A stretch of DNA of 64,000 nt, from positions 1 to 64,000 of the IMG/VR virus record IMGVR_UViG_3300032516_002690, one strand, 5' to 3'. The position numbers and the translations under genes are program-made. Each line of letters begins with the position of its first letter. The stretch's first letter is position 1. The stretch is from a virus. Positions 1 through 64,000 of the stretch are shown piece by piece. The notes under the pieces were generated by a model. That model had not been told where the DNA came from. It was given only the letters and a program-made list of their open reading frames with translations, and searched no databases.

Positions 1-93
1 CGGGCCGATCACGATACAGTTAAGATCGGGCGTGGTAGGAGTCGCCGTTGTTGTCGCAAACTCCTGAAAAAGTAGAACAATCGGTCGTACCAT
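1..93 (-). CDS. Probable tail sheath protein, N-terminal fragment (runs off the window)
   Basis: My translation from ATG at 93: MVRPIVLLFQEFATTTATPTTPDLNCIVIGP, resembling the RP(G)V..QE start of contractile sheaths; lies downstream of neck genes behind a promoter-like motif. Confidence 0.5.
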   Translation of the reverse strand, partial: MVRPIVLLFQEFATTTATPTTPDLNCIVIGP

Positions 94-136
94 GTTTAGC
101 TCCGGCTTGCTTAATAAAGCAGCGTAGTTGTAAGGG

Positions 137-165
137 ATTATAGGGGCTGGGGTTTACGGCAACAA
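137..165 (-). promoter_or_regulatory. Sigma-70-like promoter TTGTTG-N17-TATAAT
   Basis: Read on the minus strand in the intergenic gap upstream of the putative sheath gene. Confidence 0.55.
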
Positions 166-181
166 GCAGCACGCGTGGTTA

Positions 182-1069
182 TTAGTCAAGGACTAATTTG
201 GCATCCTCCCACCCCTGCTGACGCAACCGCTTGGCAATTGTGGGGCTGAACTCCAGGGAGCTCACGTTTAAATCTTCTAGAGGGTGGATAATATTCAATT
301 TTATTTCACGTTTGGCCGAAAGCCCTGCGCGTACAAGCCCGTTTATTTCTTGCGTACGCTCTACGTCCAGCCAAGTGAGACGATTCATCATCAAGTCTAT
401 ATTGTAGATGAGATCCGTAATCACAGCAGGCCTTTTTTGATTTAAGGGATACGACAGGGCTGTGGGATAACAGATGAGCACATCTATCGAAGTGGCACCG
501 GCGTCGATTGCGGCTTTGATCGGAGTTATGGCTTGGACACCGCCATCAACGCCTAGACCCTCGATGAGGGATACGGGTTCGAAAAAGGGAGCCAAAGCCG
601 AAGATGCTTTAATAACGGACCGCAGATCAGGGTCACGTTCCGTGTAAATCTTGTAGTTGCTAAAGCTGCGCGTACCGACGTGTATGGCTGCATACAGCGT
701 AACGCCTATACGCAGTTTCCTTCCGGTATCCAATATTTTAAGGGGGTCAATGTGCGTATCAATCATCTCGCGCATTGGTTTATTGTTGTACAGACTTCGT
801 TTGTTGAATAAGGTCTGAAATAACCCCCATGGACGCCACTTTACGTATATATCTTCAGTATGCAGATGGCTGAATAATGCCCAGAGCCGGCTAATCGCCA
901 GCTCCTCTTGTCCTGCGGGGTATTGCGCCAGATAGGCTCCGAGAAGGGCACCTGTGCTGGTGCCACAAATTATGTCGTGGCGTACACGGGCATGGTTATA
1001 TAGATACTGCAAAGCACCGATATGGTAATATCCACGCGAACCACCACTGCTTAATACAAGAGCATGCAT
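182..1069 (-). CDS. Patatin-like phospholipase
   Basis: Gly-rich oxyanion loop SSGGSRG, nucleophile elbow GTSTG (GxSxG), catalytic DGG. Confidence 0.9.
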   Translation of the reverse strand: MHALVLSSGGSRGYYHIGALQYLYNHARVRHDIICGTSTGALLGAYLAQYPAGQEELAISRLWALFSHLHTEDIYVKWRPWGLFQTLFNKRSLYNNKPMREMIDTHIDPLKILDTGRKLRIGVTLYAAIHVGTRSFSNYKIYTERDPDLRSVIKASSALAPFFEPVSLIEGLGVDGGVQAITPIKAAIDAGATSIDVLICYPTALSYPLNQKRPAVITDLIYNIDLMMNRLTWLDVERTQEINGLVRAGLSAKREIKLNIIHPLEDLNVSSLEFSPTIAKRLRQQGWEDAKLVLD

Positions 1070-1070
1070 T

Positions 1071-2135
1071 TTAAATATCCGCGTAGTAATCGATCGTTAA
1101 TACGTCACCCGCCTTGGGCGCGTAATAGACCATCGTGAGTGTATCGACTCCGCCGAGAGGTACAGATTCAGAAACGGTATAGTCATTGCCGGTACCGACA
1201 TTTTGCCGTACACCATTTACGTAAAATATTTCTTTTTTAGGTAGGGTATGAATAAAAGGACTTGCCGTCGTATAGACAAGGTTAATTCCGTTTATAACCC
1301 CAGAAACAGGTTGCCCCGTTAATAAATCGAACGATGCGCCGGGAGGCCCTGCGGGGCCGGGATTACCCGCGGGGCCCGGAGGTCCCGCAGGTCCAACAAT
1401 ACTTACGCGACTAGGCGGTAATGGGGCACCAGGTGCAATGTCACACGGGTCGAATACCTCACCGCGACGTAATGAGTTTACGGTGATATCAACGAAATGT
1501 CCGTTTGCGTCTACACCCTTGTTTGTGATGCGCTGGGCTATCTGCTGAAGCAGGGGTGCGATCGGTACTTGAGACCAACGTATCCAAAATTGGACATTGA
1601 ATTCTACCGACGTAGACCACTTAGTTTGATCCCGGTCGTAAGGCTGCGTGGCACTCAGCGATGGATGTGAAATATCGTAAAACCCGAAGGCGCGTTGAAT
1701 TACGTCTTGGGACGCGAGAATCATGTATTGAATAACGTCGCCAAGTACAGCGCTCTCACCCTCGTCATTAGACACGCATTCAATCGAAAGGACTGCCGTG
1801 TTCAATGCTCCGAAAGCTTCTTTGTGGTCAGGTAACCGTACACCAACACGGTCACCGACCATCACTTTGCCGGGTACGGTTTGTAACCGGTTAACGTAAA
1901 TCGCGGGAACTTGGTTACGGGCCTCAAGCTCTTCGTTGTAACCCGTCTCGATGAGTACGTCGCTACTCGTTAAATCAGGACGCCAGATAAGGCCCAGCCC
2001 TGCATCAACGCTAAAACGCTCACGAATGATCTCTAGAAATACGCCTTGTATAGCTAGCGGAGACCCTGCTGCAATTTTCAGCGGGTCTTGCACAAATTGT
2101 TTTGGCCGAACTAGAATGGTTTCATGGCCTGCCAT
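1071..2135 (-). CDS. Neck/tail-completion-like virion protein with collagen-like linker and C-terminal beta domain
   Basis: N-terminal ~220 aa clearly paralogous to 2146..2814; GPAGPPGPAGNPGPAGPPG repeat; position between head and sheath genes. Confidence 0.5.
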   Translation of the reverse strand: MAGHETILVRPKQFVQDPLKIAAGSPLAIQGVFLEIIRERFSVDAGLGLIWRPDLTSSDVLIETGYNEELEARNQVPAIYVNRLQTVPGKVMVGDRVGVRLPDHKEAFGALNTAVLSIECVSNDEGESAVLGDVIQYMILASQDVIQRAFGFYDISHPSLSATQPYDRDQTKWSTSVEFNVQFWIRWSQVPIAPLLQQIAQRITNKGVDANGHFVDITVNSLRRGEVFDPCDIAPGAPLPPSRVSIVGPAGPPGPAGNPGPAGPPGASFDLLTGQPVSGVINGINLVYTTASPFIHTLPKKEIFYVNGVRQNVGTGNDYTVSESVPLGGVDTLTMVYYAPKAGDVLTIDYYADI

Positions 2136-2145
2136 ATCAACCTCG

Positions 2146-2814
2146 TTAAGTAGCCCGGCGCATAGAGTTTAGCACAGACTGCCTAAAGAGATCGACGCCC
2201 TTGACCTGTAACCGCTGTCCTATTTGTTGCAGTAGCGGTGCTATGGGTACCTGAGACCAGTGTATCCAGAATTCAACAAAGAAACTTACTGGGGTCGACC
2301 ACTTAGTTTGGTCGCGGTCGTAAGGCGTCGTTTGCCCGAGTACCGGATGATTAAAACTATACATCCCAAATTCGCGTTGAATAACATCTTGAGATGCAAG
2401 CAACGTAAACTGTACAGTATCTCCGATAATCGCGCTCTCACCTTCATCGTTACTCACACACTCTATAGAGAAATCAACGCGCATTAACGCTTTGAATTCT
2501 TCGAGATGGTCTGGTAAATGTACGCCTGCCCGGTCACCGACGCTCATTTGCGTGGGCGTTGTTTGTAGCCGCGAGACATATACGGCGGGCACTTGATTAC
2601 GTGTTTCGATTTCTTCGTTGTACCCAGTTTCAATGAGAATATTTGTTAGTGTGGGATCAGAATCCCAACGCCACTCTAACCCCGCGTCCGCATTGAAACG
2701 TTCACGCAGTATCTCTAGGAAAATACCCTGTACAGCGAGCGAAGACCCTGCTGCGACCTTTAGATGGTCTTGCGCAGTTTTGGGTCTAACAACACTTGTC
2801 TCATGTCCCGCCAT
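2146..2814 (-). CDS. Neck/tail-completion-like virion protein (paralog of 1071..2135)
   Basis: Shares IETGYNEE, SIECVSNDEGESA, PYDRDQTKWST and WSQVPIAPLLQQI with its neighbour; gene position. Confidence 0.5.
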   Translation of the reverse strand: MAGHETSVVRPKTAQDHLKVAAGSSLAVQGIFLEILRERFNADAGLEWRWDSDPTLTNILIETGYNEEIETRNQVPAVYVSRLQTTPTQMSVGDRAGVHLPDHLEEFKALMRVDFSIECVSNDEGESAIIGDTVQFTLLASQDVIQREFGMYSFNHPVLGQTTPYDRDQTKWSTPVSFFVEFWIHWSQVPIAPLLQQIGQRLQVKGVDLFRQSVLNSMRRAT

Positions 2815-3648
2815 TTAGTACATCACAGGTACGGTCTCTCTATTGACCGTGAGTCGATACTCGATGGAGTCTTTGCTGAGCTCACTAACGACAAGCGCCT
2901 GATGCACTGTTTCGCGACGTAACTCCGTTTGTGATTGTTGCTGTACCAAGTAGCGTTGGTTAATGTGCTTTGTGACGAGCACGTCTCCAGGGTCGATATT
3001 CGGGTATTCGAGGCAAATAACTCGAATCTTTGTCGTATCCGTCCAACCTTGCGGAGACATCTGTGTATCCGAGTTTGGTGCGAGGAAGCGCATCTTTATC
3101 TGCACGGGTGATGCGAAACCGCCATCGAAGCCCACGCCGTAGCAGCTCTCGCATTTACTGGCTGTGACCTTCTTAGTTAACAAATCGAAACACTTTTTAC
3201 AGCGAATACCCCAGTGCAGACGCTTTAGCAGGTACGTAGGCACGCCATTGAATTTGAGTGCAATCCCAAGATCGCGCTGCATTTTATGATGTAGGCGTGC
3301 AAGCCTAGGGGGAAGATCAGAACCAACGTCCGTTACGTCAGCAGCAACATCTCCTGTGCTAGCTGTTGCGGTAACGCGGTAGTACGCCGTACGCACTAAC
3401 GACAGGAAATTTAAATTTTCGCGAGTTTCACCCGCAGCAGCCGCGGGGACATCACGGTATTTGTCAAAAAAGTAATAAGACACCACGTGATCTCGAACAA
3501 GCTCAAATGGTCCCTCGGGACTTACAGCGCGTTCTATTTTGAATTCAATGCTGGCAGACGGCGGACTGCTTATATTCCACTGTATAAATACGCCGGTATC
3601 TAGCGGCGAACGGTAAATAGGCGTGGTGTCCGTGATATGAATTTTCAT
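2815..3648 (-). CDS. Putative head-closure/neck protein with Zn finger
   Basis: CKKC...CESCYGVGF motif followed by a beta-rich PGDVLV..RYLV segment typical of head-closure proteins; gene position. Confidence 0.45.
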   Translation of the reverse strand: MKIHITDTTPIYRSPLDTGVFIQWNISSPPSASIEFKIERAVSPEGPFELVRDHVVSYYFFDKYRDVPAAAAGETRENLNFLSLVRTAYYRVTATASTGDVAADVTDVGSDLPPRLARLHHKMQRDLGIALKFNGVPTYLLKRLHWGIRCKKCFDLLTKKVTASKCESCYGVGFDGGFASPVQIKMRFLAPNSDTQMSPQGWTDTTKIRVICLEYPNIDPGDVLVTKHINQRYLVQQQSQTELRRETVHQALVVSELSKDSIEYRLTVNRETVPVMY

Positions 3649-5064
3649 TTAGACGCCCGGACTTGAAGCTACCGAGTTTGCGCTAGGGTCAAGCGTAGAT
3701 GTATCCATCGGCAAATCATTAAAACGAAATGCTTTATTGATTTTGTCTGCAGGCGCCATCGGATCACCTTCTATTTTGCGCAGTCCTATAAGACTTCCAC
3801 CTGGAAATCCTAGATAATCACCAGGTGTTTGGTCATTGAAAGATCCGGGTGATTTGTCAATCAACGCAGATCCAATATCGAAGCCTACCTTCTTAGGTCC
3901 GCCATTCGCGGTCTTTAGGACTTTCTCCTTAAAGTCAGCGAAAGGCATAGCGCTCATTTTTCTAAAGAAGCGTGCATCCGAGTAGTGATCGAGGAAAGCT
4001 TGTTTAGCGGTCTCGGCATTTTTAAAGCCAAGCATACATTTCTCTTCGTCGATCTGTTTGAAGTCTGGAGGTTTATTCGTAGTGACTACGTAGACCATAT
4101 CAGCGTCTTCGTCGGGACCTACAAAACAATCAACGTGATCACCGTCCAGGCCTTCTGTCTTGCGAATATACCCGTAAGGGTACTTCATCAACGTCTTGCC
4201 TTTGGTATCGTTGTGTTTATCGTACCATTCTCGGTAGTTTCCTTTATCGGTCTCGATAGAGATATCGAGGCCTTGGAAAGTAGTACGCCCGTCGAGTTTT
4301 TTAGCTGAGGTCTTTAGGTAGGAAGTTAGCCCTGTCAAAGCGGGGGCCATTAAATACGTAGATTGCGGCTTCATCAAAGTCTTGATGTATTGCGCTAACT
4401 CTTCGTCAGACGCGCCTGCTTGCTGCAGTACTTTGTAGCCTTTGTAATCCGCTACGCCTTCGCTTAACAAGGTAGGCGCAGCTAGGCCCAACGCGAGTAC
4501 AAGAGACTTCAATGCACGTGCGGTACCTTTGCTACCCCTAAGGGGGCCTGCTACTAAACCGATAACCGGTGCGATAGTGTGAATACCGCGAGCTATTTGG
4601 CTTTGGGCAAGATAACCCAGGGTGCTCTCATCGAATTGCGCGTGTCCAATTTCGTGGGCGAGAATATGGATATTCGGATCAGTATCGGAGATACCGATGT
4701 GCATATTTTTGGCATCGCCCTGATAGTGTCCGTAGTAACCGCCGCCGGTCTCATTTGCATATGCAGACGAGTGTACAGGTACCGGGCTGAGCTTTTTCAG
4801 ATCTTCGATTGTGACTGCGACTTTGCTCTGCCACGCGCCCGTGGGTATTTGCCGCGTCTCGTTCCAACCATCGATCTGACGCTGCTTTTCGTTCTGGTTA
4901 AACGCATTGCTTACTTGCGCTTTGGGATTGTCCAGCGTACGAAAATGCGCACGCCCCTCGTCACCGTTCGACGATGAAATACGCGAATACAACGCATCAC
5001 CCATTTGCGGCTCAGTCGCAAACTTGTAACGCATCGGCATATTAACGTATTGCTTTAGGGTCAT
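3649..5064 (-). CDS. Multidomain internal virion protein: HExxH zincin-like peptidase plus inorganic-pyrophosphatase-like (InPase) domain
   Basis: ILAHEIGH; GLDISIE...YGYI..TEGLDGDHVDCFVG...DEEKCMLGF matches the PPase-fold domain known from phage polyvalent proteins. Confidence 0.7.
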   Translation of the reverse strand: MTLKQYVNMPMRYKFATEPQMGDALYSRISSSNGDEGRAHFRTLDNPKAQVSNAFNQNEKQRQIDGWNETRQIPTGAWQSKVAVTIEDLKKLSPVPVHSSAYANETGGGYYGHYQGDAKNMHIGISDTDPNIHILAHEIGHAQFDESTLGYLAQSQIARGIHTIAPVIGLVAGPLRGSKGTARALKSLVLALGLAAPTLLSEGVADYKGYKVLQQAGASDEELAQYIKTLMKPQSTYLMAPALTGLTSYLKTSAKKLDGRTTFQGLDISIETDKGNYREWYDKHNDTKGKTLMKYPYGYIRKTEGLDGDHVDCFVGPDEDADMVYVVTTNKPPDFKQIDEEKCMLGFKNAETAKQAFLDHYSDARFFRKMSAMPFADFKEKVLKTANGGPKKVGFDIGSALIDKSPGSFNDQTPGDYLGFPGGSLIGLRKIEGDPMAPADKINKAFRFNDLPMDTSTLDPSANSVASSPGV

Positions 5065-6095
5065 ACGCGTGGAGCGGTGGTAGTCATGTCAGGCATTTTG
5101 GGTGCCATATTTACGGGATTAACGGGAGCACCGCCAGCGACGGTCGGTACTGTCGATATACGCGAACCAACAGCGCCCACAGCGTTAGGCTGTTGCGCAT
5201 GCACATTTGTGCGCGAGTTTCTAAAAGCATTCTGCGCAACTGAGTGTTGCGGACTTAAACCCGTAGGAGGTTTAATAGTTGTAGCAGGCGTAGGTTGCAT
5301 ACCCATGGTGGTATTACCGCCGGGGCGACCTCCAAGGCGCGGCACACCGAAAGCATTACCTCCGGGTTTTGGCGCCGCAATACGCATTGCCGCAGCGGCT
5401 AGTTTCGGACCGTAAGGTTGGGTCGAGGCAGCTTCCGGTGCGTAGCTCTGATCGTATTGTTCATTTGCGGTGAACGCATTTTGCATTGCATCGCTTAAAC
5501 GCTTATTACGGTCTGCTAGATGCTGGTTGGCATCAGATCCGCCGATATCATAAGTACCGACAGACGAGCCGTAGCCAAGCTCGGAGCCTGTTTTGGTATC
5601 TACAGGTTTTTTATTGTCGCTATCCGCAGGTTTTTTACCGTCGTTATCCGCAGGTTTCTCTCCGCGCGGTCCGAAAGAATAACCTAACTGTGGACCTGTT
5701 AAACCCAACCCCACGTGGAAGCGTGTGTTTTTCATGGGCCCTGGGGAGATTTGCAATGCGATTAAGTGCGGAAATCCAAAGTTTACAGCTAATCTGTTCT
5801 CACGGGACCACTCGTCATCTTGATTTATAGGGCGACTGTATCCTAGGCCGAAACTGCCGAGTTTAGTTGGAGAATGGACAGAACCGGTCTTTGGCGCCGA
5901 AGGCATACCAATACCAGATTCATTTCCGGTAACGGAAGGTTCGTCATCAATAGACTTCCAGAAATCTTGCTTCTTATTCTCTACACCAAGATCGGAGTTT
6001 CTAAACTGGCTTGGCGCATACGAAATAGGTCCGACGTCAGACGTCATTCCTATTTTCATGAGAGCGCGTAAACGGCCGTATTCATAGTAACGCAT
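5061..6095 (-). CDS. Low-complexity putative internal head protein
   Basis: Long ORF coupled to its neighbours; N-terminal YEYGRLRALMKIGM leader; repeated K-x-G/A motifs. Confidence 0.5.
   Translation of the reverse strand: MRYYEYGRLRALMKIGMTSDVGPISYAPSQFRNSDLGVENKKQDFWKSIDDEPSVTGNESGIGMPSAPKTGSVHSPTKLGSFGLGYSRPINQDDEWSRENRLAVNFGFPHLIALQISPGPMKNTRFHVGLGLTGPQLGYSFGPRGEKPADNDGKKPADSDNKKPVDTKTGSELGYGSSVGTYDIGGSDANQHLADRNKRLSDAMQNAFTANEQYDQSYAPEAASTQPYGPKLAAAAMRIAAPKPGGNAFGVPRLGGRPGGNTTMGMQPTPATTIKPPTGLSPQHSVAQNAFRNSRTNVHAQQPNAVGAVGSRISTVPTVAGGAPVNPVNMAPKMPDMTTTAPRV
5597..5660. repeat. 24-nt tandem repeat (~2.7 copies) encoding KP(A/V)D units
   Basis: tatc(t/c)(a/g)caggttt units start at 5597, 5621 and 5645. 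Confidence 0.8.
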
Positions 6096-6103
6096 CGGTA
6101 TCC

Positions 6104-6583
6104 TCAGGTGTGGTGGTAGCGGCTGACGTTTACGTAGCCAGAGCTCAGGTTACCGTACGCGCTCTCTAGATTGTTTTGGATTTTAACTTGTTGAACTAAC
6201 TGCGACCATTCAGCGTCTAGAATCTGCGCAAATTGTATGTACAAGGGATATTTATCGTCAATCCCGATAGGCGCTACGTCGCCATCTTGATAAGTGGCTT
6301 GATTGCGCAATTGCAAAAAGGCCGAGCTTTTAATCAAATAAGCAGCCACGCCTAGAAGCAGCACGTACTGCATATGCGGCGGCCATGACTGTGCTAGCAG
6401 GTTGGTCTGCGGTGTAAACACGTTGTATCGAGAAGTCACCATCTCAATACCCTGATTTATGTCATCTTGAGTGTAGTCAACAGCATCCAGCAAGATATTA
6501 TAATCAGGTCGATCGCGCATAAAGCGACGCACTTGATCTACCGTGAGTATTACCGGAGTACTTGGTGTTGCGACGATGGGCAT
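6104..6583 (-). CDS. Putative head-tail adaptor
   Basis: 159 aa, helical, LTVDQVRRFMRD-type start; lies downstream of the capsid gene. Confidence 0.5.
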   Translation of the reverse strand: MPIVATPSTPVILTVDQVRRFMRDRPDYNILLDAVDYTQDDINQGIEMVTSRYNVFTPQTNLLAQSWPPHMQYVLLLGVAAYLIKSSAFLQLRNQATYQDGDVAPIGIDDKYPLYIQFAQILDAEWSQLVQQVKIQNNLESAYGNLSSGYVNVSRYHHT

Positions 6584-6589
6584 ACAACC

Positions 6590-7150
6590 TCACACGGTTA
6601 TTTCGACAGTATCCGGTCCGTACTCGTTAGTCTTGTTGAGCACTACGGTGTAGGTCTCGCCAGGCTCAACAAATACCGGCGTAAGCCAGGTACCTGTTGC
6701 TGTTGTGATTGTAGTCCCTACCGCCTTAGACAAATTACGGAGATCGTAATCGAGTTTCTTATACACGCGAATCTCAGCACTAGCTACAGGAGTACCGCCG
6801 GTAGTTACGTACTGCAGGTTGTTGGTGCCGCCGGTATGTTCTGTAAGCGCGATATAGTAAAATGTAGGTACTTCTACGGGATCATTACCTGCCTTGAAAG
6901 GCGTAGGTGCTTCATCGATCGCGGTATTGCCGTATCTGTCAAGTACGCGGATACGGTAGTAACGATAGATAACTTCTTGATCGTCGTAATAGAAATAGCC
7001 CGCACTATTCCAGTGCGTGCCCGGAATTTGATGCAGAACCTGTGCTCGGGACGTATACGGGCCGTCACGTCCCGTATCGCTGTATAGTATTTCGTAGGCG
7101 ATGATATTTGGAGAATTCGCCGGAAGCCATTTAATCTGTTGAGTGGCCAT
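6590..7150 (-). CDS. Virion protein with FN3/Ig-like beta domains
   Basis: W...AYEILYS...YYRIRVLD pattern; structural cluster. Confidence 0.45.
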   Translation of the reverse strand: MATQQIKWLPANSPNIIAYEILYSDTGRDGPYTSRAQVLHQIPGTHWNSAGYFYYDDQEVIYRYYRIRVLDRYGNTAIDEAPTPFKAGNDPVEVPTFYYIALTEHTGGTNNLQYVTTGGTPVASAEIRVYKKLDYDLRNLSKAVGTTITTATGTWLTPVFVEPGETYTVVLNKTNEYGPDTVEITV

Positions 7151-7156
7151 ATAATG

Positions 7157-7187
7157 AAAAAGCGCGCAACATCCAAGATGTGCGCGC
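7157..7187 (-). terminator. Intrinsic terminator after the capsid block
   Basis: Minus strand GCGCGCACATC-TTG-GATGTTGCGCGC followed by TTTTT. Confidence 0.7.
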
Positions 7188-7213
7188 CCCTCCGTCCTAA
7201 AGGTTAAAGTGCG

Positions 7214-7630
7214 TTAGCGGCGTCGGCGCTTGACTTCGAAACCCTTACCGTCATCGGTGTCTTTCGAAGTATCTTCCACGGACACGGAGCTTGCATCGGT
7301 GGCAGGCACGGATTCAGGTACGGGATCTGGCGTAGTTTCGACAACGGCCGTGGCAGGTATTTCTACCACTGCGATAGTTTCTTCGACTTTAACCGGCTCG
7401 GCAATTTCTACAGTAGGTGCGGCAGGCACCATGACTGCACCGGCTGCATCTACTTCAATGAGTAGAAGCTGTGCTAGATACGTTTGAATGACATGATGAT
7501 TAAAGACATCATCCTGCACACAACGCCTTTGCAAGGCACCTTTGAAAATCAAAGGCTGACCGCCGTAGTCCTTGAGTTGCGGAACCTCAAGAACACAAGC
7601 ACGGTTCATTTGTAGCCAGTGGAGGGTCAT
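7214..7630 (-). CDS. Hypothetical capsid-associated protein
   Basis: ORF directly after the major capsid gene, with an acidic/Pro-rich tail. Confidence 0.55.
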   Translation of the reverse strand: MTLHWLQMNRACVLEVPQLKDYGGQPLIFKGALQRRCVQDDVFNHHVIQTYLAQLLLIEVDAAGAVMVPAAPTVEIAEPVKVEETIAVVEIPATAVVETTPDPVPESVPATDASSVSVEDTSKDTDDGKGFEVKRRRR

Positions 7631-7636
7631 TTAGAC

Positions 7637-8566
7637 TCAGGGAATGTCGACGCGGCACATCGCGGCAGTATTGCCGATACCGATGCCGGGAGCCGCGTAG
7701 CTGTGGAAGAAGATCATATCCGCTTCCTGCTTGATGAACAAGGTCGCATCCTGCAAGAGGAAGAAGTTTCCGAGGAAATTCTCAGGCGCGAACATGTAAA
7801 TCGAGTGCGTTCCGCCGCCCTGCGCGGTGAGAATGTCGGTCTTGATCGTAGTGACGACCGGAATTCCGTAAAGGCGCTCTTCCTTCTCAATACCATCACG
7901 GTAATGCGCCGAGGCAATATCATTGCCTACGTCAGTTGCCGGAAGGTCGAGTGCTTCGTAGTACGTGTTCTTGGTCATGAGCACCTTGCCGATAGGCAAG
8001 CGACGACTCACGAGGTTTTGAAAACCTCCCTTGAACGCACTGGAGTTGAAGCCTGTTGCGGCAACAACCTGCGATGGCGCAGCGGTGAGAATCGCATTTA
8101 CCGTGCCCAGGAACTTGGTGTCTTCCTGATCCGCCATGTCCTTCACAGAGTTATCCGAAAGGATCTTTCGGATATCATTCTGATAGGTCATGAGCTCGAA
8201 CTTGCTCTTGCGGAAGCGCGCCGACTCGGTCTTACCGAAGCGGACGGCATAACGCGGACCGCGGAAAAGCGTACGGACGCCGGTTCCGTAGAAGGGCACG
8301 AACGTCGCAACGGAGTCAGGCTCCTTCTCGACGATTTTCTTCGGCTGATCAGTATCCTCGTCACGGTCGATCTCGTCGTCCGCAAGGAGAATCGGCGGCA
8401 GAACTTCGCGCACGAACGCCTCTTGGCGCATCTTGGTGCGAAGGAAGGCAGAGCCTTCTTCTGTTGCCTCTTTAACACGGCCCTGTTCCAGCTTGCGAAC
8501 GAAGTTCGAGTTAATGAACTGTGCCGAGACCTTTTCTGTCTCTGTACGATATGATGCGTTAGCCAT
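7637..8566 (-). CDS. Major capsid protein (HK97-like, inferred)
   Basis: 309 aa, strongly C/G-ending codon bias, good RBS (GGAG), LYGIPVV and GIGIGN..A..R motifs; gene order protease-scaffold-decoration-MCP. Confidence 0.75.
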   Translation of the reverse strand: MANASYRTETEKVSAQFINSNFVRKLEQGRVKEATEEGSAFLRTKMRQEAFVREVLPPILLADDEIDRDEDTDQPKKIVEKEPDSVATFVPFYGTGVRTLFRGPRYAVRFGKTESARFRKSKFELMTYQNDIRKILSDNSVKDMADQEDTKFLGTVNAILTAAPSQVVAATGFNSSAFKGGFQNLVSRRLPIGKVLMTKNTYYEALDLPATDVGNDIASAHYRDGIEKEERLYGIPVVTTIKTDILTAQGGGTHSIYMFAPENFLGNFFLLQDATLFIKQEADMIFFHSYAAPGIGIGNTAAMCRVDIP

Positions 8567-8607
8567 TTATTTGCTCCGTGTCCGTACTTAGCGGCCGAGG
8601 TTAAAGC

Positions 8608-9075
8608 TTAGAGGTCCATTTCAACAACAATGGTACCGTCAGTTGCCACGTTGTTGGCCAAGACCGTACCGATTTGGTGCGTCGTTGCCGTTGCGCCGTG
8701 GTCGCTCAACAGGCCGTTGCTGTACGTGACTTTCCCGTTGATGGGGAAAGACTGCGCGGTATTAAGCTTGTCGGACTTAACCGTAAGCTTACCGCGGAGA
8801 CAAACGACCTTCTCAACGAAGACCGTCGAGGTGTCCACGCCGTTACCTTCGAGCACGATGTACACAAGCGTGGGGTTGGCGGTGCCCAGCGCAACGCTGG
8901 CGGGGGACGTGGCGACGTTTACTTCGCCGCTCGTATTCATACTGACGATGTAGCCGGGAAGAAGCGTGACAGGCACGCCCATAACCTTGACCGGAGGAAG
9001 AGACTGGTCGATGCCAGCATCGCCGCCCGGTTCCCAACCGCGAAGAACGTCAAACTTATCATTGAGACTTGCCAT
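8608..9075 (-). CDS. Capsid decoration/cement protein
   Basis: 155 aa, beta-rich, immediately upstream of the MCP, RBS GAGGAG. Confidence 0.6.
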   Translation of the reverse strand: MASLNDKFDVLRGWEPGGDAGIDQSLPPVKVMGVPVTLLPGYIVSMNTSGEVNVATSPASVALGTANPTLVYIVLEGNGVDTSTVFVEKVVCLRGKLTVKSDKLNTAQSFPINGKVTYSNGLLSDHGATATTHQIGTVLANNVATDGTIVVEMDL

Positions 9076-9094
9076 TGGAATCTCTCCTCAGCCT

Positions 9095-9457
9095 TTAATC
9101 GTTGACAATCCAGTCAAGGAAACGTTTCTCTGAATGATCGGCCGCTTCCTTGATGGTGCGCGGGGCCGGGTCACTATCCAAGTCTGCCGACCGCCCAAGG
9201 GCAACAGGAGACTCGTTATTATTTTTGGCAACCTTGAGTAAATGATCAAGGGCATTCGCATCTAAGCCTGCTAATTTGTTTCGCAGGTCATCTGGGATGC
9301 TCTCACCGGTAGACGCTTCGTAGCGCTCGGCGAGCTTTGCAATGCGCGCATCGCGTTCAGCACGGACGTTCGCAGTCTTCTTGAGCTCAACCTCATCAAT
9401 GTAGTCTGCAACCGCAAACAACATTTCGGCGAGCTTAGCGCTACTCAGCTTTTTCAC
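9095..9457 (-). CDS. Putative scaffold/head assembly protein
   Basis: Coiled-coil character, multiple K-x-A motifs, position before decoration/MCP. Confidence 0.5.
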   Translation of the reverse strand: MKKLSSAKLAEMLFAVADYIDEVELKKTANVRAERDARIAKLAERYEASTGESIPDDLRNKLAGLDANALDHLLKVAKNNNESPVALGRSADLDSDPAPRTIKEAADHSEKRFLDWIVND

Positions 9458-10206
9458 TTTGACCCTCCAGTGAGGTGCTTAAGGGCAGTTGCCGCGTGGA
9501 GCATATTAGCGGCCTTTAGCATGCGAATTTGCTTAAAGCGCTTATCGTTGTCGCGAATATACGCTGCAATTTTTCGAATTTCGGAAGCAGTCTTGCCCGC
9601 AAAACTCGGCGGTGCTTTTGACTCGCCCTTTTCAGAGTCGGAGTCATCGTCATCATCGTCAGAGTCTTTATGCTTTTTAGGCTTGGGACCATCACCGTCG
9701 CCATCGGTATCGCCGCCCGCATCTCCATCATTATCTGGATCTTGCGGATTAATACCGGGAGGCATCGCACCCATTGACGGGTCGCCTTCCATGGGCGCAG
9801 CTTGCATAGACGGATCCATGCCGGGATCCCCACCCATCGGACCAGCTTGCATAGACGGGTCGCCACCCATCGGCGCAGCTTGCATGGACGGATCCATACC
9901 CGCACCGTCATCGCCACCATCATCTTGCTGAGCAAGAAGCTGTTGCAGCAATTCAGGGTTATTTTGGAGTTCTTCCAATAATTGCTGGACTTCTTGGTCT
10001 TGCATCAATGCTTCAAGATCGTCATCAGAGACGTCATCCTGATCTGGCATTTGCTGCAAGTCTTCGGCGAACTTACGCAATTCACGCGCTGCCGCAGAAG
10101 TTCTAACCTTCGTCGACTTCGCGGAAGCAGTCTTCGTCACGGACGCGGTTTTCACCGACGCCATGACTTGGTCTGCTAATTCGCCGATGTCTACGTAGCG
10201 GCTCAT
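9454..10206 (-). CDS. Acidic low-complexity head (scaffold/internal) protein
   Basis: KTAS three times; DPSMQA repeats; Asp-rich. Confidence 0.5.
   Translation of the reverse strand: MSRYVDIGELADQVMASVKTASVTKTASAKSTKVRTSAAARELRKFAEDLQQMPDQDDVSDDDLEALMQDQEVQQLLEELQNNPELLQQLLAQQDDGGDDGAGMDPSMQAAPMGGDPSMQAGPMGGDPGMDPSMQAAPMEGDPSMGAMPPGINPQDPDNDGDAGGDTDGDGDGPKPKKHKDSDDDDDDSDSEKGESKAPPSFAGKTASEIRKIAAYIRDNDKRFKQIRMLKAANMLHAATALKHLTGGSK
9770..9905. repeat. Imperfect repeats encoding DPSMQA(A/G)PM(G/E)G
   Basis: gcttgcat(a/g)gacgg recurs three times. Confidence 0.7.
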
Positions 10207-10748
10207 TTTGCAGTACGCGCCTGTTGGATAATGGCGCTAGCCGTCTGTTGTCCGATGTAATGCACGTCGGCGGCAATCTTGTGTACTGCCTTGAGCTGAT
10301 CGTTGTAGCCCGCTTCGTATTCGGCAGCGGCTTTTTTCTCCATGTCTTGCACGGCCTGCGCGTACGCAGCTTGCGCGACTTTCTGGAGTTGGGCAGGATC
10401 TGCACCGACCGCAGCAACTTTGATTTCTCCGAGCGCTGCATCGTACTGCGCAAAGCGCTCCATAAATCCATCAGCCAAAGCCGCGCCCATATGCTGCGCT
10501 TGCTTGATGAGCTGAGATTCCTCGGCTTGCTGTGCTTCAGCAGCCATCTTCTCCAGCGACGCTTTCGGCGTGGGCGCCGCAGCTGCCGCAGTCTTTACCG
10601 AACGGGTCACCGCGCGGACCGTAGAGAGCATGCGCGCAGACGCGTCGGGCTCAGGCGTACTAGGCGCGGAGGCTGTCTTTTCCGTGATGCCGGCGTCAGC
10701 GGCAGACATACGGGATAAAATTCGCGCGAAAGCATTCTCTTCAGCCAT
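10203..10748 (-). CDS. Ala-rich scaffold-like head protein
   Basis: Likely ATG at 10748 (MAEEN); at least eight K-x-A motifs; coiled coil. Confidence 0.55.
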   Translation of the reverse strand: MAEENAFARILSRMSAADAGITEKTASAPSTPEPDASARMLSTVRAVTRSVKTAAAAAPTPKASLEKMAAEAQQAEESQLIKQAQHMGAALADGFMERFAQYDAALGEIKVAAVGADPAQLQKVAQAAYAQAVQDMEKKAAAEYEAGYNDQLKAVHKIAADVHYIGQQTASAIIQQARTAK

Positions 10749-10775
10749 TGGTTCCCTCACAGGGTTTCAGTGTGA

Positions 10776-10804
10776 ATCTTAGTTGTGTATCTGAGCCAAT
10801 ACAA
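10776..10804 (-). promoter_or_regulatory. Sigma-70-like promoter TTGTAT-N17-TAAGAT
   Basis: Intergenic, upstream of the scaffold-capsid block. Confidence 0.5.
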
Positions 10805-10807
10805 GCT

Positions 10808-12673
10808 TTATTCGGAGCGCCTTAATATCGAATCTCCGAGAGCCTGAGTTACCTTATCGAAATCTAGTGTAGGCCCTAGGTAGGGGCTCAGTTCATCCTG
10901 CACTTCAGCACTCTTTAGCTGCTGCATAAAGCGCGAAGTATACGCGGCGTCTAGTTTTGTAGGACGTTCATTAGCACGCTTTACTACGTATGCGAACGCG
11001 GTATTTACGGCAGCGCCCATCTTTTGTACCGGAGCCATCTCGGTCCATCCAGAAATAGTCTCACCTTGATCTGTTACAATTTTAGGGCCGGAGATAGGCG
11101 TGGGACCCGTAAGCTTTTTAGCTCCGAGTAAACCAAGACCCGCGCCGACAGCACCTGTGGCAAGGCGCATCGGTCGGGGTACGCGAGAACTATTACGCGC
11201 TGCGTATGCTGCACCGCCCAAGAGCGCACCGCTACCCAACAAAGCACCGCCCGTTACGGCCTTGTCCTTGAGCCCCTGGTTGATGAGCTGGTCATGCGTC
11301 TTTTGAACAGTACCGTAGTTTGTGCTGTACTGTCCGCCGGTATTTGGGTCCGTCCAAGATAATGTATCGGTCAACGGACGCTCAGCGTGGAACGTCGCAT
11401 GTCCGGGCATCCGACGTTGCAGATAATCCGAAGTTGGAGAAGCGGTAAAGCCGAGTTTAGTGTACAAATCGGCATTGAATATCGGCGCGTCTAACCCAGC
11501 TTCTTTGACTACGGTGTCGTAGAAACGCGGGTAGCGCTGAAACATCTCGTATATAAGGCCGAGATGGTCATTTGCCGACTTCAATACTTTATCAGGGACA
11601 CCTGTTTTTGTTTCAGGCGCCAGCTTGCTGATAAAATACTGCATGATCTCTTTAATACCCAACGGGAAGTCTAGCGGGTCTGCAGTCCCTGCAACTTCCG
11701 AGGGTTTGTAATTGATCATGATGCTTACAGACGCGGTGTCCGTAGGCTTATCGGAATCACGCTGCTTGGTCTTTATGTATTTCTCTACAAGCGACGCGTC
11801 ATTTCTATCTAGGTTAGACACGGACAAAGCAGGCTCACCCTGCAGTATTTTCTCAATATCCGCAGCCTTACCGAGGTCCGCAGCTTTCTGCTGCAGATCA
11901 GTAACCAATTCGCCGAGCTCATAGCCGCCGAGCTTGAGTTCGTAAGGGTGCTCTTTAGCAACCTTTTTCATCATGTAGCCGGTGCGGTCAGCAGGACGGA
12001 GAACCCAAGAACTGTCAAAGAAATCTGGGCTAGGATTCAGAGCAGAATTCTGAATACCGCTATGCGGGTCGATTTTAGACATCGCGTACTTAAGGTGCTC
12101 ACAATAACTCGCCCTAGTTTTAGCACGGTTACCGCAATTACTGCAAACGTCGTATTTGATTCGACAGCCCATGCTGGTGGCGGGATATTCACCGCTGGCA
12201 ATCTTTTCTATAAGGTGCGGCGCTTTCGCATTGTCGAAATCCTGCAACACTTCTACGCGGTGCATGTGAGGGTTCCAGAAAGCTTTCTTAACTTTACCAA
12301 TAGCTTTACTAGGATCACCGTTCACGTGATGTTCAAATACATGCGCTTTATCGTAAGACTGATAGTGCTTAGTAAGCACTTCATCCGGTTCAATCTTACC
12401 CTTGACAGGCTTAGATGGAAAACCGTCACCATTACGATTAGCGCCGTAGGTCTCGTTGTCGCCAAGACCAATCACAAGCACAATAGTTTTACCCGGCTCG
12501 GGAGCTACATTTTTTATGTAGTCGAGCGCGGGGCTGTGCGTGCTAGCAATTTTATGCAGTGACGTGGCTTCCTTTAATAATCGTCCATTACGACCCCATG
12601 AAGACACCAACTGTACTGTTGGTTCTCCGGTGGAGAAGTGGTCGTCTAGGAGGATTATCTTGGAAGACATCAC
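10808..12673 (-). CDS. Prohead maturation protease (HK97/assemblin-like) with Zn-finger insertion and long C-terminal extension
   Basis: NRNGDGF, FEHH (putative catalytic His), IGKV, TSMGC (putative catalytic Ser), CSNC..C.H, FFDSSWVLRPAD; position in the head cluster. Confidence 0.7.
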   Translation of the reverse strand: MMSSKIILLDDHFSTGEPTVQLVSSWGRNGRLLKEATSLHKIASTHSPALDYIKNVAPEPGKTIVLVIGLGDNETYGANRNGDGFPSKPVKGKIEPDEVLTKHYQSYDKAHVFEHHVNGDPSKAIGKVKKAFWNPHMHRVEVLQDFDNAKAPHLIEKIASGEYPATSMGCRIKYDVCSNCGNRAKTRASYCEHLKYAMSKIDPHSGIQNSALNPSPDFFDSSWVLRPADRTGYMMKKVAKEHPYELKLGGYELGELVTDLQQKAADLGKAADIEKILQGEPALSVSNLDRNDASLVEKYIKTKQRDSDKPTDTASVSIMINYKPSEVAGTADPLDFPLGIKEIMQYFISKLAPETKTGVPDKVLKSANDHLGLIYEMFQRYPRFYDTVVKEAGLDAPIFNADLYTKLGFTASPTSDYLQRRMPGHATFHAERPLTDTLSWTDPNTGGQYSTNYGTVQKTHDQLINQGLKDKAVTGGALLGSGALLGGAAYAARNSSRVPRPMRLATGAVGAGLGLLGAKKLTGPTPISGPKIVTDQGETISGWTEMAPVQKMGAAVNTAFAYVVKRANERPTKLDAAYTSRFMQQLKSAEVQDELSPYLGPTLDFDKVTQALGDSILRRSE

Positions 12674-13158
12674 GGACCCGTAGGTAGACGGCCCATGGCC
12701 GGCAACTCAGGAATAGTCTTAGGGCTAAACGTATTAGCCGCTTGATCGACACCGCTAAACATGCCGGGGCGCCCACGATTCATGGCACCGCCTAATTGTC
12801 GCCCTGCCATGTTCTGGTCGGGCATCTGCATTTGCTTGAGCAGGCCTAACAGAGCCTGAGTACGCGCAGGGTTAGGCTTTGCAGTACTAGGCATTGGCAA
12901 AATGCTCGCCTGCTTACGTGGAGCCATTGCACCTAAACCCTCTGCAATTTTCTTAAACTTGTAGTGGGTAGACAGCATTTGCTGTCCTAGCGTTTGACTC
13001 GCTGTCTTTACGTTTAGAGCAGGCATGCCGTACATGGCTGCAGTTGCCCGGTGTAGACCTGCGATTTTAACCTTGTCCATGACGTGGACAAGACGCCGAT
13101 TAATCGGCAAATCCGCAGTGGCGAGCTTTTGCATTAATGTGTCGTAATTCATGGTCAA
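12670..13158 (-). CDS. Putative internal head protein
   Basis: Coupled ORF with five K-x-A motifs. Confidence 0.5.
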   Translation of the reverse strand: MTMNYDTLMQKLATADLPINRRLVHVMDKVKIAGLHRATAAMYGMPALNVKTASQTLGQQMLSTHYKFKKIAEGLGAMAPRKQASILPMPSTAKPNPARTQALLGLLKQMQMPDQNMAGRQLGGAMNRGRPGMFSGVDQAANTFSPKTIPELPAMGRLPTGP

Positions 13159-13739
13159 CCCATTCCGCCAGCGCGTGCAGCTGACTGCTCTGCATCCGTA
13201 AGCGTCTTTATTGTGCCGTAGTCAGGAGTCGCGCCGTGTAGCGCTGATAGACGCAAGAAGCTACGCGCGACGCTCGGGTCTGAGGCTAGGTGTGGCGCAA
13301 ATCGCTTCATTGTATTATATGAAGCCTGCATGATTGCAGGATCGGCTTTAGCAAGTATCGGATCTTCACCCAAAGATGAAAATACTTGGTCATGCATAGG
13401 GGACAAGCCCTTAAGAGCATTCGTACGGAATTTCTGCTCACCAGACAATTGACCCATCTGCTTGCGTTCAGCTTCGAGGCGATCGGACGTTTGGTCAACG
13501 CTATCTAGCGCTTTACCGACACCCCACGCACCCGCACCGAGAGCAGCACCACTCCCTACATTTTTAACAATGTCGGGCAACACACTTCCCCATTGACTTT
13601 TGGGCGCGTGCTCAGCTGCATCAGCTGCAGCGCCAAGCATACCTGCTTGTTTAAACAACGCGCGAGGAATTAGCTTGAATGCTGCACGCTTAGCAGGCGA
13701 CGCTGCAATCTTTGCGACAGTCTCGTCAAATCGGCTCAT
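13155..13739 (-). CDS. Putative internal head/ejection protein with glycine-zipper segment
   Basis: VGSGAALGAGAWGVG; K-x-A motifs near the N-terminus. Confidence 0.5.
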   Translation of the reverse strand: MSRFDETVAKIAASPAKRAAFKLIPRALFKQAGMLGAAADAAEHAPKSQWGSVLPDIVKNVGSGAALGAGAWGVGKALDSVDQTSDRLEAERKQMGQLSGEQKFRTNALKGLSPMHDQVFSSLGEDPILAKADPAIMQASYNTMKRFAPHLASDPSVARSFLRLSALHGATPDYGTIKTLTDAEQSAARAGGMG

Positions 13740-14509
13740 GACAGCGCCTCCAGCTTGGCGATACCTGCAGCAATTGTTGCAACTTTTTCAGACTGCGCAA
13801 CAGCGTCAGCCAGCAGTGAATATTCGAAAGCGCTGTCGTCAACAAAACCCGCAGTCTTTTGCAGAGTTTCGAAATTGTACGTCATAGCAGGCATGCGCAT
13901 GCTGCGACGCAATTCGGTCAACAGCGGCGCTACACGTTCACCATGCAGCGCAGCAGCGTTCTTCTCGAACGTAGAAAAAGGTACGTCTTGGTAAATACGT
14001 GCAAAGCGACGCTTGAGCGTCTGAAGCGTATCGCCGTAAACCATTTCACTCGCCATCTTTTCGTGACGGAGATGGTCGAGGGTTTTACGCACAGTACGTC
14101 GATCTACTTCGCGATTAGGCGTAGCTGTCGGACGTTCTTCAAACGCTACTTTGGTCATCTCAGGGGTTTCGTCTTCTTCGCGAAGCGAACGATACTCTGA
14201 GAAATAAGCCACGTCGTCAGCAGGCGTTGCCACGGCAGCTTCTTTGATATTGTCGGCAAATACCTGATCTGCATCAGCGACATCGAATTCAACAATACGA
14301 TCTGAAGCGGTCTTGTCTTTCGACTGGAATAGCTTATTGAACGTCGTATTGTTGGAGCTCTCGCAGAGCCTACGGACTTGCTCTTGCGACATATCCATAG
14401 ACGACGCCAGCTTGCGAATGCTGTTGTTCAGCGGTATTTTCTGTTGGACTAGATCGTCAGAAATGGCTTCAGCCATTTTCTTGTAATCGTTTTCAGTAAT
14501 ATGTGCCAT
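13736..14509 (-). CDS. Putative head protein
   Basis: Coupled ORF with about nine K-x-A motifs. Confidence 0.5.
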   Translation of the reverse strand: MAHITENDYKKMAEAISDDLVQQKIPLNNSIRKLASSMDMSQEQVRRLCESSNNTTFNKLFQSKDKTASDRIVEFDVADADQVFADNIKEAAVATPADDVAYFSEYRSLREEDETPEMTKVAFEERPTATPNREVDRRTVRKTLDHLRHEKMASEMVYGDTLQTLKRRFARIYQDVPFSTFEKNAAALHGERVAPLLTELRRSMRMPAMTYNFETLQKTAGFVDDSAFEYSLLADAVAQSEKVATIAAGIAKLEALS

Positions 14510-15228
14510 CAGTGCACCACCTTATCCGCGCCGAGGTCCTCGACAGTACGGTTACCGCGCGTTTCTTCAAACTTGATGTGAAGACTCTCGGCGTCCTCAT
14601 CACGTAGGTTGTCGTTACCGAGGATAGCTCGGGCGCACTCCACTGAGATTTTAGCGTACTTCGCGGCTTCGCGGGCCAGCTTGCCTGTAATCAGTTGACC
14701 GCGATGCTCCATCGAGCGGAAGTACGCATCGGTCATGATCGTCTTGATGACGTCCTGCGCAGGAACTTCACCCTTATTACGACAGAATTGCCACTGCAAG
14801 GCGCCGAGACCTTGGTGGTACGCAATTCGGTAGTACGCTTTGTACGGGTGATCTTCAGGAATTTCCTGCATGAACACGATGAGCTCAAGCTCAGTACGAA
14901 ATACCTGCGTGTCGAAGAAGATGTGCCTGTAGAAGCTCACTTCTTCGGGCGGCATCGATAGAGCTTCCGCTACTGAGAAGTCATTCTTAGAGGCTATTAA
15001 AAAAGACTCTAAAATACTGCGGATAGAATCCGTTCTGAATACCAGAATGGGATAATTAACTAGCGTATCTACAGTCTGGCTGGCGTGCCACGGCCGCAAT
15101 GGACAGATTTTATTTAAAGCTTCCGCGCCATGAAACGCTACGTACAGAGACCGCTCACTGTCGGTGTCTGGTACGCAGCGCTTCTGCGCAAAGGCTTCGT
15201 ATCGGTGACGCGGATTAGGCGATCGCAT
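14509..15228 (-). CDS. Hypothetical protein
   Basis: 239-aa ORF overlapping both neighbours; no motif recognised. Confidence 0.6.
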   Translation of the reverse strand: MRSPNPRHRYEAFAQKRCVPDTDSERSLYVAFHGAEALNKICPLRPWHASQTVDTLVNYPILVFRTDSIRSILESFLIASKNDFSVAEALSMPPEEVSFYRHIFFDTQVFRTELELIVFMQEIPEDHPYKAYYRIAYHQGLGALQWQFCRNKGEVPAQDVIKTIMTDAYFRSMEHRGQLITGKLAREAAKYAKISVECARAILGNDNLRDEDAESLHIKFEETRGNRTVEDLGADKVVH

Positions 15229-18200
15229 TCGGGTCTAGCATCGTTGAATTGTGCGTCATTGACAGCACAAGTTTACCTAGCCCTTGGAATGTATCACGCA
15301 TTTGCGTCTCTAACTCGATATATGTAGTCTCACCCAGTTGTTCTTTGATCTGGGATTCCTGCATATAGAGCGTGAGTAGCGTACGCCCCAAGTCATCGAT
15401 GCTGGATTCGAGGTTCGACGCGTACTGCGACGTCAAGCCCTTCAACGTACCGTTGCGTGCGAGCGATGCGATAGTACCTGCGTCGAATGCGCCGGTTTCG
15501 TGCATACCCGCCGCGCCTTCCAAAAAGGCAGGGTTAATCTGCGAAGCAATCTCCTCAGACGACGGTTGCTCCGTGCGCATGATTGGATATTGCGGCTCTT
15601 GTTGCGCATTGGGATCTGCGTTTGGGTCCATACCCATCGCAGGGTCCATACCTTCAGGCATACCTTGCATGCCAGGATCCCCGCCCATTTGCGAAGGGTC
15701 TTGCGGCATAGCAGGCGCAGGTGCTTGCGCAGGGTCTGCAGGCGCAGGTGCAGGCATACCGCCTTGCGCAGGATCAGCGGGCGCGGCAGGTTCGGCTGGC
15801 TGGCCCGTCTCAATTTCTTGAGCGCGTTGCTGAACCGTAGTCAGTACGTCGAGTTGGGCCTGCAAAGCAGTCATCTGTTCTTGCAGGCTCTGCATTGATT
15901 CCGAAAAAGCCTGGTCAACTGCCGAGGGCGGCGAGGGTGCAGGCGCCGGAGCTTGCTGCATAGCAGGGGGCATGGCAGGTGGCGCAGCTTGCGGGGCAGG
16001 CGCAGCGGGCGCAGGTTGCTGCATAGCTGGCGGACCACCCATCGGGGTTTGCGGCGCTGCTTCGCCTTGCGCAATTTTAATGCGGTATTTGAGACTTTGA
16101 TACGCAGAGGGCGTCACGATATACGAACGACACACGCCCGTATGCGACGCAATTTTCAACATTGCTTCGGCAGCAGACGCGTGTACTTTGTAGCGTGAAG
16201 CAATCTTAAAGATAGCTTCCTTTTTCGTATCCGTACGGTCGCCGTCTACGGAATACATGCTCTCGCCCGCATCGCGAACAACAGCCTCGTGGACGCCCAT
16301 CGAGCCCAACGCGTCGAGTACGATGTGGCTCAACGCGTCAGCTGTTCGCAGGAAGTCTTCAGCAGGCTTATCGTCCTTGAGACTCACCCACTTCCAGCTG
16401 GCCGGAATAACCACGAGATTTTGGTCTCGCAGTTTCATCGGGCGATTACCCGGAGAACGCGGGTCCATTACGAAGGCCTTGGCTCCCCAACCACCTTCAT
16501 TACTGATCTTGCCGCGCACCACACCGTCGGTACCTACGGAGAGCTCAGTAATTTCTACAGGCTTGGTGCCGTGATACTGCGCGCCGCGCTTAGAAATAAA
16601 CGCGCCAGTACCCTTAGAAGGCTTGGCAGTTCCCTCTGTGAGTACAGCTTTGTACACACCCGAGCCTTTAAGGAAGTTCTCTGATACCTGCTCGCCCATG
16701 AGCTGGTTTGTCATCACGTAATTGCCATCTTCGAGAATGGCAAGACGACTGTATTTATGCGAGCGTTCGATATCGCGTCCGTTACAGTCAAAACCGTACA
16801 AGCTCTCAGGCTCTTTGTTGTACGTGGTCTTGGGGACCTTGTTTTGTAGGCGCTTAACGCGACTGTCTTCCTTGGGAAAGGTAAATCGATCTTCGCTTAG
16901 AAGATCAAACGGCTCAGTAATGACCAACGCGCCTGTAGGTGCGCCCTTGGTTGTGTAGAGCCTGTAAGGTCCCGAAGACAGCGTGTCTTGGAAATGCTGG
17001 TACTTCTGTACTTGCACAGCCAAGTTGAGCGAAGGACGAGTGTCCTTAAAGTAGTAACCCCGCATCAGCACGCCGTTGAATGCTTCAGGCGCAGCTTCAC
17101 CGAAGAGCTCGGTGTATTCTTTCGCGCGCGTCGCTTTATCCGCGATATACAACGCACCGCCCGTATGCGAAACACCGGCAGTCTTGTGCGTCAGCGCTTT
17201 GATGAGCTGCTGCTCGCCGTAGAGTTCTGCAGCCTTTTTGAGTAGGCGGGGGTTTGCGTCCAATACTTTCGCAAATCCTTCTTTGACCTGATTAGGCGCC
17301 TTCTCTAGAAACTCAACGAGTTTAGGCGCATACGTATTCGACTTCTGCGCGTGCTTGAGCATCGCAGTAATGCCGTCCTCGTACGACGCATATCGCGACA
17401 TCGCAGACATAGGGTTGGCAAGGGCGGACAGTGCGGTGCCTACAAAACCAGGCTGTTGTTGGCCGGTGTAAGGGTCGACTTCCTTTTCCCGAGTATTCAT
17501 AATGCCGCCGAGGGCTGCGCCGGTATAGCGACCAGCCGCTTGGCCGAGTCCGGGAGATATGCCACCGCCAGATTGAATAGCTCCTTGGCGGCCAATTATT
17601 GCACCGATAGGACCGGCCAATGCTCCGCCCAACCCGCCGCGAGCCGCGACGCCTGGAGCATCGCGCCAGTCTTCCCAATCAGAGGTCATGAGACCGGTGC
17701 CTGCACCCGTCAGTCCGCCACGCACAGCGTTCGACACACCCTCATCGACCATTTGTCCGAGCGTGCGCACTGTCTCGGGGTTGATATGCGGCATGCTAAT
17801 CGATGCGGTAGTAGTCATGCCGGGTTGAGGAGCAGCAGGTGCCGCGCCTTGCTGTGGCGCCATACCTTGTTGCGGCATTTGTTGCTGTTGCGCGCCAGCA
17901 GGGGCCATACCCTGTTGAGCCGCAGCAGTTGCTGCGTTGGGGTCCTGCATCATTTCCCACGTCTTGGTGTGGGATTTGTACATCTTGGCTAGTGTATCTA
18001 CATCAAGAGCATTATTATCCAGCGCCTGGCCTGGAGACATTTGCTGGGTGCGCTGAAATTGCTCGACGAACGTTGCCCAGATCTCAGGATTAAACTCCGA
18101 AGGCTGCCCTGTAGCACCGGCTCCGGTACCTGGAAAAGGCCCGATAGCGATTTTCGTAAGTTTGCGACCTAGGGGTTCAGTCGAAGAAGCTTCGAGCCAA

Positions 18201-18685
18201 CTACGCGCAGACACATCGCTGGCATAGCTGTACCGACCGGTCGTTGGCGGTACCATCAAGTTACGGATATCGACGTCTGTTGCAACGGTATCAGGCAACT
18301 TAGCCCCGTCGCCCATGGACGAGATGGTGCTCTTATTTACTTCCTCTAACCAATCGTTGTTGAGCGGAAGGAAAATATCTTGATCCTTCACATACATCAA
18401 ATCGAAAGGCTTGAGCTCATTCTCAGAAAGAACGACAGGTATATAAATATAGCTGCCTTCTTGCTCGATAATAAACGCGCCTACGCCCGTACCCATTTCC
18501 GTGTCGGAATCGAGCATCTTGAACGTGACAATCTCAGGAACAAGATCCGGGAATTTGCCAGAGAAAGCCTGATAGGCCATCTGCCCGAACTTATCCTCAA
18601 AGATTTGTTTCTCGTCCTCGGCAGACGGCATGGCTTGCTGCGAGTTGATCGCAGGTGAAAATAAGGCGTGTTTTCGATATGCCAT
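15215..18685 (-). CDS. Large (1156 aa) modular head/ejection protein
   Basis: Globular segments separated by Q/P/A/M-rich linkers and K-x-A motifs; glycine-zipper hydrophobic region. Confidence 0.55.
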   Translation of the reverse strand: MAYRKHALFSPAINSQQAMPSAEDEKQIFEDKFGQMAYQAFSGKFPDLVPEIVTFKMLDSDTEMGTGVGAFIIEQEGSYIYIPVVLSENELKPFDLMYVKDQDIFLPLNNDWLEEVNKSTISSMGDGAKLPDTVATDVDIRNLMVPPTTGRYSYASDVSARSWLEASSTEPLGRKLTKIAIGPFPGTGAGATGQPSEFNPEIWATFVEQFQRTQQMSPGQALDNNALDVDTLAKMYKSHTKTWEMMQDPNAATAAAQQGMAPAGAQQQQMPQQGMAPQQGAAPAAPQPGMTTTASISMPHINPETVRTLGQMVDEGVSNAVRGGLTGAGTGLMTSDWEDWRDAPGVAARGGLGGALAGPIGAIIGRQGAIQSGGGISPGLGQAAGRYTGAALGGIMNTREKEVDPYTGQQQPGFVGTALSALANPMSAMSRYASYEDGITAMLKHAQKSNTYAPKLVEFLEKAPNQVKEGFAKVLDANPRLLKKAAELYGEQQLIKALTHKTAGVSHTGGALYIADKATRAKEYTELFGEAAPEAFNGVLMRGYYFKDTRPSLNLAVQVQKYQHFQDTLSSGPYRLYTTKGAPTGALVITEPFDLLSEDRFTFPKEDSRVKRLQNKVPKTTYNKEPESLYGFDCNGRDIERSHKYSRLAILEDGNYVMTNQLMGEQVSENFLKGSGVYKAVLTEGTAKPSKGTGAFISKRGAQYHGTKPVEITELSVGTDGVVRGKISNEGGWGAKAFVMDPRSPGNRPMKLRDQNLVVIPASWKWVSLKDDKPAEDFLRTADALSHIVLDALGSMGVHEAVVRDAGESMYSVDGDRTDTKKEAIFKIASRYKVHASAAEAMLKIASHTGVCRSYIVTPSAYQSLKYRIKIAQGEAAPQTPMGGPPAMQQPAPAAPAPQAAPPAMPPAMQQAPAPAPSPPSAVDQAFSESMQSLQEQMTALQAQLDVLTTVQQRAQEIETGQPAEPAAPADPAQGGMPAPAPADPAQAPAPAMPQDPSQMGGDPGMQGMPEGMDPAMGMDPNADPNAQQEPQYPIMRTEQPSSEEIASQINPAFLEGAAGMHETGAFDAGTIASLARNGTLKGLTSQYASNLESSIDDLGRTLLTLYMQESQIKEQLGETTYIELETQMRDTFQGLGKLVLSMTHNSTMLDPNAIA

Positions 18686-18688
18686 TGT

Positions 18689-18871
18689 CTACCTAGGGTT
18701 TATAATCTTGGGTGGCCGTATCGTAGCAGTCTGCAACGGCTTTCGCGCAGGTTGTTCAGAGCTACTAGGACTTTCGGAATTAAACGGGGAAAAGCCCGGA
18801 ACTCCCATAGCTTGTCCAAGTTTTTCTTGGATAAGTAGAAGCCCGAGCTTTAGTGCGGCCGTAGAGACCAT
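18689..18871 (-). CDS. Small hypothetical protein
   Basis: Fills the gap between two minus-strand genes; contains two KLG motifs. Confidence 0.4.
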   Translation of the reverse strand: MVSTAALKLGLLLIQEKLGQAMGVPGFSPFNSESPSSSEQPARKPLQTATIRPPKIINPR

Positions 18872-18877
18872 GATTGA

Positions 18878-20140
18878 TTAAGCGTTCAGGTTCTGGAGAC
18901 GTGTTCGCAGTACAGAGAGCGATCCCATCTTGGATTCCGAGGACTCTTCCTTCTTCTGCATGAAAGCAGGAAGTGCGGGGCCCTTGTCGTCGCCCTTGTC
19001 ATCCTTGTCATCCTTCTTGGCATTTTCCGAAGTAGCGCACTCCGCTTCGGCAGTCTTACGGAAATGATCGCGGATTGACGCAGCCGCTTCCTTCTTCGAA
19101 CCCAGCGAAGAATAGAGCGTCTCAAGATATCCCGCACGCTCAGGTACATCGAGACCCATCATGGCGCGTACGTGCGCAACCTTCTGCGTCTCAGGCATAC
19201 GCTCGGGAAGATACGGCACAACCTGCTCAGCGGTTTGTGTGAATACTCGATCAAAAGCATTCTTGGTTTGCTCGGTGATCGAATTACTGCCGCTGGCCGT
19301 GGCGCCGGGCATAAGCGGATGCGGCATCTCGCGACCGATAACCGCGCCCGACGGAATGGTCATCTCGGTATTTCCGACGCCGCGTTCGCCCATGCTGGCA
19401 TAGCCTTCGGGACGGCGATTGAGTTCTTGTGCCGCTTCGGCATTGTCAGCAGCGGCTGAGGGCAGGTCGTTCGGATTGCCTCCGCCCGTGATCAGCGAGC
19501 CAGTATCCGCCGCTTGCTTTCGCGCAACGCGACGAACGATATCTGTAAACGAACCAGACTTTGCGGTCTGCTCAGTCACGGAATTCGAACCACCGTCGGT
19601 TGCGCCCGGTGCGACGGGAGAGCGTTGCTCGGTACCGACAGTGCCTTCGCCCTTGCCCTCCCAGTTACCGACGCCGCGCTCGCCAAGGTTGGCGTAATTC
19701 TCGGGACGGCGTTGCTGCTCCAAAGCAGCCTCACCGTTGTCAGCCGCTGCGCCGGGCAGGTCGTTCGGGTCTCCGCCACCTTGAATGAGCGAGCCCGTCT
19801 CGGCTGCAGACTTCTCCATAAGCGACCAAGCGTCACCTTGCGCGACTGCGACAGGGTTAGCGTCTTGCGCCGTCTTGGTAACGGAGGGGCTGTACTGATT
19901 GCCCGCTTGTTCGCACTGATACTCAGCTGCCTTGACGAGGTTTTCGCAGAGAAAACCCGCAACCTTCATGTCGAGCTGGCCGCCATTGAGGTAAGGGTCA
20001 GGCATCCCCGACTTATCAGCGATGTAATCCGCCGAAGCATCCGCCGCTTCTTTCGACGGGTAGACCACGACACCTTCGCGGATTAATTGCGCGTTCAGGC
20101 CCCGGACGAAGGCGCGCTTGAAAAGCGGTGAAATCGACAT
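18878..20140 (-). CDS. Internal head protein with two ~83-aa repeats
   Basis: Duplicated TGSLIxGGGxPNDLPxAAADN...GERGVGN...GSNS(V/I)TEQT; RBS AGGAG. Confidence 0.6.
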   Translation of the reverse strand: MSISPLFKRAFVRGLNAQLIREGVVVYPSKEAADASADYIADKSGMPDPYLNGGQLDMKVAGFLCENLVKAAEYQCEQAGNQYSPSVTKTAQDANPVAVAQGDAWSLMEKSAAETGSLIQGGGDPNDLPGAAADNGEAALEQQRRPENYANLGERGVGNWEGKGEGTVGTEQRSPVAPGATDGGSNSVTEQTAKSGSFTDIVRRVARKQAADTGSLITGGGNPNDLPSAAADNAEAAQELNRRPEGYASMGERGVGNTEMTIPSGAVIGREMPHPLMPGATASGSNSITEQTKNAFDRVFTQTAEQVVPYLPERMPETQKVAHVRAMMGLDVPERAGYLETLYSSLGSKKEAAASIRDHFRKTAEAECATSENAKKDDKDDKGDDKGPALPAFMQKKEESSESKMGSLSVLRTRLQNLNA

Positions 20141-20172
20141 ATGTACCCTGCTCCTATGGCGGTAATGCGTTT

Positions 20173-20201
20173 ATTGTAGTGCGGTTGATTCTGCGGCCCA
20201 A
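20173..20201 (-). promoter_or_regulatory. Sigma-70-like promoter TTGGGC-N17-TACAAT
   Basis: Intergenic, upstream of the internal-head/protease block. Confidence 0.5.
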
Positions 20202-20215
20202 GGCTTTAGTTCGGA

Positions 20216-22027
20216 TTAGTATTGCCCGTCTGGGCCTTCACCGAATTCCGAACTAAAGATGATGCCCGGTACGGGGCTGAGACTGTGTATGTCTGCGGTT
20301 TGCCCCTTCTGGGCCGCATCCAATATAGACTGTTTCAAGTAACGATGCCCCAAACGTACAAGCCAGTCGGGGTTTAGTAAAGGATTTCTCGTAGCGGGTT
20401 GAAGGATTGGCGAAACAATCGGGGCTTTGAAACCCGTTTGGATCTTTGAGTAGCCCGCTTCCTTTAGTTCGTCGATCATAGGCTGCGAGATACGGGTACC
20501 GATGAGATGGTGCAACGCACCCTCTGCGAGATACTTGCCTTCAGAGGAGTCGATAGCCGTGTGCACAGATTTACTGCCGGCTATGTTGCGCAGCTTGTTG
20601 TATTCGATTACGTCGCCGCGCACGAGACCGTGTTCTGCAGAGTCGTCATCATCTACGTCCTCTATACGTACGTGGTTGAGCGTAGATTTAGCGAGCACCT
20701 CAAAGTGTCGACGGTCTACAGGGACGTCGCTACCTTTGTATATGTCGCTCAATTTGTTCACGATGTAGTTACGGCCTTCGCCGAGTCCTTTGTGCTCTAC
20801 GACCTCGCCAGGTTTGGGCACGCCTTCAGATAACGCATCGCCCGCGTGTACTCGGTCTCCGACTTTTACGATGGGCTTAAGCCCTGACATTATGTAAACG
20901 CGATCGGTATTTACCGTGATGAAATAACCACCCTGAGGAGCCGTTACGATTTCTTTTACGGTGCCCGTGACGGGGGCGAGCGTCGCTTTGTTTTTGAAGG
21001 ATGCCGGCGACTCGATAATCATGCGGAAGCCTTCGAGGCCTCCGATGTCTAGCGGGTTCGTGCCTGACATACGTACACCGTGCTTAGCGTTGAGCGCGAG
21101 TTGGGTGAGAGGCTCACCTAATGCTTGGCTGGCACGAATACCTACGTTTTCACCGACAGGATTGAGCGTACCCGTAGTATTCAAACCCATACATTTCTGG
21201 CAAATACCGCGGTCGGCTTCGCAAGTCATGGGTGAACGGGTAATGATGTGCTCTATTTTTGCCTTCTGGAGCAACGACACGATCCGGGGAGCAACCAGTG
21301 TATTGCGCGGAAATTCGCCGGCTGCGACTGCCAGGAACCGATCTATAATGGCAGAGTTAGCGACTGCCATACGGAGACCATTCTTGGTCCCACAGTCAGG
21401 CATAGTAATAACTTGATCGCTCGTATTGTTGACGAGAATTTTCGAGAGATCGCCGGGTTCGCTAACTTCAATGGTCCCCTTTGCCGCGGCCATGCGCGCT
21501 TCTTTATTGTTCGCCCACCACTCTGAAGGACGCAAGCCTTCTGAGTAACTGTGCGTAGTCAGCCACGCCTGAACATTGTCGTGCTCATCGCTGCTTGCAG
21601 CAGGAGCACCCACCGCACGCATTAATTGCAGCGGGCTTCCGCGAGACCCAGAGCGCGCCATCTCCCCCATGGTTCCGGGGTGATTCATGGCGTATGCGAG
21701 CAACTTATCCTGTGTATCCCGGATAATCTCGTGCTTTTGCGCATCGGTCGTACTTGCTTTGATTTTCGCTAATGCGGGGCGCGTAATCGCGTTGCGTTCT
21801 TTGTACAGCGGTGCAATGTCGTCGAGGCCTACAGAGATACCCATGCTCGTAGAAAAATCATCGCCGAGTTTCTTCACTTTGGTGATGGTTTTTACGTACT
21901 GAACGGGATCGTCTTTAGCGAGCCGCAACATGTTCTGAAACAGATCTTTTTTCGTGTAAATGCCCGTAGGACGATATTCGCTGGGAATAGCGCCATCCAA
22001 CAAATAATGTCCTAGGGTTTTTGGCAT
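20216..22027 (-). CDS. rpoC: DNA-directed RNA polymerase, beta' C-terminal half
   Basis: MARSGSRGS, SYSEGL, bridge-helix-like EARMAAAKGTIEVSEPGDLSKIL, DCGT, RSPMTC..GICQKC, trigger loop GENVGIRASQALGEPLTQLALNAKH, RRHFEV. Confidence 0.92.
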   Translation of the reverse strand: MPKTLGHYLLDGAIPSEYRPTGIYTKKDLFQNMLRLAKDDPVQYVKTITKVKKLGDDFSTSMGISVGLDDIAPLYKERNAITRPALAKIKASTTDAQKHEIIRDTQDKLLAYAMNHPGTMGEMARSGSRGSPLQLMRAVGAPAASSDEHDNVQAWLTTHSYSEGLRPSEWWANNKEARMAAAKGTIEVSEPGDLSKILVNNTSDQVITMPDCGTKNGLRMAVANSAIIDRFLAVAAGEFPRNTLVAPRIVSLLQKAKIEHIITRSPMTCEADRGICQKCMGLNTTGTLNPVGENVGIRASQALGEPLTQLALNAKHGVRMSGTNPLDIGGLEGFRMIIESPASFKNKATLAPVTGTVKEIVTAPQGGYFITVNTDRVYIMSGLKPIVKVGDRVHAGDALSEGVPKPGEVVEHKGLGEGRNYIVNKLSDIYKGSDVPVDRRHFEVLAKSTLNHVRIEDVDDDDSAEHGLVRGDVIEYNKLRNIAGSKSVHTAIDSSEGKYLAEGALHHLIGTRISQPMIDELKEAGYSKIQTGFKAPIVSPILQPATRNPLLNPDWLVRLGHRYLKQSILDAAQKGQTADIHSLSPVPGIIFSSEFGEGPDGQY

Positions 22028-22288
22028 TTAAACGCCCCCGGCGCGCGGCAAGCCCATCTGGTAATTACGAGTTCCTGCGTCGCCTGATTCCAACGAATTC
22101 TGTCCGCTCCACGAGGGAGTCTTGTCGACGTTCTTCGCAATGGCAGGAGGATTCGCCGGACCGTTGGGGTTTTCGCTGTCGACGTTTGTTTGATCTTGCT
22201 CTGCAAATTCAGCGAACATGTCTGCAGACATGCCGAGTTTAATCAGTGCCTGCTTAGCTCCGTGCGTGTAGTAGCTGCTCGACATCAT
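22028..22288 (-). CDS. Small putative internal head protein
   Basis: YTHGAKQALIKLGM leader shared with two other ORFs. Confidence 0.55.
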   Translation of the reverse strand: MMSSSYYTHGAKQALIKLGMSADMFAEFAEQDQTNVDSENPNGPANPPAIAKNVDKTPSWSGQNSLESGDAGTRNYQMGLPRAGGV

Positions 22289-22671
22289 GACTTACCTGTC
22301 TCTGTAAAACTGCGATCTAAATTGAGGCGTGCTTCTATAAGACCGCCGATGTATTCGCGGGTTTTTTCAGGCATTTTCTGCTCTTTCAAAGTACGTACTA
22401 CAAAATCAATTGCAGTAGCACGCTTGTCTATGCTTGCTACGGCCGGAAGATTTAACTTCAAGGCTTTGCGGCCTTGCTCATGCGCAAAAGCAATGCCCTT
22501 CATAATAGCGTCGTCGAGCTGCAGCGCTTGCTGCTCTGCTACTGTCACACCCGTACGCTTTGCAAATTCTCGTGTGAGTTTGTGCGCAAGCATAATGGCT
22601 ATAGGCGTAATAACAATGATTAGCGTCTGCAGGACAAAGTCCAGGAGCATTTTTGTAGATGACGTATCCAT
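22285..22671 (-). CDS. Putative holin (LL-H-like)
   Basis: Single N-terminal TM helix, then DDAIMKGIAFAHEQ...KRATAIDFV...IEARL amphipathic pattern. Confidence 0.55.
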   Translation of the reverse strand: MDTSSTKMLLDFVLQTLIIVITPIAIMLAHKLTREFAKRTGVTVAEQQALQLDDAIMKGIAFAHEQGRKALKLNLPAVASIDKRATAIDFVVRTLKEQKMPEKTREYIGGLIEARLNLDRSFTETGKS

Positions 22672-22688
22672 CGAGTAAACCCCTCTAA

Positions 22689-22886
22689 TTAGGCTTGTAA
22701 CGCGTAATCATCCGTAACCAAACCACCCGCGGGCAATCCGTTCATAGCTTGAATCTTCAGATCTTTTTGCCGTTGCATTTCACGGCGACGCGCCATAAAT
22801 GCTGGCAAGTCTTCAGGATCTAATGCGTCCAAAAACCCGAGCTTATGTAGAGCCGCGCGCTTACCTGCGGTATAGTTAGACAGCAC
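22689..22886 (-). CDS. Small putative internal head protein
   Basis: YTAGKRAALHKLGF leader; overlaps the RNAP stop codon. Confidence 0.5.
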   Translation of the reverse strand: MLSNYTAGKRAALHKLGFLDALDPEDLPAFMARRREMQRQKDLKIQAMNGLPAGGLVTDDYALQA

Positions 22887-25800
22887 CGTGCGCCTCTTCG
22901 ATCTCCACCGGGGTGGTCATTTTAATATCACCGCGCTGATATGCCTGCATGGCCTCAGCTTGTGTTTTGAATTTGTGCACAGCGCCAGCATCGACTTTGG
23001 TTGCAAGATACGCCCCTAGGATAGCTTCATGCTTAGGAAATACCATGAGGTCAGCGGCATGCTTATCGCCGAATAGTAACTTGGACATTGTGAGGTTCTG
23101 GGCTTCTTGCACAGCCGCCATGGTTACAGGCACGTGTAGCTGCATCGCGTCGCCGTCGTAATCCAGGTTCTGTCCGGTTTCCATGAAAGGATTTACACGC
23201 AACGACTTGCCTTGAACGGGCACGGGATAGGCCGCGACAATGTTGTGTCTGTGCAGAGATGGCGCCCGGTTAACGAACATCGGCCTGTAAGTGATTTCGT
23301 GTTGCAGCACGGAATTAGCGGCGGGGTGTCGGTCCTCAACCATTTTCTTGGCGTCTAGAGGCCTGTAACCTTGTCCGATAAGTCCGCGCATTATGAACTT
23401 ATCGTACGTAGTCCAAAGCATATCTTCAGGTACGCCGATCTGGTCAATATCTAGCGTATTGTCTGGTGTGGCGGTGGCACGCCCCGTAAGGTCTTGTTGG
23501 CGTCGCAATATTTTCTTGTGCAGGAAACCAGTTTTAGGTGAACCCGATCCTGTGATCTGTTCAATGAATCCCTTTATCTCGCGATTAGCTCGACCGGGAG
23601 TCGTAGCTTTCTGCGTACCGAAAAGAGAGCCTACGGCGTCATGCAGATATTTGCGCGCGTCCGAGATTACACCCGGCATTTCAGTTTCTTTACTGTTCTG
23701 CAGCGCTGCGCTGGCAAGCCCGACGTCACGGTAAAGGTAATTGATGTCGGATATCTGCAAATCGTTACCACGGCTGGACTGTACGATGGGGCGCATCACC
23801 GGAGGTATAACGGGTATCTTTGATATAATGTACGCATCTCCCGCCTTGGAGAAGCCATTCTTTTTAAGCCCTTCGATATACTTGAGTTTCTTTACAACAC
23901 CATCTAAATCGGATCCGCGTTTAGTGCGCGTTTGTTCACGAAGCGCTACTGCAAGCTGGTCTAGATCGAGCTTATTTAATTGTTTACGAATACCCGTACC
24001 GCCGGAAGTCCCGATTTCGTCTTTGAGCTGCTTCTTAGACATATCCAACAGACGGCGTACCGCATCTTCGAATACCGGATTTACGATAGGCTCAGTCAAG
24101 TCGATATGCGACCACTTCTTGCCGCTCATACCGCCCGTCAAATTGGGGTCGAATAAACCCCCGGTCTCAGGAGCTAAATTCTTGGCATTTACCATGAATG
24201 ATTTAGATTTATCCAGACTAGGAGTACTGAGAGCTCCTGCGGATAAATTGGAGGTGGCGCGGTCTGTGAGCGGACCTAGACTTACGTGCGCTCCCTCTTT
24301 ATTAACATTGATGCCCGCGCCTTGAAGCATCGCCATGAATTTCTCTGTAACGAATGGCGTCTTAGGCGGTGGAGCCGGTAGGCCAAATTCATACGCACGC
24401 CAGAAATCATCGCTTTTCTCACTTTTTAAGGTCAATGCTTCTTTCAAGACATTGCGCGCATTGTGTGCGAGAAGTGCGTTGACTTCCATTCTGCCCAGGC
24501 CCTTGGCGCCTTCATCGCCGCCTTTAGTGGGCTGTAGGTTGACGTCGTAACCGGATACTCCGCGGGCTGAATAATTGGTCTCAGTTGACTTAAATAGCTT
24601 GTGAATAAACGAACGCCCCACAAAGACATTCGGAATATCTTTGCCAGATACAGGGTCGTGGACTGTTTCCTTGTCCTTAACGCCGTGCTCTTTCATGAGG
24701 CGCTTGGCAAATTCTACGTTGTTTTCGTTTTGAAACTGCGGGACGACAATAGGTTTGCCAATTTTCTCCGCGACTTTGCCAAGAGCCGCTTCAACAACTT
24801 GACCCGGATTAATGCGGCTGACGATACCTGCTGACGTGAACAGAACGTCGATTGGCTTCTTATTCTCGTCCTGAATCATGCGGTTGTCTGGAATGATCTC
24901 AGACACGACGCCCTTGCCACCAAAGCGATTCGATAACTTGTCGCCGATCTTCATCGGCTCTTGTGTCCGAATCGTTACCATGACTTGCCGTGTAGCGTTC
25001 GTAACGTCTTGAACCGTGGCAGGTACAAGCTTTTCCCATGTAATTGTGATATCTCGGTACGGCTTAAGCAGTGCCTTGTGAAATAAACCCAACATGGCTT
25101 GCTCGGGCGTAGGGGCGGCCTTGCGCAAGCCCAGAATAAGCGGATCGCCCTTGTTAAAGGTCGCGCCCTTTTTAGCAACACCGTTTTCGTCTAGTTTATT
25201 TAGCTGCTCTGCGCTAAATCGGACGCCGTAATACGCAACGTATTTGGGCTTATTTATGATAATATCCGGACCCTTTTGCAGGACCTCTTTATACATATGT
25301 TCGGAAGTCAGTTTGTGCGAAGCACCTTCACTGATAACCACAGCGTCGTTAGAGTTCTTGCCGTAATACGCCATGTACGCGATAGACAGGTTTTTGCCCA
25401 GCGCGGTCTCGCCACCCTTGGTAAAGTTGGACTCGCCGAGGAGCTGGTCCTGCTTTACCTTGTCGCCTACTTTGACGTTCAAAGTGTCGTGCAAGTAGGT
25501 CTTCGCTGTTAGCGGGAAATACGTATTGTACGGAACCTTGATTAGTGCAGGTTCAGCTGATGCCGTCTTTGCATGCGGACGAATGTAAATGTAATCGTCA
25601 TCTATCTTTTCGATAGTGCCGTCAACCGATGACGAGGGCGCAATTACACGCGCGATGGTGCGCTCCATACTCTCACCACCGGGGCCGCCACCTGCTTGTA
25701 CTAGCGGCGCTTCGCGGTGTACGAGGGGCAGCGCTTGCGCCTGGAACTTAGATCCCATGATCGCGCGATTACCCTGCATGCCGTCGAGGAAAGGTACGAG

Positions 25801-27282
25801 GGACGTAGCCGGGCTGAACATATGCGTCAGATTCGGCATGACGTAATCTACGTCTTTTTTAGCAATCGAACGCGTGTGATCGCCTTGTAATACATCCCAG
25901 TGCGTACGGTGATCTTGCCCTGGAAATGCGACGTTGCTCTTAGCAAGGTCCATAACCGACACGTCTTCTAGCCGCCCATTACGCATATTCTGCATGCGCG
26001 CGTAAAGATTGCCGTCAGAGTCTTTGTGTGCGGTCAATGCGCTGTGAATATCAATGCCCGTTTTAGGACCGTCTGGCGTGTGTACGGGGTCGATAACACC
26101 GAAATGGGAGTTATGGACTTTGCGCGACTCGAAGGGAATGGCTCGATCACTGCTTATGCCACCTTCGCCAAGTGATGTTATTTTACTGGCGTAATCAAGA
26201 ATTTCGACCGGATTGATTTGTGTTGGCTGAGATGACAGTGCAGCACCTGTCAAGAAACTGTTTATTGATTTTGTGAATACTGAGTGGGGTACCATGGACT
26301 TGATGTCCGCGCCTGATTGATTGAGACGCCCAGCGATTTTCTTTGCAACAGTACGACGTGCTTCTACGTCGAGACGCTCTTTGAAGAAGTCGTCTGTAGA
26401 GTGCAGCGTCTTGAATTCCAAGCTGTCACGGTCATCGGTTTTGGCAGTGCCCTTGTGTACATCGATCAGTTTCTTGCTGGCAACTAGCAACGCCTGCGCA
26501 TCAGCACGGCCTAAGGGCATACCTAGCGTACGGCTATTTACAGCAGAATCCATCGCAGTACTGTGGAAATAATCGCGAACGAACAGACGCTTACCTTCAA
26601 GCGAGGTGGGAGCGACCTGGTTTGGCCGCCTTATCTTGCTGACGATCTTGTTAAGAATCGCGTCTTCTTTTTTGGCGGATACGTTAGAATTCGCAGCGGT
26701 GAGCTCGTCACCCCAGTACTGTTTGATTTCAGTATCTGACGTACCTAGGATTTTCAGAATAGCGTACAGCGGAAGCTTCGAGGTCTTAGCAGTACCTCCG
26801 ACTTCCATATTTAACCGGCCCGTCGAAGGCTCCATTGCTAACCGGAAATTCGAGCCTTTGCTCAAATTGAACGCCGCTTCGAACTCACCGTTGTTACGCT
26901 CACGCGTATAAACGCCTGACTTCAGACGCAACTGGTTCGGGACGTTATATTCGTTGCCGCCCACGACGAACGTGTAACGACGGGTAAAGTACGGCAGGTG
27001 AACGAGGATGCGCTTCTGCTCGTCAGTGATCTGCCCCGTAGCGTTGTCCCGTAATTTAATCGTACCGCTAATAGCTTCGTTCAGCGTCCGCCCGCTCATG
27101 AGAGCGTCTTTCTGATCGCTGTTCGAGAAGTCCTTGCGGTTCACGTCTAGGCCGTGAAGTTCCAGCGTTGACTTCTTGCCGATGATGGGAAACAGCGCCT
27201 TGAGACCCTCCATAGTCTTCTGGCGGATCTGTTCGCGACGCACGTCTGCGTCCACAACTATTGGTTGTAAATTCAAGGGCAT
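22876..27282 (-). CDS. rpoB: DNA-directed RNA polymerase: beta subunit fused to beta' N-terminal half (contains catalytic DxDGD)
   Basis: Beta motifs HFGVIDPVHTPDGPKTG, NRAIMGSKFQAQA, GDKLSNRFGGKGVVS, GRMEV; then beta' motifs GGLFD..WSHIDL, IPVIPPVMRP, SDINYLY, NRAPSLHRHNI, NLDYDGDAM. Confidence 0.95.
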   Translation of the reverse strand: MPLNLQPIVVDADVRREQIRQKTMEGLKALFPIIGKKSTLELHGLDVNRKDFSNSDQKDALMSGRTLNEAISGTIKLRDNATGQITDEQKRILVHLPYFTRRYTFVVGGNEYNVPNQLRLKSGVYTRERNNGEFEAAFNLSKGSNFRLAMEPSTGRLNMEVGGTAKTSKLPLYAILKILGTSDTEIKQYWGDELTAANSNVSAKKEDAILNKIVSKIRRPNQVAPTSLEGKRLFVRDYFHSTAMDSAVNSRTLGMPLGRADAQALLVASKKLIDVHKGTAKTDDRDSLEFKTLHSTDDFFKERLDVEARRTVAKKIAGRLNQSGADIKSMVPHSVFTKSINSFLTGAALSSQPTQINPVEILDYASKITSLGEGGISSDRAIPFESRKVHNSHFGVIDPVHTPDGPKTGIDIHSALTAHKDSDGNLYARMQNMRNGRLEDVSVMDLAKSNVAFPGQDHRTHWDVLQGDHTRSIAKKDVDYVMPNLTHMFSPATSLVPFLDGMQGNRAIMGSKFQAQALPLVHREAPLVQAGGGPGGESMERTIARVIAPSSSVDGTIEKIDDDYIYIRPHAKTASAEPALIKVPYNTYFPLTAKTYLHDTLNVKVGDKVKQDQLLGESNFTKGGETALGKNLSIAYMAYYGKNSNDAVVISEGASHKLTSEHMYKEVLQKGPDIIINKPKYVAYYGVRFSAEQLNKLDENGVAKKGATFNKGDPLILGLRKAAPTPEQAMLGLFHKALLKPYRDITITWEKLVPATVQDVTNATRQVMVTIRTQEPMKIGDKLSNRFGGKGVVSEIIPDNRMIQDENKKPIDVLFTSAGIVSRINPGQVVEAALGKVAEKIGKPIVVPQFQNENNVEFAKRLMKEHGVKDKETVHDPVSGKDIPNVFVGRSFIHKLFKSTETNYSARGVSGYDVNLQPTKGGDEGAKGLGRMEVNALLAHNARNVLKEALTLKSEKSDDFWRAYEFGLPAPPPKTPFVTEKFMAMLQGAGINVNKEGAHVSLGPLTDRATSNLSAGALSTPSLDKSKSFMVNAKNLAPETGGLFDPNLTGGMSGKKWSHIDLTEPIVNPVFEDAVRRLLDMSKKQLKDEIGTSGGTGIRKQLNKLDLDQLAVALREQTRTKRGSDLDGVVKKLKYIEGLKKNGFSKAGDAYIISKIPVIPPVMRPIVQSSRGNDLQISDINYLYRDVGLASAALQNSKETEMPGVISDARKYLHDAVGSLFGTQKATTPGRANREIKGFIEQITGSGSPKTGFLHKKILRRQQDLTGRATATPDNTLDIDQIGVPEDMLWTTYDKFIMRGLIGQGYRPLDAKKMVEDRHPAANSVLQHEITYRPMFVNRAPSLHRHNIVAAYPVPVQGKSLRVNPFMETGQNLDYDGDAMQLHVPVTMAAVQEAQNLTMSKLLFGDKHAADLMVFPKHEAILGAYLATKVDAGAVHKFKTQAEAMQAYQRGDIKMTTPVEIEEAHGAV

Positions 27283-27290
27283 GCCCTGCT

Positions 27291-27320
27291 ATTATACGCG
27301 GTTTGTTCAAAAAACCGCAA
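27291..27320 (-). promoter_or_regulatory. Sigma-70-like promoter TTGCGG-N18-TATAAT, 8 nt from the RNAP ATG (possibly leaderless)
   Basis: Read in the divergent intergenic region; no clear SD between the -10 box and the ATG. Confidence 0.55.
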
Positions 27321-27328
27321 CCCTTGCT

Positions 27329-27342
27329 GGTAAAAGAATGTA
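27329..27342 (+). promoter_or_regulatory. Candidate phage promoter motif GGTAMAAG-N4-TA (copy 1)
   Basis: ggtaaaag-aatg-ta upstream of AGGAGG and ORF 27382. Confidence 0.45.
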
Positions 27343-27381
27343 GAGACGTATTAAGGCCACGTTTCTTTTCAGGAGGAAAAA

Positions 27382-28107
27382 TTGAGCGATACTAGCAGAT
27401 TCGAAGGGGATATCCGCGTGCAGGACTTGGCAGGTCCTACGTTCGCGGATATCGATCTGCAGACAGCCAGACTCATAGTCTGGGGGGTGCATTACTCAAA
27501 TATCAGTAAAGTGCTCGTATACTTGCGAGCCCGCCGATTGGAGGTCAGCAAAGAAGATTTGTACCGTTACGCGATGGCGTATCGTGCAGTCTTCCGTGTA
27601 GACGTGGCACGCGACGTACAATCCCGCTGTTGGCACTGCGGTGAGTTCCTACCTCCAATGGAGGAAGAACTCTGCGAGTGCTACAACCGGGCCGTGCCCA
27701 AGGTCTACATTGAGCCGACTCTCCTAGCGATCGAACAGGAAAAGCTATCTTTTCCAAATACATGGCATCTACGCCTACAAAGCACCTATATATGCAGTAA
27801 CGATAACTGTCGTCGGCTTAATGACGTTCCGTTAGGCGTTGTCGCATCTGATCTTAAAAAGGTGCAGTTGCGATACGAACAGCAGCTCACCCAATATGAA
27901 GCCGCAGTAGCTAGCGGTAATCTACAAGTTGTGGCTCCGCGCGAGCCAACCTGGCGCCCGAAGACTAAGTGCCATGCGTGCTATCAGCAAGAGCTGAGGA
28001 CCGGAAAGCGCTCAAGTGCTCCCCCGCCACGTATTAATACAAAAACGCGTGAGCAGAGTACGCTCGCGTCATTAATACTAGCGATTCCGCCCACCGCCGA
28101 GAGCTGA
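27382..28107 (+). CDS. Hypothetical Cys-rich (Zn-ribbon) protein
   Basis: AGGAGG RBS with TTG start; CWHC..CEC and C....C..CHAC motifs. Confidence 0.65.
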   Translation: MSDTSRFEGDIRVQDLAGPTFADIDLQTARLIVWGVHYSNISKVLVYLRARRLEVSKEDLYRYAMAYRAVFRVDVARDVQSRCWHCGEFLPPMEEELCECYNRAVPKVYIEPTLLAIEQEKLSFPNTWHLRLQSTYICSNDNCRRLNDVPLGVVASDLKKVQLRYEQQLTQYEAAVASGNLQVVAPREPTWRPKTKCHACYQQELRTGKRSSAPPPRINTKTREQSTLASLILAIPPTAES

Positions 28108-28129
28108 GTATGCACGTACGCCCCGTTGT

Positions 28130-28186
28130 TCCAGTACCGCCGATTAAGCGGTAATGGATAACCTGCCCATGCAGGTGGGCAGGTTA
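28130..28186. terminator. Two adjacent hairpins between convergent genes
   Basis: tcca-g-taccgc/gcggta-a-tgga (28130-28158) and perfect 11-bp taacctgccca/tgggcaggtta (28159-28186). Confidence 0.55.
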
Positions 28187-28681
28187 GTCGTCGTCAGTAT
28201 CATCTGGAAAGTCTTCGTCGGAGTCTGGGTCTTTATTGTCTGGATCGGGTGAAGGCGTGAGAAGTTCATTCGTCGTCAAAAACGGATGATCTTTTTTAGA
28301 TCCTGCCTTCGGCTGCATCCACTCAAGCCAAATTACGATAGTACCGTCTTTGAGAAACGTTTCTGTCTTCTTGACTACGACGACCTCTCCGGAGAGAGAT
28401 CTGTCCATAATGTCCTTGAGGCGGTCCGACTCGTCGATATCTTCAAATATCGCAGTGCCGTGATCCATCGCAGTCATTTCTTTACCGATAGTCAAGCGCG
28501 CTGACTGGTACTCAAATGAATACTCTGTAGCATTAGCGACTTTGCCCGCCGTACCCGGTGCGACCGATTTGACGAGGCTCTCGAATTCAGAACCTCTAAG
28601 CAAGTCCGGTACTGCTTTTTCGTTACTAGCAATATCGGGTAGCGTCTGCGCGTATTGCAGCGCTTTGATAAAATCATCCAT
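28184..28681 (-). CDS. Hypothetical protein downstream of portal
   Basis: Coupled to the portal stop codon; acidic tail. Confidence 0.6.
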   Translation of the reverse strand: MDDFIKALQYAQTLPDIASNEKAVPDLLRGSEFESLVKSVAPGTAGKVANATEYSFEYQSARLTIGKEMTAMDHGTAIFEDIDESDRLKDIMDRSLSGEVVVVKKTETFLKDGTIVIWLEWMQPKAGSKKDHPFLTTNELLTPSPDPDNKDPDSDEDFPDDTDDD

Positions 28682-30408
28682 TACGCGGCTCCGCCATTAA
28701 AGTCTGCTAGCGCTTGTTGTTTCTCTACAGCTTTCTGAGTAGACCATCGGTCTTTTACAACAGCGTACATAACAGGGTCTTCCTGAGATAGTTGTGCAAG
28801 CATAGATTTTTGGGTGCTGGGGTCTGCAGCACCCATTTGTTGTACCATTTGTTCCGCGGCAGAAATAATAGCTTGCGGATTATAAGAAAGTCCTGATCCG
28901 GACTGGGACTCATTTTGCGCTTGTTGCGATAGCGAGTTCTGTATTTTGTTCATCTTCTTGGAGAGCTCCATTTGCATGCGAGCTTCGTCAAGAGATTCTT
29001 GTAGGCGCTTTTCACGTTCTTCGTTGATGTCCGAATCATTGAGATCAAGCATGGTGGTATTCGAAATCATGCCGCCTGTTGCTTGCTGTAACCCTAACAG
29101 GAACTGCTTTTGCACTGCGTCATCAACGAGCTTGAAAGGTAAGTACTCTGCTTCTACAGGTTTCCAACTTAGAATTTTACTGGATTGTTTTATGACCCAT
29201 TCCAACTGTTCGTTGAGATGGGACGTGTACGTTTCGAGTTGGTTTTCCAGCATGCGCAAAGTTATGGACGAACCGGAGAACGATAGCCCGCCGTAAATGA
29301 ATTCCTTGGGAATACCCATTGCCGCGATAATTTCCTCCTCGGCTTCCTTTATTTCGCCGAGGGTTAGCAGGGATCGGCCCTGGCCGCCCATCATGGTTAC
29401 GCCCAGCGCTGCGGGCGCGAACATGATGTGCAGCGGATCGCGACGCCAGCGTTTGATGTTGGCCGTCATCTCTTGACGCCACTTCATCAAGTTGACCATC
29501 TGTGCTGGATCTGCTGCGCCGCTGATCGGTGCCGGATGCAAAACACGAAAAGGCAGTATGTGTTCGAACGCAATAGCCTCGTTCGCTTTACGCAAAATAG
29601 CCGTATAAAGAAATAGCTTGATTGTCGTTGTCAGTGGAGGGAAGCCCCACTGTGAAGAAATACCCGCAGGTGGGTGAATCTTCATGTGATAAACAGCACC
29701 GTCTGCGAACTCGAAGAGTTTATCGTCACGGATCGCCTTGAGAAACTCAATAGGCAGCGTGTTGATAATATGCGCATCGCCTTTTTCGACTTTGCTCTTT
29801 AGTTCCTGCGGGATGGTGTAGTAGTATACGGATTCGTTTGTGATGGGGTTGTGGTTGATATCCATCAACTTTGGGTCCCAACGAATTACGTTAATACGGT
29901 GCTCGTCACTTGCTTTCTCATCAAGAATTTCGCCTGTAGTCGTGGTATTGCACGCAGGGCAGCTGTATGAGAATGACAAAGTTTTCAGGTTGAACTTATA
30001 CGTCGTCTTTTTGATGCCTGTGCGGGCATTGCACTCTTTGCAAATCAAAAAGCGATTAAACGGATGGTATACGGATGTAAATGAGTTTCCGTACAGGTGT
30101 AAATCCAAGCCGGATGCAATGGCTACGCTCTTTATACGGATGGACTTATTTAATACGCGTTCCCAGTTTTTCGTTAGCGCTTCGTCACTCGACTGAATCA
30201 TCACTTTAGTGACAGGGTATTCGGCGAATTTCTTTAGAGCGGCAAAGATGTGTGCCGAGTTGTAATACAAATATTCGACCCAACGAAACAAGTCCTTCAG
30301 CTTACGTGGAGCGAAGCCTGTTACGAAATCGAACATCGGATTGGGATGACTGCCCCGACCCCGAGAACCCCCGGCGAGATCTAAAATTCCTGGATCACTT
30401 GTCGACAT
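28681..30408 (-). CDS. Portal protein (inferred) with Zn-ribbon insertion
   Basis: 575 aa; LHLYGNSF, IRWDPKLM, YHMK....WGFPP and IIAAMGIPKEFIYG follow portal-family patterns; CKEC..CPAC insertion. Confidence 0.7.
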   Translation of the reverse strand: MSTSDPGILDLAGGSRGRGSHPNPMFDFVTGFAPRKLKDLFRWVEYLYYNSAHIFAALKKFAEYPVTKVMIQSSDEALTKNWERVLNKSIRIKSVAIASGLDLHLYGNSFTSVYHPFNRFLICKECNARTGIKKTTYKFNLKTLSFSYSCPACNTTTTGEILDEKASDEHRINVIRWDPKLMDINHNPITNESVYYYTIPQELKSKVEKGDAHIINTLPIEFLKAIRDDKLFEFADGAVYHMKIHPPAGISSQWGFPPLTTTIKLFLYTAILRKANEAIAFEHILPFRVLHPAPISGAADPAQMVNLMKWRQEMTANIKRWRRDPLHIMFAPAALGVTMMGGQGRSLLTLGEIKEAEEEIIAAMGIPKEFIYGGLSFSGSSITLRMLENQLETYTSHLNEQLEWVIKQSSKILSWKPVEAEYLPFKLVDDAVQKQFLLGLQQATGGMISNTTMLDLNDSDINEEREKRLQESLDEARMQMELSKKMNKIQNSLSQQAQNESQSGSGLSYNPQAIISAAEQMVQQMGAADPSTQKSMLAQLSQEDPVMYAVVKDRWSTQKAVEKQQALADFNGGAA

Positions 30409-30433
30409 GCATTTTCCCCTGTAGGAGTACTCG

Positions 30434-32338
30434 GTGACCTACACACTAAAACTCGGCACAGTCTACGGTACTCCGGTATTTACTCTGCAATGCTGTGAAA
30501 GTGCAGTTAAAAACGTATATGGAGCATCATTTTCCGGAAAAGACAAACTCTGGCGATTCCCTGCATTCTTTCCAGTGCACCAGCTCGTTCTGTCGGACCT
30601 GCCGAAGATGGTGCCGGGACTGCAGTATGCTCCTGAAGTAGTTGAACATGTGCAAAAGCTTGCTGCGCCGGTTACCTTGCCTGATGATTTTAGTTTCTTA
30701 ACGCAACCATACCAACACCAGCGGGACGGTGTGTTGCATTTGCTACAGCGCCCACGCGCCGCGTTGTTCTATTCACCGGGACTCGGTAAGTGCAAAATAA
30801 CGGTGGATTTGCAGCGGATTACGCAAGACCGCATGCTGATACTATGCCCGCTTGTGATGCTTGGCACCTGGGCGGAAGAGTTCAAGAAACATGGCAACGT
30901 CGATGACGTTCTAATCATTGACGGTACCAAAAAACAAAAACAGAGCCGGCTTGAACAAGCACAGGCTAGGGCGCCTGTCGCCACAATCCTTACGTACAAC
31001 GTAGCAACGCTGTACACAGACGACATACTGAAAATAGCATACTCCGCGATTATTGCGGATGAATCACACATGCTTAAGACGCCTTATTCGAAACGCACGC
31101 AAGCCTCTACGTCTCTAGCGCTGCGCGCATCACGTCGAGTACTGTTGTCAGGCACGCCGTCGCTAGGATCTCCCTTCGATTTATACGCACAGTTACGTTT
31201 TCTTGGTACGTATTTCTGCCCTGAGAACTGGTGGCACTTCAGGAAACACTTTGGGGTATTCCACCCAAGCGAAGAGGGTGAAGCCGTACCTAAAATACTG
31301 CTAGGGTTTAAGAATATGGACACGATGAATACTCGTGTCGGGCTCGTTAGTCTCAAGAAGACAAAAGAAGAATGCCTAGACTTGCCTGATCAGCTTATCT
31401 TGGACGAATACTTTGTCGTTACAAATCCTACCAAGCGCGCGTACAACACGCTCATATTAGACCACTGTCTAGGAGCGGGTGTTTCGGTACAAGAGAAAAT
31501 ACTTGCGGGTGAGCTGACGGTAAAAGACGGCCCTGTAATTGATCCGCACGTCATAGCTACAGAGCTCATCGTTAAGCTGAATAAGCTAGACCAGCTAGCA
31601 AGTAGCTTTGTTTATCAAGCTACTAAAAACCCATTACTCTGTGTTGGCTGCCCTAATGCTGCGAAATGTAGCGCAGACGATATATTGCCTTACACGCCTA
31701 AATGCACCGTGAGCCAGCGTGAACCCGCGTCCGTCGTTATGACGTATGCCGATAATTCACGGCTTGAACGTTGTGTAGGATTACTCGAAGCTATTCTAGA
31801 AGATCCCGCTAACAAAGTGATTATTTGGGCTAAATTCATGCCTGAATTGGATGCGCTCGAAGCTGCGATAAAGGAACTAGGAAGTCAGTACGTCCGCGTG
31901 CAGGGCGGGTTTACACGCGAGCAACTCACGCACGCGATGACTACCTTTAACAACGCTCCTGATTGTAGGGTGTATCTCGGTCAAGTAGCTACAGGGGTTG
32001 GTGTAACGCTCAATGCTGCAAACTACACAATTTATTACAATCTGCCTTGGAGTTTAGATCAGTACTTACAATCGCTAGATCGTAATTATCGTATTGGTCA
32101 AACCAAAAAGGTTACGGTGTATCGCCTACTGGGCCGAAACACATTAGACGTATCTAAAGCGGCAGCGCTAGATCAAAAGATAGACTTCAGTCAACTCGTA
32201 ACCTCGAAGTCTGTATGCGCGACGTGCCCCGATTATCATATACGTTGCTCGAAATATAAAATTAAACTGTACGACGCGGAGTGTAAATACGACCGTGAGA
32301 TGATGCGGCAAAAAGCTACTGTGGAGTTAATACCATGA
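30434..32338 (+). CDS. SNF2-family helicase/ATPase
   Basis: PYQHQ, PGLGKC, IADESH, LSGTP, GVGVTLNAA, QSLDRNYRIGQ. Confidence 0.92.
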   Translation: MTYTLKLGTVYGTPVFTLQCCESAVKNVYGASFSGKDKLWRFPAFFPVHQLVLSDLPKMVPGLQYAPEVVEHVQKLAAPVTLPDDFSFLTQPYQHQRDGVLHLLQRPRAALFYSPGLGKCKITVDLQRITQDRMLILCPLVMLGTWAEEFKKHGNVDDVLIIDGTKKQKQSRLEQAQARAPVATILTYNVATLYTDDILKIAYSAIIADESHMLKTPYSKRTQASTSLALRASRRVLLSGTPSLGSPFDLYAQLRFLGTYFCPENWWHFRKHFGVFHPSEEGEAVPKILLGFKNMDTMNTRVGLVSLKKTKEECLDLPDQLILDEYFVVTNPTKRAYNTLILDHCLGAGVSVQEKILAGELTVKDGPVIDPHVIATELIVKLNKLDQLASSFVYQATKNPLLCVGCPNAAKCSADDILPYTPKCTVSQREPASVVMTYADNSRLERCVGLLEAILEDPANKVIIWAKFMPELDALEAAIKELGSQYVRVQGGFTREQLTHAMTTFNNAPDCRVYLGQVATGVGVTLNAANYTIYYNLPWSLDQYLQSLDRNYRIGQTKKVTVYRLLGRNTLDVSKAAALDQKIDFSQLVTSKSVCATCPDYHIRCSKYKIKLYDAECKYDREMMRQKATVELIP

Positions 32339-32736
32339 AAGTTACATTAGAATTCGAAGAGAGTGATCTCAGGGAAATGCTTACGAGTTATTTCCGGGGC
32401 AATGGTTTTGCAGTCAAGAATCTTGACGAGGTGTGTGCCAAGTTTAAAGACGCTTACATTGACGGGTTGAAAGTCCAAGCTGAGATTATGGTAATGGACC
32501 CGCCGATACCGCAACTGAGCACAGTGGCGCCACCGCAGAATCTAGTCGAAGACGCTGTTGATGATGCGGGTGAACCAGACGACGTGGCTGAGGCTGCCGA
32601 GCCTATGTTGTCACTCAATGATTTAACAGACCCTTCGCCGCGTGGGCGGGTGGTCGGTATAGCCAATACAAAGAATGAATTTGCAGATCTCATCAACGCA
32701 AGTAAACGCATTGAACAAGAACGCCGGAGAACTTGA
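32335..32736 (+). CDS. Hypothetical protein
   Basis: 4-nt overlaps with both neighbours. Confidence 0.6.
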   Translation: MKVTLEFEESDLREMLTSYFRGNGFAVKNLDEVCAKFKDAYIDGLKVQAEIMVMDPPIPQLSTVAPPQNLVEDAVDDAGEPDDVAEAAEPMLSLNDLTDPSPRGRVVGIANTKNEFADLINASKRIEQERRRT

Positions 32737-33614
32737 TGCTTGATAGTATCGACAATGAAGAATTGATTAAGATCCCTGCTGTCGCAGAAGATGAACAATT
32801 CAAAGACAGGCTGCCGAAAGGCTATCTGTCGGTGTCACAAGTTACGCAATACATGAAATGCGGAGAAGCCTATTACTACCGCTACGTTATGGGCCGGCAA
32901 GTGCCGTCGAACGTATTTCAAGTACAGGGTCGCGGTGTACATAAAGCAGCTGAGAAGTTGCATCTGAGCATGATTCAGAATGAGCCTATTGGCGAAGCTG
33001 AGATGCTTCAGACATATTCCGATTTATATGATGACGAGATCAAAACCGCAGTCAGCGAACATAACGAGGACGACGCTGATGAAAAGGATGCGAACGATAA
33101 GGACATCGGCGTCCGTCTCACTAAAAAATATCACAAGGTTGCCCTAGGTAATGCCTGTGACGCTTCGGGCAAACCCGTGCCTGCGGTACAGCCCATAGCA
33201 GCAGAACGTGTTGTCCGCGTCAACATCATTACAGAAGAAAGCTTGGTCATTCCGTTTCTCGGAGTAATCGATCTAGAAGAACGTAATGCGATTGCTGACC
33301 TGAAGACAAAAAAGAAGGCCTCGTCACAGGCTGACACCGACAACAGCTTGCAGCTGAGTCTCTACGCGCACGTTACGGGAAAACCCCTAGTGCGTCTAGA
33401 CCAACTAGTCAAGCCAACAAAGACCCTGCCTGTGCGTTTTATTCGAACGGAGTCGGTGCGTACAAAGAATGAAGTTCTGCATGCACTTGATGTAGTATCG
33501 CAGGTTGCACAGGACATTGCGTCGGGTCGCTTCAGAAAGACCAATCCTGAAAATTGGTGGTGCACGTCTAAATGGTGCCCCTACTGGAGCGATTGCCGCG
33601 GACGGAGGCGCTGA
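32733..33614 (+). CDS. PD-(D/E)XK (RecB/Cas4-like) nuclease
   Basis: LSVSQ..YMKC, G.GVH, GVIDL...DLKT, QLSLY, WCTSKWCPYWSDC. Confidence 0.85.
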   Translation: MMLDSIDNEELIKIPAVAEDEQFKDRLPKGYLSVSQVTQYMKCGEAYYYRYVMGRQVPSNVFQVQGRGVHKAAEKLHLSMIQNEPIGEAEMLQTYSDLYDDEIKTAVSEHNEDDADEKDANDKDIGVRLTKKYHKVALGNACDASGKPVPAVQPIAAERVVRVNIITEESLVIPFLGVIDLEERNAIADLKTKKKASSQADTDNSLQLSLYAHVTGKPLVRLDQLVKPTKTLPVRFIRTESVRTKNEVLHALDVVSQVAQDIASGRFRKTNPENWWCTSKWCPYWSDCRGRRR

Positions 33615-34046
33615 GTGGCTGACAACTATTGGGACAACTCGGGCGGACAGCCCAACCTATCACGCCTGCCTATCGAAGTACGCGAGGGAATGGCCCGGCC
33701 CATTCCGATGCGCGACGATGAAGTCTACGCAGCGGTCATGATTTTCAAACAGTCGCCGGGGCTCAACCACCCTAACGGGCGTTGCAATGTGGTTGCATAT
33801 CGCACAACAAATAACGCAGTTGTGCCGATGGACAAGGGTATTCAGTTGGACTTTTCGGAGTTCTCCGGTAAGTTCCCGCTGGCCACCGTTGTGATTGATG
33901 TAAAGGGAGCCGAACCCTTTGTAGCGAATCTCTTGCGGGCCTACGCAGAACTCGGCGGTGACGTACAAGCTGCCGTTAAACGCGCAGGTATCGCACGCAC
34001 GACCGCAGAACACACCGCTTACTTTGAAGAAAAAAGTAACGATTGA
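33615..34046 (+). CDS. Hypothetical protein
   Basis: GGAGG RBS, GTG start abutting the upstream stop. Confidence 0.65.
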   Translation: MADNYWDNSGGQPNLSRLPIEVREGMARPIPMRDDEVYAAVMIFKQSPGLNHPNGRCNVVAYRTTNNAVVPMDKGIQLDFSEFSGKFPLATVVIDVKGAEPFVANLLRAYAELGGDVQAAVKRAGIARTTAEHTAYFEEKSND

Positions 34047-34093
34047 ACTTGTTCATGTCGTAAGGCGTTATATATAAAAGGCGCCCTTAATAC

Positions 34094-34107
34094 GGTAAAA
34101 GAGTATA
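34094..34107 (+). promoter_or_regulatory. Candidate phage promoter motif GGTAMAAG-N4-TA (copy 2)
   Basis: ggtaaaag-agta-ta in an intergenic gap upstream of AGGAGG. Confidence 0.45.
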
Positions 34108-34137
34108 CACTTCTGCAACTCTAGCTCAGGAGGCTAT

Positions 34138-34305
34138 ATGCAGAAGTACGGCGTGGATGAGACACCTAGTTTAAACAGAAAATACGGCGAAACAGATCTT
34201 GACGTATGCCCGCTATGTGGGGCACGGTTACAAAAACATGGACATGTTGTTTTATGTCCAACACACGGATCAGAGCCTTTCGAACATGACGATAAGCAAA
34301 CGTAG
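34138..34305 (+). CDS. 55-aa Zn-ribbon protein (absent from the ORF track)
   Basis: AGGAGG-N5-ATG; MQKYGVDE...CPLCG...CPTHG...KQT-stop. Confidence 0.75.
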   Translation: MQKYGVDETPSLNRKYGETDLDVCPLCGARLQKHGHVVLCPTHGSEPFEHDDKQT

Positions 34306-34537
34306 CAGTATTGTACGCTCCATTAGTGATTTAGTCACACAGCGTGCAAGCATCATACGTGCGTTGTACATCGTCAGCGTTGCAACGAATGGGCCGAGAG
34401 ACGAAATACTAGCAGAGTTTCATCAAGCAGTCGGTGACGTACTTGAGGGGGTAGCGTTATCACAACTCGACCTAGCTTTCATCAACAAAATGAAAGTTAA
34501 AGAGGAGGCAGCTTGGTTAAGGGACCGCAACGAGTAG
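34286..34537 (+). CDS. Hypothetical protein
   Basis: Likely ATG at 34286 within track ORF 34199..34537. Confidence 0.55.
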   Translation: MTISKRSSIVRSISDLVTQRASIIRALYIVSVATNGPRDEILAEFHQAVGDVLEGVALSQLDLAFINKMKVKEEAAWLRDRNE

Positions 34538-34722
34538 TTAGTTACGAATTCACGCACACTGCAAATGATCCAGCAACTGTCGTGTTTGTTTCGCCGTTCA
34601 GAACTTTCCTACAAGTAGTTGACGAGATTATTCGTTGGCTACAGCTTCCACATATTGTTTCTGCATTCGCTAGTATTGCTGCGTTTCTGCGCAGCCTGTT
34701 TACAAACTAGGGGTTTCACGAA

Positions 34723-35733
34723 ATGCCAGCTAAAAAGCGTAACGTTACAATACCGTTCGAAGCAATTATTGCGGATACGGACTTCAACGGTCGGGTTGAA
34801 TACCCAGATATCGATGCCCTGAAACAGTCCATTATGGACGACGGGCTGCTGCAGCCAATCGGAGTATCGCAGAAGAATTCCGGTTCCGATACAGATGGAC
34901 AGAAATTCTTCCTTGTATACGGCTTTCGCCGCTACTTCGCCATATCCAAGATTCGTGATGAACTTGGACCTGACGCGTACGCGACGATCGATGCAGTGCT
35001 CAATGAGGGAAACCTGGAGGAACTCCGGGTACGAAATCTCAAAGAGAATATCGAACGTAAGGCTCTGACCACTTTCGAAATTGCCCAACAGGTCAAGCGC
35101 TTGGTGCTTGCAGGCCTGGAACAGCGTGAGATTGCAACGCGGTTGGGACGCAACCAGTCGTGGGTAAGCTACCACCACAAGGTTGCGACGCAACTTTCTA
35201 CACAAGCCCAGCAAGCTTTAAAAGCTGGAGATATCACGCTAGAGCAAGCGCTACACATCGCCGATGTGCCTGAAGAACAACAGAACGCGTTGGTGACCCA
35301 GGTACTTAGCGCGGATACGCGTGCAGATGCGCGCAAGTTACTGAAGGAAGCCGCAAGCGGAAGCGGCAAGCGTCGTAAATATGCCAATAAAGGACGACCT
35401 ACGTCACGTAACCTGATGCAGTGGGTGAGTGACGCGTCATTCGAAGCTGAGTCGCGTATCAATGACAAACACGACAAGGCCTTCTACAACGGTGTCGCGG
35501 CAGGTATGCGGGTAGCGCTGGGTGACCTCGAACTCAAAGAGCTCAAGGCTGTGGATAAGTATTCCGACGTAAACTACCACGCGAAGGACAATAAAACGGA
35601 GGACGAACCGGAGTTGGTGAGTGTAGATCCAGGAGACGACGAAGATGTGGCGACGGCTGAGGCCGATGCGGCGCCTGTTAAAAAGAAGCGCGGACGTCCC
35701 AAGAAAATTGTGACGGCTTCGAACACTCTCTAA
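34723..35733 (+). CDS. parB: ParB/Spo0J-like protein with C-terminal AT-hook-like motif
   Basis: LKQSI..DGLLQPI, GFRRY, ENIERKAL, HTH QREIATRLGRNQSWVS; KKKRGRPKK tail. Confidence 0.85.
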   Translation: MPAKKRNVTIPFEAIIADTDFNGRVEYPDIDALKQSIMDDGLLQPIGVSQKNSGSDTDGQKFFLVYGFRRYFAISKIRDELGPDAYATIDAVLNEGNLEELRVRNLKENIERKALTTFEIAQQVKRLVLAGLEQREIATRLGRNQSWVSYHHKVATQLSTQAQQALKAGDITLEQALHIADVPEEQQNALVTQVLSADTRADARKLLKEAASGSGKRRKYANKGRPTSRNLMQWVSDASFEAESRINDKHDKAFYNGVAAGMRVALGDLELKELKAVDKYSDVNYHAKDNKTEDEPELVSVDPGDDEDVATAEADAAPVKKKRGRPKKIVTASNTL

Positions 35734-36413
35734 TTCATGCGTGCTGCGGCGCTGCGCAATTTAGTAATTGCGGTCTCGCGCAGTTGCCGTACCCGCTCTC
35801 CTGTTATTTCTAATATACGCCCTATCTGCTTTAGCGTTTTAGGGCCTGTGTGAATACCGAATGACGCTTTAATGATGTACGTCTCACGTATAGATAAATT
35901 TGTAATGTCGAAAAGTTTTAGCAGACTTTGCTGCATCTCAATGGTTACCGCGTAACCATCTATACTAGAGTCTTCATCACTGATAGTGTTTTCGGTGTAT
36001 TCCGTCGTATTAGGACTGCGTATACCCTTCGCCATTGCGTGCGTAGGTACGTGTACGAGTCCTAGACGGCGGCCTTCTTCACGCATTTCGTGGCGTACCC
36101 ACCAACTGGCGTATGTCAGAAACCGAGTGCCTGCCTCAGGTTTAAATTTAGTCAGCGCGCGAATTAATCCAATATTGCCCGCAGCTATCAAGTCTTCTAA
36201 GGTCTGTCGTTCCATATGGCTGCGTGGATGCTTGCGGGCTTCGGATATAACGTAACGTAGTGCGCCTTTGACTATTAAATCTTTTGCTTTTGCGTCTTTG
36301 GTGTTCTGATAGCGTCGGATGAGTTCTCGCTCGTTCTCGGCGGTTAGCATACTCGTTGCTTCAACTTCTTTATAATAACGAGCAAGCGAATCGTTGGACG
36401 GTTTTGAACTCAT
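35730..36413 (-). CDS. Sigma-70-family RNA polymerase sigma factor (regions 1.2, 2 and 4)
   Basis: SLARYYKEV..LT.ENE, DLIAAGNIGLIRALTKF, RFLTYASWWVR, TLKQIG..LEITGERVRQL. Confidence 0.92.
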   Translation of the reverse strand: MSSKPSNDSLARYYKEVEATSMLTAENERELIRRYQNTKDAKAKDLIVKGALRYVISEARKHPRSHMERQTLEDLIAAGNIGLIRALTKFKPEAGTRFLTYASWWVRHEMREEGRRLGLVHVPTHAMAKGIRSPNTTEYTENTISDEDSSIDGYAVTIEMQQSLLKLFDITNLSIRETYIIKASFGIHTGPKTLKQIGRILEITGERVRQLRETAITKLRSAAARMN

Positions 36414-36493
36414 GTTTCTCTCTCAGCTATTGTGCTGCTACACAGTTTGGGGTAGCTTACCAGTTCGTCAAACAGCCTCAGAGGGCATCCAGC

Positions 36494-37348
36494 ATGAGCA
36501 ACGAAATTCAGAAGTATGATGACACAATCAACAGCGTATCGACACTACTCAAAGCCTATGCAGACACCGTTTCCGATACAGCACTAGGTCTGAAGATTCA
36601 AGAATTGTCAGAGCAGACAATCACGACAGTGAAAGGGATCGAAGGTCCCCAGCGTTCCCGGATCACGCAGTTGATGTTGAAACAGAATATGTCGAATTCG
36701 TCGATGATACCATCGAACACTGCCGCCGGGCAATTGTATACGTCCAAGAGTGATCATATTGGGGATAACCTCGAATTTATCCCGATTTTCACACACAACA
36801 TGCGCACCAAGTGGGGCGATGATAAAGTAGAATGTCGCTCACTCGATGCGATTACAGGCTCGAAGTACGGCGAATGCGCCAAGTGTCCTTACGGACGTTA
36901 CGTCCCAGATGAACGCCCTGATTGCAGCAAAGGCCTGAGCTATTACGTAATGGCCAGCGATTTGTCTGCGTTGTACAAAATCGACTTTATTAAGACGAGC
37001 GCCAAAGCAGGTCGCTCTATAAGTCAACTAGCGTCACCGCCGCATCTGTGGACACGCTCGTTTATTCTGTCGTCTGAGCGCGTCGTACAGCCCAAGGTCA
37101 ATTACTTCATACTCAAAGTAGCAGTGACAAATCACCGCACTTCACCGGAAGTTGCCAAGGTTTGCGACATGCTATTTGAATTCTTTCAGAATAGCTACCG
37201 AAAGGCCGTGCTTATGCAGGCCGAATATAGCCGTATGGGCACTACCGGCGGTGGCGGCGGTGGCGGCGGCGGCGGCGGTGCCGGCGGCGTGATCCCCGCT
37301 GAGGGCGAAGAAGTCCCACAAGAGATCAATTTCCGCGATTCCGTTTGA
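36494..37348 (+). CDS. Putative single-stranded DNA-binding protein
   Basis: Likely ATG at 36494 after GAGGG; Cys cluster; poly-Gly linker and acidic tail EGEEVPQEINF; replication context. Confidence 0.55.
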   Translation: MSNEIQKYDDTINSVSTLLKAYADTVSDTALGLKIQELSEQTITTVKGIEGPQRSRITQLMLKQNMSNSSMIPSNTAAGQLYTSKSDHIGDNLEFIPIFTHNMRTKWGDDKVECRSLDAITGSKYGECAKCPYGRYVPDERPDCSKGLSYYVMASDLSALYKIDFIKTSAKAGRSISQLASPPHLWTRSFILSSERVVQPKVNYFILKVAVTNHRTSPEVAKVCDMLFEFFQNSYRKAVLMQAEYSRMGTTGGGGGGGGGGGAGGVIPAEGEEVPQEINFRDSV

Positions 37349-37354
37349 GTGATT

Positions 37355-37392
37355 AGCAGCGCAGTATCTGAGAGATATTGCGCTGCTTTTTT
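37355..37392 (+). terminator. Intrinsic terminator
   Basis: agcagcgcagtatct-gag-agatattgcgctgct followed by a T tract. Confidence 0.85.
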
Positions 37393-37394
37393 AG

Positions 37395-38204
37395 GTGCCC
37401 ATGTCAAAAGCTTTGCCTTTGTTGAAATACGCCGCGTGGTCGCCTTCAAAAGCTTCTCTCGCAGGTACTTGTCCTCTAGCGTTTAAATACCGCTATATCG
37501 ATAAAATACCTACCGGCGACAAAGGTACTGCTGCCAAGGTGGGAGTAACCGTGCATAGAGCACAGGAGTTACTCCTACAAGGACAGTCGATCCAAGACTG
37601 TCTCGATAACGCTATTGCTGAATCAGAAGCCGAGCTCACGTACAATGATCAAGAGAAAGTGCGCTCCTTCGCACAGAACATGTTGGAATTCCAGAAACGC
37701 ATAAATAAATTCACAGTGAATAATCCTGTGAGACAAACGCTACTGGAATCCAAATGGGCTGTCACCGCAGGGTTTAAATCTTGCGAGTTCTTTGACAAGG
37801 ACGGTATCATTCGCGGCATCGTGGATATGTCCTTGGTCTTGGAGAGTGACTATGTTATCGTCTTCGACCATAAGTCTGGAAGAGTCCGCCCCGCGTCTTA
37901 CTATAAGACGCAACTAGACTTCTACACGGTTATGGCGCTCGCAGTTTTTCCTCATTTAAAAGGGGTTCAATGCGCCCTACACTACGTAGCACACGGTAAA
38001 CTTGAATGGGGAAGTCCCGTTGCGCCTCAGTATATACGTGAGGTATTGCAGCCGTGGTTGCTTGGCTATTTGAATAAAAAAGCTGAGCGGGTAGACGCAG
38101 CTATTGCAACGCCGGGGGCGCATTGCAAGTGGTGCGATTTCCGTGAAATTTGTACGTTCCGGGGGATTGATGGCGAAGCAAGAAAAGGGGCCGAAAACAC
38201 CTAA
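37395..38204 (+). CDS. PD-(D/E)XK (RecB/Cas4-like) nuclease
   Basis: WSPS....CP, G.TVH, RGIVD, DHKSG, QLDFY, CKWCDFREIC. Confidence 0.85.
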   Translation: MPMSKALPLLKYAAWSPSKASLAGTCPLAFKYRYIDKIPTGDKGTAAKVGVTVHRAQELLLQGQSIQDCLDNAIAESEAELTYNDQEKVRSFAQNMLEFQKRINKFTVNNPVRQTLLESKWAVTAGFKSCEFFDKDGIIRGIVDMSLVLESDYVIVFDHKSGRVRPASYYKTQLDFYTVMALAVFPHLKGVQCALHYVAHGKLEWGSPVAPQYIREVLQPWLLGYLNKKAERVDAAIATPGAHCKWCDFREICTFRGIDGEARKGAENT

Positions 38205-41200
38205 GTTTGATCCGACTGAGCTTCGTAAGCTTTGGAAGCAACCTACCGAGAACTGGATGACACTACTGAATACAGTAGGTGCCCAGCAGGTAAAGCCCGC
38301 AGGGCATACGATCAAGCTCCAGTGCCCGTACCATCCGGATACTAACCCGTCGGGTACGTTGAATATATATAAGGGTCACTTCAAGTGTTTTGCATGCAAC
38401 ACTTATATTACTGACCCTATCAAGTTTGCCAGTAAGTATATTCCAGGCAGCTATATGGATGTGGCGCGGATGTTCCGCGACCATTTCAAAATTGAGAAGC
38501 TTGATCTCAAGAAATTAGACGCGACCGAGTTAGAACAACACCGCATGAAGCTATTGAGCGAGGTGTTTCATCGCTATTTATGCAACGTGTGGGTTGCTGA
38601 TAAAGCGCCGCAGTCGGCCGTATCTACTGTCACTTGGTTAAAAAACCGAGGCCTTACGTCAGTAGATATGCTGGGCTGTATCGGCATGTTGCCAACATCG
38701 GTTGATCTCCAAAAATTGTGCGCGCAGGCAGGCGCCAATGAAGACGATATTCTCTGGTGTATGCGTCTCGTCGGCGACTACCTAAACGTCACCTACATGA
38801 ATTGCGTCGTATATGCGTACGGTTTGTCTCCCGACAAATTGACTGCGTTTAAATTGCGCATACCCGGACCGGATAAAGAGTCCGTACGGTTTATAAAGGC
38901 TGTGGATACTGCGGAGCTAGGTGCATTTGGATTAAATGTGTCGGCTTTTTATAAGCACTATTCGAGTGAAAAAGTTACGCGCTTTACGGCTGTAGAAGGA
39001 GAGCACGACGCGCTTGCAATTATTCAGGGCATGTTGACGCACTGTGCTGATGTAGATGAAGTGATCATAGCGCTCGGCGGTGCAGGCCATAGCGGCGTAG
39101 ACTTTATGACTGATCTCGGATTTAGCGAGTGCCGGTTAATCGGAGATGACGATGCGGCGGGCGATCTCTACCCTACGAGTGTTTTGCCGAAAACACGCGA
39201 TATTGCTATTCAAGTATTTAAATGGCCACAACGTATACGCAACCACGTACCGGGTAAAATAGACCCCGATGAAGCTATAAAGATTCACGGTTTTGATGTT
39301 GTATACCGTGAATTCTGTAATCCGAAGAATTACGAATTCGCAACACGTTGGTGCGCAGATCGCGCGAAGCTAAAAATAGCCGTTATTCATCCCGACAATG
39401 TTATCGGTTTACAGGAAGTAGCTACTGAATTTACGGGCTACTTAAAAAATGACACAGAGCGGCAGGTATTCGCTGAGGAATTCAACAAAATATGCCCGAG
39501 TCTTCCTGCTAGTGAAATACTCCGGCATACGCGTCTTAAAGACGACTCATCCCTGGGTTTTGTAGAGAAGATAAAAGATTGGATGGGGGAGACATACCAA
39601 ACCACTACGTGGGACAGCCATACAGGTGTACTCAAACTGTGGAACAAGAAACTAAAGCAGTATTTATATGTACAGGTCAATAAAGACTCTGCAATGACGC
39701 AGTTTGCCCGGTATACGAGCAAAGGCAGTATGTACTATTGGGCACGTGACGAGATCGGATTACCTTCGTATTTCCCCGACGTAGAAGCCCCTGATGCAGG
39801 CCAGACTGCCCTGGATAAAACTGAAGACATGATCGAGGACGCGGTGCAGCGCGCGTACCGCATGCTTTCTGCTGAATCGGTAGATGAAGCCAAAACCCGC
39901 GTCAAAGGGCAAGGCATTCACCTTGATCATACGCAGAATGGTGCCCCGGGCTATTTCATAAATGGCAACAGTATTTACAAGCTAAAATGGTCACCTGATT
40001 TTAGTAAATTAGCCGCTGTCACGGAATTAGAGGGACCGTTTGATAACGGGCAAGTGTTTGACCTAGAGCATCGCTATAACCTCATTGATGACATGCGTAT
40101 AGGTTGGACGGAACTCATTAAATCACCGAAGGACTTAATGCAGCGGCCGGTGTACAGCCCCTTTGAGTGTTTTCAGAAAGTACACAAGCTCATTAATCTC
40201 GGCTTTGAATTCAAAAATCAAGAGGTTGACGCGCTATACTGTGCTGGCCTGGTTTTTTATAACTATTTGTATGACGTAATGCCTATGCGGAGAATGCTTA
40301 CGCATTTCTACGCGCAGTTCGAATCGGGAAAGACGACACTTCTTTCGGTAACCTCCAACCACCCACAGTTACGAGAGTTTTCGCTATGTGACCATGCGCT
40401 AGCTCTCGATACATTCACACAAGCTGCGTTCTACCAGACATTCACAAATACAAGACTTGTTGCCGTTTTGGATGAAATGAATGATCCGGATGATGGCTCG
40501 ATAGAATCCCGTAATCGAAAACTGTTCTATCAACGTACACGGTCGTTAGCCACGAGTGGTTCGACTACCCTCAACCAGGGAACGGTGGATGGCAAGGGTC
40601 GATCTTTCAATATCGCTAATACTGTGATTACTGCGAGCGGCACTCCTATTCACGATCCCATGGATGAGAGCCGTTTTAACACGGTTAACCTAAAAAAGAA
40701 CGCCAACCGAAATAACGTGCGCCTGTTGCTACGTGCCGCGTTTACCGCTACGGAGATACAAGACCTTCGTCTGAGCATATTGATTAACGCAATAACGTTA
40801 GCGCCTAACGTAGCGACGCAGTACGCGTATTTATACGATCGTTACGGCAGTCGCCGTGAAGCGGATGCTAAAGGCACGACTACGATACAGAACGTGGATC
40901 GGTTTACTGAGAATCTCATGCCGATGGCGGCTATTCTCAATGTGTTTGGTCAAGACGGTCAAAAGTTCATTGATAAGTACCGCGATACGCGCAAGCAGCA
41001 GGTCTACGAGCGTGCGCACAGCACGCCTGGCCATGCGCTCATAGATACCATCCTTACGTCTAGTATTCCTTCGCGCGAAGAAGAGAATCAAATGACGACT
41101 ATCAAGGCATTACTCTTACACCCGCACGACCGTGAGAAGATAAATAACACAAAGGTTGGTGTTTATTATGATGACGCGTGTAAATGCCTTGGTGTAGTCT

Positions 41201-41538
41201 GGTCTGAAGTAAGGCTAAATCTACTAAAGAATCAGTACAAAACAAGAACGCCCTACGCGCTTAAGTCTGAAGCTGAGACGGTCAGTGATTGGATTGTGAG
41301 TAAGCCTGAAGCCGACAAACTCGGCATTATACGTCGACTCATGGCCAAAGGCATGACGAGTTCTTCAGATGTCTATAGCATTATCACCGTACAGTCGCTG
41401 ATTGCGCGTCACGAAGAAGCAGTAGGCGCAGATCAAAAAGAAGAGGATGCTAGAGTCGCTGCACTTAATCCGCCCAAGGAGATATCGTTCCGTGAAGCTC
41501 CGGCAAGTGCGGTAGATCCAATGGAAGGGCTAGGTTGA
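38170..41538 (+). CDS. Primase-helicase: CHC2 Zn finger, TOPRIM and P-loop domain
   Basis: CPYHPDTNPS..CFAC; VEGEHDA, GDDDAAG, DPDE; QFESGKTT and VAVLDE; likely ATG at 38170. Confidence 0.8.
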   Translation: MAKQEKGPKTPKFDPTELRKLWKQPTENWMTLLNTVGAQQVKPAGHTIKLQCPYHPDTNPSGTLNIYKGHFKCFACNTYITDPIKFASKYIPGSYMDVARMFRDHFKIEKLDLKKLDATELEQHRMKLLSEVFHRYLCNVWVADKAPQSAVSTVTWLKNRGLTSVDMLGCIGMLPTSVDLQKLCAQAGANEDDILWCMRLVGDYLNVTYMNCVVYAYGLSPDKLTAFKLRIPGPDKESVRFIKAVDTAELGAFGLNVSAFYKHYSSEKVTRFTAVEGEHDALAIIQGMLTHCADVDEVIIALGGAGHSGVDFMTDLGFSECRLIGDDDAAGDLYPTSVLPKTRDIAIQVFKWPQRIRNHVPGKIDPDEAIKIHGFDVVYREFCNPKNYEFATRWCADRAKLKIAVIHPDNVIGLQEVATEFTGYLKNDTERQVFAEEFNKICPSLPASEILRHTRLKDDSSLGFVEKIKDWMGETYQTTTWDSHTGVLKLWNKKLKQYLYVQVNKDSAMTQFARYTSKGSMYYWARDEIGLPSYFPDVEAPDAGQTALDKTEDMIEDAVQRAYRMLSAESVDEAKTRVKGQGIHLDHTQNGAPGYFINGNSIYKLKWSPDFSKLAAVTELEGPFDNGQVFDLEHRYNLIDDMRIGWTELIKSPKDLMQRPVYSPFECFQKVHKLINLGFEFKNQEVDALYCAGLVFYNYLYDVMPMRRMLTHFYAQFESGKTTLLSVTSNHPQLREFSLCDHALALDTFTQAAFYQTFTNTRLVAVLDEMNDPDDGSIESRNRKLFYQRTRSLATSGSTTLNQGTVDGKGRSFNIANTVITASGTPIHDPMDESRFNTVNLKKNANRNNVRLLLRAAFTATEIQDLRLSILINAITLAPNVATQYAYLYDRYGSRREADAKGTTTIQNVDRFTENLMPMAAILNVFGQDGQKFIDKYRDTRKQQVYERAHSTPGHALIDTILTSSIPSREEENQMTTIKALLLHPHDREKINNTKVGVYYDDACKCLGVVWSEVRLNLLKNQYKTRTPYALKSEAETVSDWIVSKPEADKLGIIRRLMAKGMTSSSDVYSIITVQSLIARHEEAVGADQKEEDARVAALNPPKEISFREAPASAVDPMEGLG

Positions 41539-44500
41539 TGACTGACCCCGTAAGTAAGGGACAGATTTGCAAAGGCTGTCCGAGATACGAAAACCGCCGT
41601 TGCGGTAGTGGTGATAAAAGCGGGCATGTTCAAGTCCTATTTATCGCGGAACAACCTGACGACATATCGGCGAGCACCGGGACGGCAGGTACTCCGTTTA
41701 GGGGACACGGCGGCAAGGTTGTACGTTCGGCGTTAGACTTTTTGACGCGCAAATATCCCAAATACGCGCCTATTACTTATGCGTTTACTTATGCGGCGCA
41801 ATGCGTATCCCTGGACGACAGCGCGCCCAATAAAGAAGTACTGCATCACTGCCAGCCTAATGTGCAGAGCGTGATCAAGCAGTTCGAGCCTAAAGTCATT
41901 GTGGCGATGGGTGCGACGGCTTTACGCCAGCTGGGTGCTAAGCAGCAATATAGTGATTCGCGCAACAAGTTTCTCAAGCACTACAGCTACGAAGCCCCTA
42001 TCTATGTATCTTTCAGTGAAAAAGCACTGTTAGCGGCACCAGGCGTCTTCGAAACATTCAAGCTCAATTTAACCAATATATTTGATCGTGTCCTAAATGC
42101 TAGCGTGCCGCAACTTAGCCTAGATGAATTGGCTAAGTGTTATCTGGTGCCTAAAACTATGGACGAGGCCTTAGAGGCCTGTGACATGATTATGCGTTAC
42201 ACAAGCGGCAACTTAAGCGCGGCGGATTCACACATATCCGTGGATACCGAGACAAATACGCTATACGCCGAAAAGGCTACCTCTAAGATCATCGCATTTT
42301 GTTTCGGGTATGATGACGGCAAGGCAGCCACATTACTGTACGACCACCCCAACGCCGGCGCGGAATATCTCCGTAGGCTCCCGGAGCTTACTGCTAAAAT
42401 CAAAGAACTACTTGCGTGCCGTAAACCCAAGATATTCCATAACGCCAAATTCGATTTGAAGTTCATAGAGCTCAAGTACGGCATGCCTGTGAACGAAGTG
42501 TTTTGGGACACGCTCCTGGGAGAGCATTTGCTCGATGAAGACAAGAAGGGCAATTATGGCCTGAAAGTCCTCACAGCAAATCATATACCCCAATACGGAG
42601 GTTACGAGGATAAACTCTATGATCTTCTAGAAGAGAACGAAATCGTCTCTAAAGCAGATGAAGCGGGCAAAGAGCTAGAAGACCTACGCAAGATTATTGC
42701 GACGGAACATCCTGGCTTTCTCAAACAACTCGAAGAATACAAAGATGCTCTCGTCATTTACGAGGTTGAGAAAGTTAAATACGACGCAGCTATGCGCGAA
42801 CACGCCCTGGCCGTCGAAGACTATCACTTCTGCAAAGACTATCTAGCGGGGCAGCAAGCTGCTTGGGCTGTCGCTATAGCTAGCTGGGAGAAAGGTAAAC
42901 GCGGGCGGCCCAAGAAGCCCGTCAAGTGGTTTACTAAGCCGGAAAAACCTGAGACGCTGAAAGAGCCGAAGCACCCTAAAGATCCGCGTACCAAGAAAGA
43001 GCAGCAAATTAGCAAAGACGCGGGCTTTGAAAATATTCCCGTACATGACCTGCAAATCTACGGCGCAGTCGATGGTGACGTAACACGCCAACTTGCTAAT
43101 ATACAGCTTCGACGTATTTTCGTTGAGCGGTCTAAAGTACGTCCCCTAATGCGTACGCATGCTATTCCGGCGTCTCGCGTATTGGGCCGTATGGAATACG
43201 AAGGCATGCGCGTTGATCAGGCGTATATCGGCGTACTCGAAGAAGCGCTTTCGATTGTCGTTCACGATACCGAGCAAGAACTCCACCAAATGGTGGCTGC
43301 TACAAAGCCGCCGGGGCTCAAGTCGTTTAGCCTCAATGGCGCGCAGACGCTGGGCAATGTCTTGTACAACTGGGGCTGGGTACACCCCAACGGCAATAAA
43401 CAAGGCGCCTACGAAGTTCGTGCTGTCACTAAGACAAACCAGCCGAGCACTTCTGAGAAAGTGCTGCGACAGTTTGTCAGCTACGAAGACGATAAAAAGA
43501 CCATCCCTACAGAGTCCGCGTACTTTATCGAGCGGCTATTGCGTTACCGCAAGGCAAGCAAGGCTCGCAATACATTTTTAGCGAATGTCCGTGCACTATC
43601 TAAGCGCGACGGGTTTCTGCATACGCAATTTCATCTGAACGGAACGGGGACGGGAAGGCTCAGTTCCAGTGACATGAACATGCAGAATGTTCCCAAGTAC
43701 CTCGCGGGGTGGAACCTCAAGAAGCTGTTCATACCGGACTCCAATGAATATTTCATCGTCAACGTCGACTACAAGGGCGCAGAGGTTCGCGTCTTTACAG
43801 CCTACGCACGCGACGAAGCGCTGATCAAAGCCCTCAATGAAGGCCTAGATATGCACAGCTTTTTCGCTGCGCAGGTATTCAAGCGTCCTTACGAGATGTA
43901 CGCGCGCCGAGATGATGCGACGTTCATACCCGACAAAAACCTGCGCCGCCTGCTGGATGTAGAGCGCTCCAATATCAAACGCGTGGTATTCGGAATTCTC
44001 TACGGAGCAGGCCCAGAGAAAATCTCGGAGACCATTGGCGTCAGCGTAGAGGAAGCTAAGGCGCTTATCGGGCTGCTCTATCAGATGTTTCCTGAGATTC
44101 AGAAATACGCTGAAATCGTCGAGCTGGAAGTTGCGAAGAACCATTTCGTAGACACCCACTTCGGACGCCGTAGACGGTTCCCGCTTGCTGCTATCGCGCG
44201 ACACGCCGGCCGCGCTAAGCGTCAGGGTCGCAACTTCAAAATACAATCTACAAGCTCTGATATCGTACTTGGACAGCTCATCGAAATGGACGCGCCCTTG
44301 CGTTCTGAATTCGGTGGGCGCATGTTGCTTACCGTGCATGATTCGCTGGTATTCCAATTCCCGAAGAAGTACATTCACCAGCTAAAGCCGTTTGTTAAAG
44401 AGTATGCAGAGGCGCGCGTAACCAAGAAGTATCCGTGGTTACCTGTACCTTTCGCAGCTGACGTAGAAGTCGGTGACAATTACGGTGAGTGTCAGTCCAT

Positions 44501-44606
44501 CGAGAAGTACCTAGCACAGCACCCTATTATCCTTCAGGAAGAAGGGATTGTAGAAGAACATGAGCTCCTCACAGAACTCCGACTTGACGCATTTGAAGCA
44601 GCTTGA
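41535..44606 (+). CDS. polA: Family A DNA polymerase with N-terminal UDG-like domain and 3'-5' exonuclease
   Basis: UDG-like CKGC..LFIAEQP..IVAMGATA; exonuclease DTET, HNAKFD, YGAVD; TGRLSS, motif A DYKGAEVR, motif B KRVVFGILYG, motif C VHDS. Confidence 0.95.
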   Translation: MMTDPVSKGQICKGCPRYENRRCGSGDKSGHVQVLFIAEQPDDISASTGTAGTPFRGHGGKVVRSALDFLTRKYPKYAPITYAFTYAAQCVSLDDSAPNKEVLHHCQPNVQSVIKQFEPKVIVAMGATALRQLGAKQQYSDSRNKFLKHYSYEAPIYVSFSEKALLAAPGVFETFKLNLTNIFDRVLNASVPQLSLDELAKCYLVPKTMDEALEACDMIMRYTSGNLSAADSHISVDTETNTLYAEKATSKIIAFCFGYDDGKAATLLYDHPNAGAEYLRRLPELTAKIKELLACRKPKIFHNAKFDLKFIELKYGMPVNEVFWDTLLGEHLLDEDKKGNYGLKVLTANHIPQYGGYEDKLYDLLEENEIVSKADEAGKELEDLRKIIATEHPGFLKQLEEYKDALVIYEVEKVKYDAAMREHALAVEDYHFCKDYLAGQQAAWAVAIASWEKGKRGRPKKPVKWFTKPEKPETLKEPKHPKDPRTKKEQQISKDAGFENIPVHDLQIYGAVDGDVTRQLANIQLRRIFVERSKVRPLMRTHAIPASRVLGRMEYEGMRVDQAYIGVLEEALSIVVHDTEQELHQMVAATKPPGLKSFSLNGAQTLGNVLYNWGWVHPNGNKQGAYEVRAVTKTNQPSTSEKVLRQFVSYEDDKKTIPTESAYFIERLLRYRKASKARNTFLANVRALSKRDGFLHTQFHLNGTGTGRLSSSDMNMQNVPKYLAGWNLKKLFIPDSNEYFIVNVDYKGAEVRVFTAYARDEALIKALNEGLDMHSFFAAQVFKRPYEMYARRDDATFIPDKNLRRLLDVERSNIKRVVFGILYGAGPEKISETIGVSVEEAKALIGLLYQMFPEIQKYAEIVELEVAKNHFVDTHFGRRRRFPLAAIARHAGRAKRQGRNFKIQSTSSDIVLGQLIEMDAPLRSEFGGRMLLTVHDSLVFQFPKKYIHQLKPFVKEYAEARVTKKYPWLPVPFAADVEVGDNYGECQSIEKYLAQHPIILQEEGIVEEHELLTELRLDAFEAA

Positions 44607-44631
44607 AACGAAGACATTCGATAAGTACGGA

Positions 44632-45123
44632 ATGACGTTTATGTACCACGTGTCGACAACGCATGTCGACGAGTGGGTTTCGCATATTGTTACAGATACT
44701 GAAGGTAAACCCGCACGACAAGAGTGGAAGCAAACGGGTGAGGTACTTAAAGTCAGCGAAGTAATCGACGCTGTACTAAAGGACGACGGGCGTTGCCAGA
44801 TAGCCCGACCTATCTTCTTGTACTCGACAGCGGATGGGCCTTTGCTGGCCATCGCGCTGAAAAACAGCCAGGAATACGTCGAACTGCTAGATCCCTGCAT
44901 TGTTGTCTACGACGGCAAGAGCCAGTTAAATCTCGTGCCTATTTTCGGAGTCAGTCGCATATTAACCGTAGCACGGACGGCTATACGCTCGTGGCAGGCT
45001 CCGAACGAATTGCTGCTCGCAGCATACCCTAAATTTCTAATCCAGAATCGCATGTACAAGTATCAACTACGTCCTCTTGTACCCTTCGTTACTACGCCTG
45101 AATTGACCAACGACGGCACGTAA
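44632..45123 (+). CDS. Hypothetical protein
   Basis: Open frame after polA; start uncertain (track gives 44560). Confidence 0.6.
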   Translation: MTFMYHVSTTHVDEWVSHIVTDTEGKPARQEWKQTGEVLKVSEVIDAVLKDDGRCQIARPIFLYSTADGPLLAIALKNSQEYVELLDPCIVVYDGKSQLNLVPIFGVSRILTVARTAIRSWQAPNELLLAAYPKFLIQNRMYKYQLRPLVPFVTTPELTNDGT

Positions 45124-45138
45124 AACATACACATTTCT

Positions 45139-45152
45139 GGTACAAGTAGATA
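45139..45152 (+). promoter_or_regulatory. Candidate phage promoter motif GGTAMAAG-N4-TA (copy 3)
   Basis: ggtacaag-taga-ta ends one base before the 5' arm of the structured RNA. Confidence 0.45.
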
Positions 45153-45297
45153 GAGCAGCAACTCTAGATTATCCCTGTTTCCTCCTAGTTACAGGTACTC
45201 GTTACAATGCCTGCACGGGCCGCGGGTTCCTAACCTGTTCCCCCCGCGCGTGAGGTAGGTGTGGCCAGGCACCGAATAATCTGTTGAGTTGCTGCTC
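45153..45297 (+). ncRNA. Structured non-coding RNA; candidate retron msr-msd
   Basis: Perfect 12-bp terminal inverted repeat gagcagcaactc/gagttgctgctc enclosing three hairpins; G-U pairs favour the + strand; occupies an unusually large gap in a densely coding region. Confidence 0.6.
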
Positions 45298-45301
45298 GTC
45301 T

Positions 45302-46972
45302 CTAAGCCCCGTTGTACGTAAACATCGGGTCCATCGACATAAACTTGGCAGCCATCCAGCCGAATATTTGGCCATGCAGACAGTCGTCGGGTTGTGACGG
45401 TGCATGCCGCCACACCTTACGGCCCTGTAGCGTGACCTCTTCGTATTCATTTAGCAGGTCTTTAATCGGAATCTGCATGCTGCGTATATTGGGAAATATA
45501 ACGCCTCGACGTTTCAAATACATAAAATAATGGTCGATCATGGTCGTACGTTCAGCCATAAATCGATCTGTTCTATTCCAATAGAACGGGCGTGAATTAC
45601 CTCCACCGCCGCCACTTGCGGTACCGCGATACTGCACTTGCATAGCACGATGAGGACCGAGACGTTCGCGCAAATTGGAGTTAGCTAATGCGCCCTCGCC
45701 GGCGTCTCCAATAATAAGGGATACGTTGAATCGATTGCAGATATCGACAATGTGATCTATGACGCCGCCGGATATAGGGTTTGTTTCCGGATATATCTTG
45801 AAATACAGAGTACGCAGTTTGAAATTGTGTTCGGTGGTCCCGCTGGTGACACCCCATACCCACAGCACCGTGCGGGACGTGGCGTTCTGTCCTCCTCCAG
45901 ACCAATCAACGCCAGCCACGACACTGCGGACATCCGACATGAGTAAATTGTGCGTGGGGTATTCTTGGACTTCGTATTCCTCACACATGCTCTCTAGTTC
46001 TTCTTTAGACAATAGGCGCGTGCCGATAGCATCCGATGTGCCCATTACCTCGTTCTTGAACTTGGAGGGTGGGTAAACGCTGTGCTTATCGAGAATACGT
46101 TTCCAGCGACTATAAGCAACATCCTGGTTCTTTTGATCTGAAGGCATCGAAACAGGTACGTTTTTAGGTAGAATTACCTGCGGTACGTGAAAACCCTTGA
46201 TGCGTTTACCTTCAAATCCTTTGGGGTAGACGTGCATGTCCACCCACTCCCCGTTACGGACGTTGAGGTATTTACCGCATTTCAAACATATAGGCCCTAA
46301 TTTACCCAGGCATTTTTCATCAACAAAGAATTGATGCGTATTACAAGCTTGGCATTTAACAACCCACTCAGTCTGCGTACTCCACTGCCACAACTGCTCA
46401 ATGGTGTTCTCCATTGATTTAGGCGTGCCGCAGTACGTCTCGTACGCGTAATCCGAGTTAGCCATACATTCGTTAATAACGGGTATTACCTCGTCATATA
46501 AAATATCCTGAACCTCATCGTAAGCTACGCGGTCTGCTGATACACCGCGTGCGCGGTCGGGGTCATCACTCGCATACGAGAAAGCCAACTCTGACCCGTT
46601 GGTAAACATTTTCTGATAAACGCGACTTGATAGTTCTTTTGAGACCCAACGCTGCCTGATATCAGGAGAGTAAAATATAGTCTTCCCGACACGGGTTTGT
46701 GAGAACTTGGTCGTTTGTTCCTGACTAGGTGCTATGAAAAAACTCTTCCAGTGGGGCGTGCTACATGCCTCCATGATCAGGAAGTTTGCGAGTGTGGTGC
46801 TCTTTGCAACCTGTCGTGCGGTCTTCAATAACATTGCCGGATATATGTTATTGTACACGTGTCGATAGAATGGAAAATGTTCTAACGAGAATGGTTTTCC
46901 ATCGAGATGCAAAAGAGTAGTCACCCACTCTGACCGACGTATCGATAACTCTGAAAAATCATTCGAAGTCAT
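45302..46972 (-). CDS. terL: Terminase large subunit (GpA-like)
   Basis: KTARQVAKST (Walker A variant), RARGVSAD..AYDEVQD, GTPK, CQAC..CLKC, nuclease AGVDW and PDDCLH. Confidence 0.88.
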   Translation of the reverse strand: MTSNDFSELSIRRSEWVTTLLHLDGKPFSLEHFPFYRHVYNNIYPAMLLKTARQVAKSTTLANFLIMEACSTPHWKSFFIAPSQEQTTKFSQTRVGKTIFYSPDIRQRWVSKELSSRVYQKMFTNGSELAFSYASDDPDRARGVSADRVAYDEVQDILYDEVIPVINECMANSDYAYETYCGTPKSMENTIEQLWQWSTQTEWVVKCQACNTHQFFVDEKCLGKLGPICLKCGKYLNVRNGEWVDMHVYPKGFEGKRIKGFHVPQVILPKNVPVSMPSDQKNQDVAYSRWKRILDKHSVYPPSKFKNEVMGTSDAIGTRLLSKEELESMCEEYEVQEYPTHNLLMSDVRSVVAGVDWSGGGQNATSRTVLWVWGVTSGTTEHNFKLRTLYFKIYPETNPISGGVIDHIVDICNRFNVSLIIGDAGEGALANSNLRERLGPHRAMQVQYRGTASGGGGGNSRPFYWNRTDRFMAERTTMIDHYFMYLKRRGVIFPNIRSMQIPIKDLLNEYEEVTLQGRKVWRHAPSQPDDCLHGQIFGWMAAKFMSMDPMFTYNGA

Positions 46973-46999
46973 TGACTGTTGAACCTACGGTAGGAATTT

Positions 47000-48280
47000 A
47001 TGGCTGATAAGAAAGATATCACGCAACCTTGGGAAAAGCTCGGTATTGGACCCACGGGCATGGGGCAGATACCAAAAATCCTCAACATTGTGTGGGCTAT
47101 GCAAAAGAAGCTCACCGTGTGCTTGGTTGGCGAAACAGGAATCGGTAAGACTCCGATCGTACACCAATGGTGTAAAGAAAAGGGCGGGTTTATGTATCCG
47201 CTCAATTTTGGACACATGTCGCAAGAGGAAGTGTCCATGATCATGTTCACTGAAAAGGGCGATACCTTCGACTTCGTACCGCCGCAGTGGATGCATGACC
47301 TCAATACACAGGCGGAGCAAAAGGGCTGCGCTGTGCTGTTTCTTGACGAGTGGAATCGCGGCGATAAGGCCATGGTTAACGCGCTATTCACGCTTACCGA
47401 TGAGCGTCGGGTACACAACTTTCAGTTACACCCCAATGTTTTGGTAGTTGCTGCGATGAATCCCAGCGATGGCAGCTACCTGGTCAATGAAGCTGAAAAG
47501 GACCATGCTATCCGCAAACGCCTGAATTTCGTGTACTGCGTGCACGACCTACAGGCATTCTTGGAGCATACAAAAGCTGCCGGCTGGCATCCGCTGGTAC
47601 CTGCGTTTATCAAGGCTGCGAGCACGTACCTCTACGACGTAGGCGCGCGTGATGCCGGCAAGGCCTTTGCCTGTCCTTCAAATTGGGAGAAGGTCTCGGG
47701 CATTATGAAGGCCGCCAAGAAGGCTGGCGTAGACTACGCCGACGGTGCTGTCTGCAGACTTGTCGAAGGCCAGATTGGTTCTCATGCAGCTGAGAAATTC
47801 ATGGAATTCGTACAGGACCAGAATACGCTTATCCAGCCGTCGGAAATACTGAACGAGTACACGTACGGCTCAGCGGTGCGTGGCCGTGTTGCGGCTATTC
47901 TCAATTGCGCCATTGACAAGGACACCAAGAAGTTCGTCGAGAAAGAGAACAAGCAAAAGACACGTGCCAGCGTTATTAGTGATGTCAGCAAGGGTGTGGC
48001 AATCGAATTGTTCAGCTTGAACCCGGAGCCTTCTGTTGTTGCTCCGCGACTCGCGTTGTTTATGCACGACCTACCCAATGAGCTGCTTCAGACACTCACA
48101 ACTAGCCTCGGTGAACAGTGCAGGGTTAAGGGTACAGACGGGGATAAATACCTCGGTCGCTTGTCCCAGAGTCTTGCAAAGATACCGGAATACAAGGGGA
48201 AGATGAAATTCATCATGGATACGATGCGCGAATACCGCGTCCGTGCAAACATGGTGACCGACGCAGACCCAATGGCTTGA
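47000..48280 (+). CDS. MoxR-like AAA+ ATPase
   Basis: GETGIGKT, VLFLDEWNR, AAMNP, DHAIRKRL. Confidence 0.88.
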   Translation: MADKKDITQPWEKLGIGPTGMGQIPKILNIVWAMQKKLTVCLVGETGIGKTPIVHQWCKEKGGFMYPLNFGHMSQEEVSMIMFTEKGDTFDFVPPQWMHDLNTQAEQKGCAVLFLDEWNRGDKAMVNALFTLTDERRVHNFQLHPNVLVVAAMNPSDGSYLVNEAEKDHAIRKRLNFVYCVHDLQAFLEHTKAAGWHPLVPAFIKAASTYLYDVGARDAGKAFACPSNWEKVSGIMKAAKKAGVDYADGAVCRLVEGQIGSHAAEKFMEFVQDQNTLIQPSEILNEYTYGSAVRGRVAAILNCAIDKDTKKFVEKENKQKTRASVISDVSKGVAIELFSLNPEPSVVAPRLALFMHDLPNELLQTLTTSLGEQCRVKGTDGDKYLGRLSQSLAKIPEYKGKMKFIMDTMREYRVRANMVTDADPMA

Positions 48281-48976
48281 TCAGCAGCTCTTGAAAGGCG
48301 CGATTTGTCGTTCGCGCATCTGAAGGCGTTTGTCAAAATAAATCTGCACAGCAGCTAGCCGTGCGAGCTGAACACCTTCGGTGGTTTCCGGGTAAGGCGC
48401 GTCTAGTAAGGCTTGTCCTCTAGGCGCGTCTGCCCATGCTTTGTGCATGGTGGCTGCTAATTCTTTAGCTCCCTTTGGCAGGAGCTTCGCTAGCTCTACT
48501 GAAGCCATTTCGAGCGTTGGCGGTGCAATAGCAAAGCCTTCGCGGTATAGCTGTACGGCTGTATAACTGATTGGCTCTCGGTCGAATTCCAATGTCTCTT
48601 TTTCATACTCTTGATGTATGAGATTAGCCTCAAATACAGCCCAATTGATGTAGACCACGGGCGCGTCCTCTACGCCCATGTACGTAGGTTCCTCGTTATT
48701 GAACGCGATGCACGTTGCTTCGAAAGCATTCGCGTCGTACCAAAAACGCCCTGTGGTGAGTAGAGAACGAGCGGCCATGATCTGCGAGCGATTGCCAATA
48801 GGCACGTCTACTTTTTGATGATTTAGCTCAATCCAGAGAGTCTGCGGTTCCCAGTTGAGCCAGTCGTTATCAAATAGGCAAAACATGGCTTTCATGCACG
48901 CACTCGCGCACGTCTCATCGAGCCGCAAAGCTTCGCGCGCTAATTTGTCGTGCTCACCCATTGGTGACGTAATCAC
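48281..48976 (-). CDS. Hypothetical (probable virion) protein
   Basis: 231-aa ORF coupled to 48954..49946. Confidence 0.6.
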   Translation of the reverse strand: MITSPMGEHDKLAREALRLDETCASACMKAMFCLFDNDWLNWEPQTLWIELNHQKVDVPIGNRSQIMAARSLLTTGRFWYDANAFEATCIAFNNEEPTYMGVEDAPVVYINWAVFEANLIHQEYEKETLEFDREPISYTAVQLYREGFAIAPPTLEMASVELAKLLPKGAKELAATMHKAWADAPRGQALLDAPYPETTEGVQLARLAAVQIYFDKRLQMRERQIAPFKSC

Positions 48977-49946
48977 GCAGTGAAGATTTCACATCAAGCG
49001 GCAGAGTCTCGAACACTTGCTTGAAGGACATAGGATCACCGGATTGCGCAACTTGCGCCAGCTCGGGTGCGTCTACCTGCTGCCATACTTCCTCGGGCAG
49101 CTGCATCAGCGCTGAGCAAGGCACTTGCACGCCGGCCACGTCGCACATATCTTCTGCTATCTTTTCCGTGTTGAACACGGTCTGCAGCGGGTCGGGAATC
49201 TTACGGTCGTAAAACTTCGTAAGTCCTGCGGTCTTATCGAGCTCTGCAATGACCACCGCAAGTTTTACCAGGTCACGACGATTGGTAATTACATTCGGCA
49301 TCTTGTGCGTAGCGTTGGCGAGCTTTTCGAAAGCTACTTTGTGCGTAGGTTCCGTAGTGGCATCTGCTCGCGCTTCAAGCCAATCACGGATCAACGCAGG
49401 ATTACTCACCGTAGCGCCGGCCATTTTCAACGAAAATGGCCGGAGAGTTACGTTATGTTTTTTTGCGGCTTCATATAACCGACTAAATGCATCAGCTCGC
49501 TTTTCGAGCGTAATCAAATCGTAATCACGGTGTAGTACTTCTTCAGCTACCTTGATTTGTGCAGCACTGTCTAAGGGCAGACGCCTGCTCTCGGGCAACG
49601 CGTATGTAGTCTCTACCGCACTCGCGCATTTCATAGGCGAGAAGACTGACTCCTCGATACTGTACACGGTGCGCGCTGTTTCCAGCTTAGCGTCCACGTG
49701 CCTAGGTACAAAAGATCCGACCTTACTGCGGTAAAAGATACTAGCAATACAATCCTCACGTGTATGTATTGGGAAGCGTCTTTCGTCTTCCCACGCGAAA
49801 GCAGTGCTCGGCAAATTGTCGGACGCGACTTTCGCGGTATCAAATGACGCTGTTTTTAGCATTTCGCGAGCAAGGGGGAAATCACGCGTAAGCACATGCA
49901 AGTGTGCGTAGACCGGATCACCATTGTACTGGTCGATAATCGTCAT
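48954..49946 (-). CDS. Probable head protein (K-x-A rich)
   Basis: About nine K-x-A motifs; internal repeat FAWEDERRFPI / YALPESRRLPL; TATAAT 6 nt before the ATG. Confidence 0.55.
   Translation of the reverse strand: MTIIDQYNGDPVYAHLHVLTRDFPLAREMLKTASFDTAKVASDNLPSTAFAWEDERRFPIHTREDCIASIFYRSKVGSFVPRHVDAKLETARTVYSIEESVFSPMKCASAVETTYALPESRRLPLDSAAQIKVAEEVLHRDYDLITLEKRADAFSRLYEAAKKHNVTLRPFSLKMAGATVSNPALIRDWLEARADATTEPTHKVAFEKLANATHKMPNVITNRRDLVKLAVVIAELDKTAGLTKFYDRKIPDPLQTVFNTEKIAEDMCDVAGVQVPCSALMQLPEEVWQQVDAPELAQVAQSGDPMSFKQVFETLPLDVKSSLRDYVTNG
49730..49743 (+). promoter_or_regulatory. Candidate phage promoter motif GGTAMAAG-N4-TA (copy 4), upstream of the VWA-RT operon
   Basis: ggtaaaag-atac-ta about 230 nt before the ATG at 49973; lies inside an antisense gene, so weaker than the other copies. 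Confidence 0.35.
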
Positions 49947-49972
49947 GGCTGGATTATAGCAGGAGGCGCGGG

Positions 49973-51718
49973 ATGGGAACAGGTGTAGAAAATGCTATGT
50001 TACATAAAAAACTGACCGTAGATGAGGCCATAGCTAAAGGACGTGACACCGTAGCGGATGCACTCACGTACTTGACGAGTAACCAAGTCAAGAATTTCTA
50101 CGCACGTGTCATCAATTTGATGGACCGCTACGCTATTCCCGGCATGGGTACCATGGGTGTCAGCGTACAGCGTGGACGCTATATATTTATCTACGATCCG
50201 ATTTTCGCAGCTACGGTGTCCTACGAGGAAGTCTGCGCGACTTGTGAGCACGAGGTTCTGCACTTAGTGCTGGAGCAGATTCCTAGGTCTCTGACGCTGC
50301 GTAAGATTTTCGCCTCAGACGATGACGTAGCGTTGTTTGACATCACCAGTAATCTGGCAGTCGATCTAGCTGCGAATGAGCTGCTAGCCCGCTCGTGGCC
50401 CAAGATAAAACACAAAGACAAGCCGCTTGGTGAGTGGGTCACGCCTGATAAGTATGACCCGCCGTTACCCGCTGACTTGTCCTACGAGAATTATCATCGA
50501 TTACTCATGGAACTCTTGAGTAAGCGTCTTACTGCCTCGCCAAAGCAGTTGTATAAACTGGCGAAACAGATACTAAAAGACAAAAACGATAAAGTACAAA
50601 GCACCATCAATAAACCGAATGAAGCAGATCCGTCGAAAGATGATGAGCAGGGCGGCGGTGAAGGCGAGAGTGACAAGCCAGGGCCGGAAGACGGTGAGGG
50701 CGAAGGTCAAGGCGACGGGCCCGGCGAAGGCCAAGATGGATCTGGGCAAGGGTCCGGGGACGGGCAGGGTTCGCCGCAAGGTTCGGGCAAGGGCCAAGGA
50801 CAGAGCCAAGCGCCAGAACCAAACATGACCCCCGAGGAACTCGCGAAAGAAATCGGTGACCTCGACCCGGTAGACCATAAAATACTGGAAATGCTAGTCA
50901 ACTCCATGAAAAGTCATATGGGGTGGAATGCGGCAAATCCCGATGAGAGCGATACGCATAAGGCGCAGGAACACGGCAAAGAACTAATTAAGTCTGCTAT
51001 TTCGGGTATGGACCAGAAGTCCCGCGGGACTATTCCGGGACATATGATGGAACTTATCCGTAGGATGCTGACACCGCCGTCTATTTCGTGGACGGAGTTC
51101 TTGCATAATATCGTCCAGCGTACGCGGCAAACAAAGCGTATGCGTGGCATGTCCCGCCCGTCTAAGAAACTCTCTGCTCTGAAGATATACGCGCGAAAGA
51201 AGCTCGAAGAAGACAAAGACGAACGCTTTTTACGCTACGCCAAGATCAGACAGATGTCTGTATTTCCAGGCATTAAACAAGACAATAAATTCACGATTGT
51301 ATACGCTGTGGATACCTCGGGTTCCATGAGCACTAAAGATCTGCAGTTAGGTTTAGCAGAGCTGCAGCACATACAGAAATCAGATTCAGACGTGTCCATC
51401 TGCGTGATTTACGCAGATACGCATATCTGTACTGAGTATTGGATTGACGCAACTGCCCAGATTGATCCTAATCTGACTGGACGGGGTGGCACAGACTTCG
51501 AGGCTGTGTTTGTTCACGTACAGAAATTACTCGGTAACCAAGACAAAGCGCCTGACGTGCTGGTGTACTGCACCGACGGTTACGCTCCACCGCCTACTAC
51601 GCGCTTGCCCCTGCCTACCGTATGGTTGCTCACCCCGAGGGGACAGCCTGTGATGGCTGATAGTGGACACATCACGATCATGATGAAGGACTATCAACTA
51701 GAGGATTCGTATGTCTAA
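49973..51718 (+). CDS. DUF2201-like HExxH metallopeptidase domain plus VWA domain (MoxR partner)
   Basis: AGGAGG RBS; HEVLH, N.A.D...N; G/E/D/Q-rich linker; MIDAS DTSGS, GGTDF, TDG. Confidence 0.88.
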   Translation: MGTGVENAMLHKKLTVDEAIAKGRDTVADALTYLTSNQVKNFYARVINLMDRYAIPGMGTMGVSVQRGRYIFIYDPIFAATVSYEEVCATCEHEVLHLVLEQIPRSLTLRKIFASDDDVALFDITSNLAVDLAANELLARSWPKIKHKDKPLGEWVTPDKYDPPLPADLSYENYHRLLMELLSKRLTASPKQLYKLAKQILKDKNDKVQSTINKPNEADPSKDDEQGGGEGESDKPGPEDGEGEGQGDGPGEGQDGSGQGSGDGQGSPQGSGKGQGQSQAPEPNMTPEELAKEIGDLDPVDHKILEMLVNSMKSHMGWNAANPDESDTHKAQEHGKELIKSAISGMDQKSRGTIPGHMMELIRRMLTPPSISWTEFLHNIVQRTRQTKRMRGMSRPSKKLSALKIYARKKLEEDKDERFLRYAKIRQMSVFPGIKQDNKFTIVYAVDTSGSMSTKDLQLGLAELQHIQKSDSDVSICVIYADTHICTEYWIDATAQIDPNLTGRGGTDFEAVFVHVQKLLGNQDKAPDVLVYCTDGYAPPPTTRLPLPTVWLLTPRGQPVMADSGHITIMMKDYQLEDSYV

Positions 51719-52364
51719 TGTCATAGACATTCACATTCAGCGCAACGTTGTCGGTACCGTAATACCCTTCGACAAGTTGTATCTCTTCGATAGGGCGGAT
51801 CGAGAGCTGATACCGAAGATATTCGGGTACGCAATCGTCTTGCCGTTTTCGGATGACATGCGCGATACACTCTACAAACTAAAGGTCGCGGAAGTAACGC
51901 ATAAGCGTTTCCAACGGGATGACTCATCTAAAAAGATAGAGCCGCTGCTGGATGGCGAGAGCTTAGACAAGAAACCTAGCATTCTTGCCTGGTGGGAAGC
52001 TTTTGCTGTACAGCATGATTTACTAAATCGCGTAGCTGTGGTGCCTGTATTGACTTCAGTTGCACGCAAGAAAATACGACCGCGTTACATCGCGTCGCAC
52101 AAATGGTTTACGGACCAACAAAAGAATGCCAAGCGTACGCGTCCTTTACCTGTGGTTCCTGCGGTCAGCGAAATGGGATATCTCGCAACACCCCTCGCTG
52201 CGCCACAGGATAAAATCCGTCCTATTTGTTCTATATGCCCGCGAATGCTTATGCACCTTCAGGGTGAGTGCGTACCGGGGCAAGCTGTTTGCTATAAATC
52301 GCTAGACTTTTCTGAGATCGAGGAAACGCCAGCAGATGTCAGCTTACAGCAAGACAACGATTAA
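51711..52364 (+). CDS. Hypothetical protein with C-terminal Cys cluster
   Basis: GAGG RBS; overlaps both VWA and RT; CSICP......GEC......C. Confidence 0.65.
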   Translation: MSNVIDIHIQRNVVGTVIPFDKLYLFDRADRELIPKIFGYAIVLPFSDDMRDTLYKLKVAEVTHKRFQRDDSSKKIEPLLDGESLDKKPSILAWWEAFAVQHDLLNRVAVVPVLTSVARKKIRPRYIASHKWFTDQQKNAKRTRPLPVVPAVSEMGYLATPLAAPQDKIRPICSICPRMLMHLQGECVPGQAVCYKSLDFSEIEETPADVSLQQDND

Positions 52365-53385
52365 CATCATCGAGCTGCCGCATGTGTCTAAAATACCGGA
52401 GGGGGTCCCTCCGGTGTTCGATACCATGTCGTTGGCGCATTCGTTGGGTATTCGAAACCGTACGCTGATGGGGCTCATCGTACGCCGGGCGAAGCTGTAC
52501 AAGAAGTTTGTTATACCGAAGAAGTCGGGCGGTAAGCGAGTTATCCACTCACCTGATCCGAAACTCAAATATGTACAGGCGCGTGTGCTCGAACGCTTCT
52601 TTACCAAGATAAAGTATCCAGAGCATATTGCTGCGTACGTGCCAGAACGTACTACGCGTTATAGTGCTGAAAAGCACGCGGGAAAGCCTTTGCTAATCGT
52701 TATCGATTTAAAGGACTTTTTCCCAAGTACTCGGCGTGCATGGATTCGACGCGCCCTACAAGCGGAGTTCAATCTACCTTTTGAGGTAGTGAGCGCTATT
52801 GCAGATATTGCTACTATTCCTGTCGATACGCTGACAGGCACACGTTACGTAGTTCCCCAAGGGGCGCCAACCAGCGGTGCTATTTGCAATTGGGTAGCTC
52901 ACCATCGTATCGATAAGCCTGTGCTCGAAGAGTGCGCTAAGTGGAATATGGCATATACCCGATATGCTGATGACCTAGCTTTTTCATCGAACGTACAATT
53001 AACACGCGACGACACCAACAAGTTTATTCGCGCAATCTGTAAGATCATAAAGAAGTCGGGCTACGAAGTTAATCGTAAGAAGCTCCGTGTAACACGTCCA
53101 GGACGACAGCAGCGTTTGTTGGGTATGACGATCAACGCAAAGCCCAATATTATTCGTCTACATTACCGTAAATTACGCGCACGTATTCACAACTGCAAGA
53201 TAAAGGGCTTTGACGCTGTAGCTCACGAAATGCGCATGGAGTCTGGCGAGCAGCTAAAGTCGCAAATCATGGGTAAAATTTCATACTACCACATGATCAA
53301 CCCCGTGAAGGCTGCGAAGCTCAAGCAGCAATTCCAAGCAGCTGAAGGGCTTCCGCAACATGGCACGCTACTACACACTGTGTGA
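52336..53385 (+). CDS. Retron-type reverse transcriptase
   Basis: Y..F.IPKKSGGKRVI.SP...LK..Q, SAEKH (NAxxH-like region X), DLKDFFPS, PQGAPTSG, YTRYADDL.FS, N..K, RQQRLLGMTIN (VTG-like region Y); 349 aa with no maturase or endonuclease tail. Confidence 0.9.
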   Translation: MSAYSKTTINIIELPHVSKIPEGVPPVFDTMSLAHSLGIRNRTLMGLIVRRAKLYKKFVIPKKSGGKRVIHSPDPKLKYVQARVLERFFTKIKYPEHIAAYVPERTTRYSAEKHAGKPLLIVIDLKDFFPSTRRAWIRRALQAEFNLPFEVVSAIADIATIPVDTLTGTRYVVPQGAPTSGAICNWVAHHRIDKPVLEECAKWNMAYTRYADDLAFSSNVQLTRDDTNKFIRAICKIIKKSGYEVNRKKLRVTRPGRQQRLLGMTINAKPNIIRLHYRKLRARIHNCKIKGFDAVAHEMRMESGEQLKSQIMGKISYYHMINPVKAAKLKQQFQAAEGLPQHGTLLHTV

Positions 53386-54817
53386 AACGACTCCTGGTAA
53401 GGAAGCCGGCAAGTCAGGCGGTCAACGTCGATACTTACGTGTGTACTATGCGTCGGAAGGCTTCCTCTTCCACGATACAGAAGATTCGCTGACGTTTACA
53501 GATATACAAAAAGCGCTCTGGATGTTGTCAGACCTTTACGAGGATGCGCAACGTGTCATAGCTATTTGCGTCGATGATAACACTATCATGGCGACATTCA
53601 GTACGTACGCACTACCTAGACCAACACGCCCCGGATTCAATCTCTACAGCAGCGTAAAGCCGGACGAGTACTTAGAAAGTAGCGGGTTAGCCGGTTGGTT
53701 GTTACGTGACATAAAAAACCCCGCGTCTGAGCCGATTCCCGTAGACTATAACGATCTGTACAATGATTGCATTATGCTTGAACGCGTTACGGATAATTGC
53801 CCGTGCGTAAAACAAGCCGAAGGTACGTGTTTTCCGAGTACAGTATACCTGCGATATCCGTGGTTAGCCGCTAACACTACGAATTACAGCGCTACAGAAG
53901 TAAGTAAGTTCCATACTAAACGCTATGAAAACGTAGGGGGTTTCGAATACATATCAGGGCAGCTCGCAACCAGCGCAGACTTTAGCGAGGCGATACGCCC
54001 TTGGGATAACTACGACTTCCGTTTGGTACCAAAACGTGAAACGCAATTCGCCGAACGCGGGCAGGAACTATCGCATCGTTCCACCCACCGCAAGGTTGAA
54101 TGCTCGCAATGCACGTTTGCCACCAAGAAACACGGTGGCGGTTACGAAGACTGTGGTCGCATTAAAGACTGTCGTACACATACAACCGAAGAACAAGCGT
54201 GGGTTACGCTTTTCGATTGGTTGAAAACAGATACCGATTTTGTTACAGGAACGCCTGGGTTTTCGCCGGGCGAAATAAATTACCTGATCAAAGAAGCGGG
54301 GCGTGCAGAGCACAGTAAATCGATTAGCGATACTCGAAAGGTACCGACTTACCTAGCGGGCTTTCATTCCGGCTACTCGACCGAATACATGCAATACATG
54401 GTGACTGCAGCCCGCGGACATTTGTCACGGCACAAGTACTACGTCAGCTACAAAGACCTTCGGATGGATTATCCGATGTTACTTGCAAGTGCAGATATAC
54501 CACCAATAACCGTCGAACCAAAGATGCTACTGGCGCACGCTATTTACTCAGGGTGGCCGTATATCCGCGGCGAATCGGGCGGTTGGGGTCACCGCAATCA
54601 TCCCTTTTGGCGGATGGAATTGCAGCACGGTACGATGTCAACGTATGGCCATACCTCGAATGGGTATTTCCACGGCCCGTCGTTAAGCGTGGCTTCGCAT
54701 GTATCTGATTACATACAGGCGAAGTGGCCCGGACAGCAAAACGATATATGCAACAAATACATAAGCGCCGTTAGGCGCCAGGCACAAAGTCAGGGCACAC
54801 TGCCAATACTAGCGTGA
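53360..54817 (+). CDS. Hypothetical Cys-cluster protein coupled to the RT
   Basis: Overlaps the RT stop by 26 nt; CPC......C and CSQC...C....C motifs. Confidence 0.65.
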   Translation: MARYYTLCETTPGKEAGKSGGQRRYLRVYYASEGFLFHDTEDSLTFTDIQKALWMLSDLYEDAQRVIAICVDDNTIMATFSTYALPRPTRPGFNLYSSVKPDEYLESSGLAGWLLRDIKNPASEPIPVDYNDLYNDCIMLERVTDNCPCVKQAEGTCFPSTVYLRYPWLAANTTNYSATEVSKFHTKRYENVGGFEYISGQLATSADFSEAIRPWDNYDFRLVPKRETQFAERGQELSHRSTHRKVECSQCTFATKKHGGGYEDCGRIKDCRTHTTEEQAWVTLFDWLKTDTDFVTGTPGFSPGEINYLIKEAGRAEHSKSISDTRKVPTYLAGFHSGYSTEYMQYMVTAARGHLSRHKYYVSYKDLRMDYPMLLASADIPPITVEPKMLLAHAIYSGWPYIRGESGGWGHRNHPFWRMELQHGTMSTYGHTSNGYFHGPSLSVASHVSDYIQAKWPGQQNDICNKYISAVRRQAQSQGTLPILA

Positions 54818-55757
54818 GCGCCGCAGCTCGCGCAGCTTGTGCCTGCGTAACTGCCGCCTGAAGAGAAGCATCTTCAGCGCGGCAATTATTTAGGTCAACG
54901 AATAGCGCATTCTTCGCCTGTGTTAGCGTAGTTACGCGTAGTTGCAAAGTTGTTACCATTGTACTGATGGTGCCGGACGATAGCGTAGCGAGGGCCGTAT
55001 TCTGTACGTTGAACTGCGCTAAGTATGCATCATTGGATGTGAAATAAACTTCTAGCGCGTCCTTTTCAGCATCTGTAGCAGAAGTTATCTGATTCAACGC
55101 GCGGGCATTGCTGTTGTTGGCGTTGAGGGTACCGTAAACAGTGGTGTAAATACTGTTCGCGGTTGAAATACCCGCTTGAACAGTTAGTGCGTTTGTGAGA
55201 TCTGATTGAGCCAGCTGTAGGCTTGTCTCGGTCGTAGCAATATTTGTTTCAATAGATGTGCAGCTATGCGCGTCGCGTGCAGTAGTAGCTGTAGCTAGTG
55301 CCGTGTTAGTTGCGTAAAACGCGTCTTTGAGACCTTGTTTTGCGGACTCGTCGACCGTCGGATAGATGATAATATCACCTCCTTCGAAAGTCTCGTACTC
55401 CGTCAAAAACGCGTCGTAGTTTGCAGTCAGCGCATTAATGCGACTGGACAGTTCTTTCCAAGCCGCGTTGGCCGTTTCAATATCGTCGTACGTGAGCGTC
55501 GTACTACTCGCACGCCAGAGTTCATCGCTATTTACAATCGCGGTGTCCCGATTCGTGACATAGGTCAGCGAATCCGCGATCTCCACAACACGATTAAATG
55601 TGTCATCTTTTGGATCATCTGGCGTGACTATATTCAGCAAAAATATAGCGGTATCCTGCAGGGTGCCTGCGACAGTACACGTCGTTTTAATCGTATATTG
55701 TGCTGTGCCGGATACGACAACAGCTTTGCGTTCCATGACTACTTGCGTACCCGACAT
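54771..55757 (-). CDS. Thr/Ala-rich coiled-coil protein, probably virion-associated
   Basis: Composition, minus strand, TACAAT upstream. Confidence 0.5.
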   Translation of the reverse strand: MSGTQVVMERKAVVVSGTAQYTIKTTCTVAGTLQDTAIFLLNIVTPDDPKDDTFNRVVEIADSLTYVTNRDTAIVNSDELWRASSTTLTYDDIETANAAWKELSSRINALTANYDAFLTEYETFEGGDIIIYPTVDESAKQGLKDAFYATNTALATATTARDAHSCTSIETNIATTETSLQLAQSDLTNALTVQAGISTANSIYTTVYGTLNANNSNARALNQITSATDAEKDALEVYFTSNDAYLAQFNVQNTALATLSSGTISTMVTTLQLRVTTLTQAKNALFVDLNNCRAEDASLQAAVTQAQAARAAALTLVLAVCPDFVPGA

Positions 55758-55788
55758 GATTTACTCGCGGTGATTATTGTACGTGTAC

Positions 55789-56605
55789 TTAGACTAGTAG
55801 TTTTGTCTTAACAGGCAGCTCGATATCATCGGAGTCCTGCATCAGTACGTCTACCACTTCCGGCGTCCACTTCAATTGCACGCCTTTGTGATCGCTATGC
55901 TCAGCTTGATACGCCACGGCACCTGCATAGGCTTTCCCGTCCTCGGTAGGCTCCCACTTCTTGCCGGCCTTTTTTCTGCAGTCCGCGGGATTCAAGCATT
56001 TTGTTTACTAGAGCCGGTTTGACGCCGCCTAGCTTCTGCCCGATCTCTGTTGGGGTTAGAGATGGCGCCTTGTCCCAGTCGACGGATATTAAGTTGCGCA
56101 TCTCTTCGTGTCCGACCTTAGGCATCAGGCCGCAAGCAGCGAGTGCGCGCATGGTGCACGCAGCTGCCATTTCCGGGCGCGTGGTCGGAATGATTTTAAG
56201 GATGAAAGCGGCGGTCTCTAAGATTGTCGCCCGCACTTCAGCGTCTTTGCTCAGCATCATCGGCTGCGGCGCAGGTTCGCGCGAATAACTGCCGGTCTTG
56301 CGGATGGACGGCAGGACTTCACCGGCTAACCATTCTTGGAATGGGAACGCTTTGGGTTTGTCACTACGCATGACGTAGAAGTTTAGACCTGACTCAGATA
56401 GAGCAACTATTGACTGATTCCCGCCGGGGGTGATAACGGATCTCTCCCCTTTCCAACGCGCGGGTACATGTTCGACCGCTGTGCTACACCACACGCTGCC
56501 AAGTGCGGCTACGACATCCTTAGCCACAAACCAAGGCTCTCCCTTCTCATCCATCGAAACTCGAACCTGCGTACCTTCGAAATTGAACACCGTGATAGCT
56601 GACAT
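55789..56605 (-). pseudogene. BRO-N family antirepressor-like gene, frameshifted at an A6 run
   Basis: BRO-N motifs (F.F.G..VR....GEPWFVAKDV, SESGL...MRSDKP.A..FQ.W...VLPSIRKTGSY); C-terminus WEPTEDGKAY...QLKW lies in another frame (55789..55995). Confidence 0.65.
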
Positions 56606-56628
56606 TGCGATGATTTCCTTAACTGAAC

Positions 56629-57015
56629 TTACGGCGTAATATTAGAATCGACGGATACTATATCAGTACCCTCGAAGGCGTCTACTATAGATGCCCATGC
56701 AACCGCAAGTATTTTAAACCTATTACGCGTAATAATCTCAAAGCCGGTGGCGTCTTTAATGGTTGCAAAATTTAATTGCGCACCGCGGCCCCTGTAAAAG
56801 TCCAGACCCGCAGAGATAGCTGCAGTTTTACCCACAGGAAAGGATTCCAGGTCGTAGACGCTAGCTACGCGTGAGAATGTATCGTGCTCTGCATCGAATA
56901 CGAGCACGTCAAAATCAATGTTTACCGTGTCGATAATGTCTAGTTGAAAGCGGTACACGCTCTCAGACGGTATAGACCGAATAAATTGGCTTTTGATTTG
57001 TACGAGCGTACTCAT
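56629..57015 (-). CDS. Hypothetical (probable virion) protein
   Basis: Coupled ORF; DTFSRVA resembles DTFNRVV in 54771..55757. Confidence 0.55.
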   Translation of the reverse strand: MSTLVQIKSQFIRSIPSESVYRFQLDIIDTVNIDFDVLVFDAEHDTFSRVASVYDLESFPVGKTAAISAGLDFYRGRGAQLNFATIKDATGFEIITRNRFKILAVAWASIVDAFEGTDIVSVDSNITP

Positions 57016-57764
57016 ATCGACGAGCTCACGGTGACGGTTTCGCTTACCAGATTTGCGCCGGCTACTTCGTTAGTGAGAGACAACATGTCTGCTTTCGTGG
57101 CAATGACCGCGTTTTCGGCTGTAGCTACTTCGTCAAATACGCGGTTAAATCGCCGATCACGAAAGTTGCCAGCACCCGGCGCACCGTTGCGCAATGTCTT
57201 GCCAGCATATGCAGTCAAACTCAAACGTGATATTGTCCAGCTAAATCCATTGTAGAAAGCAGGAAAGGGCGCATACAACTCCAAGCGGTTTACGTTACCG
57301 CCCGGCGCAACTGTCTTGACTACAAACGTAAAGGGGTTTGTGCCGGGATATTCTGCAGAAGTCCAATAGGCAGGGTCCGTGATGCTAACGCCTATCAAGT
57401 CATCAACAAGCACGCCTGCAGTGCTAAAATTGACTGTCGTATCCTCCATGTAGTCAAGCGCGCGTGCAGTGATGCTGGTGAGTTGCGCGAGAGTTGACAC
57501 ACCTACGTAGGCTTCCGCGCCACCGCTGTAATTCCCTACAATAAAATATTGCATATTGTTGGGATGCGTAGGAAAGTACGTAGGCCCTGGTGTTGGGGGC
57601 ACCACACCGTCATCGCGATTTCTAGTGATGACCCTTATTTTACCGGCTGTTATAAGACGGTCTTTCTCGAAAACGGCGGATATGTACGCACTCATAGCAG
57701 TACTATAGCCTATGTCCTTTGTAATAGGCATAGACCAATCGGTGCTACACACAGGTATCTGCAT
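57012..57764 (-). CDS. Hypothetical (probable virion) protein
   Basis: Long beta-rich ORF; start uncertain. Confidence 0.55.
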   Translation of the reverse strand: MQIPVCSTDWSMPITKDIGYSTAMSAYISAVFEKDRLITAGKIRVITRNRDDGVVPPTPGPTYFPTHPNNMQYFIVGNYSGGAEAYVGVSTLAQLTSITARALDYMEDTTVNFSTAGVLVDDLIGVSITDPAYWTSAEYPGTNPFTFVVKTVAPGGNVNRLELYAPFPAFYNGFSWTISRLSLTAYAGKTLRNGAPGAGNFRDRRFNRVFDEVATAENAVIATKADMLSLTNEVAGANLVSETVTVSSSI

Positions 57765-58269
57765 CCTGAACGAGGACGCATCTGTGAACTATCTGGGTTT
57801 AATAGAGCCTGACAAGCTCAAAAACCGAGATCGGTTGGCGTATATTCGCGATGAACTCAATGCTGTCCTAGGAGCTAGGCGGTTTGCTGTTGGTGTCATG
57901 GAGGGCTATTCGTACGGCAGTATGAATAAGAAGTTCCTGTTGGGTGAAGTAGGCTCAGTTGTAAAACTGGCCTTCCATGATCACTGCCTGCGTGCCTACG
58001 AAGTAGCACCCGCAGCACTAAAGAAGTTTGTGACGTCTAAGGGCAGCGCGTCCAAAGAAGACGTGATGGTTGCAGTTGAGAAGCAGTGGGGAGTCATGCT
58101 AAAGGATGACAACCTCGCTGACGCGTACGGCTTAGCCCGAATCGCCTACGAAATCGCAAAGCCCACCTCTACTAAGCGCCATCAATTAGACGTACTCAAA
58201 GGCTTGCTTAAAGAAGTGTCACGCAAAAAAGTACCTAGACGTAAGATCTTATTTAAAGATGCCATTTAA
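57712..58269 (+). CDS. ruvC: RuvC-like Holliday junction resolvase
   Basis: VIGIDQS...TG, MEGYS, P..LKKFVTSKGSASKEDV, DNLADAYGLA. Confidence 0.88.
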   Translation: MSFVIGIDQSVLHTGICILNEDASVNYLGLIEPDKLKNRDRLAYIRDELNAVLGARRFAVGVMEGYSYGSMNKKFLLGEVGSVVKLAFHDHCLRAYEVAPAALKKFVTSKGSASKEDVMVAVEKQWGVMLKDDNLADAYGLARIAYEIAKPTSTKRHQLDVLKGLLKEVSRKKVPRRKILFKDAI

Positions 58270-58295
58270 TACCCGCCTGACTATCGGAGTCTAAA

Positions 58296-58547
58296 ATGAG
58301 ACACATCGGCTGCATGGTTTCTGGTAATACCGTTAATATTGATCCTGGTACACACGGCGAAAATACAGATGCTATTATTGTTATGCGTCGCGGTGAGATC
58401 ATCGGAGTAGTCAGTCCCCGCGCACAAGATGACGTACAGACGCTACGCATGACTTTCACGCGCGACAGACCCAAGGAAGGGTTTGTGCCGCTCCAGGGTG
58501 TAGCGGTGCAGCATTTCATGCCCGTTGTTACAGATGACTATATCTAA
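58296..58547 (+). CDS. Hypothetical protein
   Basis: GGAG RBS and ATG. Confidence 0.55.
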   Translation: MRHIGCMVSGNTVNIDPGTHGENTDAIIVMRRGEIIGVVSPRAQDDVQTLRMTFTRDRPKEGFVPLQGVAVQHFMPVVTDDYI

Positions 58548-58821
58548 GGAAGATCACCGTATGGGGATTACGCCGATTTTACTTCGGCGAGCTTCGTACT
58601 ATATACGTCTTGGTGAAGGCGAATATTTTCCCGTACATCCACACTACGATAGAGTTGTAGTTGATAAAATATATGATCTAACCCAAAACCCGCTGGATAA
58701 AAATCACTGGGGTATGGGTTTACGTGTTTCATTCTATAGCGAAGGCCGCCGAATACGTTGGGTTGAATTCGGCTGTCATGTTGTTGGTGCAGGAGGAGAT
58801 GACCTCCTGCGTGAAGTTTGA
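58525..58821 (+). CDS. Hypothetical protein
   Basis: Coupled ORF; start uncertain. Confidence 0.5.
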   Translation: MLQMTISKEDHRMGITPILLRRASYYIRLGEGEYFPVHPHYDRVVVDKIYDLTQNPLDKNHWGMGLRVSFYSEGRRIRWVEFGCHVVGAGGDDLLREV

Positions 58822-59096
58822 AAGAGGTCCTGACAATGACTAAGTACCTAGTGACTCACGAAGCAACCGTAGGCCGCACGCGCGAAGAAGGTGCGGTCAT
58901 TCCGTCAATTACGTTGACCTACTACAGCATGGTTGAGGCAGAGACAGTCGAAGCTGCCAACGACATGGTTGTGGTTTATCGCGACCCGGGCTTTAGCACG
59001 CGCGTTATAGCCGTAACCGAGGTGGCTGATATTTTGTCAGCAGACGACCTCTTCGCGTTGCTCAATCACGCGAACATTATCAAAGAGGGGCTCTGA
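58818..59096 (+). CDS. Hypothetical protein
   Basis: Coupled ORF; GAGG before an internal ATG. Confidence 0.5.
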   Translation: MKEVLTMTKYLVTHEATVGRTREEGAVIPSITLTYYSMVEAETVEAANDMVVVYRDPGFSTRVIAVTEVADILSADDLFALLNHANIIKEGL

Positions 59097-59099
59097 GCT

Positions 59100-59591
59100 T
59101 CATCGAATAATACTGCCTAAAAACGCACCTAGGCCAAGTAAACCAAAGGTGCCACCTACCCACAGAGGCCATGTGGGTGGGCTTTCTGCTTTTGCACGCC
59201 ACATGTTTTTAGCTTCGATTTCTTCCGTGAGGCGGTTATTCAATACCAGGATTTGATCCTGATCTTGACGCTCCATGGAATAGTGTAAGCTAATTTGATC
59301 TTGCGACTTGAGTAACTCAGCTTCTTTTACGGCTAGCAGGCTTGTATAGTCTTCCCACTGGCTATGCCAATAACGCGCTTGTATTTCTAGCACGTTGAGT
59401 TCGACCGTCTGTGCCGCATCAAAGCACGCATATCGTACGTCTTTGTATACGCACGCAATGTATTCCGGAATTAGCCGTGTAGGCAGTGGCCGTAACTGAA
59501 ATAATTTGGCGTGTTCCTGCGCTTGTGCACTAGACGTCGCCAATAAAACTAAGAGCGCGACTTTTGATTGTACGCGTCTAAATCTTTCCAT
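59100..59591 (-). CDS. Exported coiled-coil membrane protein (possible spanin component)
   Basis: Signal peptide ending AQA, coiled coil, C-terminal hydrophobic helix. Confidence 0.4.
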   Translation of the reverse strand: MERFRRVQSKVALLVLLATSSAQAQEHAKLFQLRPLPTRLIPEYIACVYKDVRYACFDAAQTVELNVLEIQARYWHSQWEDYTSLLAVKEAELLKSQDQISLHYSMERQDQDQILVLNNRLTEEIEAKNMWRAKAESPPTWPLWVGGTFGLLGLGAFLGSIIR

Positions 59592-59935
59592 GATTCGAGT
59601 GCCTTTACTTGCTTGTATTCTGCCTCGAATTCTTTTTCATTCTTGGCAATTTCTGCGTTTTTGGCGTCTGCGATGCGCTGTAACGCGTGCGCCTGTTTTA
59701 GCAGATCCGCTAACTTAGCTGCGTTTTTCTCATGTAGCATATCGAAACGCACTTGCTCAGCTTTAACACCCGCTAAGTCCACTTCGTTGTGCAATTTAGC
59801 TAGCTGATCTTTACGTTTACTTAACCGCACGTAAAGTGCGAAGCATGCTACAAACGCCGCTACAGACACTACCAGCCACAGTATCCATTTTTTAGGTCCG
59901 GACGCTGCGTGATAATTTAATATTTTAGGGGTCAT
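59549..59935 (-). CDS. Inner-membrane-anchored coiled-coil protein (possible i-spanin)
   Basis: N-terminal TM WILWLVVSVAAFVACFALYV then coiled coil; overlaps the next gene. Confidence 0.45.
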   Translation of the reverse strand: MTPKILNYHAASGPKKWILWLVVSVAAFVACFALYVRLSKRKDQLAKLHNEVDLAGVKAEQVRFDMLHEKNAAKLADLLKQAHALQRIADAKNAEIAKNEKEFEAEYKQVKALESWKDLDAYNQKSRS

Positions 59936-59936
59936 G

Positions 59937-62900
59937 TTAATCCATGTAGAATTTCGGGGTGTCATAGACGACTTCAAGACTGTACAGCACGTTAGATACG
60001 GTACCACCCGCTGACGCTACGACGTATGCCACTACGGTGGCAATGCTCTTGTTAATTGGAACACTTATAGTACCTGAAGATATAGGTCGATCACCTGTAA
60101 TTACACCAATAGGATCGAACACAGGGGCAAGTGAAACGGTAATTGCGCCGACATTGTCTAATGTGTATATTTTTATACTCATACGATTACCGCTTATAGT
60201 GTAGTCGGTATTCGTTGTGGGTAAGACCAGTGCGTTTATTTCTCTAATAACAGCACCGTTTGGCACATAAGTATTCAGCGAATAGGCGTAGGTGGCACCT
60301 AGGGTAATCGCGGTTGTAAAACTATTATTCTTAGTCCACTGGCTTGGATTTAGGGGCTCCCCATCAATTGCATTAAGTAAACGGCGTGTGGTTGCTTTTT
60401 GGATACCGTCCGAATTACCAAATACGAGGTTTGGATAATTCGATATATTGCCATTGTTGACTACAAGTAGTGTCCCAGTGTCGCCGTTGGTAAACGTATT
60501 GCCCGTCACTACGTTGGCGGAGCTGGTCGTATCCAGGAGTACTGCGGTATCTGCGCCAGCACTGAATGTCATCACGGTATTCGCAGTAACCGTACAATCA
60601 CTACGATCTATAGTTAGAAACTTAACTGCGGCCGTATTACAACGTGCGTTGTTGCCTGTGATAATCGCGCCGTACTGTTCCGCGTACACTAACGCGTGGT
60701 TAGCCGTCGCCATTAAGAGGTTTTGCGCGCTACCCGTTATGTGGATAGTATTGTGCGCTACTTTTGCTTGATTCCCGGTAATGTATGCAAACCAACCGGG
60801 TGTATTTTCACCTGTAGCAAACAAGGCACCATTTACGGTATTACCGAGTACCTTACCTCTCGTAGTTGCACGAAATAACCGACCTTTATTTGCAGTACCG
60901 CTATTTTCGTAAAAAGAAATCCCCTCTACAGTAGCGGCGGTGCTGAGGTCGTATAGGGCGAGCCACGCGGAAACGTTGCTACCTGCAGGGGTTCCATTAA
61001 TAGACCCGCCGGTTATGCGAACTCCGGTACCTACCGAGATTAGCGAACACGTGAGTGTTGTCGCACCTGCGCTAGTGTCGGGTTCTGTTACGTTCTTTAC
61101 GTGTAAGCCATTTACGGTTAGATTACCGCTATTGGGTGCGTCCAGGACTATAGCGTTTGATGCAGCGCCTGCTAAACGTTTACCTTGCAGGTCCACCGTT
61201 ATATTACGCGCGTTAATGGTGGACGACGTGACGGTTCCCGTGAGTAGGCTTAGCGTATGACTCGCTAATTGCGTGATATTAGCGTAATTGAGATTTAAAT
61301 GGAAACCATCTAGGGTGTACGACCCGTTACCCGTCGAAACTCCGGCGACCGAGCCGATTTCAACTCGGCGTGTTGCAGCTCCGCCTACAACGGTGCCAAA
61401 CCTTAACTCTACGTAGCAGTCTTCAAATACTATGTTTTGTCCCGGATCGGTCGCCGAAGCCTGGCTACACACTACGCCGATTTCTGGATAATTAACTGCG
61501 ACAGTACTCGTGTAAAATTTGCAGCTTCGGAATCTAATGTGATTAGAATCTCCGCTTATTGCGAGGACTTTACCGTATCCGTCCTGTATGAACGTACAGT
61601 TATCGAACTCAATGTTTGTTGAATTCGTTATTGTCAAGACCGTCGGTGTGATAGACGCATTTGATTGGCTGCAGCGGAATATACAGTTCCGGTAAATCTG
61701 AGGCTGGTGTACGCTACTCATGCATGCCACAGAACCGTCGTCTACGCCCACATCGCCGAATCCTGCAGAGATATCGAAAATAGAATCTTCGATTACTAGG
61801 GGCTCGTAATTCCTAGAGGCTGCTTTCGTACCGATGTTAACGAGTAACAACGCGTATTTCTGAGTTGCACCGCTAGACCCTGATGGGATAGCGGTGACGC
61901 GCAGGCGGCGTAACGTACCGGTTACGGCGTTGGTATTCGCCGGGTTGGTGTGATAAAAGAAGATACTGGCCCAGTTAATCCCGGCGGGTGTGTCGTCATC
62001 TATTACCAGGTTATCGATATCTACTCTGACATGGCCAGTAGGCTGGAACTGGAAAGCGCCTGCAGTAGCCCTACAGTTGTGTAACTTATACGAACCGCCC
62101 GTGAAGTAATAGCTAAAGACTCCTGCAGCGCTTCCCTTCAAGAAAATATTTTCGAATGAAAATTCGTCGTTAGCATCTGCGCCTAGGAAGGTGACATGCC
62201 CACTCTTTGTGAGCGTCAATGTTACCTTTGTATTGTCTTCACCAATCAAATGCGTATTTTTAGATGTCGTGAAATTTGTGCTTACGTTGTACGCGCCACG
62301 GCGCAGGAGATACGTACCTCCTGTAGCGGCCAGTGTATTAATAGCAGGTACGACATCGACGACATTGATATCTCCGCCAACGGAATTAGTACCGTCGGTA
62401 CACACTGCGGTAAACGCACGTCGCGCAATTGCGGAGCTGTGTAGCTGGGATAAGGCTGAGCGAATAGTTGTATTGGTGGTGAGTGCACCGCCGCCGCCTT
62501 GGGCAGTGAGGGCGGTCCCGAAGATTGTCGGCGCGTCTACACCTACCCGAATAGCCCCGGGTAGTGTCGCAGTCATATCGGCTAAGTCAGCTACGATTTC
62601 GTCGAGAGCTGTTTCGACGGTGGACGCCGTAACTGCGGTTGAGCCGTCAGCCCATGGACCGCTACCGTTGTAACCTACCGTCGCTGCTCCCAGCACCGAA
62701 GCTTGCAACGCAACGTGTGCCGCGAGGGCTATTGAAGCCACGCTAGTCGGGCTTTTAAATTGAAAACTTTCGCCGGCTTCGAGCCGCGTACCGTCGTACC
62801 AAATCAATTGTCCGTTATAGCCAATGCGACACAGTGGGATTGCCCCCGGTATTTTGTCAGGACTAACATGCGTGACAAATAAAGCAGCTGCGGGGATAGC

Positions 62901-63764
62901 ACTCGTGCCACGATCACCCGAGGACTCTGCTCGTCCGCCCGCAAGGCCACCTTTAGGGTCCGCACCAAAACCCGCCGGCTCAATAACGTACTTGTACCAA
63001 ATTGCAATGCCCATGCCGGGTTGCAGTGGCGTAGTTGTCGTGAGCGTCTGGATATCTGAGCCCGCAATGACGTGCTTTTCGTCATCAGCTGTGGTGTCGA
63101 GACGTGTTTCTGCAAGCGCAATGACGGCTACGTTGGCAACCGCGCTGGTTGTAATAACCAGACGTCCGACGAGTATGGTGTCCGCGGCAATGGCTGACGC
63201 AAGTGCGGTTTGCACAGCTGCCGCATCGTGCGAGGCGGTGCTCGTATTTAGCGTAACCACAATGCGCTTAACCGGCCCCGCGGAAATAGCGACACTGACG
63301 GACCCTGCAGACGCTGAGTGTAAATGCTTGATTGTTACGGCGTTCATGCCGTGGGTGGCGTACGACGTAGCTGCGACTGTGTAGATAACCCGATTACTTG
63401 AAGGCGTACCTACAGATAATGTACCTTTCTTGGCTTGGTACGGAGCGAGCATAGGCGTGACCGTAAAACTGCCCGCAGTAACCGATATTTTACCGAGCGG
63501 CGGGGCGCCGGGAGCTGCGCCGTTCCAGGTAATAGTACCGCCGGTGTACTCAATCATTAGATGACTGTAGTCGCGGTAATAAAGCAGCTCTTCAGCGACA
63601 TCTCGCAATGTCTCTGTGCGTTCGCGGAGATTCTCAGAAGGCCGGCGCAACACTACTTGTGTCGCTCCTTCACCATCGCTGAGAGGCTGAATAGCCGCTA
63701 AATTGTCCTCGCCGTTATCACCGAGACCTACGTTGAAATCAACGAACTCTTTTTGTTCCGTCAT
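59937..63764 (-). CDS. Tail fibre/tailspike with right-handed beta-helix (pectin-lyase-like) repeats
   Basis: 1275 aa, T/G/A/S/N-rich; N-terminal RPSENLRERT; repeated FENI, IEDS, FDNC, FEDC, ITGN, VTGN turns. Confidence 0.8.
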   Translation of the reverse strand: MTEQKEFVDFNVGLGDNGEDNLAAIQPLSDGEGATQVVLRRPSENLRERTETLRDVAEELLYYRDYSHLMIEYTGGTITWNGAAPGAPPLGKISVTAGSFTVTPMLAPYQAKKGTLSVGTPSSNRVIYTVAATSYATHGMNAVTIKHLHSASAGSVSVAISAGPVKRIVVTLNTSTASHDAAAVQTALASAIAADTILVGRLVITTSAVANVAVIALAETRLDTTADDEKHVIAGSDIQTLTTTTPLQPGMGIAIWYKYVIEPAGFGADPKGGLAGGRAESSGDRGTSAIPAAALFVTHVSPDKIPGAIPLCRIGYNGQLIWYDGTRLEAGESFQFKSPTSVASIALAAHVALQASVLGAATVGYNGSGPWADGSTAVTASTVETALDEIVADLADMTATLPGAIRVGVDAPTIFGTALTAQGGGGALTTNTTIRSALSQLHSSAIARRAFTAVCTDGTNSVGGDINVVDVVPAINTLAATGGTYLLRRGAYNVSTNFTTSKNTHLIGEDNTKVTLTLTKSGHVTFLGADANDEFSFENIFLKGSAAGVFSYYFTGGSYKLHNCRATAGAFQFQPTGHVRVDIDNLVIDDDTPAGINWASIFFYHTNPANTNAVTGTLRRLRVTAIPSGSSGATQKYALLLVNIGTKAASRNYEPLVIEDSIFDISAGFGDVGVDDGSVACMSSVHQPQIYRNCIFRCSQSNASITPTVLTITNSTNIEFDNCTFIQDGYGKVLAISGDSNHIRFRSCKFYTSTVAVNYPEIGVVCSQASATDPGQNIVFEDCYVELRFGTVVGGAATRRVEIGSVAGVSTGNGSYTLDGFHLNLNYANITQLASHTLSLLTGTVTSSTINARNITVDLQGKRLAGAASNAIVLDAPNSGNLTVNGLHVKNVTEPDTSAGATTLTCSLISVGTGVRITGGSINGTPAGSNVSAWLALYDLSTAATVEGISFYENSGTANKGRLFRATTRGKVLGNTVNGALFATGENTPGWFAYITGNQAKVAHNTIHITGSAQNLLMATANHALVYAEQYGAIITGNNARCNTAAVKFLTIDRSDCTVTANTVMTFSAGADTAVLLDTTSSANVVTGNTFTNGDTGTLLVVNNGNISNYPNLVFGNSDGIQKATTRRLLNAIDGEPLNPSQWTKNNSFTTAITLGATYAYSLNTYVPNGAVIREINALVLPTTNTDYTISGNRMSIKIYTLDNVGAITVSLAPVFDPIGVITGDRPISSGTISVPINKSIATVVAYVVASAGGTVSNVLYSLEVVYDTPKFYMD

Positions 63765-63776
63765 GGGGGTCTCTTT

Positions 63777-64000
63777 TCAAACAGTAAGGGTGAGGCGCCA
63801 GCGGAACTCAAGTTCGACTGCGGCAGTTTTAACTTGATCAGGATAAACCTGACGCGAAAACATGATGGACGAGGCTGTCAACTGCGGGTCGTTGAGGGTA
63901 CCCCGTGTAAAGAGACCCGCTTCGCGATACGTCAGGCCATTACCGTAACCCGTCGTCATCGTCGCAGTAAATTCTACCGTACCTGATACGCCTACGACGC
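63777..64000 (-). CDS. Baseplate/tail-collar protein, C-terminal fragment
   Basis: Frame open to the window edge; REAGLF...MFSR....VK......RW pattern; directly upstream of the tail fibre. Confidence 0.55.
   Translation of the reverse strand, partial: VVGVSGTVEFTATMTTGYGNGLTYREAGLFTRGTLNDPQLTASSIMFSRQVYPDQVKTAAVELEFRWRLTLTV

Follow-up and report, generated by a model that had tools for sequence, protein, structure and literature searches.

A bacterial-type phage RNA polymerase encoded as a beta::beta'N fusion and a separate beta'C gene, one branch of a very large and almost undescribed family

Salmonella phage Arash (Gp206 and Gp216) and the Vibrio phages D69, D148 and D181 encode an RNA polymerase in a common two-chain layout (1525 + 606 aa; 1527 + 609 aa). 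In the Arash paper, Gp206 was labelled simply 'subunit beta' and a fusion goes unmentioned (PMC10585845). Our literature search, with its incomplete coverage, found no published description of a beta-beta' fusion in these phages but just the 'subunit beta' annotation. Here, we analyzed a related locus in a 64,000-nucleotide stretch (the window) of an uncultivated virus contig of 104 kb. Its polymerase proteins are 32-35% identical to the Arash and Vibrio phage orthologues over 98-99% of their length, and these phages are only distant members of the clade to which the window enzyme belongs. They share with it the junction, the stop point and the missing zinc finger, as well as a portal-adjacent site, two sigma factors and a neighbouring SNF2 helicase. 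What separates the two halves varies: nine genes in Arash, two in D69 and three unrelated ones in the window. The D181 fusion gene additionally contains a homing endonuclease-bearing group I intron, located elsewhere in the gene than the split site; in the window, neither a group I intron nor any other known RNA was found at the split site (searched at 19500-31000).

The fusion gene (22876..27282, minus strand) encodes a 1468-aa chain in which a complete, compact beta (residues 1 to ~995) passes directly into the catalytic, N-terminal half of beta' (~999-1468). Pfam matches covered the beta part with Rpb2_3 (355-418), Rpb2_6 (613-921, E 7e-41) and Rpb2_7 (929-956) and the beta' part with Rpb1_1 (1122-1245) and Rpb1_2 (1321-1399). 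PDB sequence matches aligned residues 23-996 with cyanobacterial beta 30-1059 of 1104 and residues 1092-1461 with B. subtilis beta' 169-539; the two chains of the polymerase matched solved chains at E 1e-75 and 1e-45. Alignment with E. coli placed the junction at 24268..24321 (minus strand), where the end of beta, GAGINVN (988-994), is followed after about five residues by HVSLGPL (999-1005), the first beta' strand, while nothing in the chain corresponds to ~18 residues at the N-terminus of E. coli beta'. The Pfam matches, the PDB matches and the alignment thus agree with the original prediction, made from the letters alone, that beta runs directly into beta' N-terminal motifs and NLDYDGD within one chain. 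An AlphaFold2 model of residues 560-1468 formed one confident body (pLDDT 88.8, pTM 0.81), and Foldseek matched the fusion-chain model to both beta chains and beta'/gamma chains.

Both active-site barrels reside in this polypeptide. The beta double-psi barrel contains GDKLSNRFGGKGV (24907..24945, minus strand; residues 780-792), a GDK...GNKG-type motif of bacterial RNA polymerase lying inside the Rpb2_6 match, and the beta' double-psi barrel contains the catalytic Mg-binding motif NLDYDGD (23149..23169, minus strand; residues 1372-1378). The flap-tip helix of beta, TPEQAMLGLFHKA (25072..25110, minus strand), where sigma region 4 docks in bacterial enzymes, and the clamp helices are both kept and represent predicted sigma docking sites. 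The counterpart of rifampicin cluster I (26158..26241, minus strand) is strongly diverged from E. coli (Q513>S, F514>Q, D516>T, H526>Y, R529>K, S531>T), and such a pocket would predict that the phage enzyme is insensitive to the drug. At the site of the beta' zinc finger (24097..24162, minus strand), only 12 residues separate GGLFD (1041-1045) from SHIDL (1058-1062), compared with ~45 in E. coli. That no zinc-finger Cys lies between these motifs had been noticed before; in fact, the whole chain of 1468 residues contains no Cys, demonstrating that the beta' zinc finger is gone. Alignment with E. coli showed that the 32-residue segment between GLF and HIEL is absent from every aligned family member, split and single-chain forms alike.

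The remainder of beta' is encoded by a separate gene (20216..22027, minus strand) for a 603-aa protein. Its bridge helix occupies residues 163-199 and its trigger loop 304-317; a second zinc site consists of C212, C269, C276 and C279, and the C-terminal module belongs to this protein too. The bridge helix and trigger loop could therefore be located where they had been expected, three small ORFs downstream of the fusion. Rpb1_5 matched residues 164-461, and PDB sequence matches indicated that the protein takes up beta' at 638-1089, the beta' portion of chain 1 ending at 539 in B. subtilis numbering. Its AlphaFold2 model reached a pLDDT of 78.4. All catalytic motifs are intact across both chains and invariant among the family members compared. 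The three intervening ORFs overlap or abut their neighbours: a 65-aa ORF (22689..22886, minus strand) overlaps the end of the fusion gene, bears a YTAGKRAALHKLGF leader near its N-terminus and has homologues only in close relatives; a 128-aa ORF (22285..22671, minus strand) has a hydrophobic N-terminal helix; and an 86-aa ORF (22028..22288, minus strand) with a YTHGAKQALIKLGM leader abuts the beta'C gene start. Neither these three ORFs nor most neighbour genes gave a family match in Pfam or PHROGs.

A mis-join, a frameshift or a decaying pseudogene could in principle produce such an arrangement. However, the same fusion with the same stop site recurred in over 200 protein clusters of independent metagenomic origin and in Arash, D69, D148 and D181, the catalytic motifs are invariant, and Arash Gp206 was covered by peptides over 100% of its length (PMC10585845). 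Given the conserved junction and stop point, and having found nothing in its favour, we rejected an artefact or pseudogene, whose probability we consider negligible. Every one of the best 120 clusters at 90% identity, and likewise of the best 150 at 50% identity, spanned the junction, and the family proteins from these best clusters comprised 211 split and 57 fully fused forms. The family is common in metagenomes, with hundreds of clusters at 50% identity, and the two-chain layout with its fixed stop point characterizes a very large group of phages of ~180-190 kb. Some 57 relatives at greater distance have beta and the entire beta' in a single chain of ~2000 aa; examples such as P0170 (2032 aa) and P0174 (from an IMG/VR contig) belong to the family at ~40% identity. 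A query with P0174 retrieved three IMG/VR contigs, whereas P0170 had no close relative in IMG/VR, and GenBank phages included no cultured example of a single-chain beta::beta'. In one locus (L023), a fused-type gene is broken by an insert of ~1.3 kb with a frame change.

Phylogenies computed with FastTree and IQ-TREE, rooted on four bacterial sequences from two phyla (E. coli K-12 and mislabelled 'phage' records), placed the fully fused forms in basal positions and united all 20 sampled split forms in one clade (SH-aLRT 100). Three fused forms sit inside this split clade, so that at least four state changes are needed. The basal position of the fused forms suggests that fusion came first and the split of beta' later. 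As judged from sequence, the window layout thus likely arose when an ancestral full fusion was later split, rather than by re-cutting separate bacterial genes directly. The two-chain form belongs, as one branch, to a very large phage family that is almost undescribed. Of the original prediction of a re-partitioned two-chain polymerase, the two chains and the placement of both double-psi barrels in one polypeptide stood and proved to be conserved in more than 200 clusters, but the arrangement is no one-off, and the comparison with bacterial sequences that had been proposed as a check revealed complete single-chain beta::beta' fusions as its basal relatives.

We also searched for the subunits on which bacterial polymerases assemble. 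Six-frame searches with profiles for alpha (PF01000, PF01193, PF03118) and omega (PF01192) found nothing at E<=1, whether across the entire 104-kb contig or in the complete genomes of Arash and D69, while control genomes were matched; the absence noted for the window thus extends to the contig, which is ~58% complete for a phage of ~180 kb, and to two complete relatives. We infer from these sequences that the enzyme may be independent of alpha. On the other hand, full-length, bacterial-like beta and beta' C-terminal regions are kept, so that host alpha and omega may still serve. The two large phage chains might even have to assemble on a host alpha dimer, perhaps with omega, to become active, which would make the enzyme a phage-specific variant of the host polymerase and not a self-sufficient one. 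The close matches of both chains to solved bacterial beta and beta' are in line with such a hybrid, as are the matched ranges, which cover nearly the whole length and leave no extra domain to replace alpha. Moreover, bacteria with a natural beta-beta' fusion, such as Helicobacter, still use alpha. Yet the hosts of the family are distant (Salmonella, Vibrio and many unknown) and differ in their alpha subunits, and a particle-packaged enzyme would require packaged alpha too. Furthermore, alpha-less multisubunit phage polymerases have precedent in the phiKZ/AR9 enzymes, which work without alpha (PMC7598289). We therefore regard an obligatory hybrid as rather unlikely and favour an alpha-free phage enzyme.

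This enzyme would not be a bare pair of chains, as the earlier 'minimal two-chain' reading had it, since the phage keeps two sigma-70-family factors. One of them (35730..36413, minus strand; 227 aa with regions 2 and 4) is an orthologue of Arash gp196 and, from its sequence, likely the specificity subunit of the two-chain polymerase; the second is encoded at contig 72368-72784. Two such factors are conserved in Arash-type relatives, and the contig carries an orthologue of Gp10, the sigma factor detected in Arash virions. Each genome holds only one polymerase set. A search for a second enzyme of the T7 single-subunit type gave no match, but this search was weak, as the control could not be matched either.

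The genomic setting points to the virion. The polymerase genes share a same-strand block headed by the portal protein gene (28681..30408, minus strand), whose product is 33% identical to the Arash gp204 portal, and an SNF2-family helicase gene (30434..32338, plus strand) diverges from it. In all relatives examined, the polymerase genes lie within a portal/head-protease strand block adjoined by the SNF2 helicase, in the kept order SNF2 helicase, portal, small gene, fusion, further genes and beta'C. In Arash, small proteins next to the polymerase genes (gp210, gp213) are virion components, Gp206, the chain 1 orthologue, led all virion proteins in number of spectra (3516), and both Gp216 and sigma Gp10 were detected as well (PMC10585845). 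This virion proteome and the position of the genes in the portal/head block make a virion-packaged role likely, and by analogy a packaged, sigma-dependent polymerase appears to be the likeliest function, although the virion evidence comes from one proteome, that of a relative 35% identical. Alternatively, the polymerase could be produced in the infected cell to serve only middle and late transcription, with the host enzyme reading early genes. The Arash authors themselves noted that abundant enzymes could be lysate carry-over (PMC10585845), and the single polymerase set differs from the separate virion and non-virion sets of phiKZ-type phages. Carry-over would nevertheless have to account for a protein that tops the virion spectral counts, for its detection alongside Gp216 and a sigma factor, and for a conserved location next to genes for virion proteins, and we consider a purely non-virion enzyme improbable.

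In our reading, the catalytic core of a bacterial-type polymerase owned by the phage is specified by these two genes. Chain 1 contributes beta and the N-terminal half of beta' with the clamp helices and the Mg-binding barrel; from chain 2 come the bridge helix and trigger loop, together with the second zinc site and the C-terminal module. The covalent beta-beta' link may take over the assembly role of the alpha dimer, so that chain 1 and chain 2 would make up the core, and promoters would be chosen by phage sigma factors docking on the flap tip and clamp helices. Synthesized late from the portal/head gene block, the enzyme could be packaged with one sigma of the Arash gp10 type and, once injected, transcribe early phage genes without host polymerase, whereas the sigma encoded at 35730-36413 might drive a later gene class. 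The break after the beta' barrel would be secondary, arising from the full fusion at the same surface linker as in cyanobacteria and phiKZ-type phages, with small virion-type genes presumably inserted there in this lineage. Taken as a whole, this packaged, alpha-free and sigma-driven reading seems to us reasonably probable, and it would render the phage independent of host transcription.

To our knowledge, an alpha-type platform underlies the assembly of every cellular multisubunit polymerase, and among well-studied enzymes only those of phiKZ/AR9, very diverged and built of many pieces, depart from this rule. The family described here aligns end to end with bacterial beta/beta', yet shows no alpha or omega gene and no zinc finger, keeps sigma factors, and occurs naturally in one-chain and two-chain versions. 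Three questions therefore become directly testable: whether a covalent beta-beta' link can substitute for alpha, what purpose the beta' zinc finger serves, and why evolution has repeatedly cut the same beta' linker, in this family as in cyanobacteria, plastids and phiKZ-type phages. As a laboratory tool, too, a sigma-programmable polymerase encoded by one or two genes would be useful. That the family as a whole is self-sufficient, free of alpha and omega and sigma-programmable, with a covalent link replacing the alpha platform, single-gene basal forms and a virion-packaged two-piece derivative, is a more tentative view, to which we give slightly less than an even chance.

Compared with the bacterial core, the phage enzyme retains the beta double-psi barrel, the NADFDGD-type triad, the bridge helix and the trigger loop and, to judge by homology, both a sigma-70-family factor and its docking sites. 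However, where bacteria have separate full-length beta and beta', their own alpha and omega, and a Cys4 zinc finger at the beta' N-terminus, the phage has beta fused to beta'N, a separate beta'C gene, no alpha or omega gene matched in the contig, Arash or D69, and a deleted finger. The rpoB-rpoC fusions of Helicobacter and Wolbachia likewise link the end of beta in frame to the start of beta', but these cellular enzymes have a full-length beta', keep the zinc finger and possess alpha and omega. Cyanobacterial and plastid rpoC1-rpoC2 and the phiKZ/AR9 enzymes (PMC7598289) cut beta' in the linker after the catalytic barrel, as in the window. Residue 49 of the window beta'C aligns with residue 34 of cyanobacterial RpoC2, placing the cuts roughly 15-20 residues apart, and the beta'N part of our model matched gamma chains of 615-617 aa (Foldseek, TM 0.63); unlike the window enzyme, cyanobacteria have a separate beta together with alpha, omega and the zinc finger. 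In phiKZ/AR9, beta is also split and sigma homologues are lacking (PMC7598289), divergence is far greater and a phage-specific fifth subunit is present. With its intact, fused beta and its sigma homologues, the window enzyme falls outside this type, and its PHROG matches to phiKZ/AR9 subunit families were weak (E 1e-5 to 1e-19). The single-chain two-barrel polymerases (crAss gp66, YonO, P23-45 gp64/gp96) are highly diverged and without recognisable beta/beta' Pfam domains, in contrast to the strong Pfam and PDB sequence matches of the window enzyme to cellular beta and beta'.

Like the window phage, the mReC phages are uncultured tailed phages with cellular-like beta and beta', but these are encoded by separate full-length genes (~1400 aa and ~1300-1390 aa) several genes apart (PMC7481178). 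We rejected membership of the mReC lineage on this architecture. The mReC screen required NADxDGD in a beta' of >=800 aa (PMC7481178), so that the window enzyme would have failed it. None of the contig numbers of the related loci appeared among the mReC polymerase contigs; one occurred only as a reference terminase hit. The single-chain phage forms P0170 and P0174, by comparison, belong to the same family and share the beta-to-beta' junction and zinc-finger deletion of the window enzyme, differing in that their chain runs on where the window gene stops and holds all of beta' in one polypeptide. The window also corresponds to the Arash-type loci, with the fusion ending at the same residue, beta'C nearby downstream, the portal/head block and the SNF2 helicase.

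The contig of which the window forms the initial 64 kb is a 104,209-bp IMG/VR virus contig with an estimated completeness of about 58% (CheckV). A 1468-aa ORF (22876–27282, minus strand) encodes the predicted β::β′N fusion and a 603-aa ORF (20216–22027, minus strand) the separate β′C, while three small ORFs (65, 128 and 86 aa) lie between them. Since these small ORFs abut or overlap their neighbours, the five genes form one tight unit. Pfam searches placed the β domains Rpb2_3, Rpb2_6 and Rpb2_7 at residues 355–956 of the long chain, followed by the β′ domains Rpb1_1 and Rpb1_2 at residues 1122–1399, and matched Rpb1_5 in the 603-aa protein. Comparison with solved structures aligned residues 23–996 of the long chain with residues 30–1059 of the 1104-residue cyanobacterial β (E 6e-75) and residues 1092–1461 with B. 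subtilis β′ 169–539, whereas the 603-aa protein picked up at β′ 638–1089. As the matches cover nearly the full length of both chains, the enzyme is a compact but complete β/β′ pair without an extra domain. The bridge helix, trigger loop, flap-tip helix, clamp helices and catalytic motifs were all found in the two chains. ORFs, Pfam domains and structural matches thus agreed with the original prediction of a β::β′N fusion separated by three small ORFs from a 603-aa β′C.

Alignment with E. coli and relatives resolved the junction: the C-terminus of β (GAGINVN, 988–994) is followed after about five residues by the first β′ strand (HVSLGPL, 999–1005), and the first ~18 residues of E. coli β′ have no counterpart in the fusion chain. 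AlphaFold2 modelled residues 560–1468, comprising the β barrel, the junction and the β′ barrel, confidently as one body (pLDDT 88.8, pTM 0.81), the halves of which matched solved β chains and β′ or cyanobacterial γ chains. The model of the 603-aa protein (pLDDT 78.4) was disordered at the trigger-loop tip and in the C-terminal tail. The long chain had been predicted to lack the cysteines of the β′ N-terminal zinc finger; indeed, it contains no cysteine at all, and in all aligned family members a clean 32-residue gap separates GLF from HIEL in place of the Cys4 finger. Exactly four cysteines (212, 269, 276 and 279) are present in the 603-aa chain, where they correspond to the second β′ zinc site and are nearly invariant across the family. 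The long chain ends at about E. coli β′ 568 and the 603-aa chain begins at about 569. Residue 49 of the latter aligned with residue 34 of cyanobacterial RpoC2 (PDB match), placing the cut approximately 15–20 residues upstream of the cyanobacterial rpoC1/rpoC2 cut. It falls in the linker that follows the catalytic barrel, which is also where the phiKZ/AR9 enzymes are divided (PMC7598289).

An assembly artefact could mimic such a fusion or split. This explanation was rejected, since both β and β′ domains were present in all of the best 120 clusters at 90% identity (chains of 1450–2100 aa on contigs of up to 207 kb) and the fusion recurs across a large family that includes four cultured phages. 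When 1.84 billion representatives were searched without filters, all 150 best matches spanned the junction in one stretch. We classified 268 family proteins by searching with three parts of the window's enzyme: 211 were split, ending at the same point as the 1468-aa chain, while in the remaining 57 the β′C part followed within a few residues. These fused chains of ~2030–2060 aa contain Rpb1 domains 3, 4 and 5 (Pfam). The cultured members, Salmonella phage Arash (Gp206, 1525 aa, and Gp216, 606 aa) and Vibrio phages D69, D148 and D181, are all split; the fused form was absent among GenBank phages and present on IMG/VR viral contigs.

Family genes also carry insertions. Inteins occur in many members (family proteins of 1800–2900 aa), such as the family protein P0201, which shows Intein_splicing plus LAGLIDADG in addition to a 2H phosphoesterase domain at its N-terminus; in P0013, β contains an unexplained insert of ~340 aa. 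Two group I introns (Rfam RF00028, 100–102 bits) were detected in D181 (1218–1425 and 5015–5295 of locus L027), each adjoining a homing-endonuclease gene; one breaks the portal gene and the other the β part of the fusion gene, both of which are intact in the sister phage D69. On the 142.6-kb IMG/VR contig L023, an insert of ~1.3 kb (14044–15342) breaks a fused-type gene whose downstream part lies in another frame; candidate explanations are an intron, an intein containing an error and a split that arose independently.

To place the split, trees were computed with FastTree (150 sequences, 1447 profile columns) and IQ-TREE (42 sequences, 1143 columns, LG+G4), both rooted on only four bacterial sequences (E. 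coli, Acinetobacter, S. aureus and E. faecalis). Three of these outgroups came from GenBank "phage" records; the four such records OR844998, OR846602, CAKLQH020000005 and AGRM01000005 carry ordinary rpoB–rpoC operons with ribosomal protein genes and are therefore bacterial contigs. With this root, both trees recovered the phage family as monophyletic with fused forms in the basal part. Every split form sampled, among them those of the window, Arash and D69, belonged to a single clade (support 0.989; SH-aLRT 100). Because three fused forms were nested inside it, the trees require a minimum of four state changes. Most simply, an ancestral full fusion would have split once and some descendants would later have re-fused, with a root that rests on few outgroups.

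In the trigger loop (21077–21118), which reads GEPLTQLALNAKH, Leu-Asn stands in place of the bacterial Met-Arg, a feature shared with archaeal and Pol II enzymes. As the fused relatives at the base of the family retain the bacterial MRTFH, Leu-Asn is derived within the split clade. The region corresponding to the rifampicin pocket carries many substitutions, one of them equivalent to H526Y in E. coli, and the enzyme is therefore predicted to be insensitive to rifampicin.

Neither α (N- or C-terminal domain) nor ω had been noticed in the window, and six-frame Pfam searches, which matched control genomes, extended this absence to the whole contig and to the complete genomes of Arash and D69. Two sigma factors were present. 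One, of 227 aa (35730–36413), belongs to the sigma-70 family, contains regions 2 and 4 and is orthologous to Arash gp196; the other, encoded outside the window at 72368–72784 of the contig (minus strand), is an orthologue of Arash Gp10 (38% identity, E 5e-28). The order divergent SNF2 helicase, portal, small gene, fusion gene, variable small genes and β′C is kept in relatives from 98% down to 32% identity. In relatives, the SNF2-family helicase gene (30434–32338, plus strand, in the window) is invariably oriented divergently to the portal/polymerase block; in Arash, the helicase Gp217 is encoded right after β′C and is abundant in virions (PMC10585845). Both could be remodelling factors associated with the polymerase. 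The strand block of the polymerase genes also encodes, further down, a 621-aa protein (10808–12673, minus strand) with a head-maturation-protease domain (residues ~78–230, phrog_18299, E 5e-9). Three otherwise unrelated proteins (22028–22288, 22689–22886 and 5061–6095) share the N-terminal motif Y-x-x-G-x(3)-A-L-x-K-[LI]-G-[MF], which may act as a signal for packaging or processing. These are its only matches in the 104-kb contig, and two of them are small ORFs at the polymerase split.

In purified Arash virions, Gp206 tops the spectra (3516, 100% coverage), and Gp216 (1210 spectra) and the sigma factor Gp10 (467) were also found (PMC10585845). Considering also that the genes lie in the portal/head block, the best-supported role is that of a sigma-dependent polymerase which is packaged and initiates phage transcription, a role that we infer for the present phage. 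The covalent link and the example of the phiKZ/AR9 enzymes make α-independence plausible.

Each element has a precedent. β–β′ fusions occur in Helicobacter and Wolbachia, a split β′ is found in cyanobacteria, plastids and phiKZ-type phages, and virion polymerases exist in several phages. What our searches of the literature did not turn up is the combination: a near-cellular enzyme that lacks the zinc finger, α and ω, keeps sigma and exists in natural one-chain and two-chain versions. In the Arash paper, Gp206 is labelled "subunit beta" (PMC10585845). The uncultured mReC phages also have a cellular-like β and β′, but, unlike the fusion described here, encode them as separate full-length genes (Weinheimer and Aylward 2020, PMC7481178).
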